A stretch of DNA of 64,000 nucleotides, from the NCBI GenBank assembly GCA_035402765.1, contig DAONDX010000005.1, positions 7,304 through 71,303 of the forward strand. The letters are read 5' to 3'. Made by a program: the position numbers and the translations under genes. This document shows positions 1 to 64,000 of the stretch, in pieces; positions within the stretch are counted from its first letter, which is position 1, and each line of letters starts with the position of its first letter. Below the pieces are notes generated by a model. That model made no database searches, had not been told where the DNA came from, and saw only the letters and a list, made by a program, of their open reading frames with translations. The stretch comes from Candidatus Omnitrophota bacterium. GTDB taxonomy: Bacteria > Omnitrophota > Gorgyraeia > Gygaellales > Profunditerraquicolaceae.

Positions 1-170
1 AGATTAAGGTTGTTTCGGGTGACTGGAATCCGTCCAGGATTATTATCGTAGAATTTGATTCTATGGATAAGTTCAGTGCCTGGTGGAACTCACCGGAATA
101 TAAATTAATAGCACCGCTACGTGAGCAAGCTACTAAAACAAATGCTATAGTGACGGAGGGGATTAAGTGA
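1..170 (+). CDS. DUF1330-like protein, C-terminal fragment (5' end outside window)
   Basis: In-frame translation ...IKVVSGDWNPSRIIIVEFDSMDKFSAWWNSPEYKLIAPLREQATKTNAIVTEGIK* ends at TGA 168-170, overlapping the next gene's GTG start (GTGA). The motif resembles the DUF1330 C-terminal region. Confidence 0.45.
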   Translation, partial: IKVVSGDWNPSRIIIVEFDSMDKFSAWWNSPEYKLIAPLREQATKTNAIVTEGIK

Positions 171-859
171 AAAATAGATTTAAAGTCATAAAAGAGCACT
201 TTGATAGAGAAGCTGCTGCATTCGATGAACTCTTCTTTAAGGTAATGCCGCGCTATGAGGAGATGATGCAGGCGTTAATTGATGCATTGCCATTTGGCAA
301 GAAGGATAGATTAAAAATTATTGATTTAGGTTGCGGTACCGGAAATTTAAGTAAAAAACTTATCTCGGCATATCCTAATGCGCGTATCGACTGTGTCGAT
401 ATGGCAGGAAATATGATTAAAATAGCCAAGGCAAAATTAAAAGGTAACCGTAATGTCGCATTTTGGTTAGGCGACATAAGGGATTTTGATTATAAGGGAA
501 AATATGATTGTATAGTCGCGTCCATGGTGCTGCACCATGTCGAAGGTAAAGATAAGCCGCGTTTTTATAGAAAACTCTATAATTCACTGTCAAAGAAAGG
601 AGTGTTCTTCTGTATTGATATATTTCTTTCTTCTAACCTTCATCTGCAAAAATTATATATGGATAAATGGAAGGCATTTATGAAAGCAAGCAAGCTGCCG
701 GTAAAGAAAACCGATGATATGATAGCTCGTCATCAAAGAGAAGATAGACCCGTTATTCTTACAGATGAACTCGCCATAATGCATAAAGCAGGATTTAAGC
801 ACGTAGATGTTATTTTGAAACATTATAATTTCGCTGTCTACGGGGGTAAAAAATATTAG
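167..859 (+). CDS. class I SAM-dependent methyltransferase
   Basis: Glycine-rich motif I IIDLGCGTGNLS; acidic D after the beta2 strand; about 230 aa. GTG start overlaps the upstream stop. Confidence 0.8.
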   Translation: MKNRFKVIKEHFDREAAAFDELFFKVMPRYEEMMQALIDALPFGKKDRLKIIDLGCGTGNLSKKLISAYPNARIDCVDMAGNMIKIAKAKLKGNRNVAFWLGDIRDFDYKGKYDCIVASMVLHHVEGKDKPRFYRKLYNSLSKKGVFFCIDIFLSSNLHLQKLYMDKWKAFMKASKLPVKKTDDMIARHQREDRPVILTDELAIMHKAGFKHVDVILKHYNFAVYGGKKY

Positions 860-871
860 GAGAATAGTAAT

Positions 872-1294
872 ATGAATAAGGCTGAAGATGCGGTTTTGAT
901 GTTTAAAGAAGGTTTTAGTTGTTCGCAGGCTATACTCTCGACATACGGGCAGGAATTGGGAATAGATAAAGCAACCGCGCTAAAAATTTCTGCGCCATTT
1001 GGCGGCGGAATGGCTCGTATGGGTGAAACCTGCGGAGCGGTTACGGGCGCTTTCATGGTTATGGGGCTTAAATACGCAAATGACAAAGGATCGAAAGAAA
1101 AACTCTATGGGTTGGTAAACAAATTCGCAGAAAAATTCAAATCAAAAAACGGTTCAATTTTATGCAAGGAATTACTTGGTTACAACATCGGTACTTCTGA
1201 GGGCATGAAAGCGGTAAAGGAAAAAGGGCTTATCGATACGCTGTGCCCAAAGTTAGTCAAAGACGCCGCAGAAATTCTGGAAGAGATATTATAA
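872..1294 (+). CDS. C_GCAxxG_C_C family protein (putative redox-active small protein)
   Basis: Cys spacing CSQAIL...ETCGAVTGA...LCKEL...LCPKL is typical of the C_GCAxxG_C_C family. RBS AGGAG lies 8 nt upstream of the ATG. Confidence 0.6.
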   Translation: MNKAEDAVLMFKEGFSCSQAILSTYGQELGIDKATALKISAPFGGGMARMGETCGAVTGAFMVMGLKYANDKGSKEKLYGLVNKFAEKFKSKNGSILCKELLGYNIGTSEGMKAVKEKGLIDTLCPKLVKDAAEILEEIL

Positions 1295-1321
1295 GTGCAA
1301 AGAACTTAAGGGAGATGAAGT

Positions 1322-1630
1322 ATGGATATTTACAAAAAATCATATCAGACTAAGAATGGTCTAGTTGAAGGAGTGCAGGTTAAGTGGTCGAATTTCAGTA
1401 TTCTTCTGGTAGCTGGAAAAAAGGCATTTTTAACATGCGGTGTTTTTGATCTGGACGCTATTGATGCTTTCGGAGGAGCGGCTGCTATAGTGGAGAGCAC
1501 ACCAGATAATCCGATTGGTAATCTGGAACGGTTCCCAAACAGGAAAATTACCAAAATTAATTCGAAAGCAAAAGCTTTAGGTATTACCGCAGGAATGGCA
1601 GTTAAAGATGCTTTTGATATAATAGCATGA
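1322..1630 (+). CDS. small conserved protein, possibly DUF1805/YunC-like
   Basis: 102-aa ORF with good RBS (GGGAGATGAAG). Gly-rich GGAAAIVESTPDNPIG segment. The family assignment is from memory only. Confidence 0.35.
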   Translation: MDIYKKSYQTKNGLVEGVQVKWSNFSILLVAGKKAFLTCGVFDLDAIDAFGGAAAIVESTPDNPIGNLERFPNRKITKINSKAKALGITAGMAVKDAFDIIA

Positions 1631-1661
1631 AGAAGTATTTATAAATTAAGGAGTAAATAAA

Positions 1662-2423
1662 ATGAAACAATGGTATGAGCTATTATTTGAGAATTACGCG
1701 CAGAAATATGACCAAGAGAGCTATGTTCATGGAACATCCGGGGAATGTGATTCTATTGAACAGGAGATAAACCGGGACAAGTCAATAAAAATTCTAGATA
1801 TCGGTTGCGGTACCGGCCGCCATGCTATTGAGCTGGCAAAAAGAGGATATCAAGTAACGGGAATTGATCTATCCGAGTCGCAGCTTAAGAGGGCGAAAGA
1901 AAAAGCAAAAGAGCAGGGAGTGAAGATTGACTTCCAGAGGCATGACGCAAGAAACCTTCCTTTCAAAAGTGATTTCGATTTGGCAATCATGCTCTGTGAG
2001 GGCGGTTTTTCTTTGATGGAAACGGATGAAATGAATTTTGAAATACTCAAGAATGCAACCAAGTCATTGAAAAATAACGGTAAGTTTATATTCACCACAT
2101 TGAATGGATTGTTTCCGTTGTTCCATTCGGTAAAGGAATTTTATGGGTCGGCGGGTAAAGAAGGGGGTTCGGTTTGTAAAAGTATATCCTTCGATTTGAT
2201 GACTTTCCGCGATCATAATCGCGTTGAATTTGAAGATGACGCGGGAAATAAAAATGCATTGGAATGCAACGAGCGATGTTATGTCCCCAGTGAGATAACC
2301 TGGCTTTTAAAAACGCTTGGGTATAAGAAGATAGAGATTTTTGGAGCTAAGCTCGGAGCTTATTCAAGGAAAGATAAATTAACTCCGGAAGATTTCGAAA
2401 TGCTTGTTATTGCAGAAAAATGA
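1662..2423 (+). CDS. class I SAM-dependent methyltransferase
   Basis: ILDIGCGTGRHAIELAKRGYQVTGIDLS motif I/II. RBS AAGGAG upstream. Confidence 0.8.
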   Translation: MKQWYELLFENYAQKYDQESYVHGTSGECDSIEQEINRDKSIKILDIGCGTGRHAIELAKRGYQVTGIDLSESQLKRAKEKAKEQGVKIDFQRHDARNLPFKSDFDLAIMLCEGGFSLMETDEMNFEILKNATKSLKNNGKFIFTTLNGLFPLFHSVKEFYGSAGKEGGSVCKSISFDLMTFRDHNRVEFEDDAGNKNALECNERCYVPSEITWLLKTLGYKKIEIFGAKLGAYSRKDKLTPEDFEMLVIAEK

Positions 2424-2544
2424 TAGATTAAAGAGTTAGAATCCCTTAGGGGAGGGGTTGAGAAAATTGTATTTTTGGTGAGTTCGGGTTCCGTCAGGTA
2501 CCCTGATTTGCTTTCGTTACGTAGTGAGGACGAGTTATAATGAA

Positions 2545-2598
2545 AGGCATTATTTTATTTTCGATTGGAACGAGAATAAGATAATGCCTTTTTGTTTT
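2545..2598 (+). terminator. rho-independent terminator candidate downstream of the methyltransferase gene
   Basis: 9-bp stem AGGCATTAT/ATAATGCCT with a long loop, followed by TTTTGTTTT. Confidence 0.45.
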
Positions 2599-2666
2599 AA
2601 TCTTGCCTGTTTACGGAGAGGTCGTTTCCTTGCGTAATATTATTGTTTGTTTTTAATAGGAATACC

Positions 2667-2695
2667 TTTACAGCGATAATTAACCGTGCTAAACT
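2667..2695 (+). promoter_or_regulatory. sigma-70-like promoter for the trehalose operon
   Basis: TTTACA, 17 nt, TAAACT. Confidence 0.4.
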
Positions 2696-2723
2696 ACTTT
2701 TATAATTAGGTAAGCTAAGTGGT

Positions 2724-2825
2724 CCGGAAATATAGAAATATATAGAAGTATTTCTGGAGGAGCTTTTGATGGTCGGGCCGCCATCTGATTTAATAATCAG
2801 GTGACGGTTTTTTGTTTTTCGGAGG
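2724..2825 (+). promoter_or_regulatory. conserved leader/attenuator element, copy 1
   Basis: Hairpin CCGGAAATA...TATTTCTGG. GGAGGA RBS. Mini-ORF ATGGTCGGGCCGCCATCT... spans 2769-2804 and encodes MVGPPSDLIIR. A terminator hairpin (CCGCCATCTGATT/AATCAGGTGACGG) is followed by TTTTTTGTTTTT, then the GGAGG RBS of the otsA-fusion gene. An alternative GATGG/CCATC hairpin overlaps the terminator's 5' arm. A near-identical copy lies at 8856-8945. Confidence 0.55.
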
Positions 2826-2833
2826 CTAATTAA

Positions 2834-5071
2834 ATGAAAAGAATTCTATTGTTTATCCTGCCCATATTAATCTTAGTTGCGCTTGGATTTGCTATTTCGG
2901 GCGTTATGCAAGCTCGTTTCACAGAAGATAAGCTTATGGATGATTTAAAAAGAAAAGCCAGGTCTGTGGATGAAGGCTTGGAATTATCAGCTAAGTATAT
3001 TCTTATTAACAATGATTTAAAGCAAGCCAACCGTTTAGTTGATAGCTTCCAGAAAAGAGAAAGGCTGCAAGGTTGTGTTATTTACGATAAAGATGGCCAG
3101 ATATTAGCGATTACTGAAAGATTCTCTGATTTTAAACAGAAAGAAAGGCCATATTTGAAAGATATCCTATCTTCTAAATCGCCGCGAGGAGCGCTGGAAA
3201 AGTTTAAAGAATACTCTGTATATAGCTACATTTTACCTGTCTTAAATGATGATGAGAGTGTATTAGGAATGGTAGAGGTAGTTTATGACACATCGTATAT
3301 GTTTACTACTTTAACTGAATTATGGAGAAAAATAAGCGTTACCTCCATTGCGCTTATCTTACTAATAGTTTTAACTGCCTTATTAATTCAGAGACAAATT
3401 TTTATTGTTCCGGTACGTAGGCTAACGCAGTGGTTTACGCATTTTCAAAGAGGAGAAACTGATAAATTGCGGCCGTTTGCTGAAAAAGGTGAATTTGGTA
3501 AGTTGATTAGTGAGGTAGAGCAGGTTGCCTTAAGCATTAGAGTAGCGCGTCGTACCATATCAGATGAAGCGCATGTGCGCTTGCAAAAAGAAGATCTTTG
3601 GACTGAAGCCAAGCTTAAAGATCTAATCCACGCAAAATTAGGAGAGAATTCTTTATTCGTGGTTTCTAATCGAGAGCCGTATATGCATGTTTTCGATGAG
3701 AATTTGGGTAAGGAGACATGCATAAGGCCGGCAAGTGGCGTGGTCACTGCGATACATCCAATACTTTCAGCTTGCGGTGGGACCTGGATTGCGCATGGCA
3801 GTGGTAATTCTGATAAAAAATTCGTTAACTCTAAAGATAAACTCGGCGTGCCTCCTGAGGATAACCGGTATATTCTTAAGAGAGTTTGGCTTAATAAGGA
3901 AGAAGAACAAGGTTATTATTATGGTTTTTCCAACGAAGGGTTATGGCCCTTATGCCATAATACACATACGCGGCCGGTTTTTAAAGAATCTGACTGGCGT
4001 ATGTATAAAGAAGTAAATCAGAAATTCGCAGACAGTATTTTAAATGAACTACCGGTAAGCAGCCCGTTTATATTTATCCAAGATTATCACTTTACTCTTT
4101 TGCCAAAGATGATCAAAGATAAACGGCCGGATGCAAAAGTAGCTTTATTCTGGCACATACCTTGGCCTACCCCTGAAGCTTTTATGATTTGTCCTTATCA
4201 GAATGAAATTTTAGAGGGCATGTTAGGATGTGATTTGATCGGTTTTCATGTTCAGAACCATTGCAACAATTTTTTGGATACCGCCAACCGTTTGCTTGAG
4301 TCACGCGTAGATACTGAAAAATTCAGTGTTGTGCGTTCGGGTAAGGAAACTTTTATCAGGGCTTTTCCTATCAGTATTGACTCGCATATTGGCGATGGTT
4401 CATTTAGAGTCGATCCTGTCAGACAGGTAGAGAAACTTAAGAAGGAGTTTGAGCTGAATGATGAAACTATTGTCGTGGGGGTGGATAGAATCGATTATAC
4501 TAAAGGCATAGTCGAGAAGATTTTAGCCGTCGATAGATTTTTAGATAAGTATCCTGAATATAAAAAGAAATTTGTTTTTATACAACTAGCCGCACCAAGC
4601 CGAACACATATTAAGCGTTATCATGATTTAATCGGGGAAATCGATGAATTAGTTGAAAAAATTAACTGGAAACATATAGATGGAAACTGGAAGCCAATAA
4701 TCTATCTAAAAAAGCATTTTTCTCAAGATGATATCCAGCCTTATTATAGGCTTGGTGATATTTGTATTGTTAGTTCGCTGCATGATGGCATGAATTTGGT
4801 GGCTAAAGAGTATGTTGCAGAGAAGGATGACTTATCCGGGGTGTTAATCTTAAGTCAATTCACCGGGGCAGCGCGAGAGCTTACCGATGCTATTTTGGTT
4901 AATCCATATTCAATTGAAGAGTTTGCGGATAGTATAAAATTGGCCATTCAGATGCCCAGGGAAGAGAAGGTGAGGCGTATGGTAAATATGCGTAAGGTGA
5001 TAGTGGAAAATAATATTTACCGCTGGGCAGCTAACATTATCAATGAGATGGTTGCATTAAAACAAATTTAA
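2834..5071 (+). CDS. otsA: membrane sensor (2 TM + periplasmic domain + HAMP) fused to trehalose-6-phosphate synthase (GT20)
   Basis: N-terminal ~260 aa: TM1 (ILLFILPILILVALGFAI), a periplasmic region, TM2 (ISVTSIALILLIVLTALLI), and a HAMP-like amphipathic segment (IVPVRRLTQWF...GEFGKLISEVEQVALSI). The C-terminal part aligns to OtsA motifs: LFVVSNREPY, GGTW, EGLWPLCH, VNQKFAD, IQDYHFTLLP, FWHIPWP, CDLIGFHVQ, VDRIDYTKGI, DGMNLVAKEYVA...LSQFTGAA...ILVNPY. Confidence 0.8.
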   Translation: MKRILLFILPILILVALGFAISGVMQARFTEDKLMDDLKRKARSVDEGLELSAKYILINNDLKQANRLVDSFQKRERLQGCVIYDKDGQILAITERFSDFKQKERPYLKDILSSKSPRGALEKFKEYSVYSYILPVLNDDESVLGMVEVVYDTSYMFTTLTELWRKISVTSIALILLIVLTALLIQRQIFIVPVRRLTQWFTHFQRGETDKLRPFAEKGEFGKLISEVEQVALSIRVARRTISDEAHVRLQKEDLWTEAKLKDLIHAKLGENSLFVVSNREPYMHVFDENLGKETCIRPASGVVTAIHPILSACGGTWIAHGSGNSDKKFVNSKDKLGVPPEDNRYILKRVWLNKEEEQGYYYGFSNEGLWPLCHNTHTRPVFKESDWRMYKEVNQKFADSILNELPVSSPFIFIQDYHFTLLPKMIKDKRPDAKVALFWHIPWPTPEAFMICPYQNEILEGMLGCDLIGFHVQNHCNNFLDTANRLLESRVDTEKFSVVRSGKETFIRAFPISIDSHIGDGSFRVDPVRQVEKLKKEFELNDETIVVGVDRIDYTKGIVEKILAVDRFLDKYPEYKKKFVFIQLAAPSRTHIKRYHDLIGEIDELVEKINWKHIDGNWKPIIYLKKHFSQDDIQPYYRLGDICIVSSLHDGMNLVAKEYVAEKDDLSGVLILSQFTGAARELTDAILVNPYSIEEFADSIKLAIQMPREEKVRRMVNMRKVIVENNIYRWAANIINEMVALKQI

Positions 5072-5085
5072 TTTATGAGGTGCAA

Positions 5086-6141
5086 ATGAATAAAGAGTTT
5101 TATGTAAAATTTAGTAGTTTAGCCGAAATGTTTATGCCTTTGATTATTTTCTTAATAGTTTTGCTTGTCGGGTTTATTATTAAAAAAATAATTCTCAGTC
5201 GACTTCTGCGCTGGGCAAAAAAAACATCTACCCAATTGGACGATATTATAGTGCAAGCTGCTAAAAGTCCACTTACGGTTATTTGCTTGATGTTGGCTTT
5301 ATATTTTGCGTTGCAATTTTCAAAACTCCCAGAAAATATTGTTCAGGTGATGAGTAAGAGTACTCTTATTCTAGGTATAATTGCTGCGGTATTAGCATTA
5401 GCGAATCTATTATCTGGGGTAATCAAGCTTTATGCTTCTCGAATTGATTCTGCTTTACCGGTTACTAGCCTCACTCAGAATATCGCCAGGGTTTTTGTTT
5501 TCTCAATCGGCGCGTTGATAATTCTTAACAGCTTAGGAATATCCATCACACCTATATTAGCTACTTTAGGAGTGGGTGGTTTAGCTGTAGCTTTGGCCCT
5601 CCAAGATACCCTAACTAATCTTTTCGCCGGATTCCATATTACTGTGGCTAAGCAAATCAGGGTCGGTGATTATATTAAATTGGAGTCAGGAGAAGAAGGT
5701 TATGTCGTGGATATTAACTGGCGATCAACAAAGATTAAAATGCTGTCCAATAACCTGGTGCTTATTCCAAATGATAAATTAAATAAAGCGATTGTTATCA
5801 ATTATTATTTACCGGATAAGGAAATGGCGGTTTTAGTTGATTTGGGGGTGCATTATAAAAGCGACTTGGGAAAAGTTGAGAAGGTTACCTGTGAAGTAGT
5901 AAGGTCTGTTATGAAAGAAGTAAACGGGGGAGTTGATTATTTTGAGCCATTTATCCGTTATCACACTTTTAGTGATTCTTGCATAAAATTTACAGTTATA
6001 TTAAGAGTTAAGGAATTTGCTGATCAGTATTTGATTAAACATGAGTTTATTAAGCGGCTGCATAAACGGTATACACAAGAAGGTATAAATATTCCTTATC
6101 CGATCATGACGATAAACTACGAGCAAGAGAAATCTGGATAA
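5086..6141 (+). CDS. mechanosensitive ion channel, MscS family
   Basis: TM helices followed by the conserved pore/beta-domain region GVGGLAVALALQDTLTNLFAGFHITVAKQIRVGDYIKL...GYVVDINWRSTKIKMLSNNLVLIPND. ATG 5086 is preferred over in-frame GTG 5080 because of the TGAGG RBS. Confidence 0.8.
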   Translation: MNKEFYVKFSSLAEMFMPLIIFLIVLLVGFIIKKIILSRLLRWAKKTSTQLDDIIVQAAKSPLTVICLMLALYFALQFSKLPENIVQVMSKSTLILGIIAAVLALANLLSGVIKLYASRIDSALPVTSLTQNIARVFVFSIGALIILNSLGISITPILATLGVGGLAVALALQDTLTNLFAGFHITVAKQIRVGDYIKLESGEEGYVVDINWRSTKIKMLSNNLVLIPNDKLNKAIVINYYLPDKEMAVLVDLGVHYKSDLGKVEKVTCEVVRSVMKEVNGGVDYFEPFIRYHTFSDSCIKFTVILRVKEFADQYLIKHEFIKRLHKRYTQEGINIPYPIMTINYEQEKSG

Positions 6142-6147
6142 TATAAA

Positions 6148-6948
6148 ATGCGTTATATTTTTAATGATTTAGATAAAATAAAAAGAAAATTGGTAGGTAA
6201 ATATATTTTTTTGTTCCTTGATTGCGATGGTACTTTGACGCCGATTGTTGATACGCCGGACAAAGCGATAATTCCCCCAGATACAAAAAAAATACTTAAT
6301 TTGTTGTCGCAGAAGAATAATTGTAGGATAGCCATTATTAGCGGTAGGGCCTTGGTTGATATTAAGAAAAAAGTTGGGCTTAAAAATATTATTTATTCAG
6401 GTAATCATGGTTTTCAAATCGAGGGGCCCAAGATTAATCATGAAATAGCAGTCCCCCTGGATTATAAAAAAATACTGGAGCGCATTAAGATTAAGCTCGA
6501 AGAGAGGCTTTTTGGCATAAAAGGAGTTTTTGTAGAAGATAAAAAGATTTCTTTGGCCTTGCATTATAGGCTAGCTAATCGAAAGCAGGTGCCCTTTATT
6601 AAAACTGTTTTTCATGAGAGCATTATTTTGTATTTAGTAAGAAATAAAATTAAGATTAGACCCGGGAAGGAGATTCTAGAAGTAATGCCTCCGGTTCATT
6701 GGGACAAAGGAAAGATTGTTTTGTGGCTTTTAGCCCGGCAGGAGGCTTTATCTAAAAACGGTCGGAATATTCCTATTTATATTGGAGATGATGCTACTGA
6801 TGAAGATGCTTTTAAAGCGCTTAAAAACAGAGGGTTAACCGTATTTGTAGGGAATGCCAATTCTTCGCAGGCAAAATATTATGTCAGAAATGTTAAAGAG
6901 GTCTATGAGTTATTAAAATATATCCTGGATATCCAGAATATAAAATAA
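6148..6948 (+). CDS. otsB: trehalose-6-phosphate phosphatase (HAD-IIB)
   Basis: FLFLDCDGTLTP (HAD motif I), IYIGDDATDEDAF (motif IV), typical OtsB length. Confidence 0.8.
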   Translation: MRYIFNDLDKIKRKLVGKYIFLFLDCDGTLTPIVDTPDKAIIPPDTKKILNLLSQKNNCRIAIISGRALVDIKKKVGLKNIIYSGNHGFQIEGPKINHEIAVPLDYKKILERIKIKLEERLFGIKGVFVEDKKISLALHYRLANRKQVPFIKTVFHESIILYLVRNKIKIRPGKEILEVMPPVHWDKGKIVLWLLARQEALSKNGRNIPIYIGDDATDEDAFKALKNRGLTVFVGNANSSQAKYYVRNVKEVYELLKYILDIQNIK

Positions 6949-6950
6949 CT

Positions 6951-7622
6951 ATGGTAGAGATAATAAGAGCTAAAGAGCCATTTAAATTTTACACCAGATT
7001 ACATTTAACTGAATTAACCGGGTTAAGAGCCACTACTTTAAGTCAGCTTGGCAGCCTTATTAAAAAGGTATCCGGATCAAGTATCTATCACCACACTCAC
7101 AGATTTCTGCAGCAGCATCAGTATCTTTCTCCCGAGCCCCCGAATGATTTTGCTTACTGGGTAACTGAAGTCCTGGGTGAGGATGAGTTGGGAGAGAAAT
7201 TAGCCAGCATTGATACTATTCAATATTCTACCATTCGTAGTCTTAGGGATAAAATCGTTTCAACAATTGATGATTATCTTGCGCATAGCCCTTTTGCTAA
7301 ATTAAAGTTTGCTAAAAGCGGAGAGGAGTTCCACTTTATGAAATCAGTAAGTTTTATTCTTCCTTCCGGATATAGCGTGACTGATTTAAGGGAATTTGCG
7401 GATTCCTTGCGGAAAATAACCATTGATTCCATATATTTCCATATTTTTGAGGCACGTTTAAGGCTTGAACGCGAAGGGAATGATTTTTCCAATTGGATCG
7501 AGCATTCTTTAGGAGATGAGGAATTAGCAAGAGAAATCTCAAACCTTGATCCGTATACCCAGACATTAGAAAATCTCAGGCAGTCGATTTTAAGCATTGT
7601 TCAAAAGAGGACGGGTTCTTAA
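6951..7622 (+). CDS. hypothetical protein conserved within the trehalose operon
   Basis: 223-aa ORF tightly packed between otsB and treT. No motif recognised. Confidence 0.4.
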   Translation: MVEIIRAKEPFKFYTRLHLTELTGLRATTLSQLGSLIKKVSGSSIYHHTHRFLQQHQYLSPEPPNDFAYWVTEVLGEDELGEKLASIDTIQYSTIRSLRDKIVSTIDDYLAHSPFAKLKFAKSGEEFHFMKSVSFILPSGYSVTDLREFADSLRKITIDSIYFHIFEARLRLEREGNDFSNWIEHSLGDEELAREISNLDPYTQTLENLRQSILSIVQKRTGS

Positions 7623-7623
7623 T

Positions 7624-8835
7624 ATGGCATACATAAAAGAATATATCCCGATTGTCGGACAGTCTATTATTGATGATTTACAGCTTCTTGGCGATAAGCT
7701 AGCTGGTAAGACAATTCAGCATATTAATTCTACGGCTGTAGGTGGAGGGGTGGCGGAAATATTAAATCGTATGGTTCCTCTTTTAAAGGAGCTTGGAGTG
7801 GATACGCGATGGGATGTGATTAAAGGTGGTGAGCAATTTTATGAAGTAACGAAAAAGTTTCATAACGCTTTGCATGGCAGGCAGGAATCTATAAATATGC
7901 GTGATTTCAATATCTTTATGGAAACTAGCGCTAAAAATATCGAGGAAGTAAATACATCCCGTGATATTGTTTTTGTTCATGATCCACAACCGATTGCGTT
8001 AGTAAAAAAGAAATCCGGGAATAAATGGATTTGGCGCTGCCATATTGATGTGTCAGGTCCTAACCAGAAAGTCTGGAAATTTCTCAGGAGTTATATTGAT
8101 AAATACGATGCAGCGGTATTCTCTGCTCCTGATTTTTCACCGCGATTGCCGATCAGGCAGTTTTTGATTGCTCCTTCGATCGATCCTTTAAGTGATAAAA
8201 ATAAGGAGTTGCCCCAAGATATAATTGATGGGGTTTTACAAAAATATAAGTTAACTATGGATAAGCCTATGTTGACGCAGATTTCGCGTTTTGACCGTTT
8301 AAAGGACCCTCTGGGGGTTATTGAAGCTTATCAGCAGGTAAAACGATATATCGATTGTCAGCTAATTTTAGCAGGAGGTACGGCCAGCGATGATCCTGAA
8401 GGTCTGAAGGTGCTTGAGGAAGTTCAAGAAAAGGCAAGTAAGGATAAAGATATTCATATTTTATTATTGCCTCAAAATGATATCGAAGTTAATGCTTTGC
8501 AGCGAGCCGCAACCGTTATTATTCAGAAGTCGCTTAAAGAAGGATTTGGCCTAACAGTTTCTGAAGCGTTATGGAAAGCCAAACCAGTTATTGCTTCCAA
8601 TGTTGGAGGGATTCCTCTGCAGATTAAGCATAAATACTCCGGATTGCTTTGTAGTTCGATTGATGGAGCAGCGTTTTCTATAAAACAGCTTTTTAATAGC
8701 CCAGAGTACGCTAAGAAATTGGGCCAGAACGGTAGAGAACACGTTAAAAATAATTTTTTACTAACCAGGCATTTACGTGAATATATGCTTTTGTTTCTTT
8801 CATTATATCATCCTGAAGATATCGTTTATCTTTAG
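7624..8835 (+). CDS. treT: trehalose glycosyltransferring synthase, TreT-like (GT4)
   Basis: Motifs shared with archaeal TreT: INSTAVGGGVAEIL, VFVHDPQP, WRCHIDVS, PSIDPLS, SRFDRLKDP, KEGFGLTVSEALWKAKPVI. ATG 7624 directly follows the upstream stop. The in-frame extension back to 7597 overlaps the previous gene. Confidence 0.75.
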   Translation: MAYIKEYIPIVGQSIIDDLQLLGDKLAGKTIQHINSTAVGGGVAEILNRMVPLLKELGVDTRWDVIKGGEQFYEVTKKFHNALHGRQESINMRDFNIFMETSAKNIEEVNTSRDIVFVHDPQPIALVKKKSGNKWIWRCHIDVSGPNQKVWKFLRSYIDKYDAAVFSAPDFSPRLPIRQFLIAPSIDPLSDKNKELPQDIIDGVLQKYKLTMDKPMLTQISRFDRLKDPLGVIEAYQQVKRYIDCQLILAGGTASDDPEGLKVLEEVQEKASKDKDIHILLLPQNDIEVNALQRAATVIIQKSLKEGFGLTVSEALWKAKPVIASNVGGIPLQIKHKYSGLLCSSIDGAAFSIKQLFNSPEYAKKLGQNGREHVKNNFLLTRHLREYMLLFLSLYHPEDIVYL

Positions 8836-8855
8836 TTAATTTGGTATACAAGGGT

Positions 8856-8945
8856 TCGGAAGTTTTTTCTTCCGGAGGATCTAGATGGTCGGGCCGCCAT
8901 CTTGCATGTTAGTGCAGGATGGCGTTTTTGTTTTATAAGGATAAA
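8856..8945 (+). promoter_or_regulatory. conserved leader/attenuator element, copy 2
   Basis: Hairpin CGGAAG...CTTCCGG. GGAGGA RBS. Mini-ORF 8885-8938 encodes MVGPPSCMLVQDGVFVL, with its first 18 nt identical to copy 1 (ATGGTCGGGCCGCCATCT). Hairpin CCATCTTGCA/TGCAGGATGG is followed by GTTTTTGTTTT. Confidence 0.55.
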
Positions 8946-8988
8946 TTTTAACCATAGATTGCAAGTTTTTTTAGAGAGAGGAAGAGTT

Positions 8989-9087
8989 ATGGACAAAGGA
9001 ATGAAGGTTATATTTATTATAATGGGAGTTTGTATTCTAACCGGGGTATTGTGTGTGATTTTTGCGTTTACTCATAACATTAGATAA
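8989..9087 (+). CDS. small single-TM peptide (32 aa)
   Basis: RBS GAGAGAGGAAGAG. MDKGMKVIFIIMGVCILTGVLCVIFAFTHNIR. Confidence 0.35.
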   Translation: MDKGMKVIFIIMGVCILTGVLCVIFAFTHNIR

Positions 9088-9244
9088 GGGGGTGCAGATT
9101 GAGGTTAAGTGGCTGGATATTTATGATAATTTCATGGACATGTATCTTGAGCATGTTAGTTTTTTGTTATAGCAAGATATTCAAAAAGGGACTTGGTGGT
9201 GATGATTCTAAAGTATTAAAACGGCTTAAGAAATAGGAGGTTTT

Positions 9245-9358
9245 ATGCGGGGTAATATATTACAAAATATAGGAGTAATTTTACTGGCAATTATAGTTTC
9301 GGCAGTTATCTATTTTATAAATAATAGAAAGACGATAAATAAAAGCAAAATTAAGTAA
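9245..9358 (+). CDS. small single-TM peptide (37 aa)
   Basis: Strong RBS AGGAGG 4 nt upstream. MRGNILQNIGVILLAIIVSAVIYFINNRKTINKSKIK. Confidence 0.4.
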   Translation: MRGNILQNIGVILLAIIVSAVIYFINNRKTINKSKIK

Positions 9359-9383
9359 GGCATAGATAGGATGGGAAGTCAAA

Positions 9384-9482
9384 ATGACTATAAACTTGGC
9401 TAGGGATTGGTCAACATTTCTTATTTGGGGCTTGGCAGTATTGAGTTTTATTGTTTTGGTTATCCTATATCATAAAAGTTAA
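9384..9482 (+). CDS. small single-TM peptide (32 aa), DW-motif paralog
   Basis: MTINLARDWSTFLIWGLAVLSFIVLVILYHKS. Shares the (R/Q)DW + TM pattern with the peptides at 10283 and 10421. Confidence 0.4.
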   Translation: MTINLARDWSTFLIWGLAVLSFIVLVILYHKS

Positions 9483-9522
9483 GAATAGAAAAAATTGATT
9501 AAATAATATGAAAGAGTAAAGA

Positions 9523-10131
9523 ATGAACCTAGGGCAGTTTTTAGCTATTTTTATCTCGGCAGTTTTTGTTAACAATGTTATCCTGTCACGTTTTTTAGGG
9601 TTGTGCCCCTTTGTCGCTATATCTAAAGACACAAGGCAGGCGTTTGTCATGAGTATGGCCGTTACGTTTGTGACTACAATATCGTCTGCCATAACCTGGC
9701 TGGTTTATAAATTTCTTTTGGTTCAATTTAACTTAACATATTTACGTACTTTAGTTTTTGTTTTAATCATTGCTGCTTTTGTGCAATTGGTGGAAATGAT
9801 AATAAGAAAAACGAGCCCCGCCCTTTATCGCGCCTTCGGTATTTATCTTGTTTTAATTACAACAAATTGCGCAGTTTTAGGCGTAGCGGTTTTAAATATT
9901 GATATGTTTTTTGTAGACAATAAAGCAATAACTGGAAGCTTTGCATTCTCAATATTCCAGGGGTTATGTGTAGGAATTGGCTATACTTTAGCTATGCTTT
10001 TGATGTCAGGTATTAGGGAGCGGCTTGAACTTTGTACTTCACCCAAAGCATTGCAAGGTTTGCCTTTAGCTTTTATTGTTGCTTCTATAATGAGTCTTGC
10101 TTTTATGGGGTTTGGCGGATTCAAATTCTGA
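9523..10131 (+). CDS. RnfA/NqrE-family membrane subunit (orphan)
   Basis: VNNVILSRFLGLCPF, LTYLRTLVFVLIIAAFVQLVEMIIRKTSPALYRAFGIYLVLITTNCAVLGVAVLN and MSLAFMGFGG closely match RnfA/RsxA. No other rnf/nqr subunit is in the window. Confidence 0.8.
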   Translation: MNLGQFLAIFISAVFVNNVILSRFLGLCPFVAISKDTRQAFVMSMAVTFVTTISSAITWLVYKFLLVQFNLTYLRTLVFVLIIAAFVQLVEMIIRKTSPALYRAFGIYLVLITTNCAVLGVAVLNIDMFFVDNKAITGSFAFSIFQGLCVGIGYTLAMLLMSGIRERLELCTSPKALQGLPLAFIVASIMSLAFMGFGGFKF

Positions 10132-10176
10132 AATAAAGGTTTATTAAGTTAATAAGAGACAGAATTGTACGATATC

Positions 10177-10302
10177 ATGCGTTTATGGGCGCTTATTATT
10201 GCTGTCTTTATGTTATTTTTCTTTATAATTTTCTCGCAGAAGATTAAAGAAGAAAGTAAGTGTAATAAAGAAGATAAAAATTATGGAAAGAATAAAGCCT
10301 GA
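10177..10302 (+). CDS. small single-TM peptide (41 aa)
   Basis: MRLWALIIAVFMLFFFIIFSQKIKEESKCNKEDKNYGKNKA. Weak RBS. Confidence 0.25.
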   Translation: MRLWALIIAVFMLFFFIIFSQKIKEESKCNKEDKNYGKNKA

Positions 10303-10375
10303 AATGACCGGAGATTTATCTAGAGATTGGATTCTTTATGTGTTTTTAGCCGGAGTAACAGGCGTTATTATTTAA
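10283..10375 (+). CDS. small single-TM peptide (30 aa), DW-motif paralog
   Basis: MERIKPEMTGDLSRDWILYVFLAGVTGVII. Overlaps the previous small ORF in a different frame. Confidence 0.3.
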   Translation: MERIKPEMTGDLSRDWILYVFLAGVTGVII

Positions 10376-10420
10376 TTATTCTAGTGAAAAAAACGAAAGT
10401 TAAAAAGGAGGGATTCTCAA

Positions 10421-10564
10421 ATGGCAGGTAATTTAGTGCAGGATTGGCCCGTGTATGTACTGGGAGGATTAGTAATATTTTTCTTTGCTTATATGATTAT
10501 CAAAAGTAACTTTGGTGAAAAAGACAAAAATACAACTCAACCGTCAGATAAGGTTAATAAATAG
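10421..10564 (+). CDS. small single-TM peptide (47 aa), DW-motif paralog
   Basis: Strong RBS AAGGAGGG. MAGNLVQDWPVYVLGGLVIFFFAYMIIKSNFGEKDKNTTQPSDKVNK. Confidence 0.45.
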   Translation: MAGNLVQDWPVYVLGGLVIFFFAYMIIKSNFGEKDKNTTQPSDKVNK

Positions 10565-10566
10565 GA

Positions 10567-11188
10567 ATGGATAGAAGTATTATTCCGCTTTTTCTATTTG
10601 TTCTGGGCTATATTTTATTCGTGGCGTTTCCCGGAAGGATGTCTTTGGTTGTATAATTGCAGCCAGGTTACTTTCAATAACCCGACTGTTGTCCTTTCTT
10701 GGGGCCATGAATTTTGTAAATTGGAATGTCATGGGAATTTTCGTGGGCACATTAGCCGTAGCGGATGTTTTTATGGAAAGTAAGGTGCCTGTGGTTATTG
10801 CTGAGATTATTGTTGATAAAGCCCATAATACTGCTTGGGCAATTTTATTTTTGTGTGTTTTACAGTTTTTACCTCTGCGTTTGTGGACAATATTCCTTTC
10901 TTAGTAGCTATGTTATCTGTGGCCATTTAGATGGCTAGTAAACTTAATGTAAGCCCTTCATTGTTTCTTTTTGGGATACTTATTGGTGCAAGTTTAGGAG
11001 GCGATATTACACCGATCGGAGCTTTGGCTAATATTGTTACCTGTGGTTTACTTAAAAAAGAGGGATATATATTTAAGTTTAAAGATTTTATGAAAATTGG
11101 AATTCGTTTTACTTTTGCCGCTGTAGCTGCCGCGTATTTATTTGTTTGGTTCATTTGGAGGCCACGATTTTCTTATTGTCTGCCATAG
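10567..11188 (+). pseudogene. degraded ArsB/NhaD/CitMHS-type anion permease (frameshifts plus internal deletion)
   Basis: Three frames together encode an N-terminal part (IIPLFLFVLGYILFVAFPG; NFVNWNVMGIFVGTLAVADVF...AILFLCV; SAFVDNIPFLVAMLSVAI in a shifted frame) and a C-terminal part (GGDITPIGALANIVTCGLL...) of a ~420-aa permease. The middle ~220 aa are missing. Confidence 0.55.
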
Positions 11189-11363
11189 AGAAGCGGTCAA
11201 TTGGTTAACCTTTTAATTGTAAACAGTTACACGATTTAGAGCTAAAAATTACCGGATAAAACGGACTTCTGCTCCGCCTTCGGTTTCGCAGGATTTGACT
11301 AAATCAAAGCTTAATGTGCTCAAAATTTAGCGAGGAAATAGCCTCTCCAAATACAGAATATTC

Positions 11364-11392
11364 TTGATATGTCGGGGTATTACACCTGTAAT
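11364..11392 (+). promoter_or_regulatory. sigma-70-like promoter of the candidate sRNA
   Basis: TTGATA, 17 nt, TGTAAT. Confidence 0.35.
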
Positions 11393-11398
11393 TAAGCT

Positions 11399-11562
11399 AA
11401 TATATTTAGAGAGGTTTCCCCTTGGCCTATCCGAGTGGGACCCTTAAATTTCCCTCATTTGCGGATAAGAAATTTATCCCGGGTGAAGTGAGGGATAGCA
11501 TAAAACACAAGTAAGCCTAAAGGCTATTGATTGGAAACGATCAATAGCCTTTATATTTGTTT
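11399..11562 (+). ncRNA. candidate small RNA (promoter + nested hairpins + intrinsic terminator)
   Basis: Nested inverted repeats TCCCTCA...TGAGGGA enclose GGATAA-N5-TTATCC. The transcript ends in the strong terminator at 11521-11562. No ORF with an RBS is present. Confidence 0.3.
11521..11562 (+). terminator. rho-independent terminator
   Basis: AGGCTATTGAT / ATCAATAGCCT 11-bp stem with a 7-8-nt loop, then TTTATATTTGTTT. Confidence 0.6.
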
Positions 11563-11616
11563 ACCGACGGACAAAATATTTAAATAATTTTGTTTTTCTT
11601 TTTAGAAAAAATAAAC

Positions 11617-11644
11617 TTGACAAAAAAATATTAAATGTTATACT
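11617..11644 (+). promoter_or_regulatory. consensus sigma-70 promoter upstream of amtB
   Basis: TTGACA, 16 nt, TATACT, with an A-rich UP-like tract upstream. Confidence 0.6.
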
Positions 11645-11649
11645 TTTTC

Positions 11650-11665
11650 TTGACAGTGATGTCAA
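11650..11665 (+). promoter_or_regulatory. perfect palindromic operator candidate at the predicted TSS
   Basis: TTGACAGTGATGTCAA (6-4-6 perfect inverted repeat) immediately downstream of the -10. Confidence 0.4.
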
Positions 11666-11676
11666 AGAAGTAAAGA

Positions 11677-11758
11677 GACAAAGATGCCCCGGGAACTATC
11701 TGGGGTTTTTCTATTTTTCAGGGACAAAGATGCCCTTTTTTAAAAGCAGAGATGCTTT
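11677..11758 (+). repeat. direct repeats GACAAAGATGCCC (two copies) plus palindrome AAAGCAGAGATGCTTT
   Basis: Copies at 11677-11689 and 11724-11736. The palindrome is at 11743-11758. Each is followed by a T-rich run. Confidence 0.5.
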
Positions 11759-11786
11759 CGAAAAAGGGTTTTATTTTTTTAAAGAC

Positions 11787-11830
11787 AGAGACGTCTTCAA
11801 TCTAACAGAAAGAAGTCGTCTCTTTTTTTT
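11787..11830 (+). terminator. hairpin + U8 intrinsic-terminator-like structure directly upstream of amtB
   Basis: AGAGACGTCTTC...GAAGTCGTCTCT (11/12 complementary) followed by TTTTTTTT. Confidence 0.5.
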
Positions 11831-11845
11831 GGGACGGGAAAGGCA
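11830..11845 (+). promoter_or_regulatory. sigma-54-like -24/-12 element
   Basis: TGGGACGGGAAAGGCA versus consensus TGGCACG-N4-TTGCA (GG and GC correctly spaced). It lies only ~4 nt upstream of the annotated ATG, so the true amtB start may be the downstream ATG at 11882. Confidence 0.3.
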
Positions 11846-11848
11846 GGA

Positions 11849-13078
11849 ATGATAAATTCGGGAGATACAGCGTGGGTTTTAATGTCGGCGGCTTTAGTTT
11901 TGTTAATGACTCCGGCTTTGGCGTTCTTTTATGGCGGGATGGTCAGGCGAAAGAATGTTTTGAGTGTTTTAATGCAGTGTTTTATTGTAATGTGCGTTTT
12001 AAGCCTGCATTGGGTATTAATCGGTTATAGCTTATCTTTTGCCCCGGCAAAAGGATTTTGGGGAGGGCTGCAGTGGTTTGGTTTAAACGGAGTAGGTTTA
12101 GAGCCATATGCCGATTATGCCGGAACGATTCCTCACCAGGCATTTATGATCTACCAGTGTATGTTTGCGATCATCACCCCGGCTTTAATTATTGGGGCGT
12201 TTGCAGAAAGGATGAAATTTTCCTCTTTTCTGGTATTTACACTACTGTGGGCTACTTTGGTATATAACCCTTTATGCCACTGGGTTTGGGGTGTTGGAGG
12301 CTGGTTAAGGAATCTGGGGGCGTTGGATTTTGCCGGAGGCACTGTGGTACATATCAATGCCGGAATTGCTGCGTTGGTGACTGCAATAATATTAGGTAAG
12401 CGGGTTAATCTCGATAAAAATATTCCTACTCCTCATAATATGCCGTTAGTAGTTTTGGGCACGGGTCTATTGTGGTTTGGCTGGTTCGGGTTTAATGCCG
12501 GAAGCGCCCTGGCTGCTAATGGTTTAGCGGTTAATGCCTTTGTGGTGACCAATACTGCTGCTGCCGCTGCGGGTTTAAGCTGGGCGTTAATTGAGTGGAT
12601 GCGTAATGGTAAGCCGACAATTTTCGGTGTTTGTTCAGGAGCAGTTGCCGGATTAGTGGCAATTACTCCGGCGGCTGGTTTTGTCAGTGTGATTCCCGCA
12701 ATTATTATCGGATTGTTAGTCAGCGTGTTTTGTTTTGCCGCGGTTACCATAATTAAGCCAAAATTAGGTTATGATGACTCTTTGGATGCTTTTGGCGTGC
12801 ATTGTATCGGCGGTATCTGGGGCGCTTTAGCAACCGGGTTATTTGCTTCTAAATTAGTTAATCCTGCCGGTTCAGACGGGTTATTTTTTGGTAATCCCAA
12901 ACAACTATTAATCCAGCTGACTACTGTTTTAGTTACGATTATTTATACTCTGATTGTGACGCTGATAATTTATAAGCTGGTCGACTTGTTCATGGGGGTG
13001 CGGGTAAAAAAAGATGAAGAGCTTATCGGATTAGATCTTACTCAGCACCATGAACGGGCCTATACCGTATTGGAATAA
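11849..13078 (+). CDS. amtB: ammonium transporter
   Basis: DTAWVLMSAALVLLMTPALAFFYGGMVRRKN, 11 TM helices, conserved His pair region, typical Amt length. Confidence 0.9.
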   Translation: MINSGDTAWVLMSAALVLLMTPALAFFYGGMVRRKNVLSVLMQCFIVMCVLSLHWVLIGYSLSFAPAKGFWGGLQWFGLNGVGLEPYADYAGTIPHQAFMIYQCMFAIITPALIIGAFAERMKFSSFLVFTLLWATLVYNPLCHWVWGVGGWLRNLGALDFAGGTVVHINAGIAALVTAIILGKRVNLDKNIPTPHNMPLVVLGTGLLWFGWFGFNAGSALAANGLAVNAFVVTNTAAAAAGLSWALIEWMRNGKPTIFGVCSGAVAGLVAITPAAGFVSVIPAIIIGLLVSVFCFAAVTIIKPKLGYDDSLDAFGVHCIGGIWGALATGLFASKLVNPAGSDGLFFGNPKQLLIQLTTVLVTIIYTLIVTLIIYKLVDLFMGVRVKKDEELIGLDLTQHHERAYTVLE

Positions 13079-13087
13079 GGAGGAAAG

Positions 13088-13429
13088 ATGAAACTGATTA
13101 TCGCAATAATTCAACCTTCGAAATTAGAAGAAGTCAAAGAAGAGCTTTATAAACAAGAGATTAACCTGATTACGGTCAGTGAAGTTTTGGGGCATGGCCG
13201 TCAGAAAGGGATTACCGAGGTCTACCGCGGCGCGAAAGAAAGCGGCAATCTGCTAAGAAAAATCCGGCTGGAGATCGCGGTAAACCAGAATTTCGTTGAA
13301 CCGACAATTAAGGCCATTGTTAAAGGCGCTAAAACCGGGGAGACTGGGGATGGCAAGATTTTTGTTTTGGATTTAGAAGAATGTGTCCGTATCCGGACAG
13401 AAGAACGCGGCTCGGTTGCAATCGGATAA
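13088..13429 (+). CDS. glnK: nitrogen regulatory protein P-II (GlnK type, linked to amtB)
   Basis: 113 aa. T-loop [15 protein letters not shown] with the conserved Tyr. Located directly downstream of amtB. Confidence 0.9.
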
Positions 13430-13466
13430 ATTTTGATAAACTAAATAATAATAGAGAGGAAAAAAG

Positions 13467-15662
13467 ATGAGCATAAGGCAAAAAGTTCTATTCAAGATTA
13501 AAAGCATAGCATTAGACAAAAATAATTCTCCTGAAAAAGTTTCCAGTTATTTCGGCGAAAATACCTTTAGCTTAGAAACGATGCGTAAGCATATTTCTAA
13601 AACTACTTTTTTAGCATTTAAATCTTGGATGTCGGAAGGGAAAACCATAAGTATGAGCCAGGCCAATGAGATTGCCGATGCGATGAAAGAATGGGCAGTT
13701 TCAAAAGGAGCCACTTATTATACCCACTGGTTTCAGCCAATGACCGGGCTTACTGCAGAGAAACACGATAGTTTTATTTCTTTTGTCCAGCCGAATAAAG
13801 TAATTGAAAAATTTTCCGGAAATAAACTGATCCAGGGAGAGCCGGACGCATCGAGTTTTCCTTCCGGAGGCATCCGGGCTACTTTTGAAGCCCGCGGTTA
13901 TACCGCCTGGGATCCTTCAAGCCCGGCATTTATTATTGAAAGCCTGCTCGGTAAAACTCTTTGCATTCCGACGATATTCATCTCTTATAATGGCGAAGCT
14001 TTGGATAAAAAACTGCCGCTTTTACGTTCTGATGAGGCGTTAAATAAAGCAGCGCTTGGTCTGTTAAAACTTTTCGGCCGGCAGGATGTAAAAAAAGTGT
14101 TTTCTACCTGCGGAGCCGAACAGGAGTATTTTTTGATCGACCGGAATTATTATAATCTGCGCCAGGATTTATTAATGACCGGGAGGACTTTAATTGGCGC
14201 CCCTTCCCCCAAGGGCCAGCAGCTGGAGGATCAGTACTTTGGGACAATTAAAGAACGGGTGGTTAATTTTATGTTTGAAGTTGCTCAGGAGGCGTATAAA
14301 TTGGGAATTCCGATAATGACCCGGCATAATGAAGTAGCGCCGCATCAGTATGAATTCGCCCCTATTTTTGAGGAATCAAATATTGCTGCTGACCATAATC
14401 AACTTTTAATGGAGTTGATGAAAAAAACAGCCCTGCGGCATAATTTAGTCTGCCTTTTGCATGAAAAACCTTTTGGCGGAATAAACGGAAGCGGTAAACA
14501 CTTAAACTGGTCGCTTTCAGATGATCAGGGTAACAATCTTTTAAATCCCGGCAAGACTCCGGAAGAAAACCTGCAGTTTTTGATAATTTTGGTGGCGGTA
14601 TTACATGCTGTGCATTCTCACGCAGATCTTCTGCGGGCAAGCGTGGCTTTAGCCGGCAATGAACACCGTTTAGGCGCAAATGAAGCGCCTCCGGCAATTA
14701 TCAGCGTATTTCTAGGCGAACAATTGGATTCAATCCTGAACATGCTTGAAAACGGCGTTAAATCCAAAGTCTCCAAACAGAATATCATGGATTTAGGAAT
14801 CGGCCGCCTGCCTAGATTTAATAAAGATATGACTGACCGGAATCGTACTTCGCCTTTTGCTTTTACCGGGGCTAAGTTTGAATTCCGCGCGGTTGGTTCG
14901 TCACAGAATATATCTACACCGATTACTATAATTAATACGATCATCGCCGAAAGCCTTGAATATGTCACTAATCAGATTAAAACAGTTAAAGGTACAGGCA
15001 AGGATTTTAATTCTGAAGTTCTAAAGGTAATCAGTAATCTGGTTAAGGAAACTAAAGCTATCCGTTTTGAAGGCAATAATTATGCCCAGGAATGGATCCA
15101 GGAAGCTCAGAAACGGGGTCTGCCTAATATCGCTTCGACCTATGAGGCGCTAGAAGCTTTTACTAAAGTTAAAAATATATCTCTTTTCGAGAAATATAAA
15201 GTTCTTTCCAAGGATGAATTGATCGCCAGATACCATATCTGGATCCATATGTATAATTTGACTTTGGAAATCGAAGCTAATACTTTAAAAGAAATGGTAA
15301 ATGCTTCGGTAGTTCCGGCAGGTTATAAATATGAGAAACTTTTGGCGCGTATTCTGCGTGAGTTGGTGGAATTGGAAAAAAGCGCCGGACTTAAGATAGA
15401 CCCGGCGGCATTAGAAGATAAGAAAACGCATTTAAGTGACGTGGTTTCGAAGATCTATTATGTCAGGCGCAATACAAATGAAATGAGTGATTTACTTGAG
15501 CAAGCTAAAAAATGCAGCAATGAAGAACGCGCTGAGTTGTATTTTAAAGAGCTCAAGCCGTTAATGGAACATATCCGCAGGCACGCGGATGAGTTGGAAT
15601 GCGTGGTGTCCGATGATACTTGGGATCTTCCCAAGTACCGTGAGATGCTGTTTATTAAATAG
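13467..15662 (+). CDS. glnN: glutamine synthetase type III
   Basis: 731 aa. HWFQPMTGLTAEKHDSFISF...KFSGNKLIQGEPDASSFPSGGIRATFEARGYTAWDPSSPAFI matches the GSIII N-terminal signature. Confidence 0.9.
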   Translation: MSIRQKVLFKIKSIALDKNNSPEKVSSYFGENTFSLETMRKHISKTTFLAFKSWMSEGKTISMSQANEIADAMKEWAVSKGATYYTHWFQPMTGLTAEKHDSFISFVQPNKVIEKFSGNKLIQGEPDASSFPSGGIRATFEARGYTAWDPSSPAFIIESLLGKTLCIPTIFISYNGEALDKKLPLLRSDEALNKAALGLLKLFGRQDVKKVFSTCGAEQEYFLIDRNYYNLRQDLLMTGRTLIGAPSPKGQQLEDQYFGTIKERVVNFMFEVAQEAYKLGIPIMTRHNEVAPHQYEFAPIFEESNIAADHNQLLMELMKKTALRHNLVCLLHEKPFGGINGSGKHLNWSLSDDQGNNLLNPGKTPEENLQFLIILVAVLHAVHSHADLLRASVALAGNEHRLGANEAPPAIISVFLGEQLDSILNMLENGVKSKVSKQNIMDLGIGRLPRFNKDMTDRNRTSPFAFTGAKFEFRAVGSSQNISTPITIINTIIAESLEYVTNQIKTVKGTGKDFNSEVLKVISNLVKETKAIRFEGNNYAQEWIQEAQKRGLPNIASTYEALEAFTKVKNISLFEKYKVLSKDELIARYHIWIHMYNLTLEIEANTLKEMVNASVVPAGYKYEKLLARILRELVELEKSAGLKIDPAALEDKKTHLSDVVSKIYYVRRNTNEMSDLLEQAKKCSNEERAELYFKELKPLMEHIRRHADELECVVSDDTWDLPKYREMLFIK

Positions 15663-15733
15663 AAATAATTCTTGGAAGCGGCGCAAAGTTTATGTTTTAT
15701 TTTGGAAAAAACTGATTAAGGATTGTGCAAAAT

Positions 15734-16114
15734 ATGATTACTATTGTGATATCCGAGTCAGATGAAGGGAAAGTTAAAGAGCTGCTGAATAAAATACTCA
15801 AGGAAGAAGGTTATGACTTATCCGAGAGTTTAGCCCAGGGGAACGTCATCCGTCTGGCCCACAGGGATAATATCCGGGATTTAGCTTTTATTAAAGACAA
15901 AGCGATTACGCTGGGAGATTCCTGGTATAGTGAAAAAAGAGGCCAATTATATAAATCAGTTTTATTTGAGATTGAGAAACCTTTGATCGAGCATGTCTTA
16001 GAACGCACCGAGGGTAATCAGCTCAAGGCCGCTAAGATCCTAGGTATGAACCGGAATACTATGCGGGCAAAGATTAAGAAATTAGGGATAGATCCTGATC
16101 AATGGAAGATATAA
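15734..16114 (+). CDS. small Fis-family HTH DNA-binding protein (NtrC C-terminal-like)
   Basis: C-terminal GNQLKAAKILGMNRNTMRAKIKKLGI is a Fis-type HTH. No receiver or AAA+ domain. ATG 15734 is preferred over GTG 15725 (RBS AAGGA). Confidence 0.55.
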   Translation: MITIVISESDEGKVKELLNKILKEEGYDLSESLAQGNVIRLAHRDNIRDLAFIKDKAITLGDSWYSEKRGQLYKSVLFEIEKPLIEHVLERTEGNQLKAAKILGMNRNTMRAKIKKLGIDPDQWKI

Positions 16115-16174
16115 TCAGGAATCTCTAAAAAAGCCGCTTTAAGCTTTAAATTAGAAATAAAAGAAGGGAGTTGG

Positions 16175-16897
16175 ATGGACCTCTCAAAGAAAATAAGCAA
16201 ATGGATTAAAGAACAGGTTGATCAGGCCGGGAAAAAAGGTATTGTGGTCGGATTAAGCGGCGGCATTGATTCTGCGGTAACCGCGGTACTCTCTAAAATG
16301 GCTTTGGAAGATAATGTATTGGGATTGATCATGCCGTGCGGTAATCAATCTCAAGATGAGAAATTGGCTCTGGAAATCGCAAAGAAATTCAGCATCCGGA
16401 CCAAGAAAATAAACTTGGCTGCTATCCATAAAGACTTAAGCACGATTCTGCCTCAAGGGAGTGCTTTGGCTATGGCTAATTTAAAGCCCAGATTGAGGAT
16501 GATGATGCTTTATTATTACGCCAATACATTAAATTATTTAGTCGCCGGCACGGGCAATAAGAGTGAACTGGCGATCGGTTATTTTACCAAGCACGGAGAT
16601 GGAGGGTGTGATATCCTTCCATTGGGTGAATTGTTAAAAACTGAGGTCAGAAGTTTGGCAAAAGATTTAAGGATTCCCGGTGTAATTATCCGCAGGCCTC
16701 CTACCGCCGGGCTTTGGAAAGGCCAGACTGATGAGGGGGAGATGGGGGTAACTTATCAAGAGCTCGATAATTGCCTTGAAGCTTTAGAACAGGGAAGGGT
16801 TCCAAAGCTTAAAGATAAAAAACTAACCAAAATAAAGTTAATGATCAAGAACTCTAAACATAAAAGGGATAAGACCCCGATTTTTAAGAAAAAATGA
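16175..16897 (+). CDS. nadE: NH3-dependent NAD+ synthetase
   Basis: PP-loop GLSGGIDSAV. 240 aa, so no glutaminase domain. Confidence 0.85.
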   Translation: MDLSKKISKWIKEQVDQAGKKGIVVGLSGGIDSAVTAVLSKMALEDNVLGLIMPCGNQSQDEKLALEIAKKFSIRTKKINLAAIHKDLSTILPQGSALAMANLKPRLRMMMLYYYANTLNYLVAGTGNKSELAIGYFTKHGDGGCDILPLGELLKTEVRSLAKDLRIPGVIIRRPPTAGLWKGQTDEGEMGVTYQELDNCLEALEQGRVPKLKDKKLTKIKLMIKNSKHKRDKTPIFKKK

Positions 16898-19800
16898 AAC
16901 CATATCATTTTCCTAATAAACAGGGGCTTTATGATCCGCAGTTTGAACACGATGCCTGCGGGGTGGGGTTTGTCTGTAATATCAAAGGAGCCCGGACTAA
17001 TGAAATTATCCGCCAGGGTTTAGAGGTTCTTAAACGGCTGGCACATCGGGGTGCCACCGGCGCAGATCCTCTGACCGGGGATGGGGCAGGTATCCTTATC
17101 CAAATACCGCATGAGTTTTTGCTGAAGGTTTGCCGTGAGATAGCCATCGATCTACCTAAAAAAGGGGATTATGGCACTGGCTTGGTATTTTTGCCTACTG
17201 ATAAAAAAGAGCAGGAGTTTTGTCAGGAAGAATACGCCAGGATTATTGCTGAAGAAAACCTCATACTTCTTGGCTGGCGTCAAGTGCCGGTAAATAATGC
17301 AACCATCGGCATTACCGCTCAACTTACTCAGCCGGCCATTCAACAAATTTTTATTGGTAAAAGCAAAGCATTAACTGATCCTCTGGCTTTTGAACGGAAG
17401 CTCTACGTAGTTAGAAGGCGGATCGAAAATTTAATCCGCAATTCAACGTTAAAGCAAAAATTATTTTTTTACATTACTAATTTATCCTGTCGTACTTTAG
17501 CTTATAAAGGCTTGTTGATGCCGCAGCAATTGGATAGTTTTTTTACGGATCTAAAAGACAGCGATATTAAAAGTGCTTTGTGTTTGGTGCATTCGCGTTA
17601 TTCTACCAATACTTTTCCTACCTGGGATTTGTCACAGCCCTTTAGGTTTCTTGCTCATAACGGAGAAATTAATACTTTGCGCGGTAACGTAAATTGGGTG
17701 AGCGCACGTGAGCGATTATTGGCAAGCGAGTTTTTCGGCGAGGATATTGAGAAAATAAAGCCGGTGATTGTGCCGGGGGGGAGCGACTCGGCGACCATCG
17801 ATAATTTTTTCGAGCTTTTAGTGCTATCCGGAAGATCTCTGGAGCAGGCGATGATGATGTTGATTCCTGCGGCCTGGGAACATGACAACCTTATGAATAA
17901 GAAACTTAGGGAGTTTTATCAATACCATGCTTGTTTTATGGAGCCTTGGGATGGCCCGGCAGCGATTGCTTTTACCGATGGCAAAAATATCGGGGCGATA
18001 TTGGATAGAAACGGGCTGCGGCCTGCCCGTTATATAGTCACTAAAAAAGATTTCGTAGTCATGGCTTCCGAAGTGGGAGTGTTGGATATCGACCCGGCAG
18101 AGATTATGATCTCCGGCCGCCTTGAGCCGGGAAAGATATTTTTTATCGATACCGAAGCTGGTTGTATTGTGCAGGATCAAGTGATAAAAGAAAGCGTGGC
18201 AAAGCATGCCCCATATGGCGACTGGAACGCGAAGAATCTTGTGGATTTGGATGATATTCTTGCAGGCAATATCCCGCAAGAGAAATCAGCGGATTTACTG
18301 CCTCTTTTAAGGGCTTTTGGTTATTCGCGCGAAGATCTTACTTTAATTATCAAGTCTATGGCTCAAGATGGCAAGGAGCCGGTGGGGTCGATGGGATATG
18401 ATACGCCGCACGCCTTTCTTTCTAAAATGCCCCGTATTTTCTATAGCTATTTTAAGCAGCTATTTGCGCAGGTGACTAATCCTCCCATTGATTCTATAAG
18501 AGAAAAACTGGTGATGAGCCTGGAAAGTTTTATCGGGCCTGCGCATAATGTCCTGGATGAGTCCAGCGCGCATGCTCACAAACTGAAAATAAAAAACCCG
18601 ATTCTTAAAAACGAAGAGTTGGAGAAAATCCGGGATATTAGTTTAAATGGATTTAGAACCAAAACCATATTTACTTTTTTTGATGCTAATTTAGGAGTGG
18701 AAGGTTTTAAGCAGGCCCTTGAGAGAATCTGTTTTGAGGCGGAGTACGCGATAGATCAAGGCTATTCATTTATTATTTTGAGTGACCGCGGAGCAGATAA
18801 AGATGCGATTGCTTTGCCTGCGCTTCTGGCGACTAGCGCGATACATCATTACCTGGTGCGTAAAACCAGCCGTTCGCAAGTGGCGATTATCGTTGAAAGC
18901 GCAGAGCCGCGGGAGGTGCATCATTTTGCTTTACTCTTTGGATACGGTGCCGATTGCGTGAATCCCTATCTTGCTTATGAAACCGTTGAATATCTTATAA
19001 AAGAGAACGAGGTTTCGCTTGACTATGAAAGCGCTTTAACGAATTACCATAAGGCTTTAACTGACGGAATATTGAAAATACTTTCTAAAATGGGGATATC
19101 GACATTGAGAAGCTACCGGGGTGCCCAGATATTCGAGGCGCTGGGTTTGGATAATGGGCTTATTGATCAATATTTTACCGGTACGGTTTCACGTATTGCC
19201 GGCGTAAATTTGGAAGGGATTGCCAATGAAACAATCCAGCGGCATCGTGAAGCGTATTGCCTAACCTCACAGCAGCGGCCTTACTTATCCAGCGGCGGGA
19301 TTTATCAATGGAAAAAAGACGGAGAGTTCCATTTGTGGAATCCGGAGAGCATTGCCGCGCTTCAAGATGCCTGTCGCGCAGATAACTATAACAAGTATAA
19401 AGAATTCGCTCTTTTGATCGATGAACAATCAAATCATCCTACAACGCTTCGGAGTTTATTTAATTTTAAGAAAGCTGAAGCAATCCCCCTGGATGAGGTC
19501 GAGCCGGTTGAGGATATTATGTGCCGGTTTGTCACCGGAGCAATGAGTTTTGGTTCCATCAGCGGCTCTGCGCATGAAACTATTGCTATTGCCATGAACC
19601 GGATCGGCGGTAAGTCTAATACGGGGGAAGGCGGCGAAGACCCTAACCGTTTTATTACTTTGCCTAACGGTGATTCCCGCAGGAGCGCGACTAAGCAGGT
19701 TGCTTCCGGAAGATTCGGGGTGACTACCAATTATTTGGTGAATGCGGATGAAATACAAATCAAGATCGCTCAAGGGGCCAAACCCGGTGAGGGCGGGCAA

Positions 19801-21426
19801 TTGCCGGGGCATAAAGTAAGTGAGATTATCGCGCGTACACGTTTTACCACTCAGGGGGTAACTTTGATTTCTCCTCCCCCGCATCATGATATATATTCAA
19901 TCGAAGATTTGGCGCAGTTGATTTTCGATTTGAAGAATGTTAATCCTTATGCGCGTGTGAGCGTCAAGCTGGTATCAGAAACCGGAGTAGGGACGGTTGC
20001 TGCCGGAGTAGCCAAAGGGAACGCGGATATGATTCTTATATCCGGAGGAGACGGGGGAACCGGTGCTTCTCCGCGTTCTTCAATACGCCATGCCGGGCTT
20101 CCCTGGGAACTGGGGGTTGCAGAAACCCATCAGACGCTGTTATTAAATAATTTACGTTCCCGGGTGCGTTTACAGACTGACGGACAGATGCGTACCGGCC
20201 GCGATGTGGCGATTGCCGCTATGTTGGGAGCTGAAGAGTTTGGTTTTTGCTCAAGCGTGTTGGTGGTGATGGGCTGCGTTATGTTAAGACATTGTCATCT
20301 TAACAACTGCTCGGTAGGTATCGCCACCCAGGATAATATTTTACAAAAGAGATTTAAGGGAAGGCCGGAATATATCGTAAATTATTTCCATTTTGTAGCT
20401 CAAGAAGTGCGTCAGATTATGAGCGCATTGGGTTTTAGGACTTTAAATGAGCTGATTGGCAGGACGGATTTGCTCGAAGTTAATACAGAAATCCTGCCGG
20501 AAAAATCCAAAGGAGTGGATTATTCGCGCATACTTTATAAGCCGGAATTGCCGGATGGTGCAAGCAGATTTTGTACTATGAAACAAGAAAATAATCTCGA
20601 TTCGGTGCTGGATAGGAAACTGATTATCTTATGCCGGGATGCTTTGGAGAAGAATAAGCCGGTTACGATAACTCAAGAGATTAATAATACTAACCGTGCA
20701 GTCGGAACAATGCTTAGCGGAGAAGTATGCAGGTCATGCGGCGATGGTGTGCTTTTAGAAGATACCATTACTTGTAAATTTAAAGGTATTGCCGGACAGA
20801 GTTTCGGCGCGTTTCTGGCTAAGGGGATTACTTTTGAATTAGAAGGGATGAGCAATGACTATGTAGGCAAAGGTATCTCCGGCGGGAAAATTATTATTTA
20901 CCCATCAACGAGGGCGCAAATTAAGCCCGATGAGAATATTATTATCGGTAATACCAGTTTTTATGGAGCTATTTTCGGTGAGGCTTACATTTGCGGGAAG
21001 GCGGGAGAGAGGTTTTGTATCAGAAACTCCGGCTTGTATGCTGTAGTTGAGGGTGTGGGTGACCATGGGTGTGAATATATGACCGGGGGCCGGGTAATTG
21101 TTTTAGGTGAAACCGGCAGGAATTTTGCCGCCGGGATGTCCGGAGGTATCGCGTATGTATATGATGAAAATAAAACCTTTAAAGAACGTTGCAATCAGGA
21201 CATGGTCAGGCTGGAGGCGGTAAAAGGTGATGATTTGGATACGATTTATCAGCTGCTGCATAATCATCTGAAGTATACCAAAAGTATAAAGGCGGAAAAA
21301 ATTATCGATAATATGCGCAAAGAACTTAAGAAATTTGTTAAGGTTATACCTATAGAATATAAGCGGATACTCGAAGGCAAGATTATCGAAGAGCAGCTGG
21401 ATCTAACGGAGAAATCCGATGGGTGA
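16894..21426 (+). CDS. gltB: glutamate synthase large subunit
   Basis: N-terminal CGVGFVCNIKG amidotransferase Cys. FMN and Fe-S domain motifs. 1510 aa. Confidence 0.95.
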   Translation: MKPYHFPNKQGLYDPQFEHDACGVGFVCNIKGARTNEIIRQGLEVLKRLAHRGATGADPLTGDGAGILIQIPHEFLLKVCREIAIDLPKKGDYGTGLVFLPTDKKEQEFCQEEYARIIAEENLILLGWRQVPVNNATIGITAQLTQPAIQQIFIGKSKALTDPLAFERKLYVVRRRIENLIRNSTLKQKLFFYITNLSCRTLAYKGLLMPQQLDSFFTDLKDSDIKSALCLVHSRYSTNTFPTWDLSQPFRFLAHNGEINTLRGNVNWVSARERLLASEFFGEDIEKIKPVIVPGGSDSATIDNFFELLVLSGRSLEQAMMMLIPAAWEHDNLMNKKLREFYQYHACFMEPWDGPAAIAFTDGKNIGAILDRNGLRPARYIVTKKDFVVMASEVGVLDIDPAEIMISGRLEPGKIFFIDTEAGCIVQDQVIKESVAKHAPYGDWNAKNLVDLDDILAGNIPQEKSADLLPLLRAFGYSREDLTLIIKSMAQDGKEPVGSMGYDTPHAFLSKMPRIFYSYFKQLFAQVTNPPIDSIREKLVMSLESFIGPAHNVLDESSAHAHKLKIKNPILKNEELEKIRDISLNGFRTKTIFTFFDANLGVEGFKQALERICFEAEYAIDQGYSFIILSDRGADKDAIALPALLATSAIHHYLVRKTSRSQVAIIVESAEPREVHHFALLFGYGADCVNPYLAYETVEYLIKENEVSLDYESALTNYHKALTDGILKILSKMGISTLRSYRGAQIFEALGLDNGLIDQYFTGTVSRIAGVNLEGIANETIQRHREAYCLTSQQRPYLSSGGIYQWKKDGEFHLWNPESIAALQDACRADNYNKYKEFALLIDEQSNHPTTLRSLFNFKKAEAIPLDEVEPVEDIMCRFVTGAMSFGSISGSAHETIAIAMNRIGGKSNTGEGGEDPNRFITLPNGDSRRSATKQVASGRFGVTTNYLVNADEIQIKIAQGAKPGEGGQLPGHKVSEIIARTRFTTQGVTLISPPPHHDIYSIEDLAQLIFDLKNVNPYARVSVKLVSETGVGTVAAGVAKGNADMILISGGDGGTGASPRSSIRHAGLPWELGVAETHQTLLLNNLRSRVRLQTDGQMRTGRDVAIAAMLGAEEFGFCSSVLVVMGCVMLRHCHLNNCSVGIATQDNILQKRFKGRPEYIVNYFHFVAQEVRQIMSALGFRTLNELIGRTDLLEVNTEILPEKSKGVDYSRILYKPELPDGASRFCTMKQENNLDSVLDRKLIILCRDALEKNKPVTITQEINNTNRAVGTMLSGEVCRSCGDGVLLEDTITCKFKGIAGQSFGAFLAKGITFELEGMSNDYVGKGISGGKIIIYPSTRAQIKPDENIIIGNTSFYGAIFGEAYICGKAGERFCIRNSGLYAVVEGVGDHGCEYMTGGRVIVLGETGRNFAAGMSGGIAYVYDENKTFKERCNQDMVRLEAVKGDDLDTIYQLLHNHLKYTKSIKAEKIIDNMRKELKKFVKVIPIEYKRILEGKIIEEQLDLTEKSDG

Positions 21427-22864
21427 GATAAGAGGTTTTTTAAAATTTGCCAGAAAAAATAATCCCAGCCGTCAGGTCTGTGAGCGGGTTAAGGATTATA
21501 ACCAGGTTGCTATTCCCAGGCTTGATGCGATAGCGCAAGAGCAAGCCGCGCGGTGTATGAATTGCGGTACGCCTTTTTGCCACTCTGCCTGCCCGATCGG
21601 AAATTATATTCCGGAGTGGAATGATTTTATGTTTCGCGGTAACTGGAAAGCAGCGCTTGCTTTGCTGGAGGCTGCGAATAACCTTCCTGAAATCACCGGC
21701 CGGTTGTGCCCGGGGTTATGCGAATATGCCTGCGTGCTGGGTTTAAATGATGACGCAATAACCATCCGCGAAAATGAACTTTCGATTATCGAATTTGGTT
21801 TTAAAAATGGCATGCTTACACCCTTATGCAAAAGCAATCCTACGGGTAAAGAAGTTGCGGTCGTTGGCAGCGGGCCGGCAGGTTTATCAGCCGCTGCGCA
21901 ATTGAATAGGGCCGGCCATCGGGTAACTGTCTTTGAAAAGGATGATGCTGTCGGAGGGATTTTACGTTACGGGATCCCGGATTTTAAGCTGGAAAAACAC
22001 CTAATCCAGCGGCGTATCGATTTATGGAAAAAAGAAGGAATTGTTTTTAAAACCGGCATTGAGGTAGGTAAAGATTACCCCGGGAAAAAACTTTTAGTGG
22101 ATTTTGATGCCGTATGCCTGGCGTTGGGCAGTCGTCAACCTCGGGATCTTCCTATCGAAGGCCGCGATTTAAAAGGGATTCATTTTGCGATGGATTATTT
22201 AACGCAATCAAATAAGCGCATTGCTGGTAAAAAAATCGAGCCGAAAGACTTAATTGACGCTAAAGGTAAAAAAGTAGTAATAATCGGTGGAGGAGATACG
22301 GGGGCCGATTGTCTAGGTACTGCGCATCGCCAAGGAGCATCCTGCGTGGTACAGATTGAAGTAATGCCGCGCCCGGCAGAATGCCGGACACAATCTTTTC
22401 CCTGGCCGAGCTATCCTTTATTGCTTAAAACTTCTTCCAGCCACCAAGAGGGGGGAGAACGCCACTGGGCAGTGCTGACTAAACGTTTTATCGGAGCAAA
22501 CGGGCAAGTTAAGAAGCTGGCGTGTGTAAGAACCGAATTCACGAAAACTGAAAGTGATAGCTGCCCGGTAATGCGTGAAATTAAGGGAAGCGAATTTGAG
22601 ATCGAGGCGGATTTAATTATTATTGCCGTAGGTTTTTTACATACATCCAGATCCGGAATCTTGACTGATCTTGATGTGGCAATCGATCAGCGGGGAAATG
22701 TAAAAACCGATGCGCTATATAAAACTTCAGTGAAAAAGGTTTTTGGCTGCGGCGATATGCGCCGCGGGCAATCTTTGGTCGTCTGGGCGATCTCAGAAGG
22801 CCGGCGTGCAGCTTATTGTATTGATACCTATCTGATGGGTAAAAGCAATTTGCCGCTTATGTAA
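21419..22864 (+). CDS. gltD: glutamate synthase small subunit (NADPH)
   Basis: Cys clusters CMNCGTPFCHSACP. Dinucleotide-binding VAVVGSGPAGLSAAAQL and IIGGGDTGADC motifs. Confidence 0.9.
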   Translation: MGEIRGFLKFARKNNPSRQVCERVKDYNQVAIPRLDAIAQEQAARCMNCGTPFCHSACPIGNYIPEWNDFMFRGNWKAALALLEAANNLPEITGRLCPGLCEYACVLGLNDDAITIRENELSIIEFGFKNGMLTPLCKSNPTGKEVAVVGSGPAGLSAAAQLNRAGHRVTVFEKDDAVGGILRYGIPDFKLEKHLIQRRIDLWKKEGIVFKTGIEVGKDYPGKKLLVDFDAVCLALGSRQPRDLPIEGRDLKGIHFAMDYLTQSNKRIAGKKIEPKDLIDAKGKKVVIIGGGDTGADCLGTAHRQGASCVVQIEVMPRPAECRTQSFPWPSYPLLLKTSSSHQEGGERHWAVLTKRFIGANGQVKKLACVRTEFTKTESDSCPVMREIKGSEFEIEADLIIIAVGFLHTSRSGILTDLDVAIDQRGNVKTDALYKTSVKKVFGCGDMRRGQSLVVWAISEGRRAAYCIDTYLMGKSNLPLM

Positions 22865-22920
22865 CGGCTCAACCTGTCAGATGCCCCGGTGTCTGGCTGA
22901 TTGCAGGAGGAGGATTTATT

Positions 22921-25551
22921 ATGATAAGTACAGGGATAAAAGGGTTAGATACGATTCTTACCGGTCTAAGGGCCGGAGACAATGTGGTTTGGCAGATTGA
23001 CGATATTAAGGACTATGTCCAATTGGTAGAACCGTTTGTCCAAGAGGCTTTAAAAGAAAAAAAGAAAGTCATTTATATGCGTTTTGCGGCGCATAAAGAA
23101 TTACTTAAGCCTTCTAAACAGATAAAACGTTATGAGTTGAATGCCCGGGCGGGATTTGAGTCGTTCACTACCAAAATCAACACGATTATTACTCAAGAAG
23201 GCCAGGACGCCTATTATGTGTTCGATTGTCTTTCTGAACTGCTTTCTGCCTGGGCCACTGACCTGATGATCGGGAATTTTTTCATGGTCACCTGCCCCTA
23301 CCTTTATGAGCTTAAGACCGTCACCTATTTTTCACTTTTACGCAACAACCACTCTTTTAAATCTATCGCCCGTATTCGTGAAACCACGCAGTTATTGATC
23401 GATGTTTATCACAGCGGGGGTGTTTTTTATATTCACCCACTTAAGGTGTGGAACCGGTATTCACCGACGATGTTCCTGCCGCATCAAAAGAAAGGTGCAG
23501 CCTGCATTCCTGTGACCGATAGCGTAAATGCGGCAAAAGTGTTGTCTTATATCCACAAAAAAGGTATCCAGAACGCCCAGAGAAATCTAGATTATTGGGA
23601 TCGCTTATTTCTCGCTGCTGAAGAGTTGCTTAGAAAAAACGGGACGCAAGATAAAAAACAAAGAATGGTTAAAGAATTTTGCGGCCTGATGATTACCAAA
23701 AACAAAAAAATCCTGGCATTAGCGATGCGCCATTTCTCGCTTGAAGAGCTGGTGGAGATAAAATCCCGTTTAATCGGCACGGGTTTTATCGGGGGCAAAA
23801 GCGTGGGCATGCTTTTAGCCAGACAAATACTTGCTAAAAACTCTGCGCTGGATTGGCAGTCAGTTACCGAGCCGCACGATTCATTTTATATCGGATCGGA
23901 TATATTCTATTCCTATATTGTTCAGAATCACTGGTGGAAGCTGCGGATGCAGCAAAAGACCGAAAATGGGTATTTTTCTGTAGCAAAAATTCTCAAAGAG
24001 AAGATGCTTTACGGTGTATTTTCCGAGGAGATTATGGAAGATTTCCAACAAATCATAGAATACTTTGGTACTTCTCCGATTATTGTGCGTTCGAGTTCGC
24101 TTCTGGAAGATGGGTTTGGTAATGCTTTTGCCGGAAAATACGAGAGCATATTCTTAGCTAACCAGGGGACTCCTGAGCAGCGGTATATTCAGTTCGCTGA
24201 GGCGGTAAAAAAAATCTATGCCAGTACGATGAATGAAGATGCCCTCACTTACCGTAAGCAACGGGGTTTGGATAAACTAGATGAACAGATGGCGCTTCTG
24301 GTGCAGCGGGTTTCAGGCAGCCCGCATAAGCAGTATTTTTTTCCGGATATCGCCGGAGTAGGAGTTTCATATAACACTTATGTGTGGAATGATGTTATGG
24401 ACCCCAAGGTAGGAATGCTGCGTCTGGTGTGCGGGTTAGGAACCCGGGCCGTGAACCGCGTGGAGGGTGATTATCCCAGGATGGTGGCGCTGGATAATCC
24501 TTTACGACGCCCTTATTCCGAACGTGATGACGTAAAAAGGTATTCGCAGCGCGCAGTAGATGTTATCAACATTAAGGAAAATAACTTATCAACGGTCACT
24601 TTCGATAGCCTGATTAAAGAAAGGTCTTATCCCCATCCGGAGCGTATCGCCACTAAAGATTATGATGCTATGCGGATGATGGATGAAAGAGGGATCCAGA
24701 CGGAAGAATCATGGATACCGACTTTCGATAATTTGTTTCAGGATTCGCTCTTTGCAGGTTACTTTAAAAAGATTATGGAATCCCTAAAACAGGTTTACCA
24801 GTATCCCGTGGAGATAGAATTTACGGTGAATTTTACCGCTAACAACACTTTTAAAATAAATCTTTTGCAATGCCGTCCTTTGCAAACACGGGGATTGGGC
24901 AGTAAAGTAGAAATTCCATCCCAGATAAATAAAGATGATATCTTTTTTGAGTCCAATGGGTATTTTCTGGGAGGAAATATTTCGCAGAAGATATCTTGGG
25001 TTGTAAACGTTGATCCCGAAAGATACAGTTTGCTCAATTTACAGGATAAATACGAGGTTGCGCGGATCGTGGGTAAAATAAACCGCACCATCCAGAACAA
25101 AGAGGAATTGCCGACTTTGATGATCGCGCCGGGGCGTTGGGGTACCACTACTCCGTCGTTAGGCGTGCCAGTAAAGTTTGCCGAGATAAATAATGTTACC
25201 GTACTCACCGAAGTCGCCTCGGACAAAGGCAATCTTATGCCGGAGTTATCCTTCGGCACGCACTTCTTCCAGGATTTAGTGGAGACGGGCATATTTTTTG
25301 TTGCGTTATTTCCTGAAAGAAAAGGAGTGGTATTTAATAATAAGTGGCTGAAAGAATTAAAAAATCTGTTTGTGGATCTTATCCCCGAATCACCCAGGTT
25401 TAAAGACGTAATCGGGGTCTATGGTGTCGGTGATAGAAATTTAAAGATTATGTCAGATGTCGTATCGCAAAAGGTTGTTTGTTTTGGGTCTAAAAAAGAA
25501 TTTCCAAAACCTGAAGAAAAAGTTTTGGAAAGCGCAAAAAGGGGGAGTTAA
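22921..25551 (+). CDS. KaiC/RecA-like (P-loop-less) N-domain + PEP/pyruvate-binding (PPDK_N-like) domain protein
   Basis: N-terminal [23 protein letters not shown] resembles the KaiC/RadA fold but lacks a Walker A. Central [13 protein letters not shown] and ATP-grasp-like PPDK_N segments. 876 aa. Confidence 0.5.
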
Positions 25552-25553
25552 GG

Positions 25554-27155
25554 ATGGCCAAATACATTTTTATAACCGGCGGGGTTATTTCAAGTTTAGG
25601 CAAAGGTATAGCCAGCGCTTCGATCGGGAAAATTTTAGAGTCGCGGGGTTTAAAGGTTGCTTTGATGAAACTTGATCCTTATATCAATGTTGACCCCGGA
25701 ACTATGAACCCTTATCAACATGGCGAGGTCTATGTTACTGAAGACGGAGCAGAAACAGATCTGGATCTGGGGCATTATGAACGTTTCACGAATACGCTTT
25801 CATCAAAGTTTAATAATATAACGACCGGGCAGATTTATAACAGTGTAATCTCCAGAGAAAGGAAGGGAGATTATCTAGGTAAAACCATCCAGGTTATTCC
25901 GCACATTACCGATGAAGTGAAAAACAGGATAAAAAAATGCGCGGAGGTTTCCAAGGCGGATATTGTTATTGTTGAGATAGGCGGCACAGTGGGGGATATC
26001 GAAAGCCTGCCTTTTCTGGAAGCGGCCAGACAATTCAGGCTGGATATGGGTTATGATAATGTGCTTTATATTCATCTAACCCTGGTACCATATATTAAGG
26101 CCGCAGAAGAGGTAAAAACCAAACCCACCCAGCATAGCGTGGGTACTTTGCGCGGGATAGGGATTATTCCGGATATTTTAATCTGCCGTACGGAAAAACC
26201 GTTGTCGGAGAGTGTTAAAGAGAAGATTTCTTTATTCTGTAATGTAAAAAAAGAAGCGGTGATCGAATCCCCGGATATGGAATCAATATATCAGGTCCCT
26301 TTAGTTTTTAAAAAACAAATTCTGGATGAAATAATTTTAAGCCATTTTAAGCTGATCTGTAAGTTTTCGGATTTAAAAGAATGGGAGCATGATGTTGTAA
26401 ACAGAATGCTTAATCCGGAAAACCGGGTTACCATTGCTGTGGTGGGAAAATATATCGAACTTCAGGATGCTTATAAGTCAATATATGAAGCGCTTGTCCA
26501 TGGCGGTATCTATAATGATACTAAAGTAGAAATAAAAAAAATCGATTCTGAAATTCTGGAAAGATCCGGGATAGAAAGAATAATGCAGGGTATTTCGGGA
26601 ATTCTGGTTCCCGGAGGATTCGGCTACCGGGGGATCGAAGGCAAAATTAAAGCCGTTAAATTCGCCCGGCTGAACAAAATTCCTTTTCTGGGACTTTGTT
26701 TAGGGATGCAGTGTGCGGCGATAGAGCTGGCCAGAGATATTTGTAATTTGCCCGGGGCAAATTCCTCGGAATTTAAAAAAACAAAATATCCGGTTATCAG
26801 TTTATTGGAGGAGCAGGAGGGGGTTTCTGATTTAGGCGGAACGATGCGTTTAGGCGGCTATCCCTGTAAGATTAAAAAAAATACCCTGGCGGCTAAGGTA
26901 TATGGTAGGATGCTTATTCAGGAACGCCACCGCCACCGCTATGAATTCAATAATAAATACCGGAAAATTTTTGAGAAAAAAGGCGTGATTTTTTCCGGGA
27001 TATACCCTAAGAAAAATTTAGTTGAAATAATTGAACTGAAAGGGCATCCTTATTTTATTGCGGTACAGTTCCACCCGGAGTTTAAATCTAAACCGGATAA
27101 GGCGCATCCTTTGTTTAAAAAGTTTATCAAAGCTGCGTTAGAGAAGGCAGGATAG
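25554..27155 (+). CDS. pyrG: CTP synthase
   Basis: [25 protein letters not shown]. GATase Cys in GLCLGMQ. Confidence 0.95.
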
Positions 27156-27162
27156 AAAAAAA

Positions 27163-28260
27163 ATGGAAGCAATACTGGCTTTAGAAGACGGTAAAATTTT
27201 TAGAGGAAAATCATTCGGGGCACCCGGAGAAAGATACGGCGAAGTGGTATTTAATACCGGCATGACCGGTTATCAAGAGGTGCTTACCGACCCTTCTTAT
27301 AAGGGGCAGATTGTGGTGATGACCTATCCTTTGATCGGAAATTACGGTATTAACAAAGAGGATGCAGAGTCTTCCGGAATATCTTTGGAAGGTTTTGTTG
27401 TTAAGGAGTGCAGTGCGATTGCCAGCTCCTGGCGTTCTCAGCAGTCACTCTCTGATTATTTATCCGAGAATAACATTCTAGGTATGCAGGGAATAGATAC
27501 GCGGGCCTTAACTTTGCATATCCGCAAAGCCGGAGCGATGAAAGCGGTTTTGTCTACGCTGGATTTGGATGAAAAGAGTTTAGTCCAAAAAGCCAGGAAT
27601 TCTGCCGGTTTAGTCGGCAGGGATTTAGTCAAAGAAGTTGCTTGCCGAAGTAAGCATGTTTGGCCAGGGATGCTTCCAAAAAACAAATATAAGGTTGTGG
27701 TTGTTGATTGCGGAGTAAAGTATAACATTTTGAATAAGCTAGCGGAAAATAAATGCCGGGTAATTGTTGTCCCGGCTAAAACATCCGCTAACGAAATTTT
27801 GAAAATGAAACCGGATGGTATTCTGCTTTCAAACGGCCCGGGAGATCCTGCGGCAGTCAGTTATGTTATTGAAACAACAAAACGATTAATCGGAAAGATC
27901 CCGATATTCGGAATCTGTTTAGGGCATCAGATACTCGGTTTGGCTTTAGGGGGCAGGACTTTTAAGCTTAAATTCGGCCATCACGGGGTAAACCACCCGG
28001 TTAAAGATTTAAAAACAAATAAAGTTTTAATCACGGTTCAGAACCATGGTTTTTGTGTGGATATAGATTCTTTAAGCAAGAAAGATATAGAAGTTACCCA
28101 TATTAATTTAAACGATCAAACTTTAGAAGGTATGCGGCATAAAAAACTGCCTATATTTTCGGTGCAATTCCATCCGGAATCTTCAGCCGGTCCGCATGAC
28201 GCCGGATACTTATTTAGAGAGTTTATTAAGATGATGGAGAAATATGCCCAAGAGAACTGA
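27163..28260 (+). CDS. carA: carbamoyl-phosphate synthase small (glutaminase) subunit
   Basis: GICLGHQ catalytic Cys. HNHGF...FHPE triad region. Confidence 0.9.
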
Positions 28261-29887
28261 TATTAAGAAGATTTTAATTATTAGCTCAGGCCCGATTGTC
28301 ATCGGCCAGGCCTGTGAGTTTGATTATTCCGGGACGCAAGCCTGTAAAGTTTTAAGACAGGAAGGTTATCATGTGATTTTAGCTAATTCCAACCCGGCTA
28401 CGATCATGACCGACCCGGAATCGGCCAATAAGACTTATATTGAGCCTCTTTCGGTAGAGGTTTTAGAAAAAATCATCATCCGGGAAAAACCGGATTGCTT
28501 ACTGCCTACTTTGGGCGGTCAGACGGCTTTGAATTTAGCGGTAGAATTGGCGGAAAAAGGAATATTAAAAAAACATAAAGTCCAGGTTATCGGGGCAAAT
28601 ATTAAAGCCATTAAAAAAGGCGAGGACCGCCGGCTTTTTAAGGCGGCCATGCAAAAAATCGGGCTGGATTTACCCAGGAGCCAAAAAGCGTATAATTTAG
28701 CAGAAGCTTCTGCCGTGGTTAAGGAGATAGGTTTTCCGGTGATTATCCGGCCGAGTTTTACTTTGGGCGGTACCGGCGGCAGCGTGGCTTATAATTTAGA
28801 GGAATTCAAAAAATTGGCTAAATTCGGGCTGGAATCCAGCATGATCAGTGAAATTTTAATCGAAGAAAGCGTTGCCGGTTGGAAAGAATTTGAGCTTGAG
28901 GTTATGCGGGATAAAAAAGATAATGTCGTAATTATCTGTTCCATTGAAAATTTTGATCCGATGGGGGTGCATACCGGGGATAGTATTACGGTTGCTCCGA
29001 TCCAGACGCTCACCGATAAAGAATACCAGAAAATGCGCGATGCGGCGATTGCCTGTATCCGGGAAATCGGTGTTGAGACGGGCGGTTCGAATATCCAGTT
29101 TGCCGTCGACCCTAAGACCGGGCGGCTGGTTGTAATTGAAATGAATCCGCGAGTTTCCAGAAGCTCGGCTTTATCTTCTAAAGCCACGGGTTTTCCGATT
29201 GCAAAAATTGCCGCCAAATTAGCGGTGGGCTATACTCTGGATGAGATTTCCAATGATATTACTAAAAAGACCCCCGCTTGTTTTGAGCCGACGATTGATT
29301 ATTGCGTAGTGAAAATTCCCCGTTTTACCTTTGAAAAATTTCCCCAAGCTGATTCTACCCTTACGGTATCGATGAAGTCAGTAGGCGAGGTAATGTCGAT
29401 CGGCAGGAGCTTTAAAGAGGCCCTGCAAAAAGCGCTGCGTTCTTTAGAAATCGGCTTGAGCGGTTTGGATGATTTGAAATCTTTACCGGATGATGACCAG
29501 TTATTAAAAAATTTAAGGGTGCCCAACGCTTTAAGGATTCTTTATATTAAGGCGGCGATAAAGAAAGGCTATAGTTTAGATAAAATAAATAGTTTGACCG
29601 GAATTGACATCTGGTTTTTAGAGAATATCAGGCAGATTATTGAAATGGAGACAGAAATTAAAGAAAAATTGAGATTAAATAACGAGGATTCCTCAATTCG
29701 GCTTCTCAAAAAAGCAAAAGAATTTGGTTTTTCAGATGTGCAGTTGGCGCGATTATCCGGCCAAAGCCAGACTGCTATAAGAAAGTGGCGGGTGGGTTTA
29801 GGAATAATTCCGGATTACAAATTAGTTGATACCTGCGCGGCGGAATTTGAGGCAGCCACTCCTTATTATTATTCGACCTATGAATAG
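28244..29887 (+). CDS. carB: carbamoyl-phosphate synthase large subunit, N-terminal half only (split carB)
   Basis: [26 protein letters not shown]... aligns with the carboxyphosphate ATP-grasp and oligomerisation domains. The ORF ends at ~547 aa with a stop followed by an RBS and purF. Confidence 0.85.
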
Positions 29888-29897
29888 GAGGTTTTAA

Positions 29898-31268
29898 ATG
29901 TGCGGAATATTAGGGATATATCCACATAAAGATGCGGCGACCTTGGCTTGTTTAGGCCTGTATGCGCTTCAACATCGGGGGGAAGAATCCGCCGGGATAA
30001 TTACCCGCAACGGTAAGAAGGTGCATTTGCATAAAGCCTTAGGCTTAGTCAGCGATGTGTTTGATGAAAAAATCCTGCGCAGTTTACGCGGTGATTTTGC
30101 TATTGGACATCTGCGTTATTCGACTACCGGAAGCAGCAATATTAAAAATACCCAACCCTTTTACGTAAAATCAAAGATCGGGAATATTGCTATCGCGCAT
30201 AACGGAAATCTTACTAATACGCTGGAGCTTTCCAAAGAGTTGGAAAATAACGGCGCCTTATTCCAGACGACCATGGATTCAGAGATTATTGCCCACCTTC
30301 TTGCGCATAGCCAGAAAAAAGATATTAAGGAGGCGATTATCTGGTCGCTTGCTAAACTGGAAGGGGCGTATTCTTTAGTTTTAATGCTTAAGGACACTTT
30401 GGTCGGAGCCAGGGATACTTTCGGCTGGCGCCCGCTTTGCCTGGGAAAATTTGAAGGGGCTTATATTCTGGCCAGTGAAACCTGCGCTTTGGATTTAATT
30501 AATGCGGAGTATATCCGGGATATTGAACCGGGTGAAATAGTATTTATTAACAAAGGAAGCTTGGAGTCGATTAAGCCTTTTAAAAAGACAAAGCATGCGC
30601 ATTGTATTTTTGAATATATTTATTTTGCCCGTCCGGATAGCAATATTTTCGGCCATAACGTGTATCTGGCGCGGAAAAAACTGGGCGCGCAATTAGCCAG
30701 GGAATTTCCGGTTCAGGCGGATATGGTGATGCCGATTCCTGATTCCGGGGTATTTGCCGCTTTGGGATATTCGGAAATTTCCAAGATTCCTTTTGAGTTC
30801 GGGATGATCCGTAATCATTATATCGGAAGGACTTTTATTCAACCTAGCCAAGAGATGCGCGATTTTCGGGTAAAAATAAAACTTAATCCTTTAAGGGATG
30901 TCTTAAGAGGCAAAGAAGTAATTTTGGTTGAAGATTCTATCGTGCGTGGCACTACCAGCAGGGCGCGGCTTAAGACTTTACGCCAGGCAGGAGTAAAAAA
31001 GATCCATATGCGGGTCAGCTGTCCGCCGCTTAAATTTCCTTGTTTTTACGGTATAGATTTCCCCACTAAGAAAGAGCTGGTTGCCTCCAAGCATGATATT
31101 GCCTGGATCCGTGATTTTATCGGCGCCGATAGCCTGGAATATTTAAGCTTGGAAGGGATGTTAAGTGCCATGCCTTTGCCTAAAGAAAATTTCTGCACCG
31201 CTTGTTTTACGGGCAAATACCCGCTTGACCATGCCTGCCATTTTTCTAAAAACATTTTAGAGAAATAG
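29898..31268 (+). CDS. purF: amidophosphoribosyltransferase
   Basis: MCGILGIY N-terminal nucleophile. PRTase motif. C-terminal Cys ligands. Confidence 0.95.
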   Translation: MCGILGIYPHKDAATLACLGLYALQHRGEESAGIITRNGKKVHLHKALGLVSDVFDEKILRSLRGDFAIGHLRYSTTGSSNIKNTQPFYVKSKIGNIAIAHNGNLTNTLELSKELENNGALFQTTMDSEIIAHLLAHSQKKDIKEAIIWSLAKLEGAYSLVLMLKDTLVGARDTFGWRPLCLGKFEGAYILASETCALDLINAEYIRDIEPGEIVFINKGSLESIKPFKKTKHAHCIFEYIYFARPDSNIFGHNVYLARKKLGAQLAREFPVQADMVMPIPDSGVFAALGYSEISKIPFEFGMIRNHYIGRTFIQPSQEMRDFRVKIKLNPLRDVLRGKEVILVEDSIVRGTTSRARLKTLRQAGVKKIHMRVSCPPLKFPCFYGIDFPTKKELVASKHDIAWIRDFIGADSLEYLSLEGMLSAMPLPKENFCTACFTGKYPLDHACHFSKNILEK

Positions 31269-31392
31269 AGTCTTATTATATATTAAGGTATTACGTATAT
31301 AATAAGGCCAATAAATTAGAGAGGCTGATTCTTGTAGAATATGAGATGAATACCGGTAATATTGTTATTTTTTACTTAATAGGAGAGTTTAT

Positions 31393-31430
31393 GGCCTATG
31401 ATCGCTAGTAGCGGTTGTAGGCCTTTTTAT
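31393..31430 (+). terminator. rho-independent terminator after the nitrogen supercluster
   Basis: GGCCTA...TAGGCC stem with an internal CGCTA-G-TAGCG hairpin, followed by TTTTTA. Confidence 0.45.
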
Positions 31431-31488
31431 GGTCTCCTGCCCGACAATCTAGTTTTTATCTTAATTTAGGGATAAATTAAAAAAAATA

Positions 31489-31517
31489 TTGACAATTAAG
31501 CTTAAATATGGTATCTT
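31489..31517 (+). promoter_or_regulatory. sigma-70-like promoter upstream of the abrB-like gene
   Basis: A-tract, then TTGACA, 17 nt, TATCTT. Confidence 0.35.
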
Positions 31518-31593
31518 TTGTATACTATGTAATACTTTTCATACCAGTGACCCGGAAGATTTTAAAGCAATTAATTAAGAAAGAGGGCAGAAG

Positions 31594-31833
31594 ATGAGTA
31601 ATCCCACGAAGTTTTACGGTAAAGTCCCGGTAGGCTCAAAGGGGCAGATTGTTATTCCTGCAGAAGCCAGAAGAGCAATGGATATTAAGCCGGGAGATAA
31701 TGTTGTTATTATTTCTGGTCCGGCTCATCTGAATAAGGTAATGAGTATTGTACCTGAGGGCGAATTTAATAAATTCCTTAAGTTTTTTGAAGATCATCTC
31801 GCGGATATGAAAAAAATAATTACCGAAAAATAA
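31594..31833 (+). CDS. AbrB/MazE/SpoVT-family DNA-binding protein
   Basis: GQIVIPAEARRAMDIKPGDNVVI swapped-hairpin motif. Confidence 0.65.
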   Translation: MSNPTKFYGKVPVGSKGQIVIPAEARRAMDIKPGDNVVIISGPAHLNKVMSIVPEGEFNKFLKFFEDHLADMKKIITEK

Positions 31834-31856
31834 ATATAACGTTATTTGGAGAGAAA

Positions 31857-33053
31857 ATGCAAAGTAAAGTAAATTTTTTTGATTTCGGATGGGTATCCCT
31901 AAAAAACAGGTTGACCAAAGTCTATCGGCCTGGTTTTTTTATAGCTGCCATGTTTTTGGGAATTTCATTTTTGCTTTTAACGGTGTCGGGTTGTAAGCCG
32001 TCCGCCCGGCCTCTGCCGCCGGGGCCCGAAGTGGACGTGGTGGTCTTGCGTCCGGAACGGTTAGTACTTAAGACTGAATTACCTGGCCGCACATCCGCCT
32101 TTTTAGTTGCTGAAATCCGTCCCCAGGTTAACGGGTTGATCCTGAAACGTTTATTTACTGAAGGTTCTGAAATCAAAGCCGGCCAAATACTTTATCAAAT
32201 CGATCCGGCTCCGTTTCAAGCGGCATTTGAGAAAGTCAGGGCTAATTTACCGGCCCTCCAGTTGAGGGTTGACCGTTATAAGGAAGCGTTGATCGAAAAA
32301 GCAATTAGCCAACAGGATTTTGATGATGCCAGCGCCGCTTTGAAACAGGCTAAAGCGGAATTAAAGACCGCCCGCATTAATCTTAACTATACTACCATTA
32401 CCTCGCCAATTACCGGCCGTATCGGGACCTCTACTGTTACAGAGGGGGCGATTGTAACGGCATATCAACCGCAAGCCCTGGCAACTATCCAACAACTGGA
32501 TCCGATTTATGTTGATATTCCTCAGTCTACTACTGAATTGCTCCGCTTGCGGCGTAGTTTAGAAGACGGTCGTCTTAATCAGGATGGCACGGATCAGAAT
32601 AAAGTAAAACTTATTTTGGAGGACGGCACGCCGTATCCTTTAGACGGAGTGCTTCAATTCCAGGATATTACAGTGGATCCGACAACAGGTTCAGTTATTT
32701 TACGGGTAATTTTTCCGAATCCGCAGGGTATTCTTTTGCCGGGCATGTTTGTCCGGACAGAGATTATAGAAGGTGTTGATGAGCGGGCTATTCTTGTTCC
32801 TCAACAGGGAGTTTCCCGCAACCCGAAAGGTGAAGCCATTGCTTTTATTGTGGATGTTGAAAATAAGGTTCAGCAAAGAATGCTTACTCTTGACCGGGCG
32901 ATCGGCGATAAATGGTTTGTTTCCTCAGGCCTTAATCCCGGTGACCGGGTAATTGTTGAGGGTATACAAAAGGTCAGACCCGGTGTTTCGGTGAAAGTTG
33001 TTTCTTCTGACGGCGGTCTTAAGAATAGCTCGCCGTCTATAAATACGAATTAA
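31857..33053 (+). CDS. RND efflux periplasmic adaptor (membrane fusion protein), lipoprotein
   Basis: Lipobox LLTVSGC. AcrA-like coiled-coil and beta-barrel segments. Alternative start at the internal Met preceding the signal peptide. Confidence 0.8.
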   Translation: MQSKVNFFDFGWVSLKNRLTKVYRPGFFIAAMFLGISFLLLTVSGCKPSARPLPPGPEVDVVVLRPERLVLKTELPGRTSAFLVAEIRPQVNGLILKRLFTEGSEIKAGQILYQIDPAPFQAAFEKVRANLPALQLRVDRYKEALIEKAISQQDFDDASAALKQAKAELKTARINLNYTTITSPITGRIGTSTVTEGAIVTAYQPQALATIQQLDPIYVDIPQSTTELLRLRRSLEDGRLNQDGTDQNKVKLILEDGTPYPLDGVLQFQDITVDPTTGSVILRVIFPNPQGILLPGMFVRTEIIEGVDERAILVPQQGVSRNPKGEAIAFIVDVENKVQQRMLTLDRAIGDKWFVSSGLNPGDRVIVEGIQKVRPGVSVKVVSSDGGLKNSSPSINTN

Positions 33054-33066
33054 ACGGAGAAATTTT

Positions 33067-36000
33067 ATGTTATCGAAATTTTTTCTCAAGCGTCCGGTTT
33101 TTGCCTGGGTAATTGCGATTATGATCATGATCTTGGGAGGATTAGCGATCTATAATCTGCCGATTGCTCAATATCCTCCGCTTGCTCCGCCATCTATCCG
33201 GATTGGCTGTCTTTATACCGGTGCTTCGGCGGAAACCGTGGAGAACGGCGTGACGCAGATCATTGAACAGCAAATGACCGGTTTGGACAAGATGTTGTAC
33301 ATGTCCAGCAGTAGTGATTCTTCCGGGCTTTCTTCCATTGAATTGACCTTTGCTCCGGGGACTGATCCGGATATTGCCTGGACTAAAGTTCAGAATAAGC
33401 TTCAACTGGCGATGGCGCGGCTGCCTGATGCCGTGCAACGCAGAGGTATTTCAGTCCGTAAATCCACTAAGAATTATCTATTGGTTGTGGGTTTGGTTTC
33501 TGAAGACGGCAGTATGAGTGATGTTGATTTACGTGATTATATGCTTAGTGTTGTGCAACCGGTATTAGCCAGGGTGCCCGGGGTAGGGGAAGCCGAAGGC
33601 ATTGGCGGTGAATACGCGATGCGTATTTGGTTTGACCCCAAAAAGCTGACCAACTACGGATTGACAGTAGCAGATGTTATGCAGGCTCTGCAAGATTATA
33701 ATGTCGAGGTCTCCGGCGGCCAGTTTGGCGCAGCTCCGTCAGTAGAAGGACAGCGTTTAAATGCTTCAATCATCGTACAGAATTTACTTAAAACTCCTGA
33801 AGAATTTTCTGCTGTTCCCGTCCGGATTAATCCGGACGGTTCGATTATCCGGATAAAAGATGTGGCGCGCACCGAATTGGGGAGCGATCTGGTGGATTCA
33901 AAAGTTTTCTTTAACCGGGATCAGCCGGCTTCCGGTATCACTATCCGTCAGGAACCCGGCGCTAATGCTTTGAAAACGGCTGACGCGATCAAGGCAAAAA
34001 TGGAGGAATTGAGCCGTTATTTTCCTAAAGGGGTGAAGGTTATTTATCCTTATGATACTACTCCTTTTACCCGGGTAGCCATTAAAGAGGTAGCTAAGAC
34101 TTTAGTTGAGGCGATCTTTTTGGTCTTTTTGGTTATGTATCTGTTTATGGGGAACATCCGGGCAACATTGATACCTACAATCGCGGTGCCGGTGGTATTA
34201 CTGGGGACTTTTGCGGTACTCGGATTTTTTGGGTATTCCATCAACATGTTGACGATGTTCGCTATGGTTTTGGCAATTGGTCTGCTGGTGGATGACGCGA
34301 TTGTGGTAGTGGAGAATGTGGAGCGGTTGATGAGCGAGGAAGGACTTTCGCCGCGGGAAGCCGCCGCCAAATCCATGGAACAGATTACTCCGGCGTTAAT
34401 TGGTATTGGCCTGGTGCTTTCAGCGGTTTTTGGACCGATGGCGTTTTTTACTGGATCGACAGGTGTTATTTATCGTCAATTTTCAGTGACGGTTATCGCC
34501 TCGATGCTTCTTTCAGTGCTCGTGGCTTTGATTTTAAGCCCGGTGCTTTGCGCGACGTTTTTAAAGCCGGTACCCAAAGGCCATCAACTTGCGGAAAGCG
34601 GGGTTTGGTTCCTGCGTCCTTTTTTCCGGTGGTTTGACAAAATATTTTTCGGGATCCGCGACCGGTACGTGCGGCTAGTGAGCAATTCGTTTAATAAAAA
34701 AACGCGTTATATCTTTTTCTATTTTGTGATTGTTGCGGTTATGTTATTTGCGTTCATGAGGATGCCTACGGGTTATCTGCCGGATGAAGACCAGGGTATT
34801 TTGGCGATTATGGCAACATTGCCCGCAGGCTCTACGCTGGAACAAAGCGAAGCGGTAATGAATAAGATCCGGAATTATTTTGCGGCTAATGAAAAAGATG
34901 CGGTTGAATCTGTGATGACGGTTGCCGGCCAGAATCAATCCGGCCGCGGCCAGAATATCGGTATGGCTTTTGTTAAGCTTAAAGATTGGGAGTTACGCAA
35001 GCGGGCTAATCTAAAATCGGATGCTGTAGCTGATCGGGCAATGAAGAATTTTGCCCTCTATAACGAAGCATTGGTTTATGCTTTTTCACCGCCATCGATT
35101 ATCGAGTTGGGCAATGCCAAAGGTTTTGATTTTCAGTTACAGGACCGGGGGGGTGCCGGCCATTTAAAACTTATGGAGGCCCGCAATCAACTTATCGGAT
35201 TGGCGGCTCGGGATCAGCGCCTGATCCGCGTACGGCCAAATGGGCTGGAAGATGTCTCCCAATATAAGATCGATTTGGATTGGGAGAAAGCCGGAAGCCT
35301 GGGTGTTTCGATCGCTTCTATTCAAGATACGATTTCTACCACTTTCGGTTCCAGTTACGTTAATGATTATGTAAAAGACGGGCGGATCAAGCATGTCGAT
35401 GTTCAGGCGGACGCTCCTTACCGCATGCTGCCCGAAGATCTGAAAAATATTTACGTGCGTAACAAACAGGGGAAAATGGTGCCCTATTCTTCTTTTGCTT
35501 CCGGCCACTGGATTTTTGGATCTCCGAAGCTAGAACGTTACAATGCCTTTCCGTCTATCAATATCTGGGGAGAACCGGCCAAGGGCAGGAGCTCGGGAGA
35601 AGCGATGCAGGCGATGGAAGAACTTGCTTCAAAGCTACCGCGTGAGTTTGGTTACGATTGGACCGGGCTTTCTTACCAGGAAAGGCAAAGCGGCGCACAG
35701 ACAGGACCGCTTTACGCCTTTTCCCTATTGATTATCTTTTTGTGTGTGGCGGCTTTGTACGAAAGTTGGAGTATCCCGATCGTTAATTTATTAATGTTAC
35801 CGCTGGGTGTTCTTGGAGCGACCTTGGCTACGAGTTTACGCGGGATGCCCAATGATGTTTACTTTCAGATCGGATTCCTTACTACCTTGGGTTTATCTAC
35901 TAAAAATGCTATATTAATCATCCAGTTTGCGCAACAGCGTTTGGAGCATGGAGAAAAGATGGTGGAGGCAACCCTGGGAGCAGTGAAAACCCGATTCCGC

Positions 36001-36252
36001 CCGGTTATTATGACTTCTATGGCTTTCTTTTTCGGCGTTTTGCCGTTAGCTATCACTTCCGGCGCAGGAGCCGGAGCCCAGAATGCTATTGGAACGGCAG
36101 TTGTCGGAGGGATGCTTTCGGCTACATTCATCGATCTTATTTTTATCCCGCTGTTTTTTATCATTGTAACCCGTTTCTTCGGACGCAAGCAACAGCAGCA
36201 AATTATTCCTGTTGAACTACCTGTGGTTACAGCCCTACAGAAGAAAAAATAA
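33067..36252 (+). CDS. RND efflux permease (HAE1, AcrB-like)
   Basis: 1061 aa, 12 TM helices, two large periplasmic loops, conserved TM4/TM10 motifs. Confidence 0.95.
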   Translation: MLSKFFLKRPVFAWVIAIMIMILGGLAIYNLPIAQYPPLAPPSIRIGCLYTGASAETVENGVTQIIEQQMTGLDKMLYMSSSSDSSGLSSIELTFAPGTDPDIAWTKVQNKLQLAMARLPDAVQRRGISVRKSTKNYLLVVGLVSEDGSMSDVDLRDYMLSVVQPVLARVPGVGEAEGIGGEYAMRIWFDPKKLTNYGLTVADVMQALQDYNVEVSGGQFGAAPSVEGQRLNASIIVQNLLKTPEEFSAVPVRINPDGSIIRIKDVARTELGSDLVDSKVFFNRDQPASGITIRQEPGANALKTADAIKAKMEELSRYFPKGVKVIYPYDTTPFTRVAIKEVAKTLVEAIFLVFLVMYLFMGNIRATLIPTIAVPVVLLGTFAVLGFFGYSINMLTMFAMVLAIGLLVDDAIVVVENVERLMSEEGLSPREAAAKSMEQITPALIGIGLVLSAVFGPMAFFTGSTGVIYRQFSVTVIASMLLSVLVALILSPVLCATFLKPVPKGHQLAESGVWFLRPFFRWFDKIFFGIRDRYVRLVSNSFNKKTRYIFFYFVIVAVMLFAFMRMPTGYLPDEDQGILAIMATLPAGSTLEQSEAVMNKIRNYFAANEKDAVESVMTVAGQNQSGRGQNIGMAFVKLKDWELRKRANLKSDAVADRAMKNFALYNEALVYAFSPPSIIELGNAKGFDFQLQDRGGAGHLKLMEARNQLIGLAARDQRLIRVRPNGLEDVSQYKIDLDWEKAGSLGVSIASIQDTISTTFGSSYVNDYVKDGRIKHVDVQADAPYRMLPEDLKNIYVRNKQGKMVPYSSFASGHWIFGSPKLERYNAFPSINIWGEPAKGRSSGEAMQAMEELASKLPREFGYDWTGLSYQERQSGAQTGPLYAFSLLIIFLCVAALYESWSIPIVNLLMLPLGVLGATLATSLRGMPNDVYFQIGFLTTLGLSTKNAILIIQFAQQRLEHGEKMVEATLGAVKTRFRPVIMTSMAFFFGVLPLAITSGAGAGAQNAIGTAVVGGMLSATFIDLIFIPLFFIIVTRFFGRKQQQQIIPVELPVVTALQKKK

Positions 36253-36253
36253 T

Positions 36254-37759
36254 ATGAAACGTATATCTGTTTTAATTTTAGCGATGGTTATTTGCTTGGG
36301 CGGTTGTACAATGATCCCGCCATACCGCCGGCCAAACGCTCCAATTTCTGAGCATTGGCCTAGCGGAGAGGCTTATTTACAGACGACTCCACAGGAGAAT
36401 AGCCAATTGGATGTCCGGCAATTAGAATGGCGGGAATTTTTCAACGATTCAAAATTGCAACAGGTTATCGAGATGGCTTTTAATAACAACCGGGATTTGC
36501 GGCTGGCTGTTTTGAATATGGAAAATGCGCGCGCTCTCTACGGAGTGCAACGGGCGAATTTGCTGCCTACGGTAAATGTGGCAGCAGGACTAAATAAACA
36601 GCGGTATTCTTCAGATTTTTTAGCTTCAACCGCCTCCAAGGAAGTAGAAAAATACAGCGTGGATTTAGGCATTACCGCTTGGGAGGTCGATTTTTTCGGA
36701 CGTATCCGCAGCTTAAAGAAACAGGCATTGGAAGAATATCTGGGCACTAAAGAAGCCCGCCGCAGCGCTCAGATCGCATTGGTTTACGAAGTGGTTAAAG
36801 CATATTTAACTATTGCTGCTGACCGGTCAAATCTTAATCTGGTTAAATCTATCCTTAAGACGCAGGAGGGCGTTTATAATCTAGCTCAGCGCAAGTATAA
36901 ACTTAAACTTATCAATGAAATAGATCTTTACCGGGCTAAAACCCAGATGGATACCGCCTATGCCGATGTTGTGCGTTATACGCAGCAGGAAGCTCTGGAT
37001 CATAATGCGCTGAACCTATTAGCCGGTGAATTGGTGCCGGAAGATCTCCTGCCGTCTGATCTGGAAAGTGTTAGCCCACTTAAAGATTTATCTGCCGGTT
37101 TATCTTCGCAGGTATTGCTTAAGCGGCCGGATATTATGGAAGCAGAACATCAACTAAAAGGCGCTTATGCTAATATTGGGGCGGCCCGGGCTGCTTTTTT
37201 TCCGAGTATTTCGCTGACTACTATATTGGGTACTGCCAGCAATGAGTTTTCAGGTTTATTTAAAGCCGGCAGGAATACTTGGACTTATGCCCCGCAGATA
37301 GTGATGCCGATTTTTGATGCGCGTACCTGGTCGGCATACAGGGTTAGTGAATCTACGCGCCAGATTGCGCTGGCTCAGTATGAAAAAGTTATTCAAACGG
37401 CTTTTCGCGAGGTGGCGGATGTACTTGCCGTGCAAGGTACCGTGGATAAACAAATAATGGGGGAACAATCCATCGTTGATTCCGCGCAGAAAATTTATGA
37501 TCTTTCAAGCAAACGTTATGCCAATGGGATCGATAGTTATTTAAGCGTTCTGGATGCGCAGCGTTCGCTTTATAGCGCGCAACGGGGGTTGATTTTCGCA
37601 AAATTTTCTAAACTCGCCAACCAGGCGAAGGCTTATGCGGTATTAGGCGGAGGCGGGCTTGATGAGCAGGAGGCCAGCAAACAGGATAACCGGGGATCCT
37701 TTCAAGACAAAATTCTTTCATTATTAGATTTTGAGTTTAAAAGAATGGATGCTGAATAA
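36254..37759 (+). CDS. outer-membrane efflux factor (NodT/TolC family lipoprotein)
   Basis: Signal peptide plus lipobox LGGCTM. Repeated OEP domains. ATG 36254 follows the acrB-like stop. Confidence 0.85.
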   Translation: MKRISVLILAMVICLGGCTMIPPYRRPNAPISEHWPSGEAYLQTTPQENSQLDVRQLEWREFFNDSKLQQVIEMAFNNNRDLRLAVLNMENARALYGVQRANLLPTVNVAAGLNKQRYSSDFLASTASKEVEKYSVDLGITAWEVDFFGRIRSLKKQALEEYLGTKEARRSAQIALVYEVVKAYLTIAADRSNLNLVKSILKTQEGVYNLAQRKYKLKLINEIDLYRAKTQMDTAYADVVRYTQQEALDHNALNLLAGELVPEDLLPSDLESVSPLKDLSAGLSSQVLLKRPDIMEAEHQLKGAYANIGAARAAFFPSISLTTILGTASNEFSGLFKAGRNTWTYAPQIVMPIFDARTWSAYRVSESTRQIALAQYEKVIQTAFREVADVLAVQGTVDKQIMGEQSIVDSAQKIYDLSSKRYANGIDSYLSVLDAQRSLYSAQRGLIFAKFSKLANQAKAYAVLGGGGLDEQEASKQDNRGSFQDKILSLLDFEFKRMDAE

Positions 37760-37960
37760 TCTTTTAGAGTAAATTAGGGGCTATCTTTAGACAGAAGAAG
37801 ATTACTTTAAAAGCAGTTTTTTACCGTTTGCCTATAAAGATGCGGATATATTTTTAACTCATATTTTTAAAATTTGTTGTAAAGATATTCGCAGCGCGGT
37901 AGAATATAAGTAAATAATTTGCGTTATGTTTTTTAAGAAGTTTTTAAAATATAGAGAATT

Positions 37961-39532
37961 ATGTCTAAACAGCATTACCCTAAAACTGCAGCAATGATTG
38001 ATTGTTTAGAGAATGCGTTAAAGTTTAGAAGAAAAAGTCGATCCGTAAAACTGCCTGGTTTAAAAACTAGCGGTGGAGCGGTTCGACTTTTTGTTTTATT
38101 TTTATTCGTAACCAGCGCATCCGGGTGCAGTTTTTTGGCTCCCGTTTATGAGAAGCCGAAACTTCCGGTTGCTGAAAGCTATCCGTATGATACCGTGGCA
38201 GAATCAGTTTCGGAGCCTACGGCTTCGGCGGCTATCGGATGGAAAGATTACTTTTTGGATAAAAAGCTATGTGCGATTATCGAGCAGGCTTTAAGATATA
38301 ATCGAGATTTGCGTAGTGCTGTGTTGCGCGTGGAAGAGGCGTGCGCTCTCTACGGAATTCAGCGGGCTGATCAGTTTCCCACGATCAATGCCGGAGCCAG
38401 CGGAATGCGTACACGTACGCCAGCTGATCTAAGCCTGACCGGTAATAAACAGACTAGCAAGCAATTTCAGGTGGATTTGAATTCAGCCGCCTGGGAAGTT
38501 GATTTTTGGGGGCGGGTGCGTAATTTAAAAGATGCGGCACTAGAAAATTACCTGGCCACTGGCGCAGCCCGCCAAGCGGCGATTGTTAGTTTGATTGCGA
38601 ATGTGGCTAATAGCTACTTAAGATTGAGCGAACTTGATGAACGTATAGCGCTAACGCGGCAGACGATTTCTACCCGGGAAGAATCGTTGCGGATTTTTAA
38701 ACGCCGGTTTGAAGAGGGGGCAATATCGCGTTTGGATGTGACTCAAGTCGAAACATTATTGAAGCAGGCGCAGGCTTTAGGCGCGCAGCTTGAACAAGAG
38801 CGTGCGATTGAGGCGCATTTTTTAGTCTTTCTTGCGGGTTCATCTTTGGATTTGGCTCCTGCCCAAAAACGCTTAAACGATTTTAATGTTTTACGCCCTT
38901 TGCGTTGCGGGCTTCCGTCAGAGCTGCTTATTAACCGTCCCGATATTATTGCTGCTGAACATCAGCTTCGGGCGGCGGGTGCTAATATCGGCGCTGCGCG
39001 TGCGGCATTCTTTCCGCGGGTGACGTTAATCGGTTCTTGGGGGTCGGCGAGTGCTGATCTTGAAGGATTGTTCGCTCCGGAAAGTTTAGTTTGGAAGTAT
39101 GGTCCAAATATTTCAATTCCAATTTTTGATACAGGACGTAATATGAATAATTTAAGTCTAGCCAAAGCCCGCCAGCATCTAGCGGTGGCCGGATACGAAA
39201 AAACCGTGCAGGCGGCTTTTCGCGAGGTCGCCGATGCTTTAGCGGAGCAAAAATGGTTAAGCGAACAGGTGCGTATTCAGCAGGAGACTTTGGTTGTCCA
39301 GACTGAGCGCGCCCGTCTTGCGCAATTGCGCTATGATAACGGGACCTCGGCCTTTTTGGAAGTGCTCGATGCTCAACGTGATTTGCTTTCCATCGAACAA
39401 CAATTAGTGCAAACGCGCCGCGCGCTACTTTCCAGCCGCGTTCGTTTATACGCCGCATTGGGCGGTGGCGCTCAGACTAGCGTGGTTGAGCAGGTTACTC
39501 TGGAAAATTTAAGCCAAATGAAAGGAAGTTAG
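37961..39532 (+). CDS. outer-membrane efflux factor paralog (NodT family lipoprotein)
   Basis: Lipobox SASGCSF. Paralogous to the 36254 gene. Confidence 0.85.
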   Translation: MSKQHYPKTAAMIDCLENALKFRRKSRSVKLPGLKTSGGAVRLFVLFLFVTSASGCSFLAPVYEKPKLPVAESYPYDTVAESVSEPTASAAIGWKDYFLDKKLCAIIEQALRYNRDLRSAVLRVEEACALYGIQRADQFPTINAGASGMRTRTPADLSLTGNKQTSKQFQVDLNSAAWEVDFWGRVRNLKDAALENYLATGAARQAAIVSLIANVANSYLRLSELDERIALTRQTISTREESLRIFKRRFEEGAISRLDVTQVETLLKQAQALGAQLEQERAIEAHFLVFLAGSSLDLAPAQKRLNDFNVLRPLRCGLPSELLINRPDIIAAEHQLRAAGANIGAARAAFFPRVTLIGSWGSASADLEGLFAPESLVWKYGPNISIPIFDTGRNMNNLSLAKARQHLAVAGYEKTVQAAFREVADALAEQKWLSEQVRIQQETLVVQTERARLAQLRYDNGTSAFLEVLDAQRDLLSIEQQLVQTRRALLSSRVRLYAALGGGAQTSVVEQVTLENLSQMKGS

Positions 39533-39533
39533 G

Positions 39534-40433
39534 ATGAATCTTAAAGTGAAAAAAATATTGATAATGGTTGTGATTGCGGTAGTGGTCGTTGTAGCGGGCT
39601 TTTATTTTTGGAATAGGCTGCGGCTTAATGATAAATCTCTGGTTAGCGGTAATGGCAGGATTGAAGCTACTGAAATTGACGTGTCGGCTAAACTGGCCGG
39701 CCGCGTGATAAATATTTTTGTTGACGAGGGTGATTTTGTCGAACCGGGACAACTCCTGGTGCAAATGCAAGTTGATGTATTAGAGGCACAGCGTGATGAG
39801 GCTAAGGCAGTGGTTGCGCAACGGGAGAGCGAATTAGACGCCGCGCAGCGTCGTCTGGTGCGAACAGAGGCATTAGCTAAAGAAGGGGCTGCTTCGATTC
39901 AAGAACTTGATGATGACCGGGCTAATGCACGCAGCGCTCAGGCAGCACTGGTCGCGGCCGAGGCTACGGTTACGCGAGTAGAAGCTGAAATTACCGATAG
40001 CGCTTTGAAAGCCCCTTGTTCCGGCAGAATCCAGTATCGGATCGCCCAAATTGGTGAAGTCCTTGGTGCCGGAGGCAAAGCGTTGAATATGGTGGATTTG
40101 TCCGATGTATATATGACGTTTTTTTTGCCTGAACATGCGGCGGGCCGGGTGTCAATAGGGGCGGAGGCGCGTATTGTGTTGGATGCCGCCCCGGAGTATG
40201 TAATCCCGGCTAAGATTAGTTTTGTAGCTTCTACCGCTCAATTTACACCTAAGACGGTGGAGACATCCAGTGAACGGCAGAAGTTAATGTTTCGAGCCAA
40301 GGCTCAAATTTCTCGTGAATTACTTTTGAAGTATCCTAAATATGTCAAAACAGGCCTGCCCGGGGTGGCCTGGATTAAGCTTGATTCCCTAGCTCAGTGG
40401 CCGAATAAACTCAAAATAAAAATACTGGAATGA
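39534..40433 (+). CDS. HlyD-family secretion/adaptor protein (YhiI-like)
   Basis: N-terminal TM helix, coiled coil, barrel-sandwich segments. Sits upstream of a double-NBD ABC gene, as in yhiI-rbbA. Confidence 0.8.
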
Positions 40434-43207
40434 TCAAAAATACAACCAGCTCCGTCGATGCGGTTGCCCGTTTATCCGGCGTCAGCTTGCGTTATCGAAA
40501 GACGATTGCGCTGGATAATGTTAATCTAGAGATCCCAGCGGCCTGTATGGTGGGGTTGATTGGTCCGGATGGCGTGGGTAAATCCAGTTTGTTATCGCTG
40601 GTTTCCGGGGCCCGCGCTGTACAACAGGGGAAAGTTGAGGTGTTGGGCGGAGATATGTCTAATGTCCGCCACCGGAATATTGTTTGTCCTCATATTGCTT
40701 ATATGCCGCAAGGCTTAGGAAAAAATCTTTATCCTACTTTATCGGTTGAAGAAAATCTGCAGTTTTTTGCCCGCCTGTTCGGCCATGGTGCCGCTGAACG
40801 TAGACGCCGGATTGATAACTTGACTTCAGCTACCGGTTTACACCAATTTCTTGGACGTCCGGCCGGTAAACTTTCCGGGGGTATGAAGCAGAAATTAGGA
40901 TTATGCTGCGCGTTGATCCATGACCCGGAGTTACTGATTTTAGATGAACCGACTACCGGGGTTGATCCGCTGGCCCGCAGGCAATTTTGGAATCTGATTG
41001 ACGGTATCCGCCGTTTGCGGCCGGCGATGAGTGTAATTGTGGCTACTGCCTATACCGAAGAAGCTGAAGGTTTTGATTGGTTAGTGGCAATGGATGCCGG
41101 AGGAATATTAGCTGTCGGTACGCCGCTTCAGTTGCATGAACGTACGGGGGCTGATTCGTTGGAAGCGGCATTTATTGCGTTATTACCTGAAGAAAAAAAA
41201 CGTTCTCATCGTAAAGTTGTTGTTCCCCCGTTGATTACTAGCGGTAAAGAGGAAGTAGCTATTGAAGCGCATGAATTGACTATGAAGTTTGGTGATTTTA
41301 CGGCGGTTGACCATGTGAGTTTTCGTATTCGCCGCGGCGAGATCTTCGGGTTTTTGGGTTCTAATGGTTGTGGTAAATCCACGACCATGAAAATGCTTAC
41401 CGGACTTCTGCCGGCGAGTGAGGGTGAGGCTTGGCTTTTTGCCCAACCGGTAGACGCGCATGACATTGCCACGCGCCGGCGCGTCGGCTATATGTCGCAA
41501 TCATTCTCATTGTACACTGAACTTAGCGTAAAACAGAATCTGATGCTGCATGCGCGTCTGTTCAATGTGCCGGAGCCGGAAATCCCGCAACGGGTTGAAG
41601 CGATGGTTAATCGTTTTGACCTTAAAGATGCACTCAATATCTTGCCGGATAATCTTCCGTTAGGTATCCGGCAGCGCCTATCACTGGCGGTAGCCATGGT
41701 GCACCAGCCGGAATTGCTAATATTGGATGAGCCGACCTCGGGTGTTGATCCAATCGCGCGCGATAATTTTTGGTATTTAATGATTGAGTTAGCGCGTAAG
41801 GATAAGGTTACAATTTTTATTTCCACGCACTTTATGAATGAAGCTGAGCGTTGCGACCGTATTTCTCTTATGCATGCCGGCCGGGTTCTGGTGAGTGATG
41901 CACCGGCGGAGTTAGTGCGCAAACGCGGCTCCTCTACTTTGGAGCAGGCATTTATCGGCTATCTTGAGGATGCCGGAGCTACCGGTGAGCAGGTTAAATT
42001 GCCTGTTAACACTCCGCTTGTTCAGTCGGTTAAAGCTGCCGTTGAACAGGGAAGAATAAAATTTTTAAATAAATTAAGTAAATTTTTTAATATTAAACGT
42101 GCGTTTAGTTATTCGCTGCGCGAAACCCTGGAATTAGATCGTGATCCGGTGAGAAAGACGCTGGCGTTAGTGGGCAGCCTTATTTTAATGTTCGTTATGG
42201 GATTTGGTATTAGTATGGATGTGGAAAATCTTAGTTTTGCGGTACTTGATCGCGATCAGACAATTTTGAGCCAGAGTTACGCTTTAAGTTTAGACGGATC
42301 GCGGTATTTTGACGAAAAACCTCCGATTGCTAACTATGCTGAACTTGACCGGCGTATGCGCAGCGGGGAACTTTCGTTAGCGATTGAAATTCCTCCGGGT
42401 TTTGCGCGTGACCTGGGGCGTGGAGACCCGGTGCAAATTGCTGCCTGGATTGATGGAGCGATGCCATCGCGCGCTGAGACTGTGCAGGGTTATGTCAAAG
42501 GAATGCATCAAAGCTGGCTAGTAGATAAGGCTAAACATCGATTCGGCTTAGACTTTAAAGGGCTGGCGACGATTGAAACTCGTTTTCGATATAACCCGGA
42601 TGTTAAAAGCTTACCGGCTATGGTCCCAGTGGTTATCCCGCTTTTACTGCTGATGATTCCCGGTATGCTTACGGCTTTATCAGTGGTGCGTGAGAAAGAA
42701 TTGGGTTCAATTATTAACCTCTATGTTACTCCGGTTACCCGCGCTGAGTTTTTGCTTGGTAAACAATTACCGTATATTGCTTTGGGTATGGTCAGTTTTC
42801 TGCTGATGACGTTGTTGGCAGTTACCGTTTTTGGCGTACCGATTAAGGGCAGCTTCCCGGCGTTAGCCTTGGCCGCGCTGATCTTTATTATTTTTTCTAC
42901 CGGGTTTGGATTATTTGCCTCTACTTTTACCAAGAGTCAGATTGCGGCGATGTTTATGGCAATGATCGGGACGATGATCCCGGCAACTCAATTTTCCGGG
43001 ATGCTTGATCCGGTGTCTTCGCTGGAGGGGGTCAGTCGTTTAATGGGGGAAGTGTATCCGGCGACACATTTTTTCATCATTAGCCGTGGAATATTTAACA
43101 AATCCTTGGGGCTAGGTGATTTGCAGGTAGCGTTTTGGTCAATGTTGCTTGCCGGCCCGGTGATTATGGGTTTGTCTATAATGTTGCTAAAAAAACAGGA
43201 TGCTTAA
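40430..43207 (+). CDS. ABC transporter with two ATP-binding domains fused to an ABC-2 permease (RbbA/YhiH-like)
   Basis: Two Walker A motifs (GPDGVGKSS; GSNGCGKST), two LSGG signatures, and a C-terminal 6-TM ABC-2 domain. Confidence 0.85.
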
Positions 43208-43209
43208 TT

Positions 43210-44334
43210 ATGCGTTATATTTCTAACATTCGTCGTCTCGGTGTAAAGGAATTATGGAGCCTCTGGCGTGATCCGATAATGCTGGTGTTAATTATTTGGA
43301 CATTTACCGGCGCAGTCTATATGCATGGTACGGCGATGCCCGATGCTTTGAGTAAGGCCACGATTGCTATTGTAGATGAAGACCGATCTCCGTTATCAGA
43401 GCGCATCGTTTCAGCTTTTTACCCACCGTATTTTGTAAAACCGCGGATGATTTCATTAGCTCAGGTTGATCAGGGTATGGATAAGGGTAAATTTACTTTT
43501 GCATTGGATATTCCGCCGGAATTCCAGCGCGATGTGCTGGCTGGGCGTTCTCCGGCTGTTCAGCTGAATGTAGATGCTACGCGAATGAGCCAGGCTTTTA
43601 CCGGTAGCGGTTATATTCAGGAAATCATACTTGGTCAGGTTAGCGAATTTGCTCAGCGTTATCGCGGGAATGCAGCTCTTCCGGTAGAACTGAACTTGCG
43701 GGCACGCTTTAATCCTTCATTGAAGCAGTCTTGGTTTGGGGCATTAATGGAGTTGATCAATGTCGTTACTATGCTGTCAATCATTTTGTCCGGAGCCGCG
43801 CTGATCCGCGAACGCGAGCATGGCACTATTGAACATCTTCTGGTTATGCCGGTAACTCCGGCAGAGATCATGTTAGCTAAGATTTGGTCGATGGGCCTGG
43901 TAGTTTTAGTGGTTACTGCTTTATCGTTAGCACTGGTTGTCCATGGCGCATTAAAGATACCGATTGGAAGTATGGTGTGGTTATTTTTTGTCTGCGCAGC
44001 ATTGCACTTGTTTGCCACTACTTCTATGGGAATTTTTCTTGCAACGATTGCCCGGAGCATGCCGCAGTTTGGACTGTTGATAGTATTATTATTGTTGCCA
44101 TTACAGATGTTGTCGGGAGGCATTACTCCGCGGGAGAGCATGCCGGTATTCGTGCAAAGTATAATGCTGACTATGCCGACCACGCATTTTGTGTCCGCCT
44201 CTCAGGCAATTCTCTATCGCAGCGCAGGTATTGGCGTAGTCTGGCAGCAGATGATCGCTTTGGCTATAATCGGCATGGTGTTTTTTGCTATTTCATTATC
44301 TCAATTCCGTAAGACTATCGGTCAAATGGTTTGA
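43210..44334 (+). CDS. ABC-2 family permease (YhhJ-like)
   Basis: N-terminal periplasmic domain plus 6 TM helices. Start ATG 43210 just after the rbbA-like stop. Confidence 0.75.
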   Translation: MRYISNIRRLGVKELWSLWRDPIMLVLIIWTFTGAVYMHGTAMPDALSKATIAIVDEDRSPLSERIVSAFYPPYFVKPRMISLAQVDQGMDKGKFTFALDIPPEFQRDVLAGRSPAVQLNVDATRMSQAFTGSGYIQEIILGQVSEFAQRYRGNAALPVELNLRARFNPSLKQSWFGALMELINVVTMLSIILSGAALIREREHGTIEHLLVMPVTPAEIMLAKIWSMGLVVLVVTALSLALVVHGALKIPIGSMVWLFFVCAALHLFATTSMGIFLATIARSMPQFGLLIVLLLLPLQMLSGGITPRESMPVFVQSIMLTMPTTHFVSASQAILYRSAGIGVVWQQMIALAIIGMVFFAISLSQFRKTIGQMV

Positions 44335-44407
44335 TGAAGAGCATAAAAAATTTAGTAAATATTTTAACGCAATGCCAGAGATTAATAAATTCAAGCTTTA
44401 TTTGTCC

Positions 44408-44555
44408 TTGACATCGATATATAAGGGGGGATAATATTGATGAACTAACTCACAAAGGAGGTTCTTTGGTGAGCAAGAAAAGATCAGATATTTTAGCCAA
44501 ATTTTAAATCGCCGCCCAAGTCCAGCAGAGATGCCGTCCTTGGGTTTATTATTAT
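44408..44555 (+). promoter_or_regulatory. promoter (TTGACA-17-ATAATA) plus leader with RBS-preceded 12-codon mini-ORF and terminator-like hairpin
   Basis: Mini-ORF GTG 44469-44507 (MSKKRSDILAKF) behind AAAGGAGG. Hairpin CCCAAG...CTTGGG at 44515-44544 followed by TTTATTATTAT. Confidence 0.35.
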
Positions 44556-44565
44556 AAAGGATAAA

Positions 44566-45537
44566 ATGTCAGGTAAAAAAAGAATTCTCATTGTTGATGA
44601 TGAAGAAGATCTTTGTTTCATCTTGTCTAAGAATTTTGAAATTCTTGGGGGTTTTGATGTATCTTACGCTTTGACTGGCCAACAGGCATTGAGCCAGGTA
44701 AGAAGCTTTGCGCCGGATTTAGTTTTTTTGGATATTGGACTGCAAGATATAGATGGAATAAGCCTGATCAAAAGAATGCTCGCCTTGAACAGCAATTTGC
44801 GGATTATAATTTTGACGGGCAAAGGAACTCATGATTATGTGGAGACGGCATTTAAAGCTGGAGCGGTTGATTTCGCGTTGAAGCCTTGTGAAACTAAAAA
44901 ATTAATTGCGTTGGTTAAAAAGCATATTCCCGAAGGACCGGAAAATCAAGAGTTGAAATCGCCTAAAACTGCTAGATTCACGAAAATATTATTTCTGGAT
45001 ATCTTAGCTAGTTTTGTTTCTGCTTCAGAAGCTAAAAGTAAATATTTAAAGGGCCACTCTGAAAGGGTAGCGGATTTATCTAAAAAAATCGGACAAAAAT
45101 TAGGATTCAATCAAGACCAATTGGATGTGCTGGAGTACAGTGCTATTATGCATGATGTGGGCAAGATCGGAGTAAAAGATGAGATCTTGGATAAAGAGGC
45201 AAAGCTGACTTTAGAAGAGTGGGAGCAGATTAAGCAACATCCGGTTATCGGCAGCGAAATTATTAATAAAATCCGCCTTTTACGTTTAGAAGCGCCTAAC
45301 ATAGAACATCATCATGAGCGTTTTGACGGAGCAGGCTATCCTGATGGGCTAAAAGAAAAGGAAATTCCTTTAATGGCCAGGATAATCGCGATTGCCGATA
45401 CTTATGACGCGATAACTTCCAAGAGGCCATACCGAAATCAGAATACCATTGAAGAAGCTGCGCGGGAGATTAAGAAAAACAGCGGTAGCCAATTTGACCC
45501 CCAGATAGTCGAAGCTTTTTTGAAGATTATCCAGTAG
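44566..45537 (+). CDS. response regulator with HD-GYP phosphodiesterase domain (RpfG-like)
   Basis: REC domain (LVFLDIGL). HD at HDVGKIG. HHHERFDGAGYPDG. Confidence 0.85.
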   Translation: MSGKKRILIVDDEEDLCFILSKNFEILGGFDVSYALTGQQALSQVRSFAPDLVFLDIGLQDIDGISLIKRMLALNSNLRIIILTGKGTHDYVETAFKAGAVDFALKPCETKKLIALVKKHIPEGPENQELKSPKTARFTKILFLDILASFVSASEAKSKYLKGHSERVADLSKKIGQKLGFNQDQLDVLEYSAIMHDVGKIGVKDEILDKEAKLTLEEWEQIKQHPVIGSEIINKIRLLRLEAPNIEHHHERFDGAGYPDGLKEKEIPLMARIIAIADTYDAITSKRPYRNQNTIEEAAREIKKNSGSQFDPQIVEAFLKIIQ

Positions 45538-45643
45538 GTTTACGGTTTTTGATTGCCCCTATTTATTAGAAAGCTTCTTAACGGTATTCACATGAGGTTT
45601 TCTTCGGCGTGGGCGTAACTATTTATGTAAATAAGTCCCCCGC

Positions 45644-45764
45644 TTGATTTTTATTCTATGAAATGGTAAACTTTTTATAAGGGTAAGTAAAGGTATTTTC
45701 TCCTCATAGCTATAAGCTAGTTCAAGTAAAGACAACTCTAAAGGGGAGGGTTGTCTTTTTTTAT
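45644..45764 (+). promoter_or_regulatory. promoter (TTGATT-17-TAAACT) plus terminator-like leader hairpin upstream of the PAS-GGDEF gene
   Basis: Hairpin GACAAC...GTTGTC at 45731-45755 with a TTTTTTTA tract. The downstream gene's RBS AAAGAGG follows immediately. Confidence 0.35.
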
Positions 45765-45783
45765 TTTTAAAGAGGCCTTGAAT

Positions 45784-47724
45784 ATGAATAATTCTTCGCC
45801 GGAAGAAAGAGAACTTTGCGAGCGTATAATTAGCAGTGATACCGTTATTAATAAGATAAGCGATGGCATCACGGTTTCTGATGTTAACGGGTATTTTGAA
45901 ATATTTAATCTCAAAATGCAGGAGATTACCGGTTATACTAAAGAAGAAGCAAATTCTGCCAAGGATTTTAATGAGCTGATCCACCCTGATTTTAACGATC
46001 GTCAAAACATCCTGGCCAGTTTAAGCGAGATTGCTAAAGAAAAGAATTGCCTTGAAGCTGAAACCGCTGTCTGGGCCAAAGATGGGACGAAGAAAATACT
46101 CCTTGTGTCGACTTCCTTAATCCGTTATAAAAACCAGGATATGTTTTTAAGTATTTGGCGCGAAGTTACTCAGCGCAGCCATGCACAAAGCGTTTCGGAT
46201 GAATCTGAAATTATCTACCGGCGGCTTTTTGAAGCCGCTCAGGATGGGATTTTGATCCTGGATGCTGAAACCGGAAAAATTACGGAGGCTAATAAATTCA
46301 TAACTGATATGCTGGGTTATCCCCGCGATGAACTTTTAGGCAAAAAACTCTGGGAGATCGGAGCTTTTATAAATATCGAAGAAAGCAAGAGTGCTTTTGA
46401 GGCATTGCAAGCCCAAGGTTATATCCGCTATGAAAATTTGCCTTTGCAAGCCAAAAGCGGTAGCTTGGTTAATGTGGAGTTTGTTAGCAATGTCTATATC
46501 GCTGATCAAAAGAAGGTCATTCAGTGTAATATCCGCGACATTACTGTTCGCAGACGTTTGGAAGAGGAGGAGAACAAGAAATTTAAAGAGATGGCTTTAA
46601 AGGATTCCCACACCGGTCTTTACAACTATGATTATCTTAAAGAGGCGCTCAGGGTTAATTTTTCACGCGCAGAGAGGGAAGCTACCCTTCTTTCGATAAC
46701 CATGATGGACTTGGATTATTTTAAATCCATAAACGATGTTTACGGACACCTTTTTGGGGATTTAATATTAAAACAATTTGCTATGCTGTTAATCGAAACC
46801 ATCCGTCCCTATGATGTAGCGATTCGTTACGGAGGGGAAGAATTCATTATTATTTCTCCGGATACCAGCAGAGCCGGAGCATTAATTTTAGCAAATCGAA
46901 TACTAAATAAAGCGCAGTTGTTGGATTTCGGGGATAAAACGCATGTGATTAAATTAAAGTTAAGCTTAGCAGTGGCAACTTACCCAGAAGATAATGTTTG
47001 TAATGACCTGGAGCTTTTAGCTTTGGTTGATCAGATTCTGATTAAGGCTAAAGAGAGCGGCGGCAACCGAGTTTATTCCTCTTTGAATATAGGAAAAATT
47101 AAAGTTCAAACCCGGGAATCTTCCGATATTCATTTGCTCAAAGATAAAATCGGTAAACTTAATCAGCGGGTGACGCAGAGCCTGGTAGAAGAAACTTTCG
47201 CTTTTGCCAAATCGATCGAGCAAAAAGACCATTATACCGGAGAGCATTCTGAAAGAACGATCGGTTATGCTGTGGGTATCGCCCGGAAATTAAATTTATC
47301 CCAAGAGGCGATCGGGCTTATTGAGCAGGCAGCCATGCTGCATGATCTGGGAAAGGTTGGGATCAGTGAAAAAATTTTGCTTAAGAAGTCTAAGCTCAGC
47401 AATGAGGAATTCACTGAGATAAAAAAACACCCCCAGATCGGAGTAGATATTATCAGGTCAATTAATTCTCTGCATCCGATAATTCCGGCTATTCTTTATC
47501 ATCATGAGAGATGGGACGGCAAGGGATATCCTTATGGGTTTAAAAAAGAAAGAATCCCTCTGGCCGCCAGGATTATTTCTATTGCTGATGTATATGAGGC
47601 GTTGGTTTCTGATCGCCCTTATCGCAAGGCTTACTCAAAAGAAAAGGCGGTCAGCATCGTAAAAAAAGCTTCCGGAACCCAATTTGATCCGGAAATAGTA
47701 GAATATCTATTAAAGATCCTATAA
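45784..47724 (+). CDS. PAS/PAC sensor with diguanylate cyclase (GGDEF) and HD-GYP domains
   Basis: Two PAS-like segments. RYGGEEFII active site. HDLGKVG...HHERWDGKGYPYG. Start moved to ATG 45784 (RBS AAAGAGG), because the tracked TTG 45751 lies inside the terminator hairpin. Confidence 0.85.
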   Translation: MNNSSPEERELCERIISSDTVINKISDGITVSDVNGYFEIFNLKMQEITGYTKEEANSAKDFNELIHPDFNDRQNILASLSEIAKEKNCLEAETAVWAKDGTKKILLVSTSLIRYKNQDMFLSIWREVTQRSHAQSVSDESEIIYRRLFEAAQDGILILDAETGKITEANKFITDMLGYPRDELLGKKLWEIGAFINIEESKSAFEALQAQGYIRYENLPLQAKSGSLVNVEFVSNVYIADQKKVIQCNIRDITVRRRLEEEENKKFKEMALKDSHTGLYNYDYLKEALRVNFSRAEREATLLSITMMDLDYFKSINDVYGHLFGDLILKQFAMLLIETIRPYDVAIRYGGEEFIIISPDTSRAGALILANRILNKAQLLDFGDKTHVIKLKLSLAVATYPEDNVCNDLELLALVDQILIKAKESGGNRVYSSLNIGKIKVQTRESSDIHLLKDKIGKLNQRVTQSLVEETFAFAKSIEQKDHYTGEHSERTIGYAVGIARKLNLSQEAIGLIEQAAMLHDLGKVGISEKILLKKSKLSNEEFTEIKKHPQIGVDIIRSINSLHPIIPAILYHHERWDGKGYPYGFKKERIPLAARIISIADVYEALVSDRPYRKAYSKEKAVSIVKKASGTQFDPEIVEYLLKIL

Positions 47725-47755
47725 GAAAAAGATAAATATTCGTCTAAAGTCTGCC

Positions 47756-49285
47756 TTAGCTTTCATGAGTAGATTTTCTAAAGCAGTGGATATAAAAGCC
47801 GTCGTTTGTTGAATTAACTACCCGGTTGAAATCTTTATTAAAACTATCGATTACTTTTTGTCCTGCCTGGCTATTGTCATTTCTTTCCCAGTTGCTGCCG
47901 ATTATCCAGATTAAATTATCCGCATTTTTAATTTTAGCTTTAGCGGTTTCGATGTTAATGAACCTACCTTTTTCCACAAAAGGCGTCTTAAAAGTATCAT
48001 GGAGGGCGCCATTGGGGAAAATAAAATAATGGGGGTACTTAAAGTTATAAAAGCTAAAGGCCGGGTATATCGAAAGATGGGAGATCAAATAAAGATCATT
48101 GGGCCGGCCTGATTTTTCCAGGAAGCTTATAGCAGATTTTATTTTTTCTTTAGGGGTTACCCCGATCCTGTGCTGCAGGAAACAAAGGTTAGTTTGCGCA
48201 TAATAATTAAAAAGCGCATAACAGAGTAAAAATAAAACAACGGCGATTGAAAATATTTTGGCCCATTTTTTTAAGTTTAAAATAGCAAAAGAAACAAGCA
48301 GATAGAATAAGGGAATAAAAATAATTAATCCGCGATCCAGCCAGATCGCAAGAATTGATCTGGAAAATAAAAAAGAAATTACTAGCCCAATAGTTAATAG
48401 GCTGAATCCGCACCGGTAAACAGGGTTATTCAGCAGCTCTTTTTTTAGGATAAAAATGTAGCCAAAAATAAATATTAAAAATAAATCGTAAAAAATATAC
48501 ACGCCCGTTGCGCAATTATAGCCCATTCCGAAATTTTCAAAAACGTACTTTAAGTTGAGCAGCGGCAGCGTGGGGATGGTATTCCAAAAGCCCTGTTTAA
48601 TAAACAGGTATTCTTTGGTAAAAGAGGGCAGCCAGTAACTGTAGATTACCAGAATAAAGCTGTAGCAGATTATAATCTTGCCAAAGCTGACTTTAAACAG
48701 TGAATAAATAAATTCTGCGCACAAAAGTAAAATAAAGAAATAAGATGAATACAAGCCCAGGATGGAAATTAGAGAAAACTTTAGCCATCCGGCTAGGTTT
48801 TTATTTTTTAGGAGGCTTAAAAAATAATAGATATTTAAGACTGCCAATAAACAGCTTAATATGTAGTGCCGCACTTCTTGAGAATACCAGATATGAAAAG
48901 GGGAGAGAGCGATTAAAGCGGTAGCTAAATATACTATTTTTTTATCGGTAATAATTTTTTTGAAATTGAAGGTAGCGATTACCGTAAAAACCCCGATGAT
49001 TACGGAAGGGAGCCTGAGCCAAAATTCATTCGCCGGAAAGATTTTAATCCAATAGTGTAAAAGAAAATAAAATAAGGGCGGTTCGATGAATTTTTGGTGT
49101 GTGGGGTGAAAAAAATCCCGGGCCGAGTAAAAAGAAATAATTTCATCATACCAAAGGTCATATTTGGCCAGCTGGTAAGTACGCAACGCCAGGGCAACGG
49201 CAATTATCAATAACAGGAAAGCGCCCTCTGCGGACAGCCGTTTGCGGATGGAACAATTAAGACGTTCAAGATTTAAATATTTCAT
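47756..49285 (-). CDS. GT-C membrane glycosyltransferase (GT39/GT83 ArnT/PMT-like)
   Basis: About 12 TM helices. First-loop YDLWYDEIISF contains the DE catalytic motif. Alternative start at 49321. Confidence 0.65.
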   Translation of the reverse strand: MKYLNLERLNCSIRKRLSAEGAFLLLIIAVALALRTYQLAKYDLWYDEIISFYSARDFFHPTHQKFIEPPLFYFLLHYWIKIFPANEFWLRLPSVIIGVFTVIATFNFKKIITDKKIVYLATALIALSPFHIWYSQEVRHYILSCLLAVLNIYYFLSLLKNKNLAGWLKFSLISILGLYSSYFFILLLCAEFIYSLFKVSFGKIIICYSFILVIYSYWLPSFTKEYLFIKQGFWNTIPTLPLLNLKYVFENFGMGYNCATGVYIFYDLFLIFIFGYIFILKKELLNNPVYRCGFSLLTIGLVISFLFSRSILAIWLDRGLIIFIPLFYLLVSFAILNLKKWAKIFSIAVVLFLLCYALFNYYAQTNLCFLQHRIGVTPKEKIKSAISFLEKSGRPNDLYLISHLSIYPAFSFYNFKYPHYFIFPNGALHDTFKTPFVEKGRFINIETAKAKIKNADNLIWIIGSNWERNDNSQAGQKVIDSFNKDFNRVVNSTNDGFYIHCFRKSTHES

Positions 49286-50516
49286 CAGATATTCTTTTGT
49301 GTTGGTTCGGGAAAGAATCATCCAAGCCAGCCAGGTGTTTTAACAAATAGAATATATCCAAGATATTGATTTTTTGGGAAAGATTTTGTTTTTCCCGGAT
49401 GTTTTTACCGCTGATAATAAAAATGGCATTTTCTTTGGTGTGAATGGGGCCGTTTTCAGTTTTTCCTGTTTTCCAGGCGGAGATGCCATGATCGCTGGCG
49501 ACTAAAATTACCCAATCTTCTGAAAGCAGGGGAAACATCTCGCCGATTTTTTTATCGATATATTTATAGATATTAGCGATAGTTTTTACCTTGGCTGGAG
49601 AGCTGTTATCAACAGGAAAATAGAGATGCTCAAGAATGTCCGGACCGCCTAGGTAGAGAGAGAGGAATTCTACCTGGGGGTCGTTGGAGATGATTTCTTT
49701 AGCAATTTCAAAGGGGTATTTTGTAATTGCGTAAATGATGGGAGGCAGTAATCCGGCGTCGATTACCAGAAAAGGTATATTTAAAGCCGGCTGAAAAGGA
49801 GATAATTTGTTTTTTTTGATTACTTTAGAAGCCATTTCCCGGATATCATTTTGCATATCATCCCTATATTTTTTGACCCGGTCCGCAGGCAGATTTAAAG
49901 GAAAACCGTTTTTCGACATTTCTTCGCGCAGTTTAAAGTAGTTGGGAGTAAACATGGCGTCAATTTTTTTACTATAATCGGCTGGAAAAATCAATTTTTT
50001 TTCATCAGTAAAATTAAATAATAAGTCGGGCATGTATTTTTTTAAAAAATACCAGGGGAGAGCCCACTGGGAAAGCATATAGCCGTCTATTTTCTCTATC
50101 GGCCAGCTACCTAAAAAAGCAATAAAAGCGCTCTTAACACCATGATCGCTTAATAAATTCCATAATGCGGGAACTTTGCGCTGCTGAGAAGAGCACATTA
50201 ACACCAGCCGTCCGTCAATTACGTTAACAAAACCCCGCATGCCGTGTTCTTCTGCGGATTTCCCGGTCAACATGCTTACCCATATTTCCTGCGACCAAAA
50301 TGACTCGGTAGCCGTTTGCCCGGCAACTCCATGCTCGATTAATTTTTTAAAGTTAGGCAACTCTCCGGATTCTATCAGCGGGTTAACCACATCCCAGCTT
50401 GCGCCGTCAATACCGATAAATAAAACCTTCTGAGAGGCATGAGCCGTACCAGGTGTTAAACTTAATAGGCTGATCAAGATTAAGACCAGAATAATTGTTT
50501 TTCTTTTTGCGTTCAT
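49266..50516 (-). CDS. secreted alkaline-phosphatase-superfamily protein (type I phosphodiesterase/nucleotide pyrophosphatase-like)
   Basis: Signal peptide. LFIGIDGASWD metal-site motif. Confidence 0.6.
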   Translation of the reverse strand: MNAKRKTIILVLILISLLSLTPGTAHASQKVLFIGIDGASWDVVNPLIESGELPNFKKLIEHGVAGQTATESFWSQEIWVSMLTGKSAEEHGMRGFVNVIDGRLVLMCSSQQRKVPALWNLLSDHGVKSAFIAFLGSWPIEKIDGYMLSQWALPWYFLKKYMPDLLFNFTDEKKLIFPADYSKKIDAMFTPNYFKLREEMSKNGFPLNLPADRVKKYRDDMQNDIREMASKVIKKNKLSPFQPALNIPFLVIDAGLLPPIIYAITKYPFEIAKEIISNDPQVEFLSLYLGGPDILEHLYFPVDNSSPAKVKTIANIYKYIDKKIGEMFPLLSEDWVILVASDHGISAWKTGKTENGPIHTKENAIFIISGKNIREKQNLSQKINILDIFYLLKHLAGLDDSFPNQHKRISDEIFKS

Positions 50517-51280
50517 CGGGATATCTCTTTTAAGGATTTAACATTTTGTAATGAATAAGACAGCTCATTCTCGGATAACTCTGATAAAAAATAATTTTTC
50601 CATCTTTTAGGTTTTTGATATTGGCTGCCGGGAATATACCGGATAGACTTTTTGGCATATAAAAAAGGCAGAGAGGTATCTATCCTTTTCACAAAACCTA
50701 ATTCTTTGATCAGGGATGCCTCCTGAAAATCATTGAGCCCCAGGCAGTGGTAGTTTTTATTTTTAGATACCAGTCCTTCATTTTTTAAGTGATTTAGGAA
50801 TTTAACCCTTTTCATTTTACGCAGACTTAAATTTTCTCTTAATCTCAAGCCAAAAGGTATCCCGATAGTAGAAATTCTGGGTTCTCGCAGGAACTGTTGA
50901 TAACAATAGAGTATTTGCTTTAAGTCTTTCCCATGAACAACGGCCTGGATTTTTAGGGAGGTATTCATTTTAGTGATGGAATCGCAAAATTTTAAAGTTG
51001 AATAAACCGTGGATTTGGTATCACCCGGTTTATCCGGGGCGACTACTTCATCAGGGTTGATGAGCTCAATCGCCCGAAAGAGATCACTAGGCGATACGGG
51101 CCTGCGTAATTCATAGCTGGAATTATCTAAAACTATGGATTTACCTGCTTGAGATTGATTTTTCAAAAAATTTCTATAGGGATCGCAGGCCACGACCAGG
51201 TGCGCCAGGGCCATTTCGAAATCGCTGTATTGAGAAAAAATATGATAATAGTTAACCGGACAGATTATTGCCAGGTCCAT
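50513..51280 (-). CDS. hypothetical protein
   Basis: 255-aa ORF, translationally coupled (overlapping) with both neighbouring genes. Confidence 0.4.
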   Translation of the reverse strand: MDLAIICPVNYYHIFSQYSDFEMALAHLVVACDPYRNFLKNQSQAGKSIVLDNSSYELRRPVSPSDLFRAIELINPDEVVAPDKPGDTKSTVYSTLKFCDSITKMNTSLKIQAVVHGKDLKQILYCYQQFLREPRISTIGIPFGLRLRENLSLRKMKRVKFLNHLKNEGLVSKNKNYHCLGLNDFQEASLIKELGFVKRIDTSLPFLYAKKSIRYIPGSQYQKPKRWKNYFLSELSENELSYSLQNVKSLKEISR

Positions 51281-52388
51281 AAAGACTCCCTAATTTTAAG
51301 GCAGCATATATTCTAAGCCAAGATAAACAGGCGGTAAAATTCGATAAAGTGTTTATATAATGATAGTTTACATTGTAACACATACAACTGACCGGAGCTT
51401 GTTTTTTGTGCGACAGGTTACCGGCATCCAGGATATTTCCTGAGCAATCGCCTTTTATCGCGCAATTCCAGATTTTCCCTTGAGGGGTTATGTGCAAGGC
51501 AAAATTGCCTATCCGGCAATCGATATTCTTTGGTGAAATAATATTTTTTTCTAAAAAGTCAGCGTAGGAAATCAAAAAAGTCCTTTTTACCGGATCAGTA
51601 GGCAATGTTTTTATATATTTTCTAAAAACATTGATTATCGGCAGCAACTCTTCTTTTTCGAGATTTTGGGAAAGGGAGGAGTTTTCATTAAACAATTCTT
51701 TTCTGCTTTCAGCGATGCCGATACCATATGAAAAATTTAATTTATGTTTTATACGGTTGCTTTTAACGAAAGAGAGGATCTCTTGGAAATTTCCGATATT
51801 GTATTGAGAGATAGTAGTAAAGAAGCCTAATTCTAAATAATTTGAATTCTCTTTGGTTAAATTTGCTAATAATTCAATGGTTTTCAGGGTAGATTGGAAT
51901 GCCCCCTGGCGCCCCCGCATTAGGTCATGCGTTGCGCCGACTCCGTCCAAACTGATGTTTAAGAATGTTTTATTCTGGTATCTTCTGTTCAACTTGCAGA
52001 TTAATTTAGAATCTTCATAAATTTTTTTAGGACAGGTAGCCGAGACCGGGATAGTGATAACCAGGGGTTTTAAGTGTTCCAGGCAGGCAGAATAAATATC
52101 TATTAAATCCGCCCGCAGGAAAGGGTTCCCCCCGGTAAGGGTAACCCAGATAATATTTTCTTTGGATATTTTTTTAATTACTTGCAGCCATTGCTGGGTG
52201 TTTAGTTCTTTTTTGCCGCGGCCATTTTCCCAGATGTTGCAGGTTTTGCACGCCGAGTCACATTTGAAGGTTAAGCTGAATACGCAAGAAAAGAAATAAC
52301 GGTGATTGTTCAGCCAGATAAAAGGAAGCTTGGACAGAAAAAATAATTTTTTTCGCAAATTTTGTTTAATCAAATTAGCCATTTCCAA
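51252..52388 (-). CDS. radical SAM protein with C-terminal SPASM/twitch-like Cys-rich domain
   Basis: CDSACKTCNIW (CxxxCxxC), GGNPFL. C-terminal CRIGNF...NCAIKGDCSGN...CMC. Confidence 0.7.
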   Translation of the reverse strand: MEMANLIKQNLRKKLFFLSKLPFIWLNNHRYFFSCVFSLTFKCDSACKTCNIWENGRGKKELNTQQWLQVIKKISKENIIWVTLTGGNPFLRADLIDIYSACLEHLKPLVITIPVSATCPKKIYEDSKLICKLNRRYQNKTFLNISLDGVGATHDLMRGRQGAFQSTLKTIELLANLTKENSNYLELGFFTTISQYNIGNFQEILSFVKSNRIKHKLNFSYGIGIAESRKELFNENSSLSQNLEKEELLPIINVFRKYIKTLPTDPVKRTFLISYADFLEKNIISPKNIDCRIGNFALHITPQGKIWNCAIKGDCSGNILDAGNLSHKKQAPVSCMCYNVNYHYINTLSNFTACLSWLRIYAALKLGSLYGPGNNLSG

Positions 52389-53772
52389 GCCGTTTAATTA
52401 ATAAATTTCCCAGGGCCATAAAATGATCCCCGGTATGAATTAAATCATATCTTAATATCGCGGTAATTAACTTAAAGACTTTTTTATAAAATGGATCGTT
52501 AAAAGCGGCGAGCAAGTGATAATTTTTATATAAAAGGTTGCTTTGATAATACATTTTAATTTTTAGGGAAGCTGGATAATCTAACCCGGAAACAACCGGT
52601 TTTATTTCTACGCATTGGCTGCTTTTTTCCCAATCCGCTCCGCCTTTGCGTTTTTCCGAGATTTGCTCCCAGATGGGAGTTTGGGGGTAGGCGATAAAAT
52701 AATTAAAGATCGCCGCATTCAAGCCGAGCTCCCGGGTTTTTTTTACGGTTTGGCAATCCTTTTGATAATTACTATAAGGAAGGCCCAGGATGAATTGGCC
52801 GATAACTTTTATTCCCGCTTTTTGCAGGTATTTGACAGTAGCGGTTATATCTTGAAGGGTCTCGCCTTTATTTAGATTTTCAAATACTTCTTGGTCCAGG
52901 CTTTCAATGCCGATGCTTATATATTCGCAGCCTGCTTTTTTCATGAGGCTGAGAAGATTAAAATTCAAGGTATCTGCCCGGAATCCATTTACGCATCCCC
53001 ATTTTAAATTCCAGGTATTTTTTAATAATGCTTCGCAAAACTCCGCAACCCTTTTTTCATCTAAAGTGAAATTATCGTCTTTTATCCTGAAATTCTTTAT
53101 CTGGTGTTTCTTTATGGCTGCTTGAAGCTCATCGATAACATTGGCGATCGTACGGCTGCGCCATTGGGGCCCGGATACTTTTGGCACGACACAATAGCTG
53201 CATTGGTATGGGCATCCTCTGCTGGTAACTAAAGGGTAGGACTTGATACCTTGTCTCTTAATTGAATCGAAAACTTCATAGTTCGGATAGGGGAGAGCGT
53301 CCAAATCTTTGATAAAAGAGTATTGGGTATATTTTATTTGGCCGGCGTATTTATAGACAATGCCTTCCACCTCATCCAGGGATTGCTGGCCGGCCAACGC
53401 TTTGACTAATTCTAAGAAAGAATTTTCTCCCTCGCCAATTATCCCCGCGTCGAAGATCGGGTATTGTTTGATAAAATCTTCTTTTAGTAAAGTTACTCCC
53501 GGTCCGCCGCCAACGATTATTTTACTTTTATCATGCTGTTTGATGATCCTGGCAATTTTAACGGCTTCCGGTAAAGTAGCCGTTTTTATGGAAATTCCGA
53601 TGATTGGTGAAGAAATAGCTTTTAGCCGGGATAGAAAGTTTGCAGGATAATTATTAAAATCGATTATTTCCGGATCGAATCCTTTAGAAATTAACGCCCC
53701 CGCCAAATACCCCAGGCCGGTATTTAAGCCTTCCAGGGTGCCTTTAGGGTCAATGAGAGTGATTCTTAGCAT
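52375..53772 (-). CDS. B12-binding domain radical SAM protein (class B)
   Basis: N-terminal Rossmann-like B12 domain, SRGCPYQCSYCVV. Confidence 0.8.
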   Translation of the reverse strand: MLRITLIDPKGTLEGLNTGLGYLAGALISKGFDPEIIDFNNYPANFLSRLKAISSPIIGISIKTATLPEAVKIARIIKQHDKSKIIVGGGPGVTLLKEDFIKQYPIFDAGIIGEGENSFLELVKALAGQQSLDEVEGIVYKYAGQIKYTQYSFIKDLDALPYPNYEVFDSIKRQGIKSYPLVTSRGCPYQCSYCVVPKVSGPQWRSRTIANVIDELQAAIKKHQIKNFRIKDDNFTLDEKRVAEFCEALLKNTWNLKWGCVNGFRADTLNFNLLSLMKKAGCEYISIGIESLDQEVFENLNKGETLQDITATVKYLQKAGIKVIGQFILGLPYSNYQKDCQTVKKTRELGLNAAIFNYFIAYPQTPIWEQISEKRKGGADWEKSSQCVEIKPVVSGLDYPASLKIKMYYQSNLLYKNYHLLAAFNDPFYKKVFKLITAILRYDLIHTGDHFMALGNLLIKRLGNG

Positions 53773-55076
53773 GTTGTTTTTTGAATATCCGATATTAAAA
53801 TTTTATATTTACCGTGTTTAGTCAAAGGTAAGTCTTGGACCAATTGGACAGTAACTTCAATTTTTTCCCGGAGAGCTTCCTGGATCCTGACGGCAATTTC
53901 TTTTTTAAACGTTTCATCGATATTTCTGCGCGCCACTATGAATACGATAAATTTATCATAGTCTTTTTGGATTATTTTATAGCGGTAAATTTTTTCCGTA
54001 AATTCGTCGGTATTAAAATAACTGTCCTTTTGGATGCTATCTAAAACTTGACGGGGGGAAATAAGCTTACCTGAAGGGAGGATAACAAAATCGTCATTGC
54101 GGCCTTCGATTTCCAGGATCTTAGAGAATTCTCTGCCGCATTTACATTTTGTTTTTGGCCCCCGGATACCAATGTCTCCGGTGGCATAACGGATAAGCGG
54201 CATGGCTAAATTGAATAAAGAGGTAATTACAATCATGCCGCGTTCTCCGGGCTGCGCGGGAGTCTGGTCATCTTTGAGAATTTCTACGATTAGGTAGTCA
54301 TCGTCAACATGGTATCCGCCTCCTTGAGGGCATTCCCAGGCGATCCTGGTAAATTCAGATAATCCGTATTCATCTAACAGCCTGCAGTGGAAGGTGGCTT
54401 CCAGGAATTCCCGCATTTGGCGGGTGACTGTTTCGCCGTGGGTAATAATGAGCCGGGGTCTGATCGGCAGTGAGTTCTTTTTGACTTCTTTAGCGATGGA
54501 GTATAGGGTAGAAGGAAAACAATGTATGACCGTGGGTTTCATTGAAATTAATTTTTTAATTTGGGTTTCCACCGGTTCAGTAAAAAGAATCAGGTTTTTT
54601 TTCATTAAGCCCAGATGCTCCCAGAGTTTTTTCTTTTCAAAAGGTTTATACCAAAAGTATGCCATCCTGTCCCAGGGCTTAAGCTGATGTATAAAAAAAG
54701 CCCGCGCATAAATGGCCTCAACATAATCGTAATTTTGCAAGTCATAATAAGTTACCATGGGGATGCCGCTGGAACCCGAGGAGTCTTTTTTGATACACTT
54801 TTTGACCGCTGTTCCTTGAGCGATAAAGTCCGGCAGGTTAGCTACCACCAGTTCATTATTGATAATAGGCAGCAGTTTTAAATCTTCTATTCCTTTGAAT
54901 TTATCAGGATCAAGGTTGAGTTTATTGAATAGATGATGATAAAAATTAACGTTCTTTCCAGCATAGCGCAAAATAAACCGTAATTTTAAGTTTTGGAATT
55001 TATTCAACCGGTTAAAATCCCACCACTGTTGTATAAAAAAAGCCTTGATTAAAAAATAGAATTTTCTGATTATCAT
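53766..55076 (-). CDS. phenylacetate-CoA ligase family adenylating enzyme (PaaK/CapK/F390-synthetase-like)
   Basis: SSGSSGIPMVTYYD P-loop-like AMP-binding motif. YATGDIG and KHGKYK C-terminal lysine. 436 aa. Confidence 0.7.
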   Translation of the reverse strand: MIIRKFYFLIKAFFIQQWWDFNRLNKFQNLKLRFILRYAGKNVNFYHHLFNKLNLDPDKFKGIEDLKLLPIINNELVVANLPDFIAQGTAVKKCIKKDSSGSSGIPMVTYYDLQNYDYVEAIYARAFFIHQLKPWDRMAYFWYKPFEKKKLWEHLGLMKKNLILFTEPVETQIKKLISMKPTVIHCFPSTLYSIAKEVKKNSLPIRPRLIITHGETVTRQMREFLEATFHCRLLDEYGLSEFTRIAWECPQGGGYHVDDDYLIVEILKDDQTPAQPGERGMIVITSLFNLAMPLIRYATGDIGIRGPKTKCKCGREFSKILEIEGRNDDFVILPSGKLISPRQVLDSIQKDSYFNTDEFTEKIYRYKIIQKDYDKFIVFIVARRNIDETFKKEIAVRIQEALREKIEVTVQLVQDLPLTKHGKYKILISDIQKTTC

Positions 55077-55087
55077 TTTTTGCGCCT

Positions 55088-55987
55088 TTATTGTTTAGTG
55101 GTATTAATTGCCGGCCACTTAAGCAGATCCCTGCCCCGGAAATTATCGCATAGCCCCAACATTAAAGCGTATGCTTCGATAAGCATTAATAAAATTATTG
55201 AAACTACCTTGGTTAAATTCAGATTATGCCGAAGCAGGAATTTATGCCAAATTTTAAGGTCGCGGGTCGAGGCCCGGTAGTTTCTTTTTAAAGAATAATT
55301 AATATATTGCGCTGAAATCCTCCTTCTTTGGGATAAGTATTCTTTCCAGCTCAGCGGAACGCGGGTGTAAACATGCTTAGAAGGCAGATACTGGATTTTA
55401 AGCCCGCTTTTTGAAACCAGTTCTTCGATAATTAGATCATCTAAGCCTACCAACGGTAAATTAATGAATCTTTTTTTGAATCCGATTACCTCACTTATTT
55501 TAGGTTTGATTAAAGACAACTGGTGATGTAAGTCCCACAGAGTATTGATGATTCGTCTTAGAGTAGCTGAAGGGATGCGTTCTGGGTCCAGAGGCCCGAT
55601 GCGTGGACCGATCATTCCGATCTCAGGATTCTCGGCTAGAGCGCAGGTGAGATTTTTTAATACATCCTCACCGAGAATAACATCCATGTTAGATATAATG
55701 CAGAAGTCATACTTTGATTCTTTCAGGAATAAATTTATGGCATTGATTTTGCCGATTCTTTGAGGGTTGCAGATTATTTTACAATCCAAAAATCCGGCCT
55801 GGTTTATCTCAAGTTGCAAGCGCTCTTGATCAGCCGGTGATAATTCGTCAAAAATGAAGTAAATTTGAAGAGGAATATTCTGATCGAATAAACGGATATT
55901 TTTCAAAAAGCTTTCGAAGAATTTAGGGAAATTATTAACTTCTAGATAACCGATAACACCTATGCTTATGCCGTTGTGAATATTCAT
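55088..55987 (-). CDS. family 2 glycosyltransferase
   Basis: GT-A fold motifs. DxD-like ISNMDV. About 300 aa, consistent with a polyprenyl-phosphate sugar synthase. Confidence 0.7.
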   Translation of the reverse strand: MNIHNGISIGVIGYLEVNNFPKFFESFLKNIRLFDQNIPLQIYFIFDELSPADQERLQLEINQAGFLDCKIICNPQRIGKINAINLFLKESKYDFCIISNMDVILGEDVLKNLTCALAENPEIGMIGPRIGPLDPERIPSATLRRIINTLWDLHHQLSLIKPKISEVIGFKKRFINLPLVGLDDLIIEELVSKSGLKIQYLPSKHVYTRVPLSWKEYLSQRRRISAQYINYSLKRNYRASTRDLKIWHKFLLRHNLNLTKVVSIILLMLIEAYALMLGLCDNFRGRDLLKWPAINTTKQ

Positions 55988-56004
55988 TTAGGAGCGTTAA
56001 AGTT

Positions 56005-57360
56005 TTAATAAGGCGTAAAATCAACTATGGGAAATACCTCTTGATATAAATCCGCGTTTTGGAACTCTAACAAGGTTATTGGCCAGGAGTATGGCAATCC
56101 AAATACGGTATCAAATTTCTTAGTGACGAAACTTACTAAAATGGGCACGACATTATCTTTTTCAGCAAGCCGTTGAAAAAATGCGCGGTTGATTTTCATA
56201 AGTAGAATATAAATAGCCCATCTTGATAATTGCGGCTGAAAAACAAGCTTTGCGTAGCGCTTGTTTCTTAAAATATCAATTATTTTATCTAAAACGGCTT
56301 CTTCCATGGCTAAGGATAATTTGTTTTGCCTGCGTTGAGTATAAATACCCCCGAACCTAAAAACCGGTAAATTAACCGGGATTTTATTCTTTACGATAAA
56401 TTCAACCAGCTCTTGGCGGAGAGCATCAAATTTATTAAATATCCTTTGGTTGGAATTGAAATATTCTCCGATATCCTGCATGATCATTTCGATATCCGTG
56501 ATAATTTGTTCTCCGAAATTGTTCAAAACCTCAGGTTCCAGATAAATAGACTTGAAATTTACTCCCTGGATGAACTTATTTTTAGCGGTGAAATCTAAAA
56601 TGGGGTGGATTTGACTGCGGTTTATGCCTTGGACAACCGTGGTATGCAGCGTAGCTTTAAGGCCTAAAGCGGCGATATTCTCCAGGGCTTGCAATTTTAA
56701 ATTTAGTTCGCCAGGGTTATCCCTTAATAGCGCATAAGTTTTAGGATCGAATCCGTCAAAAGATAAAAAAATAGTTTCTAACCCGGAATCTTTTAAACCC
56801 TGCAGGAAATTTTTGTCCGCCAATTTCAGGCCGTTGGTAAAAACTACCGGGGTATTACCTGATTTTTTCGTAGCTTCAATTATTCCCCTCAGGTTGTTGT
56901 GTAAGGTCGGTTCTCCTCCGAAGAGGATGATGGATTTATTTTTGTTACGGATTTTACCCAAAAAACTTATAAAATTATTAAAGTTAAAATCCGGTAACTT
57001 ATCCTTATCCCGTTCGTAGCATATTTTACAGTTTGTATTGCAGGTTTTATTTACAAAGAAAAGGAAGGAAGGTATTTCCTCCCAATTAATGATATCTTCA
57101 AAGGTAAATTTTTCCTTCCCCAGTTCTACTTTTAACTTTGGCCAGTTTCTAGGAAGGAATTCTTTTTTCCATTGTCCGGGGTAGCCGTTTTTGGAAATAA
57201 TTCTTTCGAAATCTTTGTTTTCAGCCGGGCAATGCCCCGCAAAACGCAGGTATTTATCCTTGTGGAAGGCAGCGGGGGCTAACCGCAGGCAGGATGGGCA
57301 GAAAGAAGCTCCCTTAAGATTTATTCCTGAATCGGCGTAAGTTTTAGTTGAAGTTGACAA
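56005..57360 (-). CDS. radical SAM protein
   Basis: CNTNCKICY (CxxxCxxC). N-terminal Cys pairs (CPSC...HCP) are zinc-ribbon-like. Confidence 0.75.
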   Translation of the reverse strand: MSTSTKTYADSGINLKGASFCPSCLRLAPAAFHKDKYLRFAGHCPAENKDFERIISKNGYPGQWKKEFLPRNWPKLKVELGKEKFTFEDIINWEEIPSFLFFVNKTCNTNCKICYERDKDKLPDFNFNNFISFLGKIRNKNKSIILFGGEPTLHNNLRGIIEATKKSGNTPVVFTNGLKLADKNFLQGLKDSGLETIFLSFDGFDPKTYALLRDNPGELNLKLQALENIAALGLKATLHTTVVQGINRSQIHPILDFTAKNKFIQGVNFKSIYLEPEVLNNFGEQIITDIEMIMQDIGEYFNSNQRIFNKFDALRQELVEFIVKNKIPVNLPVFRFGGIYTQRRQNKLSLAMEEAVLDKIIDILRNKRYAKLVFQPQLSRWAIYILLMKINRAFFQRLAEKDNVVPILVSFVTKKFDTVFGLPYSWPITLLEFQNADLYQEVFPIVDFTPY

Positions 57361-57550
57361 GTCTATCCTTAAAGAGGCTTTAATTTTTTTTACAACCGGA
57401 GGATTTATTTATATCCGGCAGTTTAATTCCATCTAGTTATAATGTTACTTAGATAAGGTGTTTATCCGACTCCTGGCTAGCGGCGGGTTTTTGTTGATAT
57501 ATGAAATAATCCGGTTTCAGGAGGGGGAAATTCTGCAATTTGAGCCAAGT

Positions 57551-58438
57551 TTAGCGCGCATTTATCTGATCTTCTAACGGAATAGCTGTAGGTGTAAAGT
57601 AAAAGCTTTCGATAATGCCAACTCCGGTTTTAGAAAATTCAAAATTGATAAACTTATTTATGTCGCTTTGGGCAGGATCTTTTACCACTTGCTTGAGCAC
57701 ATTCAATAGGACTGTTTTTTCTTTTCCATCTTGATCAACAATAGTCAAAAAATCAATATTGATGAAATCTTTTTTAGAAATTAATCCGGTTTTTGCTCCG
57801 ATCACTCCCAGGCCCAGAGGATCATTTTCAACTTTTTGGATTACCTCTTCATCGGTGGCTGCTAATTCCGTGCGGGCAATATCATCGCCTCCTAAAAGGA
57901 TTTTTAAGAATTCTAAATCCTGAGAATTAGTTGTTTGTTTGGCGTAGATATTAATTTTGCCATTTACCTGGGGGTTTATTTCCTGCCATTCGTTTATTTC
58001 TCCCGAGAGGGCTCTTTTTAATGTATCCCACTCTACTTTTTTAGCAGCGGCGGTTTTGTGAACGATAAAGTTGACTCCTGAATAAGCTAACTCCAAAATT
58101 TTAGCATTCGGAAATTTCATCAACAGTTCCATGGATTCTTCAGGGTTAAGCGTCCTGGATATATTTGCGATATCGCAGCTGCCGTCTAGTAAATTTTTAA
58201 ATCCTTGGGTTGAGCTGGTGCTTTTAACCTGAATTTTTATTTCGGGGTTGGTTTTAGTAAATTCTTCAGCAAATAGAGAGGTAAAATCCAACATGGCCAG
58301 CGAACCATCGATATTAATTGTTGTTTCCTGAGCCAGGAGTTTTCCGGTAAAGGAGTTTTCTTTAGCCGGCAGGAGGAAGAGCATTAAGAATGAAATTAAA
58401 ATTATACTTAATTTTTGTCTATGCATGGTTATTCCCAT
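57551..58438 (-). CDS. periplasmic substrate-binding protein, PstS/PBP-like
   Basis: Signal peptide. TSSTQGFKNLLDGSCDIANISR resembles the PstS-family binding-site segment. Low certainty. Confidence 0.35.
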   Translation of the reverse strand: MGITMHRQKLSIILISFLMLFLLPAKENSFTGKLLAQETTINIDGSLAMLDFTSLFAEEFTKTNPEIKIQVKSTSSTQGFKNLLDGSCDIANISRTLNPEESMELLMKFPNAKILELAYSGVNFIVHKTAAAKKVEWDTLKRALSGEINEWQEINPQVNGKINIYAKQTTNSQDLEFLKILLGGDDIARTELAATDEEVIQKVENDPLGLGVIGAKTGLISKKDFINIDFLTIVDQDGKEKTVLLNVLKQVVKDPAQSDINKFINFEFSKTGVGIIESFYFTPTAIPLEDQINAR

Positions 58439-58440
58439 CC

Positions 58441-58683
58441 TTAATCAGCTACTGGTTTATTAAAGTAACTGATTAATATTGTGCCATAATCAGGTTTATT
58501 TGTCAATAATTCTATTAATTGTTTTGCGGCTGTTTTATGGGCCAAACTGCTGTTTTTTTGATCGTTTGGGAATAATTTAATTTTTAGCCCGGAGATACCG
58601 GTTGGACGGTTTTTATATACCAAACGGATAGATGATCGGCTTAAATTTGTTAATCGAATTCTAATTTTTAAATTTTCAGCCAC
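58441..58683 (-). CDS. small hypothetical protein (first gene of the minus-strand operon)
   Basis: 80-aa ORF abutting the next gene. No motif recognised. Confidence 0.3.
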   Translation of the reverse strand: MAENLKIRIRLTNLSRSSIRLVYKNRPTGISGLKIKLFPNDQKNSSLAHKTAAKQLIELLTNKPDYGTILISYFNKPVAD

Positions 58684-58928
58684 TTTTAAGCGGTTACTTA
58701 CCGAATTTGTTTGATAATTTCTGGATTGTGGTTATAATTAATTTAAAGGGTTAAGATTAATCCGCGTGTTTTTAAGGAGCAAATTAAAGCTAAGGAGGAT
58801 TATTCCTTTTAATTATAGAGCAGCTAGCAGATTTCTTCTTTATTATTAGAAATAAACGCAGTTTAATTAAACTAGCCGCAATTATCTGAAGCATTCGGTA
58901 ATAGCGTAGCTGGTTTAAGATAGGCAGT

Positions 58929-59573
58929 GTGAGAGATCTCCCACCCCATAAAAAAAATATTTCTCAAAAACTCATCAGGCATGTTAAGCAGCTGCGGCAA
59001 TGCCGGAAGTGCCGGGAAATGTATCCTCCGGTAGTTAGCGGGGGGGCGGTAGTCAGCAAAGTTTTATTGGTGGGGCAGGCGCCCGGGGATAAAGAACCTA
59101 AGCTTGGCCGGCCTTTTGCCTGGACCGCGGGGAAAACTCTTTTTGGCTGGTTTAACCAAGCCGCGGGAATAAGCGAGGAACAATTTCGCGCTTCTATATA
59201 TATGGTTGCTGTCTGCCGTTGCTTTCCCGGGAAAAATCCTGAAGGCGGAGACCGGGTGCCTTCGCCGCAGGAAGTATCAAGGTGCTCCGTTTGGCTTAAA
59301 CGTGAGTTTGATATTTTACATCCCACTTTAGTAATCCCGGTCGGTAAGCTGGCAATTTCTCAATTTCTTCCATTACAAAAACTTGATCAAATCATCGGGC
59401 GCCGGTTTAAAGTTACTTACGCCGGGCATAACCTTGATCTTATTCCTTTGCCCCATCCTTCAGGAGCTTCTCCTTGGCATCGCCAAGAGCCGGGTAAGCG
59501 CCTGCTCAAGAAAGGTCTAAAACTTATTGTTAAACATAAGTCTTTTAATTTTAAAAAAGGCAGTACAATATGA
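58929..59573 (+). CDS. uracil-DNA glycosylase superfamily protein (family 4-like, Fe-S)
   Basis: CRKC...CRC Cys ligands, GQAPG motif A, LPHPSG motif B. Start codon uncertain (GTG). Confidence 0.65.
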   Translation: MRDLPPHKKNISQKLIRHVKQLRQCRKCREMYPPVVSGGAVVSKVLLVGQAPGDKEPKLGRPFAWTAGKTLFGWFNQAAGISEEQFRASIYMVAVCRCFPGKNPEGGDRVPSPQEVSRCSVWLKREFDILHPTLVIPVGKLAISQFLPLQKLDQIIGRRFKVTYAGHNLDLIPLPHPSGASPWHRQEPGKRLLKKGLKLIVKHKSFNFKKGSTI

Positions 59574-59776
59574 ATTTTCAACTTAAATTCGAATTTATCG
59601 AGTTGGATAACCTGCTGAAAGTGTTAGAATTGGCCGCTAGCGGCTCAGAGGCTAAACAAATTATTTTATCCGGGGAAGTTAAGGTTAACGGCCAGGTGGA
59701 AAGCCGTATCCGCCGGAAACTGTATCCTGGGGATTTCGTGGAATTCCGGCAGCAGCAGATCAGTGTTGTAAAATAG
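59570..59776 (+). CDS. S4-domain RNA-binding protein
   Basis: 68 aa. ILSGEVKVNGQVESRIRRKLYPGD, typical S4 fold. Confidence 0.65.
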   Translation: MNFQLKFEFIELDNLLKVLELAASGSEAKQIILSGEVKVNGQVESRIRRKLYPGDFVEFRQQQISVVK

Positions 59777-59838
59777 CCGGTGTAAATTAAAAAAAGTAAT
59801 AATTTCGGGAATAAAATTTAAATTTTTACGTCTAATCT

Positions 59839-60393
59839 ATGGAAAACCGGATGGATGAAGATATTCTTTATATTGAACAGTTCCTGGGTGGAGAGATCAG
59901 GGGGTTTGAAATGCTGGTCAGGAAATATCAGAACCGGGTTTTAAATATTGTTTATTCGCTGATCGGGCAAGATCAGGAGAGCGAAGATATCCTGCAGGAA
60001 TCATTTATGAAGGTTTATCATAATTTAAAGTTTTTTAGGCGGCAAAGCCAATTTCCGACCTGGCTTTACCGGATTGTTGTAAATACCGCATATGATTATA
60101 TGCGTAGAAGGAAAAATTTTATCAGTGATGAAGGCATTTTGGAGATGAGCGCGTCTGCCGCCAAAGGGCCCCGGGATGTTCTGTTAACTCAGGAGAAGGA
60201 AGCGATGATCCAGGCGGCCTTGGGTAATATCCCGCTTAAATTCAGGGCAGCGGTAGTGCTTAAAGACATTGAAGGCTTAAGCTATGCGCAAATATCCGAA
60301 ATTTTACATTGCAGCATCGGGACAGTAGAGTCAAAGATTTACCGGGCCAGGCAGTTTCTTAAAAATGAATTGTTTAAGTTAGCAGGAGAATAA
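59839..60393 (+). CDS. ECF-type RNA polymerase sigma factor
   Basis: Sigma-70 region 2 (DILQESFMKVY..FPTWLYRIVVNTAYD) and region 4 HTH. Confidence 0.85.
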   Translation: MENRMDEDILYIEQFLGGEIRGFEMLVRKYQNRVLNIVYSLIGQDQESEDILQESFMKVYHNLKFFRRQSQFPTWLYRIVVNTAYDYMRRRKNFISDEGILEMSASAAKGPRDVLLTQEKEAMIQAALGNIPLKFRAAVVLKDIEGLSYAQISEILHCSIGTVESKIYRARQFLKNELFKLAGE

Positions 60394-60395
60394 GC

Positions 60396-60839
60396 ATGGA
60401 AAAATGCGCAAAAATAAAAAGATTATTGTCGCGTTATCTGGATAAAGAAACTGCCGCTAGCGATACATCTTTAGTTCAAGAGCATCTGGATAGCTGTATT
60501 TTTTGTAAAAAAGAATTAGCTCAGCTTGTACGGGCCAAGGAATTTGTTTCGGGAAAAGTCCGCCAAATCCTTCCGCCGGATTATCTGGTTTGCCGTTTAA
60601 GGGAAAAAATCGCAAGTCAAAAGCAGGCTGAAGAAAAATTTTCTTGGGTAGCGGGTATGGGGATCCTTTCCCGCAGGCTGATCCCGGTTCCGGTTACCGC
60701 GGTGTTATTATCTTTGGTGCTTATGATCTTAAGTTTTCAGCAATCCGCCAGCAGTTATTCTTTAGAGGAACATATGTTAAGCGGTAATCAAACGACACTA
60801 ATCACGGCTGCAGGATTGATATTGGGAACGCAAAGTTAA
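60396..60839 (+). CDS. anti-sigma factor (zf-HC2) with C-terminal TM helix
   Basis: HLDSCIFCKKEL zinc-finger motif. Immediately downstream of the ECF sigma gene. Confidence 0.7.
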   Translation: MEKCAKIKRLLSRYLDKETAASDTSLVQEHLDSCIFCKKELAQLVRAKEFVSGKVRQILPPDYLVCRLREKIASQKQAEEKFSWVAGMGILSRRLIPVPVTAVLLSLVLMILSFQQSASSYSLEEHMLSGNQTTLITAAGLILGTQS

Positions 60840-60853
60840 ACCGGAGGTGGTCA

Positions 60854-61336
60854 ATGAATAGGAATGCGCTATATCTGGCAATTTTTGCAGTTTTATGTGT
60901 TTTAGCTGGAGTTTTAATGGGAGCAAGCATAACTAAATGGTCGAATCTTCCGGGGCCGGGCCGGGACAAACCGGATTTCCGGAAAAAAGCCGAATATTTT
61001 ATGGGCTATGGATCAAAAGAACGCAAAGATAGAAAAAGCGGCGGACCGATCGAGATGCTCGCCGCTAAACTTGAGTTAAGTACTGACCAAAAAGTAAAAA
61101 TTACCGGGATTTTAGAGAAATCACGCCAGGAGATTGATCAGGTGGGGGATGGCGTCCGCAATGCGATCACACAGATTAAGGAAAAAGGGGATCAGGAGAT
61201 CATGGCTATGCTTAACCCTAAGCAACAGGAAAAGTTTAAAGATTTACTGGCTGAGCTTAAGCGAAAGCACGATCTTAGGAAAGGAAGAGGCCAGTTACCT
61301 CCTTTCGGTGAAAGATTCACCTCACCGCGGGAATAA
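60854..61336 (+). CDS. periplasmic Spy/CpxP-like protein (LTXXQ motifs)
   Basis: Signal/TM segment. LSTDQKVKI and LNPKQQEKF repeats. Confidence 0.5.
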   Translation: MNRNALYLAIFAVLCVLAGVLMGASITKWSNLPGPGRDKPDFRKKAEYFMGYGSKERKDRKSGGPIEMLAAKLELSTDQKVKITGILEKSRQEIDQVGDGVRNAITQIKEKGDQEIMAMLNPKQQEKFKDLLAELKRKHDLRKGRGQLPPFGERFTSPRE

Positions 61337-61410
61337 TGGTATAATTTCAACCGGGAAACTAAAGTGGTTTTTTATTGCGTCTTAAATTGTAAGGAAATAA
61401 TCTTAAAAAG

Positions 61411-62703
61411 ATGAAAAGATTTATAAACAGCGTAATAATCATCTTGTCCCTAAGTTTTATTTCGCCGGCCTTTTGCGCTGAGGAAATTTTAACTTGGGAT
61501 GGCTGTCTTGCCGAAGCAGGAAAGAATAATCCGGAACTGATTTCTGCGGTAGAAATTATTAACCAGGAAAAAGCGGGTAAGGATATAACCGCAAGCGCGC
61601 TTTACCCTCAGATCAGCACTAATCTGGGTGTTGCTACCAGAGGGGCGACTTCCACGAGTGTTGCTACCGGAGTTAAAACCAGCACAACTACTGATACTTA
61701 TTCTTATGGGGTCAGCGGAACCCAATTATTATTCGATGGTTCTAAAACCCGTAACAATGTGAAATCTGCTGCGGAGAATATCAAGGCCGCGCAGCAGGGT
61801 TACCGTTTTACCTCCAGCCAGGTAAGATTGAGTTTACGGACCGCGTTTATTAATTTATTAAAAGCGCAGGAATTAATCCAGGTGGCCGAAGACATTGTTA
61901 AAATCAGAAGGGACAATTTGGAATTAATAACTTTGCGTTACCAGTCCGGGCTGGAACATAAAGGAGCTTTGTTGACTGCCGAGGCAAATGTGGCGCAGGC
62001 AAAATTTGAATTGGCACAGGCTAAACGGGATGTTGGGTTAGCGCAAAGGCAATTAACCAAAGCCATGGGGCGGAAAGAATTTAAGCTGATGTCGGTTAAA
62101 GGGGATTTTACGATTAAAGATGCGGCTAAAGAAAAACCTGATTTTGAGGTGATCGTTAAAAATAATCCTTCTCTGCTGCAGGCGCAGGCCAAGAGAAATG
62201 CCGCTTCTTTTAGCTTAAAAGCTGCCTACGCTAAATTTTTCCCCCAGTTATCCGGTAGCGTCGGAGCGGATCGGTCAGGTTCGCGCTGGCCGCCGAAAGA
62301 TAAAAGCTGGGATGCCGCTTTAAGCTTGACTTTGCCTTTATTTGAGGGCGGATTGAAAGCCGCGCAGGTCACCCAGGCTCAGTCGGTCTACCGGCAGGCA
62401 GAAGCCGATGCAAGAGATATTAAGGATAGCGCGGTTGTCAGCCTTGAGCAGGCTTGGGCGGCATTGCAGGATGCCGATGAAACAGTGGAAGTCCAAAATA
62501 AATCTTTGGAGGCGACAGTTGAGCGTTCTAAAATTGCTGAAGCGCAGTATTCCACGGGTTTTATTACTTTTGACAGCTGGATAATTATTGAAGATAATCT
62601 GGTCAGCGCGAAAAAATCATTTTTGAACGCCCAGACTGATGTTTTGCTGGCAGAAGCCAATTGGATTCAAGCGAAAGGAGAGACATTAGAATATGCGCAA
62701 TAA
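61411..62703 (+). CDS. TolC-family outer-membrane protein
   Basis: Signal peptide. Two OEP repeats. 430 aa. Confidence 0.8.
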   Translation: MKRFINSVIIILSLSFISPAFCAEEILTWDGCLAEAGKNNPELISAVEIINQEKAGKDITASALYPQISTNLGVATRGATSTSVATGVKTSTTTDTYSYGVSGTQLLFDGSKTRNNVKSAAENIKAAQQGYRFTSSQVRLSLRTAFINLLKAQELIQVAEDIVKIRRDNLELITLRYQSGLEHKGALLTAEANVAQAKFELAQAKRDVGLAQRQLTKAMGRKEFKLMSVKGDFTIKDAAKEKPDFEVIVKNNPSLLQAQAKRNAASFSLKAAYAKFFPQLSGSVGADRSGSRWPPKDKSWDAALSLTLPLFEGGLKAAQVTQAQSVYRQAEADARDIKDSAVVSLEQAWAALQDADETVEVQNKSLEATVERSKIAEAQYSTGFITFDSWIIIEDNLVSAKKSFLNAQTDVLLAEANWIQAKGETLEYAQ

Positions 62704-63676
62704 AAAATTCATTATTATTTTAGTGATTTTAATATTAGCAGCCGTAACGGCAGCCGTATCCCGGATGGTCTTCAAAAGGGATAAAAACGGCGGCGAAGTG
62801 ATTAAAGAGGTAAAACCTGTACCGGGCAGTATCTACAATATTGTCTCTACAACCGGGACAGTTTTACCTAAGAACAGGCTGGAGATAAAACCTCCGGTTA
62901 GCGGAAGGATTGAAAACATCTTGGTTCAGGAGGGAGAGAAAATTAAATCCGGCCAAACTTTGGCTTGGATGAGTTCAACGGAAAGGGCAGCCTTGCTTGA
63001 TGCGGCTCGCGGCCAGGGGGAGGAGACCCTAAAATACTGGCAGGAAGTCTATAAAGCTATTCCTTTGATATCGCCGATTGACGGAGAAGTTATCGTCGCC
63101 ACCGTTCAACCTGGTCAAACGGTGGCTACCTCCGATGCGATCGTAGTATTATCGGATCAGCTTATCGTGCGGGCCCAGGTAGATGAAACGGATGTAGGCA
63201 AGATTAAACTTAACCAAAAAGCGCAGGTTAGCCTGGATGCGTATCCGGATATTAAAATTAATGCGCTGGTCGGCCATATTTATTATGAATCTGAGACGGT
63301 AAATAATGTAACGATCTATAAAGTTGACCTGATCCCTGAAAATGCCCCGGAATTTTTCCGTTCCGGGATGAATGCTTCAGTGGATTTTCGAGTTGAAGGT
63401 AAAGAAGATGCTTTACTTTTGTCGATCGAGGCGGTGCATAAAGAAAATAATGAGAATTATGTTTTATTGAAGCAGGAAGGCAGCCAAAATCCGATCAAGC
63501 GTAGTATCGTTTTAGGCATTACCGATGATAAGAATTATGAAGTTGTTTCAGGGCTGACTGCTAATGATACGGTAATTATTTCAACCAAAGAATATGTTTT
63601 CCCGGTTGATAACAGCAGTTCGGGCAGTAATCCGTTTTTGCCCAAGATGCCCGGCGCAAAGAAAAACAAAAGTTAA
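62693..63676 (+). CDS. efflux periplasmic adaptor (MacA/HlyD-like)
   Basis: N-terminal TM helix, lipoyl-like and beta-barrel segments. Upstream of the macB-like ATPase. Confidence 0.8.
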   Translation: MRNKKFIIILVILILAAVTAAVSRMVFKRDKNGGEVIKEVKPVPGSIYNIVSTTGTVLPKNRLEIKPPVSGRIENILVQEGEKIKSGQTLAWMSSTERAALLDAARGQGEETLKYWQEVYKAIPLISPIDGEVIVATVQPGQTVATSDAIVVLSDQLIVRAQVDETDVGKIKLNQKAQVSLDAYPDIKINALVGHIYYESETVNNVTIYKVDLIPENAPEFFRSGMNASVDFRVEGKEDALLLSIEAVHKENNENYVLLKQEGSQNPIKRSIVLGITDDKNYEVVSGLTANDTVIISTKEYVFPVDNSSSGSNPFLPKMPGAKKNKS

Positions 63677-63685
63677 TCGATTAAA

Positions 63686-64000
63686 ATGATCAAAGCAAAA
63701 CATTTATATAAAACCTATCAAATGGGCAGCGTTAAAGTCGCAGCCTTAGCCGATGTGTCGCTGGCAATATCTTCCGGTGAGTTTGTCGCGATTATGGGTG
63801 CTTCCGGTTCCGGTAAGTCGACTTTGATGCATGTGCTGGGGCTTTTGGACCGGCCGGATTCCGGAGAATATTTCTTAGGCCAAGAGGATATGACTAAACT
63901 TACGGATAAGGAATTAGCTTTAGTGAGAAGCCAGCTGGTGGGTTTTGTTTTCCAACAGTTCCATTTATTGCCCAAGATGACCGCCCTGGAAAATGCGGAA
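63686..64000 (+). CDS. MacB/LolD-type ABC ATP-binding protein, 5' fragment (continues beyond window)
   Basis: MIKAKHLYKTYQMGSVKVAALADVSLAISSGEFVAIMGASGSGKSTLMHVLG (Walker A). Not in the ORF track because no stop is reached. Confidence 0.8.
   Translation, partial: MIKAKHLYKTYQMGSVKVAALADVSLAISSGEFVAIMGASGSGKSTLMHVLGLLDRPDSGEYFLGQEDMTKLTDKELALVRSQLVGFVFQQFHLLPKMTALENAE

Follow-up and report, generated by a model that had tools for sequence, protein, structure and literature searches.

Weinberg et al. (2017 NAR) discovered the nhaA-I RNA motif in the leaders of genes for Na+/H+ antiporters, and White et al. (2022 Sci Rep, PMC9646797) validated it as a riboswitch, Li+-I, that acts as a genetic ON switch. 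Most of its members stand before nhaA and are thought to occlude the ribosome-binding site. "Rare variants" that carry an intrinsic terminator were named Na+-II and reported only in Deltaproteobacteria in RefSeq 80 (PMC9646797). In single-round in vitro transcription, the D. propionicus RNA of this type was strongly activated by Na+ and weakly by Li+, and Na+-II binds Na+ selectively with a KD of about 1–2 mM (PMC9646797). Mutations in the AGG guanines (M2) or in the loop (M3) abolish the ion response, and C54U (M4) broadens it to Li+, Na+ and NH4+ alike (PMC9646797). The genes tabulated downstream of the class include otsA (16), mscS (3), a putative citrate transporter (5), DUF1646 (4) and hypothetical genes (171), and trehalose control was discussed either as a Li+ response or as a Na+/osmotic response (PMC9646797). 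A further cation-sensing ON switch, the Na+-I riboswitch (DUF1646 motif; White et al., 2022 Nat Chem Biol, PMC9337991), usually works through a terminator platform, and its regulon covers Na+ transport and osmotic stress.

We compared these systems with two leader elements on the + strand of a 64-kb stretch of DNA, hereafter the window, from a low-GC organism close to Omnitrophota. Both elements are very probably nhaA-I RNAs (Li+-I/Na+-II riboswitches) that work as transcriptional ON switches. An Rfam 15 scan of the window returned two gathering-level matches, both to RF03057 (nhaA-I RNA) and both covering the complete model (positions 1–55). Copy 2 (8852–8902) scored 49.0 bits against a gathering score of 37 (E = 1.2e-6), and copy 1 (2720–2786) scored 39.9 bits (E = 1.9e-4), which is 2.9 bits over the threshold, with UGGU instead of GGGU at its start and an unusually long P1 loop. 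A permissive scan of the whole window (E ≤ 1) gave no other family matches and no weaker third copy. The Na+-I riboswitch, unlike the two elements, has an unrelated aptamer consensus, and it had no Rfam match in the window.

All parts of the aptamer could be placed in both copies by the Rfam alignment and by helix parsing. Copy 1 starts with UGGU (2720–2723), followed by a 10-bp P1 (5' arm 2724–2733, loop 2734–2747, 3' arm 2748–2757), AGG (2758–2760), a linker (2761–2767), the P2 5' arm GAUGG (2768–2772), the P2 loop UCGGGCCG (2773–2780) and the P2 3' arm CCAUC (2781–2785). Copy 2 consists of GGGU (8852–8855), a 7-bp P1 (5' arm 8856–8862, loop 8863–8868, 3' arm 8869–8875), AGG (8876–8878), a linker (8879–8883) and P2 (5' arm 8884–8888, loop 8889–8896, 3' arm 8897–8901), so that the initial UGGU of copy 1 is the one deviation from the GGGU-P1-AGG pattern. 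In both copies, GAUGG and CCAUC close the conserved loop. The first-pass annotation, made from the sequence alone, had described the two sites in other terms: its "GGAGGA Shine-Dalgarno" maps in the Rfam alignment to the last P1 pairs plus the conserved AGG, and its segment ATGGTCGGGCCGCCATC maps to helix P2 with the conserved loop.

The two copies share features with both published subtypes. Like Li+-I, they have GGGU (with the deviation given above), P1, AGG, linker, P2 and a loop that includes the consensus U after the P2 5' arm, they belong to a class of ON switches, and their downstream genes include otsA and mscS, which are on the published list. The association of Li+-I with cation-transport and osmotic genes is also found here, with copy 1 before otsA-mscS-otsB and copy 2 before membrane peptides, RnfA and a transporter remnant. 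Unlike most Li+-I members, they carry intrinsic terminators and precede trehalose genes or small peptides. Like the D. propionicus Na+-II RNA, they have a terminator that overlaps the 3' half of P2, which in that RNA gives way to antitermination upon cation binding, and they too are associated with hypothetical or non-nhaA genes. The P1 of Na+-II, of the type pyrimidine-C...G-purine plus AGG (UCCAGAAAC.../...GUUUCUGGAGG), is very similar to that of copy 1. The difference from Na+-II lies in the C54 and the A-U closing pair of D. propionicus (GUUAG-C-CGGGCCG-CUAAC), in contrast to GAUGG-U-CGGGCCG-CCAUC in the window, which is of the C54U-mutant type. The taxon also differs, given that Na+-II was described in Deltaproteobacteria and the nearest relatives of the window copies are Omnitrophota MAGs, but taxon is arguably not a defining trait.

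Each aptamer runs into an intrinsic terminator on the + strand. In copy 1 (2778–2819), a hairpin at 2778–2807 (terminator-like match 2782–2803) is followed by the U-tract TTTTTTGTTTTT (2808–2819), and its 5' arm reuses the P2 loop and 3' arm at 2778–2785. In copy 2 (8895–8934), a 13-bp hairpin (8895–8924) is followed by the U-tract TTTTTGTTTT (8925–8934) and shares 8895–8901 with P2. The overlap between terminator and P2 thus amounts to 7–8 nt across both copies, whose strong downstream hairpins both reuse CCGCCATC. Leader folding gave z-scores of −4.1 and −5.2 for the two copies relative to shuffled sequence. When the aptamer part was folded alone, P1 and P2 (GATGG/CCATC) formed, while the whole leader folded into P1 plus terminator. 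With P2 enforced, the best folds reached −22.7 kcal/mol in copy 1 and −23.6 kcal/mol in copy 2, as compared to −30.5 and −36.4 kcal/mol for the respective terminator folds. Both of the mutually exclusive foldings proposed in the first-pass annotation therefore exist, with the terminator prevailing in the full leader. The terminator exceeds every P2-keeping fold in stability by 8–13 kcal/mol, which makes OFF the default state, and ligand would turn the switch ON.

These structures suggest a mechanism in which the nascent leader would fold into the aptamer (GGGU, P1, AGG, linker and P2 with loop UCGGGCCG) and a bound monovalent cation would hold P2, withholding the 3' strand CCGCCAUC from the terminator hairpin and letting the polymerase enter the genes. 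If no ligand is bound, the terminator, by far the more stable structure, would form and end transcription at the U-tract. Li+ or Na+ binding and antitermination without ribosomes are properties of the class as described in the literature.

The attenuator model of the first-pass annotation was correct in placing a cis-acting leader here and in having a terminator exclude a competing upstream hairpin, but its sensor was a translated peptide, and the sensor we find is the nhaA-I aptamer (RF03057). According to that model, ribosomes translating MVGPPS... would stall at Pro-Pro in an EF-P-dependent manner and so select between antiterminator and terminator. Attenuators of the trp/his type and polyproline/EF-P stalling leaders do set a premature intrinsic terminator against alternative upstream pairing in a 5' leader, and the mutual exclusion of terminator and upstream hairpin would fit them. 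So would the GGAGGA found 5–7 nt upstream of an AUG in both copies, and the AUG, GUG or UUG present at that position in 45 of 48 GGAGG-type aptamers retrieved with the outer P2 stem left free. This last regularity is explained by the conserved U-A pair of P2, however, and the Shine-Dalgarno-like and AUG nucleotides are themselves structural parts of a curated RNA family, with the G of AGG and the preceding GG paired or conserved in the folded aptamer. In trp/his-type and stalling leaders, the leader ORF must be translated and conserved, contain regulatory codons and stop at a defined position. In the window, by contrast, an RNA helix gives rise to the apparent ORF as a by-product, and this ORF is not conserved; MVGPPS is forced by fixed RNA sequence. 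Among the 85 aptamers listed by a genome scan with the same 18-mer and U at the variable position, the putative ORF ranged from 7 to more than 100 codons and was unrelated past residue 6. Its stop was not fixed relative to the terminator either, as it comprised 11 and 17 codons in the window and was fused in frame to the next gene in the related locus L050.

Published members of the family also argue against the peptide. Validated P2 arms (GUUAG/CUAAC, GCUGG/CCAGC and CGCAGG/CCAUGCG) put UUA, CUG and CAG at the AUG position, with UUA in D. propionicus and CUG in A. caulinodans in the published sequences. A fourth validated RNA, that of R. eutropha (GUUGG/CCAAC), has UUG there, which is a start under table 11. 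If translated, the D. propionicus RNA would have Pro-Leu where the model requires Pro-Pro. Both P2 arms change together, as predicted by RNA pairing and not by a peptide, and ion-dependent antitermination was obtained with purified polymerase in a ribosome-free system and was lost upon mutation of the "Shine-Dalgarno" Gs. We therefore consider a translation-coupled attenuator very improbable, with a non-conserved ORF, validated members without AUG and a ribosome-free ion response all contradicting the Pro-Pro mini-ORF as sensor. In the GGAGG subtype, ribosome binding at the Shine-Dalgarno-like GGAGG before AUG may add an effect to that of the riboswitch in vivo.

Copy 1 lies 48 nt upstream of the start of the first gene of operon 1 (2834–8835, +), in which Pfam and NCBIfam matches identified a transmembrane/Cache-OtsA fusion (2834–5071), an MscS-type channel (5080–6141), the trehalose-6-phosphate phosphatase OtsB (6148–6948), a DUF5752 protein (6951–7622) and a TreT-like GT4 trehalose synthase (7597–8835). 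A candidate σ70-like promoter (2667–2695, +), composed of TTTACA, a 17-nt spacer and TG-TAAACT, stands between the terminator (2544–2590) of the preceding methyltransferase gene and the aptamer, about 25 nt from the latter. It matches the consensus at 9 of 12 positions with an extended −10, and on this match may drive the operon. Copy 1 would gate the trehalose-synthesis/MscS operon. OtsA (a GT20 trehalose-6-phosphate synthase) carries a fused N-terminal transmembrane segment and dCache-like periplasmic sensor domain, and many loci of Omnitrophota and Elusimicrobia keep this fusion behind an nhaA-I riboswitch (40–73% identity); its domain composition suggests a second, protein-level sensory input into trehalose synthesis. 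DUF5752 was always located between OtsB and the TreT-like synthase in every related trehalose operon retrieved.

Copy 2 begins 17 nt downstream of the TreT stop (8835), and the interval between this stop and the aptamer contains no other terminator and no promoter-like (σ70-like) site. We infer from the lack of such sites behind TreT that, in the OFF state, operon 1 probably also terminates at the copy 2 hairpin, and that copy 2 is probably fed by read-through from operon 1. Directly behind operon 1, copy 2 would end that operon conditionally and provide a second checkpoint for the genes that follow, which comprise small peptides and an orphan RnfA. This unit 2 (8990–11553, +) ends in a terminator at 11518–11553 and contains seven ORFs for small single-transmembrane peptides (8990–9087, 9099–9236, 9245–9358, 9384–9482, 10177–10302, 10304–10375 and 10421–10564), the RnfA gene (9523–10131; TIGR01943, 237 bits vs. 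a cutoff of 229) and a frameshifted remnant of a CitMHS/ArsB-type transporter (10567–11190), all on the + strand. The gene context given in the first-pass annotation, with copy 1 before the Cache-OtsA/MscS/OtsB/DUF5752/TreT operon and copy 2 between this operon and small ORFs with an RnfA-like gene, was accurate.

The seven small ORFs encode 23–47 amino acids behind good Shine-Dalgarno sites, and three of the seven products have an N-terminal x-N/D-L-x-x-D-W motif. Pfam and NCBIfam searches with the seven peptides returned nothing significant, and the published association table probably counts them as hypothetical genes. Several phyla have peptides resembling pepB (GWIFMI..W) behind nhaA-I RNAs. 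No other Rnf/Nqr-family genes were found in the 64 kb. RnfA-like genes are also the immediate downstream neighbors of nhaA-I riboswitches in L056 and in L109, where the protein shows 36% identity and a pepB-like peptide comes next. The CitMHS/ArsB (NhaD-like) gene is split into at least four short frames, far below full gene length, and its homologue in L050 starts intact at the same place; 10567–11190 is likely a pseudogene or an assembly frameshift.

Further downstream, a near-consensus σ70 promoter (11617–11644, +; TTGACA, a 16-nt spacer and TG-TATACT) precedes a leader of about 200 nt that extends to 11848. Three successive elements of hairpin plus T-run, each behind an AGAGAYG/AAGATGC-like motif, follow in this leader before an amtB-glnB-GSIII operon. 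The 11617–11848 region had no Rfam match; it resembles an antitermination leader with several terminators in front of nitrogen genes. A link between the NH4+ response of the U54 mutant and the neighboring amtB operon was considered and dropped, as amtB has its own promoter (11617–11644) behind the terminator at 11518–11553.

The arrangement extends beyond the window. An OtsA protein identical to that of operon 1 is encoded on JGI contig Ga0116247_10000457 (82 kb), and the closest named relative among the matches listed was an Omnitrophica MAG (L050) with 78% TreT identity. Rfam matches occupied syntenic positions in 12 related loci, and the layout of riboswitch, trehalose operon, riboswitch and small peptides is kept in related Omnitrophota contigs. 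The same trehalose operon follows an nhaA-I RNA in L106, L188, L129, L116, L047, L075 and L080, among others, and the position of copy 2 after TreT is occupied by an Rfam match in L050, L237, L240, L160 and L056. Behind the syntenic riboswitch, pepA–pepD and pepG are kept (L050, L240, L160 and L237): L050 and L240 share the order OtsB-DUF5752-TreT, riboswitch, pepA-pepB-pepC, while TreT, riboswitch, pepA and pepB are kept in L160, and L237 has the operon and riboswitch with only pepB and pepG behind. In L077, two terminator-type switches 1.26 kb apart control MscS and an HflK/C-like pair.

This synteny also bears on the possibility that the two sites are a generic repeat, either a REP-like element or repeats at the borders of a 6.1-kb trehalose module gained by horizontal transfer (the first-pass annotation had offered an acquired module as an alternative). 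The 18-mer core GATGGTCGGGCCGCCATC occurs exactly twice in the 64 kb, at 2768–2785 and 8884–8901, both on the + strand; no third copy with three or fewer mismatches was present in the window, where 0.03 would be expected by chance. The copies are spaced 6116 nt apart and enclose a functionally coherent gene block, as boundary repeats might. Both have the same order of parts, namely a hairpin ending in ...YGG, AGG, a linker of 5–7 nt, the 18-mer, a strong hairpin and a T-run, and the architecture is thus present twice with the parts, order and positions first described. Yet exact identity is limited to 19 nt (2768–2786 = 8884–8902) without extended identity in the flanks, and the P1, linker and terminator sequences differ between the copies. 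GC content shows no shift (0.34–0.39 within the block, 0.33–0.41 outside), the only two copies per 64 kb each lie in a leader, and the riboswitch positions are syntenic in relatives diverged to about 75–80% protein identity. Among the matches listed, the further copies retrieved, including those in other phyla, were all in 5' leaders of salt-related genes and not scattered in non-leader contexts. The probability that the element is such a repeat appears negligible.

The riboswitch reading of both copies is accompanied by a broad distribution of the RNA. A genome scan with the query GATGGYCGGGCCGCCATC gave at least 120 loci; among the matches listed, 73 had the GGGU-P1-AGG context and about 30 aptamers bore terminators. 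The terminator-type copies listed were mostly in Omnitrophota, Elusimicrobia, Planctomycetota and deltaproteobacterial MAGs, and also in Nitrospirae. Terminator-type nhaA-I RNAs are therefore not confined to Deltaproteobacteria, contrary to the picture from the 2022 database, and are common outside this group among the matches listed. The genes behind them include Cache-OtsA operons, MscS, SPFH/HflKC-like pairs, DUF1646, Na+/H+ exchangers, RnfA-like genes and small transmembrane peptides, and form a coherent salt/osmotic-stress regulon. A metagenome scan with the outer P2 stem left free yielded 48 well-formed aptamers, 24 of them with terminators, and compensatory variants of the outer P2 pairs (GATGG/CCATC, AATGG/CCATT, GCTGG/CCAGC, GACGG/CCGTC and GTTGG/CCAAC).

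P1 also covaries. Across 133 distinct aptamers, pair 1 was C-G in 61, G-C in 32, U-G in 28 and U-A in 10, and pair 5 was A-U in 46, C-G in 35 and G-C in 34; these counts come from a structural parse anchored on GGU...AGG that required at least five pairs and is thereby biased towards pairing, so that the diversity of pair types is their informative part. An alignment of 51 aptamers with MAFFT, meant as the basis of a covariance model, was set aside in favor of this parse because many of its rows had the P1 3' arm and AGG out of register. Because the scans fixed GGTCGGGCCGCC or the whole 18-mer, the invariance of the loop rests on the Rfam consensus and published sequences.

Which cation these aptamers sense may depend on position 54, the first loop nucleotide after the P2 5' arm, which is U in both copies (2773 and 8889). 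This U matches the Li+-I consensus and the C54U mutant, while the validated Na+-II RNA of D. propionicus has C. When this position was left free in the genome scan, all 30 terminator-flagged copies among the matches listed had U. The only terminator-type copy with C among the matches listed was L069, recognized by eye. Matches with C were mostly chance occurrences in coding sequence of high-GC genomes, with only L069 and L120 resembling aptamers among those listed. The same riboswitch could thus be Li+-selective (Li+-I), with the trehalose genes and peptides induced by lithium toxicity instead of sodium or osmotic stress. A U at this specificity-linked position in both copies would be consistent with it, and Li+ control of trehalose synthesis was raised as one possibility by White et al. 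(2022; PMC9646797). On the other hand, the C54U mutant of a terminator-type RNA answered Na+ as well as Li+, and terminator platforms with non-nhaA gene sets are the authors' hallmark of the Na+-responsive group (PMC9646797). The regulon of compatible-solute synthesis, MscS, Na+/H+ exchangers, DUF1646 and SPFH proteins fits salt or osmotic stress. Li+ is scarce in nature. We regard Li+ selectivity as unlikely. Given the terminator platform and the osmotic-stress regulon, we infer that the physiological ligand of the window copies is Na+, as a signal of salt or osmotic stress, with Li+ probably also active.

Earlier work had already described this architecture, its terminator variant and the association with trehalose genes, and the family is a known one. 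What appeared to be a new Pro-Pro attenuator belongs to a riboswitch class that is curated and has been validated by experiment, and a false lead is thereby removed. Our analysis adds a clear case, from an uncultured lineage close to Omnitrophota, of cation-riboswitch control over MscS and trehalose (compatible-solute) synthesis, and the bracketing of the trehalose operon by two switches is a side value of the finding. Most likely, both copies switch on the trehalose/osmotic-stress operon and the cluster of tiny membrane proteins as salt rises. The presence of U and not C at position 54 in nearly all terminator-type RNAs with a GAUGG/CCAUC P2 bears on how Li+/Na+ selectivity is encoded. More tentatively, and with somewhat less than even confidence, we propose that U54 terminator-type nhaA-I aptamers are a distinct and widespread Na+ sensor of Omnitrophota, Elusimicrobia and Planctomycetota rather than a rarity of Deltaproteobacteria, whose regulon would include the trehalose operon bracketed by two switches as a two-checkpoint design, unannotated families of single-transmembrane peptides of 30–47 amino acids and an orphan RnfA. 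The small membrane peptides, which are conserved and under riboswitch control, and the orphan RnfA are candidates for roles in Na+ homeostasis and, if this proposal is true, uncharacterized small proteins and a stand-alone RnfA would be implicated in sodium and osmotic homeostasis.

Follow-up and report, generated by a model that had tools for sequence, protein, structure and literature searches.

Osmolyte synthesis is usually described as being controlled transcriptionally, or by salt acting directly on soluble enzymes. A gene for trehalose-6-phosphate (T6P) synthase in a 64,000-nucleotide stretch of an Omnitrophota genome (hereafter the window) raises the question of whether such an enzyme can carry a receptor of its own. 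The gene (2834..5071), assigned from its open reading frame (ORF), Pfam matches and homologues, lies on the + strand, as do all features described below. It is a single unbroken ORF of 745 aa plus stop that starts with ATG, has no internal stop and is preceded by a Shine-Dalgarno sequence (GGAGG, 2821-2825) 8 nt before the ATG at 2834. We found that its product is a T6P synthase joined to the membrane-spanning input half of a receptor, in the order first transmembrane helix (TM1), periplasmic single-Cache (PDC) domain, second transmembrane helix (TM2), HAMP-like linker and complete GT20 (OtsA) domain.

An initial annotation, made from the letters alone, had described two TM helices around an extracytoplasmic domain of ~140 aa, then a HAMP-like linker that leads into a full GT20 domain of the OtsA type, and had likened the N-terminal part to the input portion of chemoreceptors or histidine kinases. 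These elements were all recovered by the analyses below, and the TM and HAMP features, whose possible absence the annotation had allowed for, were both found. In the databases the architecture passes without comment: a protein 100% identical to the 745-aa product is annotated as 'MAG TPA: trehalose-6-phosphate synthase [Candidatus Omnitrophota bacterium]', plain trehalose-6-phosphate synthase is the label for the sensor-OtsA fusion, and one fusion has been named 'trehalose-6-phosphate synthase/HAMP domain-containing protein' by the JGI pipeline.

A receptor input half joined to a GT20 synthase

Kyte-Doolittle hydropathy in 19-residue windows exceeded 1.6 only at aa 1-30 and 162-195, which gives two TM segments. 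TM1 (about aa 4-26; 2843..2911) has a hydropathy maximum of 2.94, is helical in the AF2 model and carries K2 and R3 on its cytoplasmic side; TM2 (about aa 166-190; 3329..3403) lies within a helix (aa 154-205) that is unbroken in the model, where it crosses the membrane and enters HAMP helix 1. The full-length AF2 monomer model is of moderate quality, with a pLDDT of 69.6 and values below 50 at aa 234-253. About 138 residues separate the TM segments, and these form the periplasmic sensor domain (aa 28-165; 2915..3328). Its predicted fold is that of a Cache domain, with a long N-terminal helix and an antiparallel sheet with intervening helices, placed outside the membrane between the TM helices. 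Its closest folds are the ligand-binding sensors CitA (citrate), DctB (C4-dicarboxylates) and KinD, and WalK is also similar.

The Cache and HAMP calls rest on family-level matches, motifs and fold, as the query alone scores under the curated Pfam thresholds. For the Cache families these scores were 26.6-28.5 bits versus a gathering score of 45 (dCache_1), 18-23 versus 28.4 (sCache_3_2) and 17-20 versus 22.1 (sCache_4), and relatives match sCache_3_2 better (14 of 19, best E 1e-6). Within the family the periplasmic domain has 19 invariant residues and a mean column conservation of 0.70. Invariant polar and aromatic residues on predicted beta-strands (Y84, R118, Y130, Y132 and E148) resemble a putative pocket, which suggests a site for a ligand.

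The HAMP-like domain (aa 191-238; 3404..3547), consisting of helix 1, connector and helix 2, was identified by a linker profile, motifs and Pfam. When the linker profile (aa 186-256) was compared with all PDB sequences, the Af1503 HAMP domain ranked first with an end-to-end alignment (E 0.014); ten of the 15 matches were Af1503 HAMP structures or chimeras, and one more was a rhodopsin-chemotaxis transducer chimera. Pfam HAMP (PF00672) scored 14.0-16.1 bits on the query (E 0.015-0.064; gathering score 25) over profile positions 7-51 of 53, a match seen with the excised linker and in relatives, as a Pfam search with the whole 745-aa protein returned no HAMP at E<=1. In the family, 10 of 19 relatives matched at E<=0.05 (best 1.5e-6). 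P193, G207 and G222 are invariant and spaced as in Af1503, and E220, or D at this position, is mostly present. The AF2 model has the corresponding layout of a helix to residue 205, a connector at 206-219 and a helix from 220.

A helical linker (aa 239-272; 3548..3649) follows, which takes in the conserved pair W256-T257 and, ahead of GT20, a helix shared with stand-alone relatives; one of these (P0227) starts at the residue aligned with W256. Helices are modelled at aa 220-253 and 258-269, so that the post-HAMP helix is broken at aa 254-257, ahead of GT20. In the monomer model this break would mean that no continuous coiled coil enters the enzyme, unlike the HAMP-to-DHp connection of kinases.

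The catalytic domain (aa 273-745; 3650..5068; Pfam PF00982) matches Glyco_transf_20 over aa 274-739 at 421.4 bits (gathering score 32.5; E 6e-126), spanning profile positions 3-471 of 473, and OtsA of Mycolicibacterium thermoresistibile (5jij) was matched in PDB at E 2e-85. We checked 11 positions that we take, from the OtsA crystal-structure literature, to be the substrate and catalytic residues of the Escherichia coli enzyme (R9, G22, Y76, W85, D130, H154, R262, K267, R300, D361 and E369), and all 11 are conserved, in the same order, as R280, G302, Y362, W371, D417, H441, R552, K557, R590, D651 and E659. The same residues are invariant across the aligned Acidobacteriota, Bdellovibrionota and stand-alone relatives. 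Because these positions are conserved and otsB lies in the operon, the domain is likely to be an active T6P synthase. An inactive, regulatory GT20 domain was rejected on the basis of the 11 conserved residues, and a second GT20 copy inside the window was considered and rejected.

Curated family models set the bounds of this assignment. The NCBIfam OtsA equivalog TIGR02400 was not reached (431.5 bits versus a cut-off of 564.85), and PRK14501 (483 versus 634) and GgpS TIGR02398 (310 versus 569) also stayed under their cut-offs. By sequence the query thus appears closest to OtsA, outside the curated equivalog, and the call on its specificity leans on the adjacent OtsB. It resembles the soluble OtsA enzymes (E. 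coli 1gz5/1uqt and M. thermoresistibile 5jij) in its full GT20 profile, its residues and its OtsB partner; unlike these proteins of about 456-500 aa, which have no membrane or sensor module, it has 272 extra N-terminal residues.

The likeness to a kinase input half is upheld by the CitA, DctB and WalK folds, by the HAMP profile and by the NCBIfam WalK model, the N-terminal 256 positions of which align with aa 3-245 (E 9e-8). Unlike histidine kinases and chemoreceptors (CitA, DcuS, DctB, WalK), the query has a metabolic glycosyltransferase as its output. Pfam returned no DHp (HisKA), HATPase_c, MCP, GGDEF or cyclase output on the query, and no kinase domain was found with NCBIfam. A histidine kinase was rejected on these grounds (DHp and HATPase_c not found), only the input half being kinase-like. 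A 2016 survey of Cache architectures (PMC4822843) lists known signal-transduction outputs only, except SMP_2.

Spread and conservation of the fusion

The sensor-OtsA fusion is contiguous and in frame in 80 of 80 loci examined, which were drawn from at least 285 species genomes matching a single profile. More than 120 full-length homologues (743-772 aa), assembled independently by many projects, were found. Carriers are mostly Omnitrophota, with a divergent branch in Acidobacteriota and Bdellovibrionota, of which the Acidobacteriota part is large. The initial annotation's remark that the first ~260 residues belong to no known OtsA therefore stands for characterised enzymes and fails for the databases, in which the fusion is common. 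Its further statement that no characterised OtsA has this architecture agrees with the literature on T6P synthase/OtsA with HAMP, Cache or transmembrane segments, where we found no paper describing it; papers on Omnitrophota yielded only a listing of 'trehalose synthesis'.

That a small membrane sensor and otsA were joined by frameshift, mis-assembly or a wrong start, as the annotation had allowed, is exceedingly improbable. A search for homologues of the N-terminus alone, limited by its word index, did recover short fragments, yet most were marked as partial proteins or came from short contigs. The artefact reading is refuted by the independently assembled homologues and by the junction, continuous and in frame at every related locus, and the Shine-Dalgarno sequence and the absence of internal stops also stand against it. 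The same search returned partial or GT20-linked proteins only, with no recognisable histidine kinase or donor kinase lineage.

Conservation extends along the whole N-terminal module. The mean column conservation of HAMP equals that of GT20 (0.78 for both), the internal spacing of HAMP is constant in 69 of 76 loci, and 71 of 74 loci share a HAMP-to-GT20 distance (EVEQ to SNREP) of 51 residues, a near-fixed length as would be predicted for a mechanically coupled helical linker. Since the fusion is in frame throughout, its columns are conserved, periplasmic residues are invariant and spacings are fixed, the sequence comparison indicates that the whole module is under selection. Among other GT20 proteins in the databases, one (P0233) is fused to an MscS channel and another (P0277) to a Na+/H+ exchanger.

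The trehalose operon and its nhaA-I riboswitches

The fusion gene is the first of an operon. It is followed by a gene for an MscS-family mechanosensitive channel (5080..6141; 353 aa; Pfam MS_channel_1st, 2nd and 3rd), the product of which NCBIfam MscS models match under their cut-offs. Next comes the gene for T6P phosphatase (OtsB; 6148..6948; TIGR00685 175 bits versus 68; Pfam Trehalose_PPase 4.5e-44), then a DUF5752 gene (6951..7622; Pfam PF19027, 4.6e-70) and a gene for a TreT-like GT4 glycosyltransferase (7624..8835; PDB TreT 6zj4 at E 8e-125 and 2x6q at E 2e-101). The last product matches Pfam TreT_GT1 (8.6e-57) and stays under the NCBIfam TreT cut-off (374 bits versus 775); its start is probably ATG 7624, not TTG 7597 of the mechanical ORF, judging partly from 404-aa homologues. 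No tRNA genes were found within the window.

Sensor-OtsA as first gene, OtsB, DUF5752 and the TreT-like glycosyltransferase form a cassette that is common to several phyla, and Acidobacteriota carry it with the same four members. The MscS channel gene is an addition in the query's lineage. Among the 80 related loci it lies between otsA and otsB in ~20 and directly upstream of otsA in ~22, and was undetected in the others; otsB is kept downstream in nearly all. Hardly any related locus lacks the DUF5752 gene, which the Acidobacteriota loci carry too, and no mention of DUF5752 was found in the literature.

A comparable gene set is known from Thermoproteus tenax, where Zaparty et al. (2013, PMC3634074) described co-transcribed genes for a small mechanosensitive channel, a GT4 enzyme and a GT20 synthase. 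This msc-gt-tpsp operon was proposed as a stress module, with trehalose released through the channel. The query operon likewise has a mechanosensitive channel and a GT4 gene beside the synthase. The T. tenax synthase is soluble, carries the phosphatase as a C-terminal fusion (TPSP) and is activated when it forms a complex with the GT (PMC3634074), whereas here otsB is separate, the GT4 enzyme is TreT-like and not PimA-like, the operon has DUF5752 as an extra member and the synthase has its own membrane sensor. The query operon is thus analogous to the T. tenax type and not a member of it.

The operon leader contains an nhaA-I riboswitch aptamer (2720..2786; Rfam RF03057, Li+-I / Na+-II family), which matches the full model (positions 1-55) at 39.9 bits (gathering score 37) and ends 48 nt before the ATG. 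A covariance model built in this analysis matched it at 62 bits, and covariation was found for 8 of 8 P1 pairs across 62 distinct sequences. TATAAT at 2701-2706, just upstream of the aptamer, is a putative promoter element. The expression platform (2775..2822) is an intrinsic terminator hairpin with a T-run, the 5' arm of which overlaps the 3' arm of aptamer P2, and a terminator scan gave a match at 2782-2803. In the minimum-free-energy fold of 2718-2822 the terminator is formed and P2 is not, while the aptamer alone folds P1 and P2, so that the predicted fold is of ON-switch geometry. A second nhaA-I riboswitch (8852..8936; Rfam 49.0 bits versus 37, over the full model), with its aptamer at 8852-8902 and a 13-bp terminator at 8895-8924 plus T-run, closes the trehalose operon and, as modelled, is placed to gate read-through into downstream genes.

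Of 72 loci that could be assessed, 46 have an nhaA-I RNA ahead of the operon. A riboswitch search in three Acidobacteriota loci found none, which implies that the protein and RNA layers are separable. The initial annotation had envisaged solute synthesis responding to a signal without a transcriptional relay; this was incomplete, given the riboswitch and terminator platform upstream of the gene. Expression of the operon is very probably also controlled by ions, at the RNA level and not through a protein relay.

The work of the Breaker laboratory provides the reference for this class (White et al. 2022, PMC9646797): nhaA-I-associated genes there include otsA (16), mscS (3) and glycosyl transferase (5), and a role in osmotic stress was suggested. 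Both window copies share the invariant GGUCGGGCCGCC hairpin loop of nhaA-I RNAs, and in both the terminator competes with P2, as in the Na+-II ON switch of Desulfobulbus propionicus (PMC9646797). In that study terminator-bearing variants were found only in Deltaproteobacteria, with C at the specificity position; here, by contrast, they occur in Omnitrophota, and the base is U in the two window copies as in almost all related loci. Relative to C54 of the D. propionicus construct (AGC-CGGGCC), located tentatively by means of the sequence that the paper's supplement gives for it, the sequence is GGU-CGGGCC in both copies and in all related loci except one (L055). A C-to-U mutant was responsive to Li+, Na+ and NH4+ (PMC9646797). 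On sequence, the ligand candidates for the window riboswitches are Li+, Na+ or both. The leader riboswitch adds, independently, to the case for control of trehalose operons by nhaA-I class RNAs, and its platform indicates that terminator-type nhaA-I exists beyond Deltaproteobacteria.

Proposed control of trehalose synthesis and its meaning

Direct control of an enzyme through HAMP has precedents. In HAMP adenylyl cyclases (mycobacterial, e.g. Rv3645) and in the HAMP-PP2C phosphatase SiaA, a HAMP domain right after TM2 relays a conformational change to a catalytic domain within a dimer; unlike these proteins, which act on signalling molecules or phosphoryl groups by making or removing them, the query would make a bulk metabolite. 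NCBIfam SiaA gave a weak match at aa 162-254 (E 0.046). GgpS of Synechocystis is a GT20 osmolyte synthase that is salt-activated post-translationally, being soluble and regulated by electrostatic binding, and is a precedent for ionic switching of such a synthase at the protein level; unlike the query, it has no fused receptor. For Cache domains in osmosensing, the precedent is the yeast osmosensor Sln1, which has an extracellular Cache domain (PMC4822843) and, unlike the query, signals via a kinase relay.

We consider it probable that the protein is a receptor-enzyme, presumably dimeric, in which T6P synthesis is tuned by an input from the periplasm or the membrane, on top of ion-dependent transcription. 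Parts of this reading are inferred: that the protein dimerises, that a signal reaches GT20, whether it turns the enzyme on or off, and what the stimulus is. Binding of a ligand in the periplasm, or an osmotic or membrane stimulus, would move TM2, upon which the HAMP bundle would switch state and the fixed-length helical linker would alter the mutual placement of two GT20 domains, or their ease of closing. T6P synthesis could then go up or down within seconds, with T6P converted to trehalose by OtsB of the same operon. The TreT-like enzyme would provide a second trehalose route and the MscS channel a release valve upon hypo-osmotic shock, while a rising cytoplasmic cation concentration would let the nhaA-I riboswitch relieve the leader terminator, so that the whole operon is transcribed. 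The presence of mscS in the operon, nhaA-I in its leader and the GT20 fusions to a channel and an exchanger suggest an osmotic or ionic context.

The same fusions bear on two other readings. They join GT20 to membrane proteins other than HAMP receptors, which implies that membrane placement could be the common denominator, and the N-terminal module might then be a mere anchor or scaffold without signalling, regulation being wholly transcriptional via the riboswitch. OtsA would in that case be placed at the inner membrane, for instance beside the MscS channel, transporters or lipid acceptors. The helix break between HAMP and GT20 in the model fits an anchor, as does the stress control already given by the riboswitch, which could leave the N-terminus merely structural. 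We nevertheless regard this as unlikely: a conserved HAMP and periplasmic domain would be superfluous for an anchor, yet HAMP is as conserved as the enzyme and the periplasmic domain keeps its invariant residues, linker lengths are almost invariant, and the Acidobacteriota branch retains the sensor module without the riboswitch.

The protein might also be a true receptor-enzyme with an input that is neither osmotic nor ionic, its Cache domain binding a specific small molecule, for example a sugar, a carboxylate or a cue that comes from a host or from prey, and trehalose then serving to store carbon, to protect against desiccation or cold, or to supply glycolipid synthesis. The nearest folds are ligand-binding sensors, the invariant polar and aromatic residues look like a pocket, and habitats differ widely among Omnitrophota, soil Acidobacteriota and Bdellovibrionota. 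In the query's lineage, however, the MscS partner and the cation riboswitch indicate osmotic or ionic stress, and the channel and exchanger fusions indicate the same, making a small-molecule input quite improbable in our view.

Returning to the receptor-enzyme under osmotic or ionic input, we tentatively propose that it may be the founding example of widespread transmembrane receptor-enzymes, in which Cache and HAMP directly gate an enzyme that makes a compatible solute in bulk, bypassing kinases, second messengers and transcription factors, with the MscS and exchanger fusions as parallels and the riboswitch stacked on top. If this is true, a receptor whose output is the synthase itself would regulate osmolyte synthesis in a new way, and very rapidly, and HAMP/Cache control would reach past signalling outputs. 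The MscS-GT20 and Na+/H+ exchanger-GT20 proteins would couple trehalose synthesis directly to membrane tension or ion flux, and Omnitrophota would have a two-input system in which an outside signal acts on the enzyme and an inside cation on the mRNA. Lineages with the fusion are important in soils, sediments and groundwater, habitats whose communities are shaped by tolerance of drought and salt, and we propose that synthesis of the stress sugar may be directly switched by an outside signal.

Domain architecture of the sensor-OtsA

The gene encoding the sensor-OtsA is a single uninterrupted ORF of 745 aa (2834..5071, + strand) in a window of 41.7% G+C, with an ATG start and GGAGG 8 nt 5' of it, and its product shows 100% identity to the database entry 'MAG TPA: trehalose-6-phosphate synthase [Candidatus Omnitrophota bacterium]', which places the window in an Omnitrophota metagenome-assembled genome. 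The catalytic domain, a GT20, is of the ordinary OtsA type. Pfam Glyco_transf_20 was matched at aa 274-739 (E 6e-126) over nearly the whole profile, and the closest solved structure to this half of the protein was Mycolicibacterium thermoresistibile OtsA (5jij; E 2e-85), with E. coli OtsA structures at E ~7e-70. The nearest NCBIfam models were OtsA and TPSP, with glucosylglycerol-phosphate synthase behind, and the OtsA equivalog cut-off was missed (431 versus 565). For residue comparison, we aligned the protein to E. coli K-12 OtsA taken from NC_000913.3, in which we take the G6P and UDP-glucose contacts to be R9, G22, Y76, W85, D130, H154, R262, K267, R300, D361 and E369. All 11 were kept (R280, G302, Y362, W371, D417, H441, R552, K557, R590, D651 and E659), and the GT20 domain is therefore very probably an active enzyme.

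Ahead of this domain, hydropathy placed exactly two TM segments, at ~aa 4-26 and ~166-190, with the periplasmic domain (aa 28-165) between them. An AlphaFold2 model of aa 1-272 made from 19 relatives (mean pLDDT 83.6) has a helix at 2-59, in which TM1 continues into a long stalk, followed by a helix at 62-76, strands at 79-85 and 90-93, helices at 95-102 and 107-114, and strands at 118-124, 127-137 and 143-152. A helix at 154-205 is TM2 extending into the cytoplasm, and a connector (206-219) leads from it to helices at 220-253 and 258-269. Pfam Cache matches to the sensor-OtsA itself were below threshold; sCache_3_2 was matched by 14 of the 19 relatives (best 1e-6), and the WalK extracellular domain was found by the family profile (E 0.0025). 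For the sensor-OtsA, Pfam HAMP reached only 14-16 bits versus a cut-off of 25, in an alignment spanning profile positions 7-51 of 53; 10 of the 19 relatives matched it (best 1.5e-6). When a profile of aa 186-256 was compared with all PDB sequences, Af1503 HAMP structures ranked first and aligned end-to-end (E 0.014); among its 15 matches were 10 Af1503 HAMP entries or chimeras and one rhodopsin-chemotaxis transducer chimera. HAMP landmarks were found as P193 near the start of helix 1, G207 at its end, and E220-x-G222 as the acidic-x-Gly opening of helix 2, with P193, G207 and G222 invariant in the family. The NCBIfam WalK model covers aa 3-245, which corresponds to the entire input half of the WalK kinase. 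The N-terminal input module is thus an ordinary Cache-HAMP receptor half, and the order of TM, sCache, TM, HAMP, linker and GT20, which the initial annotation had read as a membrane sensor with a HAMP domain fused to trehalose-6-phosphate synthase, is borne out by hydropathy, the AlphaFold2 model, the Pfam and PDB profiles, the HAMP landmarks and the WalK alignment.

Recurrence and conservation of the fusion

Whether the fusion recurs in related genomes had been raised in the same annotation, and the homologue search confirmed that it does, with more than 120 full-length homologues of 72-95% identity, nearly all 743-772 aa long. When the N-terminal module was searched as a profile in a one-genome-per-species collection, 285 stretches matched; the best 80 of them belonged almost throughout to Omnitrophota, with a few MAGs labelled Planctomycetales, Elusimicrobia and Spirochaetes. 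The module was contiguous and in frame with GT20 in 80 of the 80 loci examined. About a dozen more clusters, aligning full-length at 39-45% identity, emerged when 50%-identity cluster representatives were searched exhaustively; named members of these clusters include Acidobacteriota and Bdellovibrionota MAGs. By our count, ~45 of the best 150 representatives were extended at the N-terminus by 150 aa or more. When an Acidobacteriota member (database protein P0222) was used as query, the family grew by more than 120 full-length proteins (~755 aa), spanning Acidobacteriia, Terriglobia, Blastocatellia and Acidiferrales. One of these was labelled 'trehalose-6-phosphate synthase/HAMP domain-containing protein' by the JGI pipeline; the usual pipeline label of sensor-OtsA proteins is simply trehalose-6-phosphate synthase.

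In a set of 63 full-length sequences, alignment columns had a mean conservation of 0.70 in Cache, 0.78 in HAMP and 0.78 in GT20, and 19 periplasmic and 16 HAMP positions were invariant. The EVEQ motif of HAMP helix 2 (aa 227-230) and the SNREP motif of GT20 (aa 278-282) stood 51 residues apart in all but three of 74 loci (71), and the HAMP Pro and EVEQ 34 residues apart in 69 of 76. The fusion of sensor module and GT20 is real and widespread, its input module is receptor-type and under strong purifying selection, and the linker between HAMP and GT20 is of rigid length.

The trehalose operon and its riboswitches

The sensor-OtsA gene is the first of a tightly packed operon on the same strand (+), followed by genes for an MscS-family channel (5080-6141), OtsB (6148-6948), a DUF5752 protein without an NCBIfam match (6951-7622) and a TreT-like GT4 (probable start 7624, to 8835; match to TreT 6zj4, E 8e-125). 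By its TIGR00685 score (175 bits versus a cut-off of 68), the OtsB gene product is annotated as a bona fide trehalose-6-phosphate phosphatase. With the TreT-like GT4, the operon encodes a TreT route to trehalose next to the OtsAB route, so that both are co-transcribed. The closest published system is the analogous msc-gt-tpsp operon of Thermoproteus tenax, in which the synthase is activated when the GT4 forms a complex with it and the channel has been put forward as a valve that lets trehalose out (PMC3634074); by analogy with that GT, the TreT-like protein could alternatively be an activator partner.

In nearly all related loci of sufficient length, OtsB, DUF5752 and the TreT-like gene lie 3' of the sensor-OtsA gene, and the four-gene cassette of sensor-OtsA, OtsB, DUF5752 and TreT-like GT4 is also found in Acidobacteriota. 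The MscS gene lies between otsA and otsB in ~20 of 80 related loci and directly upstream of otsA in ~22, and was undetected in the rest. DUF5752, for which a literature search found nothing, always has otsB on one side and the TreT-like gene on the other, in Omnitrophota as in Acidobacteriota (related loci L082, 11182-11832, and L084, 11173-11829), and its stop and start codons often overlap or abut the neighbouring genes. In L084, from Acidobacteriota, a mannosylglycerate-synthase-like GT (PF21969) and a small MS-channel-like protein are encoded directly upstream of the cassette (5927-7920), which suggests a larger compatible-solute island. In the window, two SAM-dependent methyltransferases, a C_GCAxxG_C_C protein and a DUF1805 protein are encoded upstream (167-2423, +), divided from the trehalose operon by a terminator-like hairpin with a 20-bp stem (2544-2590). 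A nitrogen-assimilation cluster of ammonium transporter, P-II protein and type III glutamine synthetase lies just downstream (11849-15662, +).

Using Rfam at gathering thresholds, we found two nhaA-I riboswitches (RF03057) in the window, both on the + strand: one at 2720-2786 (39.9 bits versus 37), 48 nt before the sensor-OtsA ATG, and a second at 8852-8902 (49 bits), directly 3' of the TreT-like gene, where it closes the operon. In the terminator that comes after each riboswitch, the 5' arm takes in the 3' arm of aptamer helix P2. For both copies the terminator forms when the complete leader is folded, and P1 and P2 form when the aptamer is folded alone; in these predicted folds both platforms are of ON-switch design. 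A covariance model built from 51 riboswitch copies and run on the window and 80 loci gave 63 matches, on the + strand without exception, with compensatory changes at 8 of 8 P1 pairs. In 46 of 72 assessable loci a riboswitch precedes the operon's first gene (otsA or an upstream mscS) by no more than 600 nt; the three Acidobacteriota loci searched yielded none.

The nhaA-I class was validated by White et al., most members sensing Li+, and its associated genes include otsA (16), glycosyl transferase (5) and mscS (3), with a link to osmotic stress proposed by these authors as possible (PMC9646797). Rare terminator-type variants, termed Na+-II and reported only from Deltaproteobacteria, sense Na+ and have a C at the specificity position, and their C-to-U mutant answers to Li+, Na+ and NH4+ (PMC9646797). 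The window copies are likewise terminator-type, but occur in Omnitrophota and have a U at this position, so the ligand may be Li+, Na+ or both.

Several loci have extra riboswitch copies several kb upstream of the operon (L003, 993-1060; L009, 1347-1416; L042, 2355-2427; L072, 1551-1616), which presumably control other genes. In the related locus L006, a gene for a 423-aa CitMHS/ArsB/NhaD-like transporter lies 3' of the second riboswitch (14761-16032). The window has a decayed remnant of it at 10567-11161 (+), in three frames and with residues ~100-315 gone; an RnfA-like ORF (9523-10131) lies between the second riboswitch and this remnant, and 10132-11848 contains no ORF of more than 85 aa.

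Proposed function of the fusion and its alternatives

We favour, with some confidence, the reading of the sensor-OtsA as a receptor-enzyme with osmotic or ionic input. Like other HAMP proteins, it would dimerise via its TM segments and HAMP. The input, either a ligand in the periplasm or a membrane or osmotic stimulus, would shift the HAMP state; the two GT20 domains of the dimer would then be arranged or close differently, and T6P would be made at another rate. A second, slower layer, keyed to a cytoplasmic cation, would come from the riboswitch. The initial annotation had envisaged synthesis responding to a signal without a transcriptional relay; the sensor architecture in that proposal stands, and the riboswitch, unnoticed there, very probably places transcription-level control alongside it. 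Two other fusions support a tie of GT20 to membrane-borne osmotic or ionic information: database protein P0233 (851 aa) has GT20 at 371-836 with an N-terminal MscS channel (MS_channel_2nd at 184-240), and P0277 (919 aa) has GT20 at 433-900 with an N-terminal Na+/H+ exchanger (Na_H_Exchanger at 43-409). A receptor-enzyme answering a specific chemical cue, which would share the Cache-HAMP input half and is less in keeping with these two fusions, appears quite improbable. That the N-terminal module is a mere membrane anchor is unlikely in view of its conservation and the fixed linker. The receptor reading has weak points: the predicted helix is broken at 254-257, ahead of the GT20-associated helix, that helix is also present in stand-alone relatives, and the full-length model is of moderate quality only. 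An artefact of frameshift or assembly is exceedingly improbable and is ruled out by the in-frame junction in every locus examined and by the full-length homologues.

The riboswitch class and its occasional association with otsA are already published, and a survey of Cache architectures gives signalling outputs only (PMC4822843). Our literature searches found no description of the sensor-OtsA fusion or of any test of it, which agrees with the earlier statement that no OtsA of such architecture was known to be characterised; the architecture itself is already visible in databases. The fusion itself is real, widespread and uncharacterised.

Follow-up and report, generated by a model that had tools for sequence, protein, structure and literature searches.

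Small accessory subunits are known for several Na+-coupled transporters and pumps, including MetS of the MetPS NSS importer, FXYD of the Na,K-ATPase, KdpF and OadG. On the regulatory side, riboswitches of the nhaA-I class activate expression with Li+, and a terminator-bearing variant of this class is Na+-responsive; the terminator-bearing variants had previously been reported from Deltaproteobacteria only, with otsA, nhaD, "citrate transporter", mscS and 171 "hypothetical" genes being among the gene associations of the class (White et al. 2022, PMC9646797). In the Rnf complex, RnfA and RnfE constitute the [2Fe-2S]-containing, Na+-translocating core, and a Na+ site has been described for the Rnf of A. 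woodii (bioRxiv 10.1101/2024.06.21.599731). Analyzing a 64-kb stretch of DNA from a Candidatus Omnitrophota bacterium (64,000 nucleotides, hereafter the window, with all features given here on the + strand), we surmise, with a probability of about 0.6, that positions 8852-11553 comprise the distal and separately gated part of a Na+/Li+-stress locus, encoding accessory micro-proteins together with an alternative RnfA isoform.

A stretch translating as "MVGPPS" is present twice in the window (2769-2785 and 8885-8901), and the original prediction had regarded the second of these as a leader ahead of the small genes. We found it to be part of an nhaA-I riboswitch RNA structure instead, with the match to Rfam model RF03057 and the aptamer alignment ruling out a coding leader or attenuator peptide. 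Aptamer no. 1 (2720-2786) scored 39.9 bits and aptamer no. 2 (8852-8902), which starts 17 nt past the stop codon of the TreT gene, 49 bits (E 1.2e-6), both against a gathering score of 37. A terminator scan revealed a terminator-like hairpin (2782-2803) followed by a T-run at the first aptamer, and at the second an intrinsic terminator (8895-8934) with a 13-bp stem (hairpin 8895-8924) and then TTTTTGTTTT. In both riboswitches, one strand serves as the 3' arm of aptamer stem P2 and as the 5' arm of the terminator, and we therefore take the terminator at 8895-8934 to be an ON-switch expression platform. The minimum free energy fold of the aptamer no. 2 region (-37.2 kcal/mol, z -6.0) has both P1 and the terminator formed.

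Among related loci (L-numbers below), there were 12 more RF03057 matches above the gathering score (43.8-60.7 bits); the layout of a riboswitch before the trehalose operon, as for aptamer no. 1, also occurs in L002, L004, L090, L094, L179 and L181, and in L092 an aptamer match lies ~2 kb upstream of the GT20 gene. We aligned nine Omnitrophota copies (aptamer no. 2 and eight others) with the Na+-II construct of D. propionicus, showing compensatory pairs in P1 (e.g., CCGGAAG/CUUCCGG vs. UCUGGAG/CUCCAGA), GGGU...GAGG and GGUCGGGCCGCC elements that are invariant or nearly so, a terminator hairpin in 9/9 Omnitrophota copies and a clean T-run in 8/9. Like the validated Na+-II riboswitch of D. propionicus, the Omnitrophota copies have a terminator platform and a GGAGG junction; unlike it, all of them carry U rather than C at the specificity position (nt 54 of the D. 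propionicus construct), reading GGU-CGGGCC vs. AGC-CGGGCC in Na+-II and resembling the M4 (C54U) mutant, which responds to Li+, Na+ and NH4+ (PMC9646797). We infer Na+, Li+ or both as the ligand of the Omnitrophota copies, a tentative assignment given the U where the validated Na+-II riboswitch has C.

In sequence and structure, the Omnitrophota copies belong with the nhaA-I class (above the gathering score, with a presumptive ON-switch logic), and the associated genes are likewise those of the class, namely otsA, mscS, nhaD/"citrate transporter" and "hypothetical" genes. They depart from it as evidenced by: 1) a host, Omnitrophota, from which terminator variants had not been reported; 2) two copies in series at one locus; 3) a cargo of micro-protein families and an RnfA paralog not described for the class.

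Directly downstream of aptamer no. 1 lies a compatible-solute/osmostress operon (2834-8835), comprising genes for a GT20 trehalose-6-P synthase-like protein (2834-5071), an MscS channel (5080-6141), a trehalose phosphatase (6148-6948), a DUF5752 protein (6951-7622) and a TreT-type trehalose synthase (7597/7624-8835), the last two supported by Pfam matches and the operon by precomputed Pfam results for the identical locus L001. The gene order of this operon is kept in all related loci. At the far end, a terminator and promoter scan revealed a strong terminator-like hairpin (11518-11553), with a promoter-like site for an ammonium-transporter gene downstream of it; this hairpin is where the transcription unit gated by the riboswitch probably ends.

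Between the second terminator and this hairpin, the original prediction had listed six small hydrophobic ORFs; the ORFs are present and hydrophobic, but their number is seven (A to G, 30-47 aa), each with one hydrophobic stretch. Peptide A (8989-9087, 32 aa, single TM helix) is the first ORF after the riboswitch terminator, followed by B (9099-9236, 45 aa, TTG start, single TM helix with a basic tail of 8 K/R), C (9245-9358, 37 aa, single TM helix with a basic tail, behind an AGGAGG ribosome-binding site) and D (9384-9482, 32 aa). Beyond the RnfA gene are E (10177-10302, 41 aa, or 45 aa from a TTG at 10165, with a TM helix and a KIKEE..KEDKN tail), F (10283-10375, 30 aa, with a DW motif but no basic tail), which overlaps the end of E, and G (10421-10564, 47 aa, MxGNLxQDWPVYVL..., with a AAGGAGGG ribosome-binding site). 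The (R/Q)DW motif quoted in the original prediction was found unchanged in D, F and G, D being a short and G a long member of this DW family. The basic C-terminal tails of B, C, E and G would, by the positive-inside rule, predict an N-out/C-in orientation for at least B and C. A frame-shifted ORF overlapping B (9062-9172, "WLDIYDNF...") also recurs in relatives; it is not hydrophobic and is far less conserved than B, and we rejected it as a gene, taking its recurrence for a by-product of B conservation.

These small ORFs are genuine genes and not noise, in line with the original prediction. In a chance test, we counted ORFs on the + strand that were 30 aa or longer and contained a 19-residue window with a hydropathy of 2.0 or more; six were observed vs. 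a mean of 0.055 and a maximum of 2 among 1000 dinucleotide-preserving shuffles, none of which (0/1000) matched the observed count. Peptide F, with a hydropathy of 1.56, falls under the 2.0 threshold; it aligns with the N-terminus of G from its own internal Met, is the sole ORF among A-G for which no homologue was found in another locus, and is probably a truncated duplicate of G.

The seven peptides can be assigned to five families (A, B, C, DW with D, F and G, and E), all uncurated, of which at least four are well-conserved families of 30-50-aa membrane proteins. Conservation in relatives, a check that the original prediction had put forward, was borne out, with the five families recurring across related Omnitrophota loci (L002, L004, L088, L091-L094, L097, L179 and L181); the order of the peptides is shuffled among these loci, yet they are always behind the riboswitch/trehalose operon. 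Homologues of A occur in L004 (1845-1943), L179, L181 and L097 (87% identical), with a fragment in L002, and A is in every such locus the first ORF past the riboswitch terminator (pN/pS 0.37). Homologues of B make up 65 clusters of called genes and 698 clusters at 50% identity (pN/pS 0.09-0.42), and those of C were found in L002, L004, L088, L092, L094, L097, L179 and L181 (pN/pS 0.2-0.75). That the DW peptides form a paralog family, as originally proposed, held up: G and its DW homologues comprise 190 clusters, the best 120 of which are 39-73 aa long, and among the matches listed with a named organism nearly all are from Omnitrophota. Within this family, D has a 79% identical homologue in L097, with 31-aa relatives in L094 and L181, and G is present in L002, L088, L091, L092, L094, L097 and L181 (pN/pS 0.32-0.56). 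Peptide E has a homologue in L092/L093 (59% identity, pN/pS 0.44), and it is the least secure conserved family because its copy in L097 carries an in-frame stop. Synonymous sites are near saturation in these comparisons, and the ORFs, start codons and ribosome-binding sites have nonetheless been kept across lineages. The peptides are under purifying selection, with the constraint on C, G and E only moderate.

With respect to identity, Pfam and NCBIfam scans of the seven peptides and ten B relatives yielded nothing above threshold, with sub-threshold matches at chance level (E to ATP-synt_8 at 8e-4, C to YldA at 0.2), and PDB profile searches with B and DW gave no meaningful match. The peptides share no family-level sequence similarity with known small membrane regulators (KdpF, AcrZ, CydX, OadG and others), and no MetS-like family model was among the Pfam/NCBIfam matches up to E 1 for the B of the window and ten short-form relatives. 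Some B peptides are labeled "choline-glycine betaine transporter" by JGI, and Pfam gave a weak, sub-threshold BCCT match for B (E 0.035). We considered B as a fragment of a BCCT or another transporter and rejected this notion; the best 150 of the 698 B clusters are all below 80 aa, with no fusions.

Parts of the cassette do decay, given that the gene directly downstream of G is, as the original prediction had called it, a permease pseudogene (10567-11188), of the ArsB/NhaD/CitMHS family. Using tblastn with the permease of L094, we recovered residues 1-27, 10-100 and 315-421, each in a frame of its own; residues ~101-314 (~214) are deleted and there is a frameshift. The intact gene encodes 423 aa in relatives (L002, L094, L181), and in L097 the first 211 residues run uninterrupted to the contig end. 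It could be argued from this pseudogene, from the resemblance of the homologue-less F to a truncated G, from the stop in the E of L097 and from the JGI labels and BCCT match of B that the ORFs are remnants of broken transporters, or chance ORFs in T-rich DNA, and the RnfA a dying duplicate. Such an account is highly improbable in view of: 1) the retention of ORFs, starts and ribosome-binding sites at saturated synonymous sites, with pN/pS well below 1 (0.09-0.4 for B); 2) the size of the best 150 of 698 B representatives, which speaks against a large-protein fragment or fusion; 3) an ORF count reached by none of the shuffles; 4) a dN/dS of ~0.07 for the orphan RnfA, which is similarly low to that of the operon copies (0.05). 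Frameshift, deletion or lost constraint was seen in the permease, and perhaps in F and in the E of L097, but not in A, B, C, D, G or the orphan RnfA, for which decay, also entertained in the original prediction, is largely refuted.

The idea that the peptide module is built around the orphan RnfA was not supported by the comparison of loci. Among long-form-B loci with a readable downstream region, five have an RnfA (the window, L002, L004, L097 and L179) and five do not (L088, L091, L092, L094 and L181), with L094 and L181 carrying the peptides closest to those of the window among the loci compared; the RnfA-less cassettes, found beside other cation transporters, rule out the peptides as RnfA-specific. 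The neighbors of the cassette vary (Na/Pi cotransporter, Na/Ca exchanger, Na/H exchanger, GPH symporter and ArsB/NhaD-like permease), with starts and stops of neighboring genes overlapping or nearly abutting. A short, 34-aa form of B trails an SNF/NSS gene in 3/3 loci (L006, L013 and L182/L183), with a 4-nt overlap in L013 and L182/L183; the B of the window has no NSS neighbor. Altogether, B overlaps or abuts genes of three Na+-symporter families (NSS, Na/Pi and GPH), suggesting translational coupling.

In these respects, the peptide families resemble MetS, FXYD, KdpF and OadG, being single-pass proteins of 30-50 aa whose genes adjoin or overlap transporter genes. More specifically, the short form of B, always behind an NSS/SNF gene, recalls MetS of the NSS importer, and the DW family, with an aromatic/acidic motif at the outer helix end and a basic cytoplasmic tail, recalls FXYD. 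In contrast to these known subunits, the peptides have no detectable sequence relationship to them, and their putative partners change between loci. One could also envision that the peptides are stress-induced membrane-active agents themselves (cation-leak or channel oligomers, or Pmp3/YqaE-like proteolipids) with no specific transporter partner, in keeping with their traveling as a set whichever transporter is present, with A being always the first gene past the riboswitch and with the conserved acidic/aromatic motif of the DW family at the predicted outer membrane boundary. We regard this as unlikely; the overlap or abutment of B with genes of three symporter families suggests translational coupling, and no similarity to a known channel-forming peptide or proteolipid emerged from the Pfam, NCBIfam and PDB searches.

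The RnfA gene among the peptides (9523-10131, hereafter RnfA2) encodes a stand-alone, full-length paralog of 202 aa that passes the rnfA model (TIGR01943, 237.1 bits vs. a cut-off of 229.3) and matches Pfam Rnf-Nqr (PF02508, 3.6e-56, 190.4 bits vs. 23.8) as well as A. woodii RnfA (9eri_A, E 1.8e-57). As originally predicted, it has no rnf neighbors, with tblastn of the 64-kb window revealing no further rnf gene. Like the RnfA of the Rnf complex (TIGR01943; structures 9eri, 7zc6 and 8ahx), RnfA2 is a full-length member of the 6-TM Rnf-Nqr fold family, and it keeps both cluster cysteines, the TTNC motif, K35 and Q88/Y108, the equivalents of residues implicated in A. woodii; C28, C116 and T113-T114-N115, which align to 9eri_A, are invariant in the orphan-clade sequences examined. 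RnfA2 differs from operon RnfAs in being encoded alone, with a riboswitch upstream and micro-protein genes around it, very probably in a genome that also has an operon copy. Scans of genome and metagenome contigs for RnfA gave, among the matches listed, mostly distant operon RnfAs, with L097 as one useful new orphan locus. In 5/5 orphan loci, TreT and peptides precede the gene. The orphan RnfAs make up a monophyletic clade, nested among operon RnfAs on a branch of unremarkable length and under strong constraint (dN/dS 0.07-0.08 at saturated synonymous divergence).

The placement of the orphan clade among operon RnfAs, along with the finding that no second rnfA or canonical operon was seen for the window genome itself, would also accommodate an orphan that is the only rnfA of the genome, moved out of an rnfCGDE-B operon and put under the riboswitch so as to make Rnf assembly dependent on Na+/Li+. 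This seems improbable to us, since in two other MAGs an orphan and a canonical-operon RnfA are 177 (P0024, MFA5008672.1 vs. P0093, MFA5008849.1) and 399 (P0190, MDD4182529.1 vs. P0086, MDD4182928.1) accession numbers apart, and both operons are complete (rnfCGDEAB); in addition, rnfA is kept between rnfE and rnfB in 20/20 Omnitrophota-type rnf loci examined, where the contig reaches, and the close cassettes of L094 and L181 simply have no rnfA. Based on this accession-number proximity, which depends on correct binning of the two MAGs, complete rnfCGDEAB operons very probably co-reside with the orphan RnfA, and RnfA2 is probably an extra paralog and not a relic. The original prediction was to be refuted by a complete rnf operon elsewhere together with decay of this copy as a duplicate; half of this applies, in that the operon is very probably there in related genomes, but the copy is conserved. 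The two orphan/co-resident pairs differ at positions 17, 29, 39, 48, 110, 114, 179 and 180, with P29/S, V110/P and T114/V located beside the cluster ligands and beside the Na+ site known from the A. woodii complex.

Given that RnfA2 is tightly packed in among the peptide genes in the window, L002, L004, L097 and L179, and that RnfA/E is the Na+-conducting part of Rnf (bioRxiv 10.1101/2024.06.21.599731), the peptides might be thought of as dedicated subunits of a new ion-translocating complex that has the orphan RnfA at its base (such as an RnfA homodimer with the peptides), is self-contained and does not depend on Rnf. We find this quite improbable, for the peptide families also occur in five RnfA-less loci, including the closest relatives L094 and L181, and canonical rnf operons are very probably co-resident. 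RnfA and RnfE have opposite membrane topologies, so that an RnfA homodimer would need dual-topology insertion. Moreover, RnfA2 has kept ~75% identity to the operon RnfAs of its phylum and scores above the rnfA cut-off, which is more in keeping with retained partners than with a new role on its own.

Returning to the separately gated stress locus as the preferred reading, we surmise that the cassette may function as a Na+/Li+-induced membrane module. A first nhaA-I-class riboswitch would gate the trehalose/MscS operon; ion binding would stabilize P2 and, because the terminator shares its 5' arm with the 3' arm of P2, block termination so that transcription continues. The second riboswitch would then admit RNA polymerase to the membrane module, comprising the five single-pass micro-protein families, RnfA2 and an NhaD/ArsB-type permease that is dead in this genome. 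Going by their adjacency to transporter genes, which is no proof of physical interaction, the peptides may serve Na+-coupled membrane proteins as accessory or regulatory subunits. RnfA2 may replace the housekeeping RnfA1 in Rnf under ion stress and retune Na+ handling; its strong constraint and the probably co-resident operons would indirectly agree with its assembling with RnfE/D/G/B/C into a ferredoxin:NAD+ oxidoreductase. In this respect, a conserved second copy of a core subunit under separate, signal-specific control is reminiscent of subunit isoform switching under stress; to our knowledge, such switching is not documented for Rnf, and we infer subunit exchange here. In its most specific form, we would propose only tentatively, as a doubtful possibility, that the riboswitch-induced micro-proteins dock on Na+-coupled transporters as interchangeable regulatory subunits and that the RnfA isoform, with its differences beside the [2Fe-2S] ligands and the Na+ site, swaps into RnfA/E for the housekeeping subunit, altering the affinity of Na+ extrusion by Rnf.

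These findings give identities to some "hypothetical" genes, which account for much of the gene associations of nhaA-I riboswitches, and extend the terminator-type members of this class beyond Deltaproteobacteria. They also illustrate what gene callers and annotators miss or mislabel, with a riboswitch read as a peptide leader and some peptides called "choline-glycine betaine transporter". The well-conserved peptide families, among them B, whose relatives number in the hundreds and whose link to genes for Na+ symporters is consistent, offer a concrete entry point to small-protein biology. A riboswitch-controlled RnfA paralog that departs from the co-resident copy beside the proposed Na+ site and next to the Fe-S ligands amounts to a natural experiment, one that bears on the debated site and mode of Na+ translocation in Rnf/Nqr. 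If the tentative proposal above is true, this locus would be the first example of a subunit of Rnf being exchanged in response to a sensed ion, and its peptides would define a new class of small proteins that modulate transporters.

Analysis of the + strand at 8989-10564 revealed seven short ORFs flanking one 202-aa ORF: A (8989-9087, 32 aa), B (9099-9236, 45 aa, TTG start), C (9245-9358, 37 aa, AGGAGG upstream) and D (9384-9482, 32 aa) precede the gene for the stand-alone RnfA, hereafter RnfA2 (9523-10131, 202 aa), and E (10177 or 10165 to 10302, 41 or 45 aa), F (10283-10375, 30 aa) and G (10421-10564, 47 aa, AAGGAGGG upstream) follow it, all on the + strand. The original prediction of a tandem array of tiny ORFs around RnfA is borne out at this locus, except that the ORFs number seven and not six. 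Each small ORF has a single hydrophobic stretch, with basic C-terminal tails in B, C, E and G, and the positive-inside rule predicts an N-out/C-in orientation for at least B and C. The (R/Q)DW motif said to be shared by three peptides was found in D, F and G. Hydrophobic ORFs of 30 aa or more numbered six, vs. a mean of 0.055 and a maximum of 2 in 1000 dinucleotide-preserving shuffles. An ORF in another frame at 9062-9172 ('...WLDIYDNFMDMYLEH...'), overlapping B, recurs in four related loci (L002, L088, L091 and L094); since it is non-hydrophobic and its conservation is far below that of B, it is probably a by-product of the conservation of B.

An Rfam scan of the window gave exactly two matches, both to nhaA-I (RF03057, gathering score 37), namely riboswitch 1 at 2720-2786 (+, 39.9 bits) and riboswitch 2 at 8852-8902 (+, 49 bits). 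The repeated 17-mer ATGGTCGGGCCGCCATC is the aptamer P2 stem-loop, and what had been read as an 'MVGPPS' peptide leader is, in both copies, the site of this riboswitch. A hairpin and T-run follow each aptamer, the 5' arm of the hairpin being the 3' arm of P2, and at minimum free energy 8848-8940 folds into P1 and this terminator (-37.2 kcal/mol, z -6.0); as judged by sequence and folding, such a layout is that of an ON-switch acting on transcription. Riboswitch 1 with its own terminator-like hairpin (2720-2815) lies upstream of the GT20/MscS/trehalose operon. As both riboswitches carry such a hairpin, the locus has two gates of the same class in series. In every case peptide A comes first among the ORFs behind an nhaA-I terminator, at either riboswitch position (8989-9087 in the window, 7904-7990 in L181, 1845-1943 in L004 and about 766-864 in L179).

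The nhaA-I RNAs are Li+-responsive activators, with rare terminator-platform members, named Na+-II, responding to Na+ instead (White et al. 2022, PMC9646797); the latter have been reported from Deltaproteobacteria only, ahead of genes of unknown function, and the genes associated with the class include otsA (16), nhaD (6), 'citrate transporter' (5), glycosyltransferase (5), mscS (3) and 171 'hypothetical' (PMC9646797). The window copies were aligned with seven copies from related loci and with the published template from D. propionicus. Both the terminator platform and the GGAGG junction of this Na+-II example recur in the Omnitrophota RNAs, whose specificity position, unlike that of the example, is U. 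A C54U mutant of the Na+-II riboswitch responded to Li+, Na+ and NH4+ (PMC9646797). Because platform and junction resemble Na+-II, yet U occupies the specificity position as in this multi-ion-responsive mutant, we infer Na+ and/or Li+ as the putative ligand of the Omnitrophota riboswitches.

Located 3' of riboswitch 1, at 2834-8835, are genes for GT20 (trehalose-6-P synthase-like), MscS, trehalose phosphatase, DUF5752 and TreT. DUF5752 (6951-7622) is constant between the phosphatase and TreT, here and in all related loci; this suggests a role, so far unrecognised, in the metabolism of trehalose or in regulating it. Because 17 nt separate the TreT stop codon from riboswitch 2, and a promoter scan found no promoter-like site between them, we conclude from the layout that the peptide/RnfA cluster is the second, serially gated segment of one salt-stress unit with the trehalose operon, a unit that probably ends at a strong hairpin (11518-11553). 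Following G, where relatives have an intact permease, is the relic of an ArsB/NhaD/CitMHS-family permease (10567-11188, +), rightly called a pseudogene in the original prediction, in three frames, with frameshifts and an internal deletion of ~214 residues. A JGI contig (L001) is identical over 9092 nt (0 mismatches), relic included. The ~330 nt between relic and hairpin (11190-11520) gave no Rfam match, and 3' of the hairpin is a good match to a sigma-70-like promoter (11617-11644) for an ammonium-transporter gene.

Related loci, retrieved by exact-protein look-up (RnfA2 is 100% identical to HPT39076.1 of a Candidatus Omnitrophota MAG), contained homologues of all window peptides but F. In comparisons whose synonymous sites had reached or approached saturation, B gave a pN/pS of 0.09-0.42, C and G 0.2-0.75, A 0.37 and E 0.44; the value for TreT on the same genome pairs was 0.11-0.21. 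Called genes for B form 65 clusters at 90% identity, and the B profile matched 698 clusters at 50% identity, the best 150 of which were all < 80 aa, with none fused to a larger protein. The DW peptides, found in 190 clusters, nearly all Omnitrophota among the matches listed with the organism named by the source, do form a paralog family, as the shared motif had led the first reading to propose. Searches of Pfam, NCBIfam and PDB with the peptides gave no match above noise. E and F are, by sequence, weak members of the set, because F resembles a shortened duplicate of the N-terminal part of G and the E copy in L097 has an in-frame stop. Decay or noise, to which these two members and the permease relic might point, is nevertheless a highly improbable explanation; given homologues for all but F, pN/pS < 1 and the 0.055 hydrophobic ORFs expected by chance, the peptides are, on comparative grounds, real genes of five families.

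The gene content after TreT varies among loci: (A fragment)-B-C-RnfA-G-permease in L002; RnfA-B-DW-C in L004 and L179, where peptide A instead sits behind riboswitch 1, heading the trehalose operon; A-B-GPH symporter-C-D-RnfA-E-G-permease in L097; A-B-C-D'-G-permease without RnfA in L094 and L181, with A identified in L181 only; B-C-E-G-Na/Ca exchanger in L092/L093; and Na/Pi cotransporter-B-(several peptides)-G-Na/Ca exchanger in L088/L089 and L091. Among non-redundant loci with long-form B and a readable downstream region, RnfA is present in five (window, L002, L004, L097, L179) and missing from the other five (L088, L091, L092, L094, L181), and by this count the peptides are not RnfA-specific. 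A self-contained RnfA-peptide machine, as proposed from the arrangement of the window, therefore appears distinctly improbable. In a comparison of window 9099-10564 with L094 7061-7600 and L181 7904-8538, the window B, C and G were nearest to those of the RnfA-less L094 (pS ~0.5) while saturation was reached in the adjacent TreT genes (pS ~0.85), because of which we regard the cassette as a mosaic. The window version comprises an A-B-C-D-G-permease core plus an inserted RnfA-E-F, and we take the mosaic to suggest that the cassette has recombined or been exchanged, with recent gain or loss of RnfA-E-F.

What is constant across these loci is the riboswitch/trehalose context together with varying cation-transporter genes. 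In L088 B overlaps the Na/Pi cotransporter gene at its stop codon, and in L097 it ends 4 nt upstream of the GPH symporter gene; in addition, a 34-aa short B lies directly 3' of an SNF/NSS transporter gene in each of three unrelated loci (L006 2184-2288; L013 254-358; L182/L183, at 5001-5105 in L182), overlapping that gene by 4 nt in L013 and L182. This short form has the appearance of a family of small subunits for NSS transporters, as yet uncurated. An unrelated part of the Omnitrophota contig L013 has a group I intron match (RF00028, 58 bits, 16717-16936). That the peptides bind transporters is a tentative proposal, somewhat short of even odds; that they act on the membrane by themselves is unlikely beside these gene overlaps.

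The 202-aa protein clears the NCBIfam rnfA model TIGR01943 (237.1 bits vs. a cut-off of 229.3), matches Pfam Rnf-Nqr at 3.6e-56, and aligns end to end with the RnfA chains of A. woodii, C. tetanomorphum and A. vinelandii (PDB). No other rnf gene occurs in the 64-kb window, so that the description of a full-length RnfA without nearby partners was accurate; in other Omnitrophota, rnfA lies inside rnfC-G-D-E-A-B (L006-L019, L098, L099, L177, L180). When 120 close homologues and the sequences taken from the loci were placed in a neighbour-joining tree, the orphan RnfAs formed one clade of ~30 sequences, sister to one operon-RnfA group. The suggestion of a decaying duplicate did not hold, with dN/dS of 0.07-0.08 in the orphans vs. 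0.05 in operon copies, and with the TTN motif and the two cysteines that ligate the cluster invariant in the orphan clade. Orphan P0024 (MFA5008672.1, its peptide B being MFA5008673.1) is 177 accessions from P0093 (MFA5008849.1), which lies in a complete rnf operon (L177/L178), and orphan P0190 (MDD4182529.1) is 399 from P0086 (MDD4182928.1), also in a complete operon (L180). Because these gaps fall in sequential accession runs, they indicate that orphan and operon RnfA share a MAG in both pairs, although MAG bins can be wrong. A complete operon elsewhere is thus indicated for two MAGs by accession proximity, beside an orphan copy that is conserved. RnfA2 as a relocated sole rnfA is quite unlikely in view of these pairs, and an extra paralog with a co-resident operon is the probable reading.

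Within the pairs (73-74% identity), orphan and operon RnfA differ at N17/Y, Q39/P, T48/M, V or A110/P and GL/DF at 179-180, as well as at P29/S, adjoining Cys28, and T114/V, inside TTNC and adjoining Cys116. The RnfA/E dimer and its [2Fe-2S] cluster are the proposed Na+ path of A. woodii Rnf, where RnfA T110, T111 and N112 contribute to a buried site and a T111G mutant did not grow at 2 mM NaCl (bioRxiv 10.1101/2024.06.21.599731). These residues align with T113, T114 and N115 of the window protein. At positions 17/29/39/48/110/114, operon Omnitrophota RnfAs are of two main types, YSPMPV and YPQTTT, vs. NPQT(V/A)T in the orphan clade; the co-resident operon RnfAs are YSPMPV in 2/2 pairs, and the one genome without RnfA2 that was checked, that of L181, offers a further hint, its canonical RnfA being YPQTTT, already with P29 and T114. 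Orphan and operon Omnitrophota RnfAs alike have an 8-residue loop insertion (residues about 129-137) vs. A. woodii RnfA (9eri_A).

The riboswitch class and the cargo types otsA, mscS and nhaD-like permease are already known; among works consulted on nhaA-I riboswitches and Rnf, we did not find terminator-type Omnitrophota members or two serial gates described, nor the micro-protein families or an RnfA paralog as riboswitch cargo. From the anatomy, conservation and contexts observed, we favor, at a probability of about 60%, an ion-gated micro-protein module with RnfA2 as an alternative Rnf subunit, and surmise the following mechanism. Rising cytoplasmic Na+ or Li+ would open riboswitch 1, leading to trehalose synthesis and MscS, and riboswitch 2 would open after it. 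The micro-proteins A-G would then enter the membrane as small accessory or regulatory subunits of Na+-coupled carriers, and RnfA2 would compete with the housekeeping, operon-encoded RnfA1 for RnfE, whereby Na+ handling by Rnf may be altered.

Follow-up and report, generated by a model that had tools for sequence, protein, structure and literature searches.

A probable ANTAR-type attenuation leader with three serial terminators upstream of an amtB operon in Omnitrophota

The region described here precedes amtB in a 64-kb stretch of DNA from a Candidatus Omnitrophota bacterium, to which we refer as the window. The amtB gene starts with the ATG at 11849; the alignment of AmtB with its relatives begins at residue 1. 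A purine-rich ribosome-binding region, GGGACGGGAAAGGCAGGA, lies directly 5' of this ATG (11830–11848, plus strand). As judged from Pfam assignments, gene spacing and terminator positions, amtB appears to head an operon of 12 genes that spans 19.4 kb of the plus strand (11849–31268) and comprises amtB, glnK, glnN (encoding GSIII), a gene for an HTH_8 protein, nadE, gltB, gltD, a PPDK_N-like gene, pyrG, carA, the N-half of carB and a purF-like gene. Neighbouring genes are separated by −17 to 62 nt, and the first intergenic terminator downstream of the amtB start was found at 31393–31423. An extra attenuator considered in the 3' end of glnN (15606–15648) was discarded, as it lies within the coding region and lacks a real U-tract. 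The leader in front of amtB probably gates the whole ammonia/glutamine operon.

A sigma-70-type promoter is found at 11617–11644 on the plus strand, with the −35 box TTGACA (11617–22), a 16-nt spacer and an extended −10 element, TGtTATACT (11636–44), in which TG occupies 11636–37 and TATACT 11639–11644. The match to the consensus is 11/12, in agreement with the original prediction, and the TG extension adds to it. Sites that match at least 11 of the 12 positions are scarce: six were counted on both strands of the window, compared with 2.3 in mononucleotide shuffles. The promoter is probably strong and constitutive, and its position predicts that transcription of the amtB leader starts around 11650–11652.

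Between this predicted start and amtB, three stem-loops, each stable and each directly followed by a U-rich tract as expected of intrinsic terminators, are arranged in series on the plus strand. T1 (11686–11719) has the form GCCCCGGG-AACUA-UCUGGGGU followed by UUUUCUAUUUUU; its stem-loop (11686–11706) contains 8 pairs, 5 of them G-C. T2 (11733–11780) consists of the stem-loop CCCUUUUUU(A)AAAGC-AGAGAU-GCUUU(C)GAAAAAGGG at 11733–11768 and the tract UUUUAUUUUUUU at 11769–11780. In T3 (11787–11830), which has the form (A)GAGACGUCUUC...GAAGUCGUCUC(U), a stem of 11–12 bp with one U.U mismatch (11787/8–11822/3) precedes a run of eight U residues (11823–11830). All three terminators appear in the predicted minimum free energy fold of the leader, which folds better than 200 of 200 shuffled sequences (z = −3.9). 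The palindromes, the repeats and the hairpin-U8 element of the original prediction are all present; T1 and T2 are two further terminators that it had overlooked.

Interspersed with the terminators are five short hairpins, also on the plus strand. In the literature, the RNA targets of ANTAR proteins are defined as hairpins with stems of 3 bp or more whose terminal loop has six nucleotides, the first being A and the fourth G (PMC3369931, PMC8934654). The five loops, AGUGAU, AAAGAU, AAAGAU, AGAGAU and AGAGAC from P1 to P5, carry both A1 and G4 without exception, and a clean C-G pair closes 4/5 of the hairpins. This single loop signature, common to all palindromes and repeats of the region, had gone unrecognized. 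Stem quality is variable: five perfect pairs in P1, P4 and P5, five pairs plus a bulge in P3, and three interrupted pairs in P2.

The first hairpin, P1 (uugacAGUGAUgucaa, 11650–11665), coincides with the perfect palindrome TTGACAGTGATGTCAA and would form the 5' end of the transcript or lie close to it. Its folding energy with flanks is −7.4 kcal/mol, and its loop, AGUGAU, recurs in hairpins of the leaders of two other loci (L001 and L082). We propose that P1 may act as the recruitment hairpin of a first module. Its putative partner, P2 (gagacAAAGAUgccc, 11675–11688, loop at 11680–85), contains three Watson-Crick pairs, broken up by two A.C mismatches, and fails to fold in isolation. The 3' arm of P2 is the beginning of the 5' arm of T1, and its 5' arm, gagac, is identical to that of a hairpin of L001, gagacAUAGUUgucuu. 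P2 is proposed as a putative T1 antiterminator and is the least certain element of the leader; given its weakness, T1 may be only partly relievable.

P2 is also a 94% copy of P3, and the single difference, A11676 versus G11722, breaks a pair. The duplication is visible as two occurrences of GACAAAGATGCCC (11677–11689 and 11723–11735), a repeat that can be extended to 16 nt if one difference is allowed. P3 (agggacAAAGAUgcccu, 11720–11736) has five pairs, a bulged A11724 and its loop at 11726–31; its 3' arm (11732–36) overlaps the 5' arm of T2, and it is proposed as the putative T2 antiterminator. P4 (aaagcAGAGAUgcuuu, 11743–11758), at the site of AAAGCAGAGATGCTTT, is a 5-bp hairpin with the A1/G4 hexaloop; it forms the apex of T2, in which it is nested, and is predicted to fold in both states. 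P5 (aagacAGAGACgucuu, 11782–11797), likewise of 5 bp and with an A1/G4 hexaloop, duplicates the P4 unit, and 4/5 of the differences between the two are accounted for by two compensatory base-pair swaps. The 5' arm of T3 contains the loop and the 3' arm of P5, which is proposed as the putative T3 antiterminator.

Such a concentration of hexaloops is unusual. Perfect A..G.. hexaloop hairpins of at least 5 bp occur four times in 204 nt, compared with 0.36 expected from 5000 dinucleotide shuffles, and the fraction of shuffles that reached the observed count was 0.001. The same scan of at least 5 bp found none on the antisense strand of the leader. An automatic criterion shows that the 5' arms of T2 and T3 each share sequence with the 3' arm of a hexaloop hairpin; for T1, the overlap is with the weak P2. 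Because their arms overlap, P2 and T1, P3 and T2, and P5 and T3 are mutually exclusive. Predicted folding energies are −11.5, −19.2 and −16.3 kcal/mol for T1, T2 and T3, versus 0, −5.2 and −3.9 kcal/mol for the competing P2, P3 and P5. As the terminators are much more stable than their rivals, the predicted folds indicate that termination is the default state. This overlapping hexaloop-terminator arrangement is the published signature of ANTAR antitermination.

Comparison with other loci supports the relevance of the arrangement. The closest related leaders, those of L001, L081, L004, L002 and L174, share the same architecture with compensatory changes in the stems. In these five, which were picked by inspection and not blind, 11 of the 14 leader terminators overlap a hexaloop hairpin; among the other terminator-like hairpins of the window the same overlap is found in 10 of 110, a background of 9% (binomial, 1e-9). 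In the hairpins homologous to P3 (L001, L081 and L004) pairing is kept through different sequences, while G4 and the closing C-G pair are invariant. The T2 of L001 bears an equivalent apical hairpin with an AGUGAU loop, and around four canonical dual motifs with strict stems are found among the relatives. The promoter block CTTGACAAAA...TATAnT is also kept in L001, L081 and L004. L137 counts against the proposal: it encodes the AmtB that is closest among the relatives for which upstream sequence exists (89% identity), and the region preceding its gene is different and lacks these hairpins. The only other copy of the leader, in L161, is identical in sequence and for that reason says nothing about population variants. 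BLAST of the leader against a plasmid collection gave no match.

A phmmer search with an ANTAR consensus against all ORFs of at least 60 aa detected no ANTAR ORF in the window, and Pfam scans of 40 of its ORFs did not detect any either; six minus-strand ORFs at 49266–55987 were covered by phmmer only. No ANTAR gene lies within the ~5.4 kb upstream of the start of the window, known from identical sequence, or the ~10 kb downstream of its end. In relatives the situation is different. A GAF-ANTAR gene is found within the same nitrogen cluster as the leader in L081, L002 and L174, and Pfam confirmed the genes that adjoin the leaders of L081 and L002. The same GAF-ANTAR family is found inside GS/nadE/P-II/amtB clusters of L168–L179, and seven further loci have REC-ANTAR genes near amtB. 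A profile search indicates that the GAF-ANTAR family is conserved in Omnitrophota, with 5269 relatives. Two GAF-ANTAR clusters that were considered as belonging to the genome under study were rejected, as both derive from other samples; they showed the nitrogen-cluster context that is conserved in the family. What the analysis shows are the sequence features, the mutually exclusive predicted folds with their enrichment and their conservation through compensatory changes, and the proximity of such leaders to GAF-ANTAR genes in relatives; which protein acts in this genome, its binding, the signal and the direction of regulation are inferred. The most likely regulator in this lineage is a GAF-ANTAR protein whose gene lies elsewhere in the genome.

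Altogether, we consider it likely that the region is an ANTAR-type transcription-attenuation leader of around 200 nt, with five hexaloop hairpins and three terminators. The proposed mechanism is as follows. The sigma-70 promoter would start the RNA at around 11650, and the unassisted nascent RNA would fold T1, T2 and T3 in turn. With three terminators folding in succession, most transcripts would end before amtB as RNAs of ~60, 125 and 180 nt. P2, P3 and P5, with their A-N-N-G-N-N hexaloops and C-G closing pairs, would be weak hairpins able to capture the 5' arms of the terminators instead, and P1 and P4, of the same type, would stand alongside. Under nitrogen limitation, an ANTAR-domain protein would bind the hexaloops and keep P2, P3 and P5 closed. 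The terminators would thus be blocked, and RNA polymerase would continue into amtB-glnK-glnN and nine further genes. With three attenuators in series, basal expression should be very low and the response steep. The second of the two readings in the original prediction, a riboregulatory leader with terminator and antiterminator options for the nitrogen operon, was right in outline.

Other explanations must be considered. One accepts an attenuation leader and assigns the reading of the hexaloops to a non-ANTAR protein, invokes a small-molecule- or ribosome-dependent mechanism, or views the terminators as unregulated elements that damp a strong promoter to a fixed extent. The window and its flanks do lack an ANTAR gene, P2 is barely a hairpin, P5 has no canonical partner, and no Rfam family matches the region: a covariance search of the leader against Rfam 15 gave 0 matches at gathering scores, the best sub-threshold E values being 0.06–0.3. 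The weak matches (PyrR, SpR14 and sau-5971) were dismissed as terminator-shaped noise. That to the PyrR site merits attention because the operon contains pyrG, carA and carB; its score is, however, 26 bits against a gathering threshold of 54, it vanishes when the boundaries of the region are shifted, the loops found in relatives (AUUGAA, AACGAG and AUAGUU) are unlike a PyrR site, and Pfam scans of 40 ORFs of the window found none that is PyrR-like. An aptamer-type mechanism is disfavored by the lack of a conserved multi-helix aptamer across the compared leaders. More generally, the literature ties the A1/G4 hexaloop with C-G closing specifically to ANTAR recognition (PMC3369931, PMC8934654), and in relatives the same leaders adjoin GAF-ANTAR genes. 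Attenuation by these other means is, in our opinion, unlikely.

The palindromes and repeats might also be viewed as DNA operators of a dimeric transcription factor. A perfect 6-4-6 palindrome at the predicted start site invites this view, and the original prediction placed a repressor operator there; the operon encodes a small HTH_8 (Fis-type) protein that was proposed as the binder, and an HTH_8 gene follows GSIII again in L002. The palindrome is, however, only one of five hairpins, and we found no link between the HTH_8 protein and any of them. The half-sites vary (TTGAC, GGGAC, AAAGC, AAGAC), while the non-palindromic centre, A..G.., is conserved, and the differences between duplicated units and between orthologous hairpins compensate pairing. 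Stems that differ and covary around an unchanged, asymmetric A1/G4 centre are the pattern of RNA hairpins and not of a DNA operator. Furthermore, the motif is confined to the sense strand, and the sites lie downstream of the promoter, inside the transcribed leader, in positions that compete with terminators, for which a DNA site would have no reason. We regard operators as very unlikely. Still less probable is that the region contains separate units, a gene for a ~180-nt sigma-70-dependent sRNA that ends at 11830 and a sigma-54 promoter for amtB at 11830–11845 with the repeats as activator sites. Terminated leader RNAs of ~180 nt are indeed expected, but as by-products of attenuation rather than from a dedicated gene, and the sigma-54-like element, TGGGACGGGAAAGGCA, does have GG and GC at the correct −24/−12 spacing. 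It shows, however, 3 mismatches to the 16-nt consensus TGGCAC-N5-TTGCA, and the window holds 99 matches of that quality against 133 expected by chance, so that a scan reveals no enrichment. The element sits on the Shine-Dalgarno region, 4 nt before the amtB ATG; as a sigma-54 start would lie ~12 nt past the GC, transcription would begin inside the amtB ORF. The element was not found in homologous leaders, and consensus scans of the region for NtcA, TnrA/GlnR and NtrC detected no enhancer-binding-protein site or other match, as the original prediction had anticipated. On these sequence grounds we judge the sigma-54-like element to be a chance match.

An ANTAR-type leader in this position has clear precedents. 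According to Ramesh et al. 2012 (PMC3369931), ANTAR target RNAs are known upstream of genes for ammonium transporters, P-II proteins and glutamine and glutamate synthases, and one transcription unit may carry several of them; Desulfotomaculum acetoxidans has at least 13 predicted attenuators in six nitrogen transcription units. The gene classes and the presence of more than one attenuator per transcription unit are thus shared with the leader described here. The difference is that here a single leader precedes all of the genes, which are joined in one 12-gene operon. The present lineage, Omnitrophota-like also by its nearest AmtB relatives, is not among the examples cited in the main part of that work. 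GAF-ANTAR is one of the most abundant ANTAR architectures, and according to the 2012 paper no protein of this type had been characterised (PMC3369931).

The closest mechanistic parallel is EutV and the eut leaders of Enterococcus faecalis. A1/G4 hexaloops on short stems are found in both cases, a hairpin shares its 3' arm with an intrinsic terminator, in which it serves as the 5' arm, the antiterminator is weak and prevails only with the help of the protein, and several terminators belong to one regulon. Tandem hairpins of eut leaders are separated by 5–12-nt linkers (PMC3369931), and the linkers between P1 and P2 (9 nt) and between P3 and P4 (6 nt) fall inside this range. P5 lies 23 nt downstream of P4, has no partner hairpin within the range known for EutV, and is apparently a single hexaloop. 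Other divergences are that three tandem terminators are found here in one 5' leader, whereas those of eut are spread along the operon, and that module 2 is inverted relative to the canonical geometry: it is the upstream hairpin that shares an arm with the terminator, and the downstream hexaloop is the apex of T2. The sensor is also different, likely a GAF domain in the service of nitrogen assimilation here and a phospho-receiver devoted to ethanolamine use in eut. The lack of a nearby partner for P5 and the inverted module 2 count against the ANTAR reading. A 2022 structural study redefined the minimal site as a single hexaloop, but it also showed that linker length matters for EutV, whose antitermination in vitro was abolished by a 20-nt linker extension (PMC8934654).

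The closest parallel in nitrogen control is GnfK/GnfR of Geobacter sulfurreducens. GnfR affects premature termination and binds RNA at nifH, and terminator-like leaders with a conserved GnfR site were identified upstream of glnK and amtB (PMC2995071). The site, CAGGCAANGGCGCC, is a GGC/GCC hairpin whose hexaloop carries A1 and G4 like those described here, and relief of premature termination by an ANTAR protein under nitrogen limitation is what we propose for the Omnitrophota leader as well. Loop and stem sequences differ, however, and the regulator is REC-ANTAR in Geobacter and probably GAF-ANTAR here. In addition, transcription from the Geobacter promoters requires RpoN and is activated by GnfL/GnfM, unlike that from the consensus sigma-70 promoter of our leader, and control of the latter thus seems to rest on attenuation alone. 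NasR/nasF of Klebsiella and AmiR/amiE of Pseudomonas provide further examples of ANTAR proteins with non-receiver sensors that recognize an A1/G4 hexaloop hairpin upstream of a terminator, albeit a single one. NasR has a NIT domain and serves nitrate assimilation, and AmiR is the partner of AmiC in amidase control; neither resembles the leader described here in this regard.

A broader scenario, which we consider possible but doubtful, is that a GAF-ANTAR regulator of ~242 aa, from a class yet to be characterised, directly senses a metabolite such as 2-oxoglutarate or glutamine and runs the whole nitrogen-assimilation programme of the Omnitrophota type. It would do so through a variant RNA grammar in which each terminator has essentially a single hexaloop, a leader carries a stack of two or three terminators and one module is inverted. 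In this genome, a single leader would gate a 12-gene operon that encodes almost every enzyme of the window that consumes ammonia or glutamine.

Because control by ANTAR proteins has already been published for amtB, glnK and glutamine synthetase genes, the leader is not a new kind of system. Its interest is that a control region that seemed complex and unclassifiable can now be given a specific, testable mechanism, namely antitermination by an ANTAR protein at a stack of three terminators. Stacking and inversion of the modules are relevant to the question, raised in 2022, of whether single hexaloops suffice for antitermination (PMC8934654). A likely regulator class, GAF-ANTAR, can also be assigned to nitrogen control in an uncultured phylum, and the leader and the Omnitrophota GAF-ANTAR family may provide a clean model pair for the identification of the ligand.

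Reading the sequence 5' of amtB directly recovered every literal motif listed in the original prediction, and its observation of a complex leader at this gene stands. On the plus strand, a −35 TTGACA (11617-11622) is separated by 16 nt from a −10 TATACT (11639-11644), with an extended −10 TG at 11636-37. The promoter matches the consensus at 11 of 12 positions; equally good sites number six in the window (both strands), compared with 2.3 in shuffled sequence. Downstream lie the palindrome TTGACAGTGATGTCAA (11650-11665), two copies of GACAAAGATGCCC (11677-11689 and 11723-11735), AAAGCAGAGATGCTTT (11743-11758), a long hairpin (11787/8-11822/3) followed by T8 (11823-11830), TGGGACGGGAAAGGCA (11830-11845) and the amtB ATG (11849). 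The palindrome carries TTGACA on both strands, which creates a minus-strand TTGACA-17-TATAAC directed away from amtB (11665-11637), probably an accident of the palindrome.

When the palindromes and repeats are written as RNA, each becomes a short stem capped by a loop of six bases. Five such hairpins were found (loops in capitals): P1, uugacAGUGAUgucaa, with five perfect pairs; P2, gagacAAAGAUgccc, which is weak and has two A.C mismatches; P3, agggacAAAGAUgcccu, with one bulged A; and P4, aaagcAGAGAUgcuuu, and P5, aagacAGAGACgucuu, with five perfect pairs each. In all five, the first loop base is A (A1) and the fourth is G (G4), and the closing pair is C-G, while the stems vary and complementarity is kept. 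A strict scan of the 204-nt leader (at least five perfect pairs and a loop A..G..) detected four hairpins, compared with 0.36 in 5000 dinucleotide shuffles (p ~0.001). The same scan detected none on the antisense strand.

The minimum free energy (MFE) fold of the leader (z = −3.9 relative to shuffles) contains three stem-loops with a U-tract after each: T1 (11686-11706, followed by UUUUCUAUUUUU), T2 (11733-11768, followed by UUUUAUUUUUUU) and T3 (11787-11823, followed by U8). In the pairs P2/T1, P3/T2 and P5/T3, the hairpin's 3' arm shares sequence with the terminator's 5' arm, and the apex of T2 is P4. Predicted stabilities are −11.5, −19.2 and −16.3 kcal/mol for T1, T2 and T3, against 0, −5.2 and −3.9 kcal/mol for P2, P3 and P5. 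Given this large gap in stability in favour of the terminators, the unaided RNA should terminate, and read-through would require a factor that stabilises the small hairpins. As P2 is marginal, T1 may act as a fixed damper.

A repeat search showed that the leader is composed of duplicated units. Between the P4 unit (11736-11759) and the P5 unit (11775-11798) there are five differences: one is at loop position 6, and the remaining four make up two compensatory stem swaps (G-C to A-U and A-U to G-C). A single difference separates the units of P2 and P3 and costs P2 one pair. The leader was also aligned with those of the nearest-relative amtB loci L001, L081 and L004, whose AmtB proteins are 80%, 76% and 75% identical to that of the window. 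The promoter block CTTGACAAAA...TATAnT and the P3-plus-T2 module are kept in all four, and the loop G4 and the closing C-G are invariant. For the P3 stem, the window has GGG/CCC, L001 has GAA/UUC, and both L081 and L004 have GGG/UCC. Such substitutions are those of an RNA helix, and it is the pairing, not the DNA sequence, that appears to be under selection.

These observations bear on the proposal that the palindrome at the predicted +1 is a repressor operator. In a DNA operator, half-sites are expected to be conserved and no strand preference is expected. Since the stems change yet stay paired, an RNA helix is indicated rather than an operator. The operator reading could apply to P1 alone, but the P1 loop bears the same signature as the other four hairpins, and its AGUGAU recurs identically in leader hairpins of L001 and of another relative, L082; the reading is not supported. 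The proposed sigma-54 promoter fared no better. The element departs from the 16-nt consensus at three positions, and matches of this quality are no commoner in the window than chance predicts (99 against 133 expected); it coincides with the ribosome-binding site and ends 4 nt short of the ATG, AmtB aligns from residue 1 with its homologues, and the element is missing from homologous leaders. What remains of the original interpretation is the attenuation leader of a nitrogen operon. Consensus scans agreed with it that the leader lacks NtcA, TnrA/GlnR and NtrC sites, and an Rfam search of the leader gave no family at threshold.

The attenuation reading has precedents in systems with ANTAR, an RNA-binding antiterminator domain. 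Ramesh et al. 2012 (PMC3369931) describe a substrate with hexanucleotide loops carrying A1 and G4, a short linker (5-12 nt in eut leaders) and an intrinsic terminator overlapped by the second hairpin. In the same paper, genome searches place the motif 5' of P-II, ammonium transporter and glutamine/glutamate synthase genes, six nitrogen transcription units of one organism together carry at least 13 attenuators, and the GAF-sensor ANTAR architecture is uncharacterised as of that paper. Ueki and Lovley 2010 (PMC2995071) demonstrated that the Geobacter ANTAR response regulator GnfR affects premature termination and binds RNA at nifH. They also described terminator-like leaders at glnK and amtB, in which CAGGCAANGGCGCC is conserved; this site is an A1/G4 hexaloop hairpin like those of the window. 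According to Walshe et al. 2022 (PMC8934654), one ANTAR dimer touches one hexaloop at a time and the minimal site is redefined as a single hexaloop, with EutV still sensitive to linker length. Judged by sequence, the window leader appears to have the RNA features of an ANTAR substrate. It departs in detail from these precedents in stacking three attenuators, in an inverted second module (the overlapping hairpin comes first and the second hexaloop sits on the terminator apex), in P5, which appears to be a solitary hexaloop separated from P4 by 23 nt, and in its probable regulator, which would carry a GAF sensor.

An automatic scoring of all leader terminators asked whether an A..G.. hexaloop hairpin overlaps each of them. 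Overlap was found for all three tandem terminators of L081, for the only one of L004 and for one of two in L001, where the other has a G1 variant and an apical AGUGAU hairpin resembling P4. In the Omnitrophota MAG locus L002, such leaders precede nadE, glnB-amtB-glnK and glnN. Altogether, 11 of 14 terminators in relatives, which were nearest relatives chosen by inspection and not blind, are overlapped; among the window's other terminator-like hairpins the figure is 10 of 110 (binomial ~1e-9). Of the AmtB relatives that have any sequence upstream, L137 is the nearest (89% identical); its upstream region (1-667) is GC-rich, wholly different and devoid of hexaloop/terminator modules, with several long complementary stretches. 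Hence the leader is not shared by all close relatives and has been swapped between them.

An ANTAR consensus query retrieved 11 ORFs in the loci used for comparison, and Pfam confirmed the domain in all 10 submitted. Among these are a GAF-ANTAR gene of L081, whose end lies ~470 nt before amtB, and one that heads the nitrogen cluster of L002; their products are 47% identical. A profile built from both found 5269 relatives at E <= 1e-20, mostly of ~242 aa and many source-labelled Candidatus Omnitrophota or Omnitrophica. Their neighbourhoods contain aminotransferase, GS, GAF-ANTAR, nadE, P-II, amtB, P-II and GS genes, and TTGACA promoters, A1/G4 hexaloops and overlapping terminators appear again in the leaders. 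No ANTAR gene was detected among the ORFs of the 64-kb window or in flanks of identical sequence (~5.4 kb upstream and ~10 kb downstream), and sample co-occurrence did not find the GAF-ANTAR gene of the window's own genome. L002 also shows a tRNA-like cloverleaf in its predicted fold (2330-2410), between a 94-aa ORF and a holin-like gene.

Other features were observed around the leader. Just upstream of the amtB promoter, 11410-11565 (+) is strongly structured (MFE −61.2 kcal/mol, z = −7.0), with three hairpins, the last a 16-bp terminator (11518-11553), and a weak promoter-like ATTACA-16-TATATT on its 5' side (11379-11406). It has no Rfam match, and none of its loops is an A..G.. hexaloop; a small RNA is one possible identity, the remnant 3' end of a degraded upstream transporter gene another. 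Only short ORF fragments occur in 10598-11188 (+), one of which (85 aa, 10931-11188) is similar to the central part of CitMHS/ArsB-type transporters; this stretch, between an Rnf-like gene and the leader, looks like a decayed transporter pseudogene. The nhaA-I RNA motif (RF03057, a riboswitch candidate) matches above gathering score at 2720-2786 and 8852-8902 (+), with 39.9 and 49 bits. The former lies just 5' of a Glyco_transf_20 (trehalose-6-phosphate synthase-type) gene (2834-5071), and the latter just after a trehalose synthase gene ending at 8835, with an Rnf/Nqr-subunit gene beginning at 9523.

Downstream of the leader, Pfam gave the order amtB, glnK, type III glutamine synthetase (GSIII), a 129-aa HTH_8 protein, nadE, gltB, gltD, a PPDK_N-like protein (876 aa), pyrG, carA, half-size carB and a purF-like amidotransferase. 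The HTH_8 protein (15725-16114, +), with a C-terminal Fis-type domain and an unassigned N-terminal part of ~80 aa, is encoded directly 3' of the GSIII gene, as is its counterpart in L002 (10355-10798); amtB-glnK-glnN-HTH_8 synteny is common to both loci and, with the nearest AmtB hits, points to Omnitrophota as the phylum of the organism. This single apparent operon collects nearly all ammonia/glutamine-consuming enzymes found in the window (AmtB, GlnK, GSIII, NadE, GltBD, CTP synthase, CarA, half-size CarB and the PurF-like amidotransferase). Because the 12 genes (11849-31268) are all on the plus strand with gaps of −17 to 62 nt, and no intergenic terminator was found 3' of amtB before 31393-31423, the leader probably controls one 19.4-kb unit. 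Leaders of the ANTAR kind are already known, and some of the architectural variations seen here are worth testing. The best explanation, which we consider likely, is that the region is an ANTAR-type attenuation leader in which three terminators behind a probably constitutive promoter gate a large ammonia/glutamine operon.
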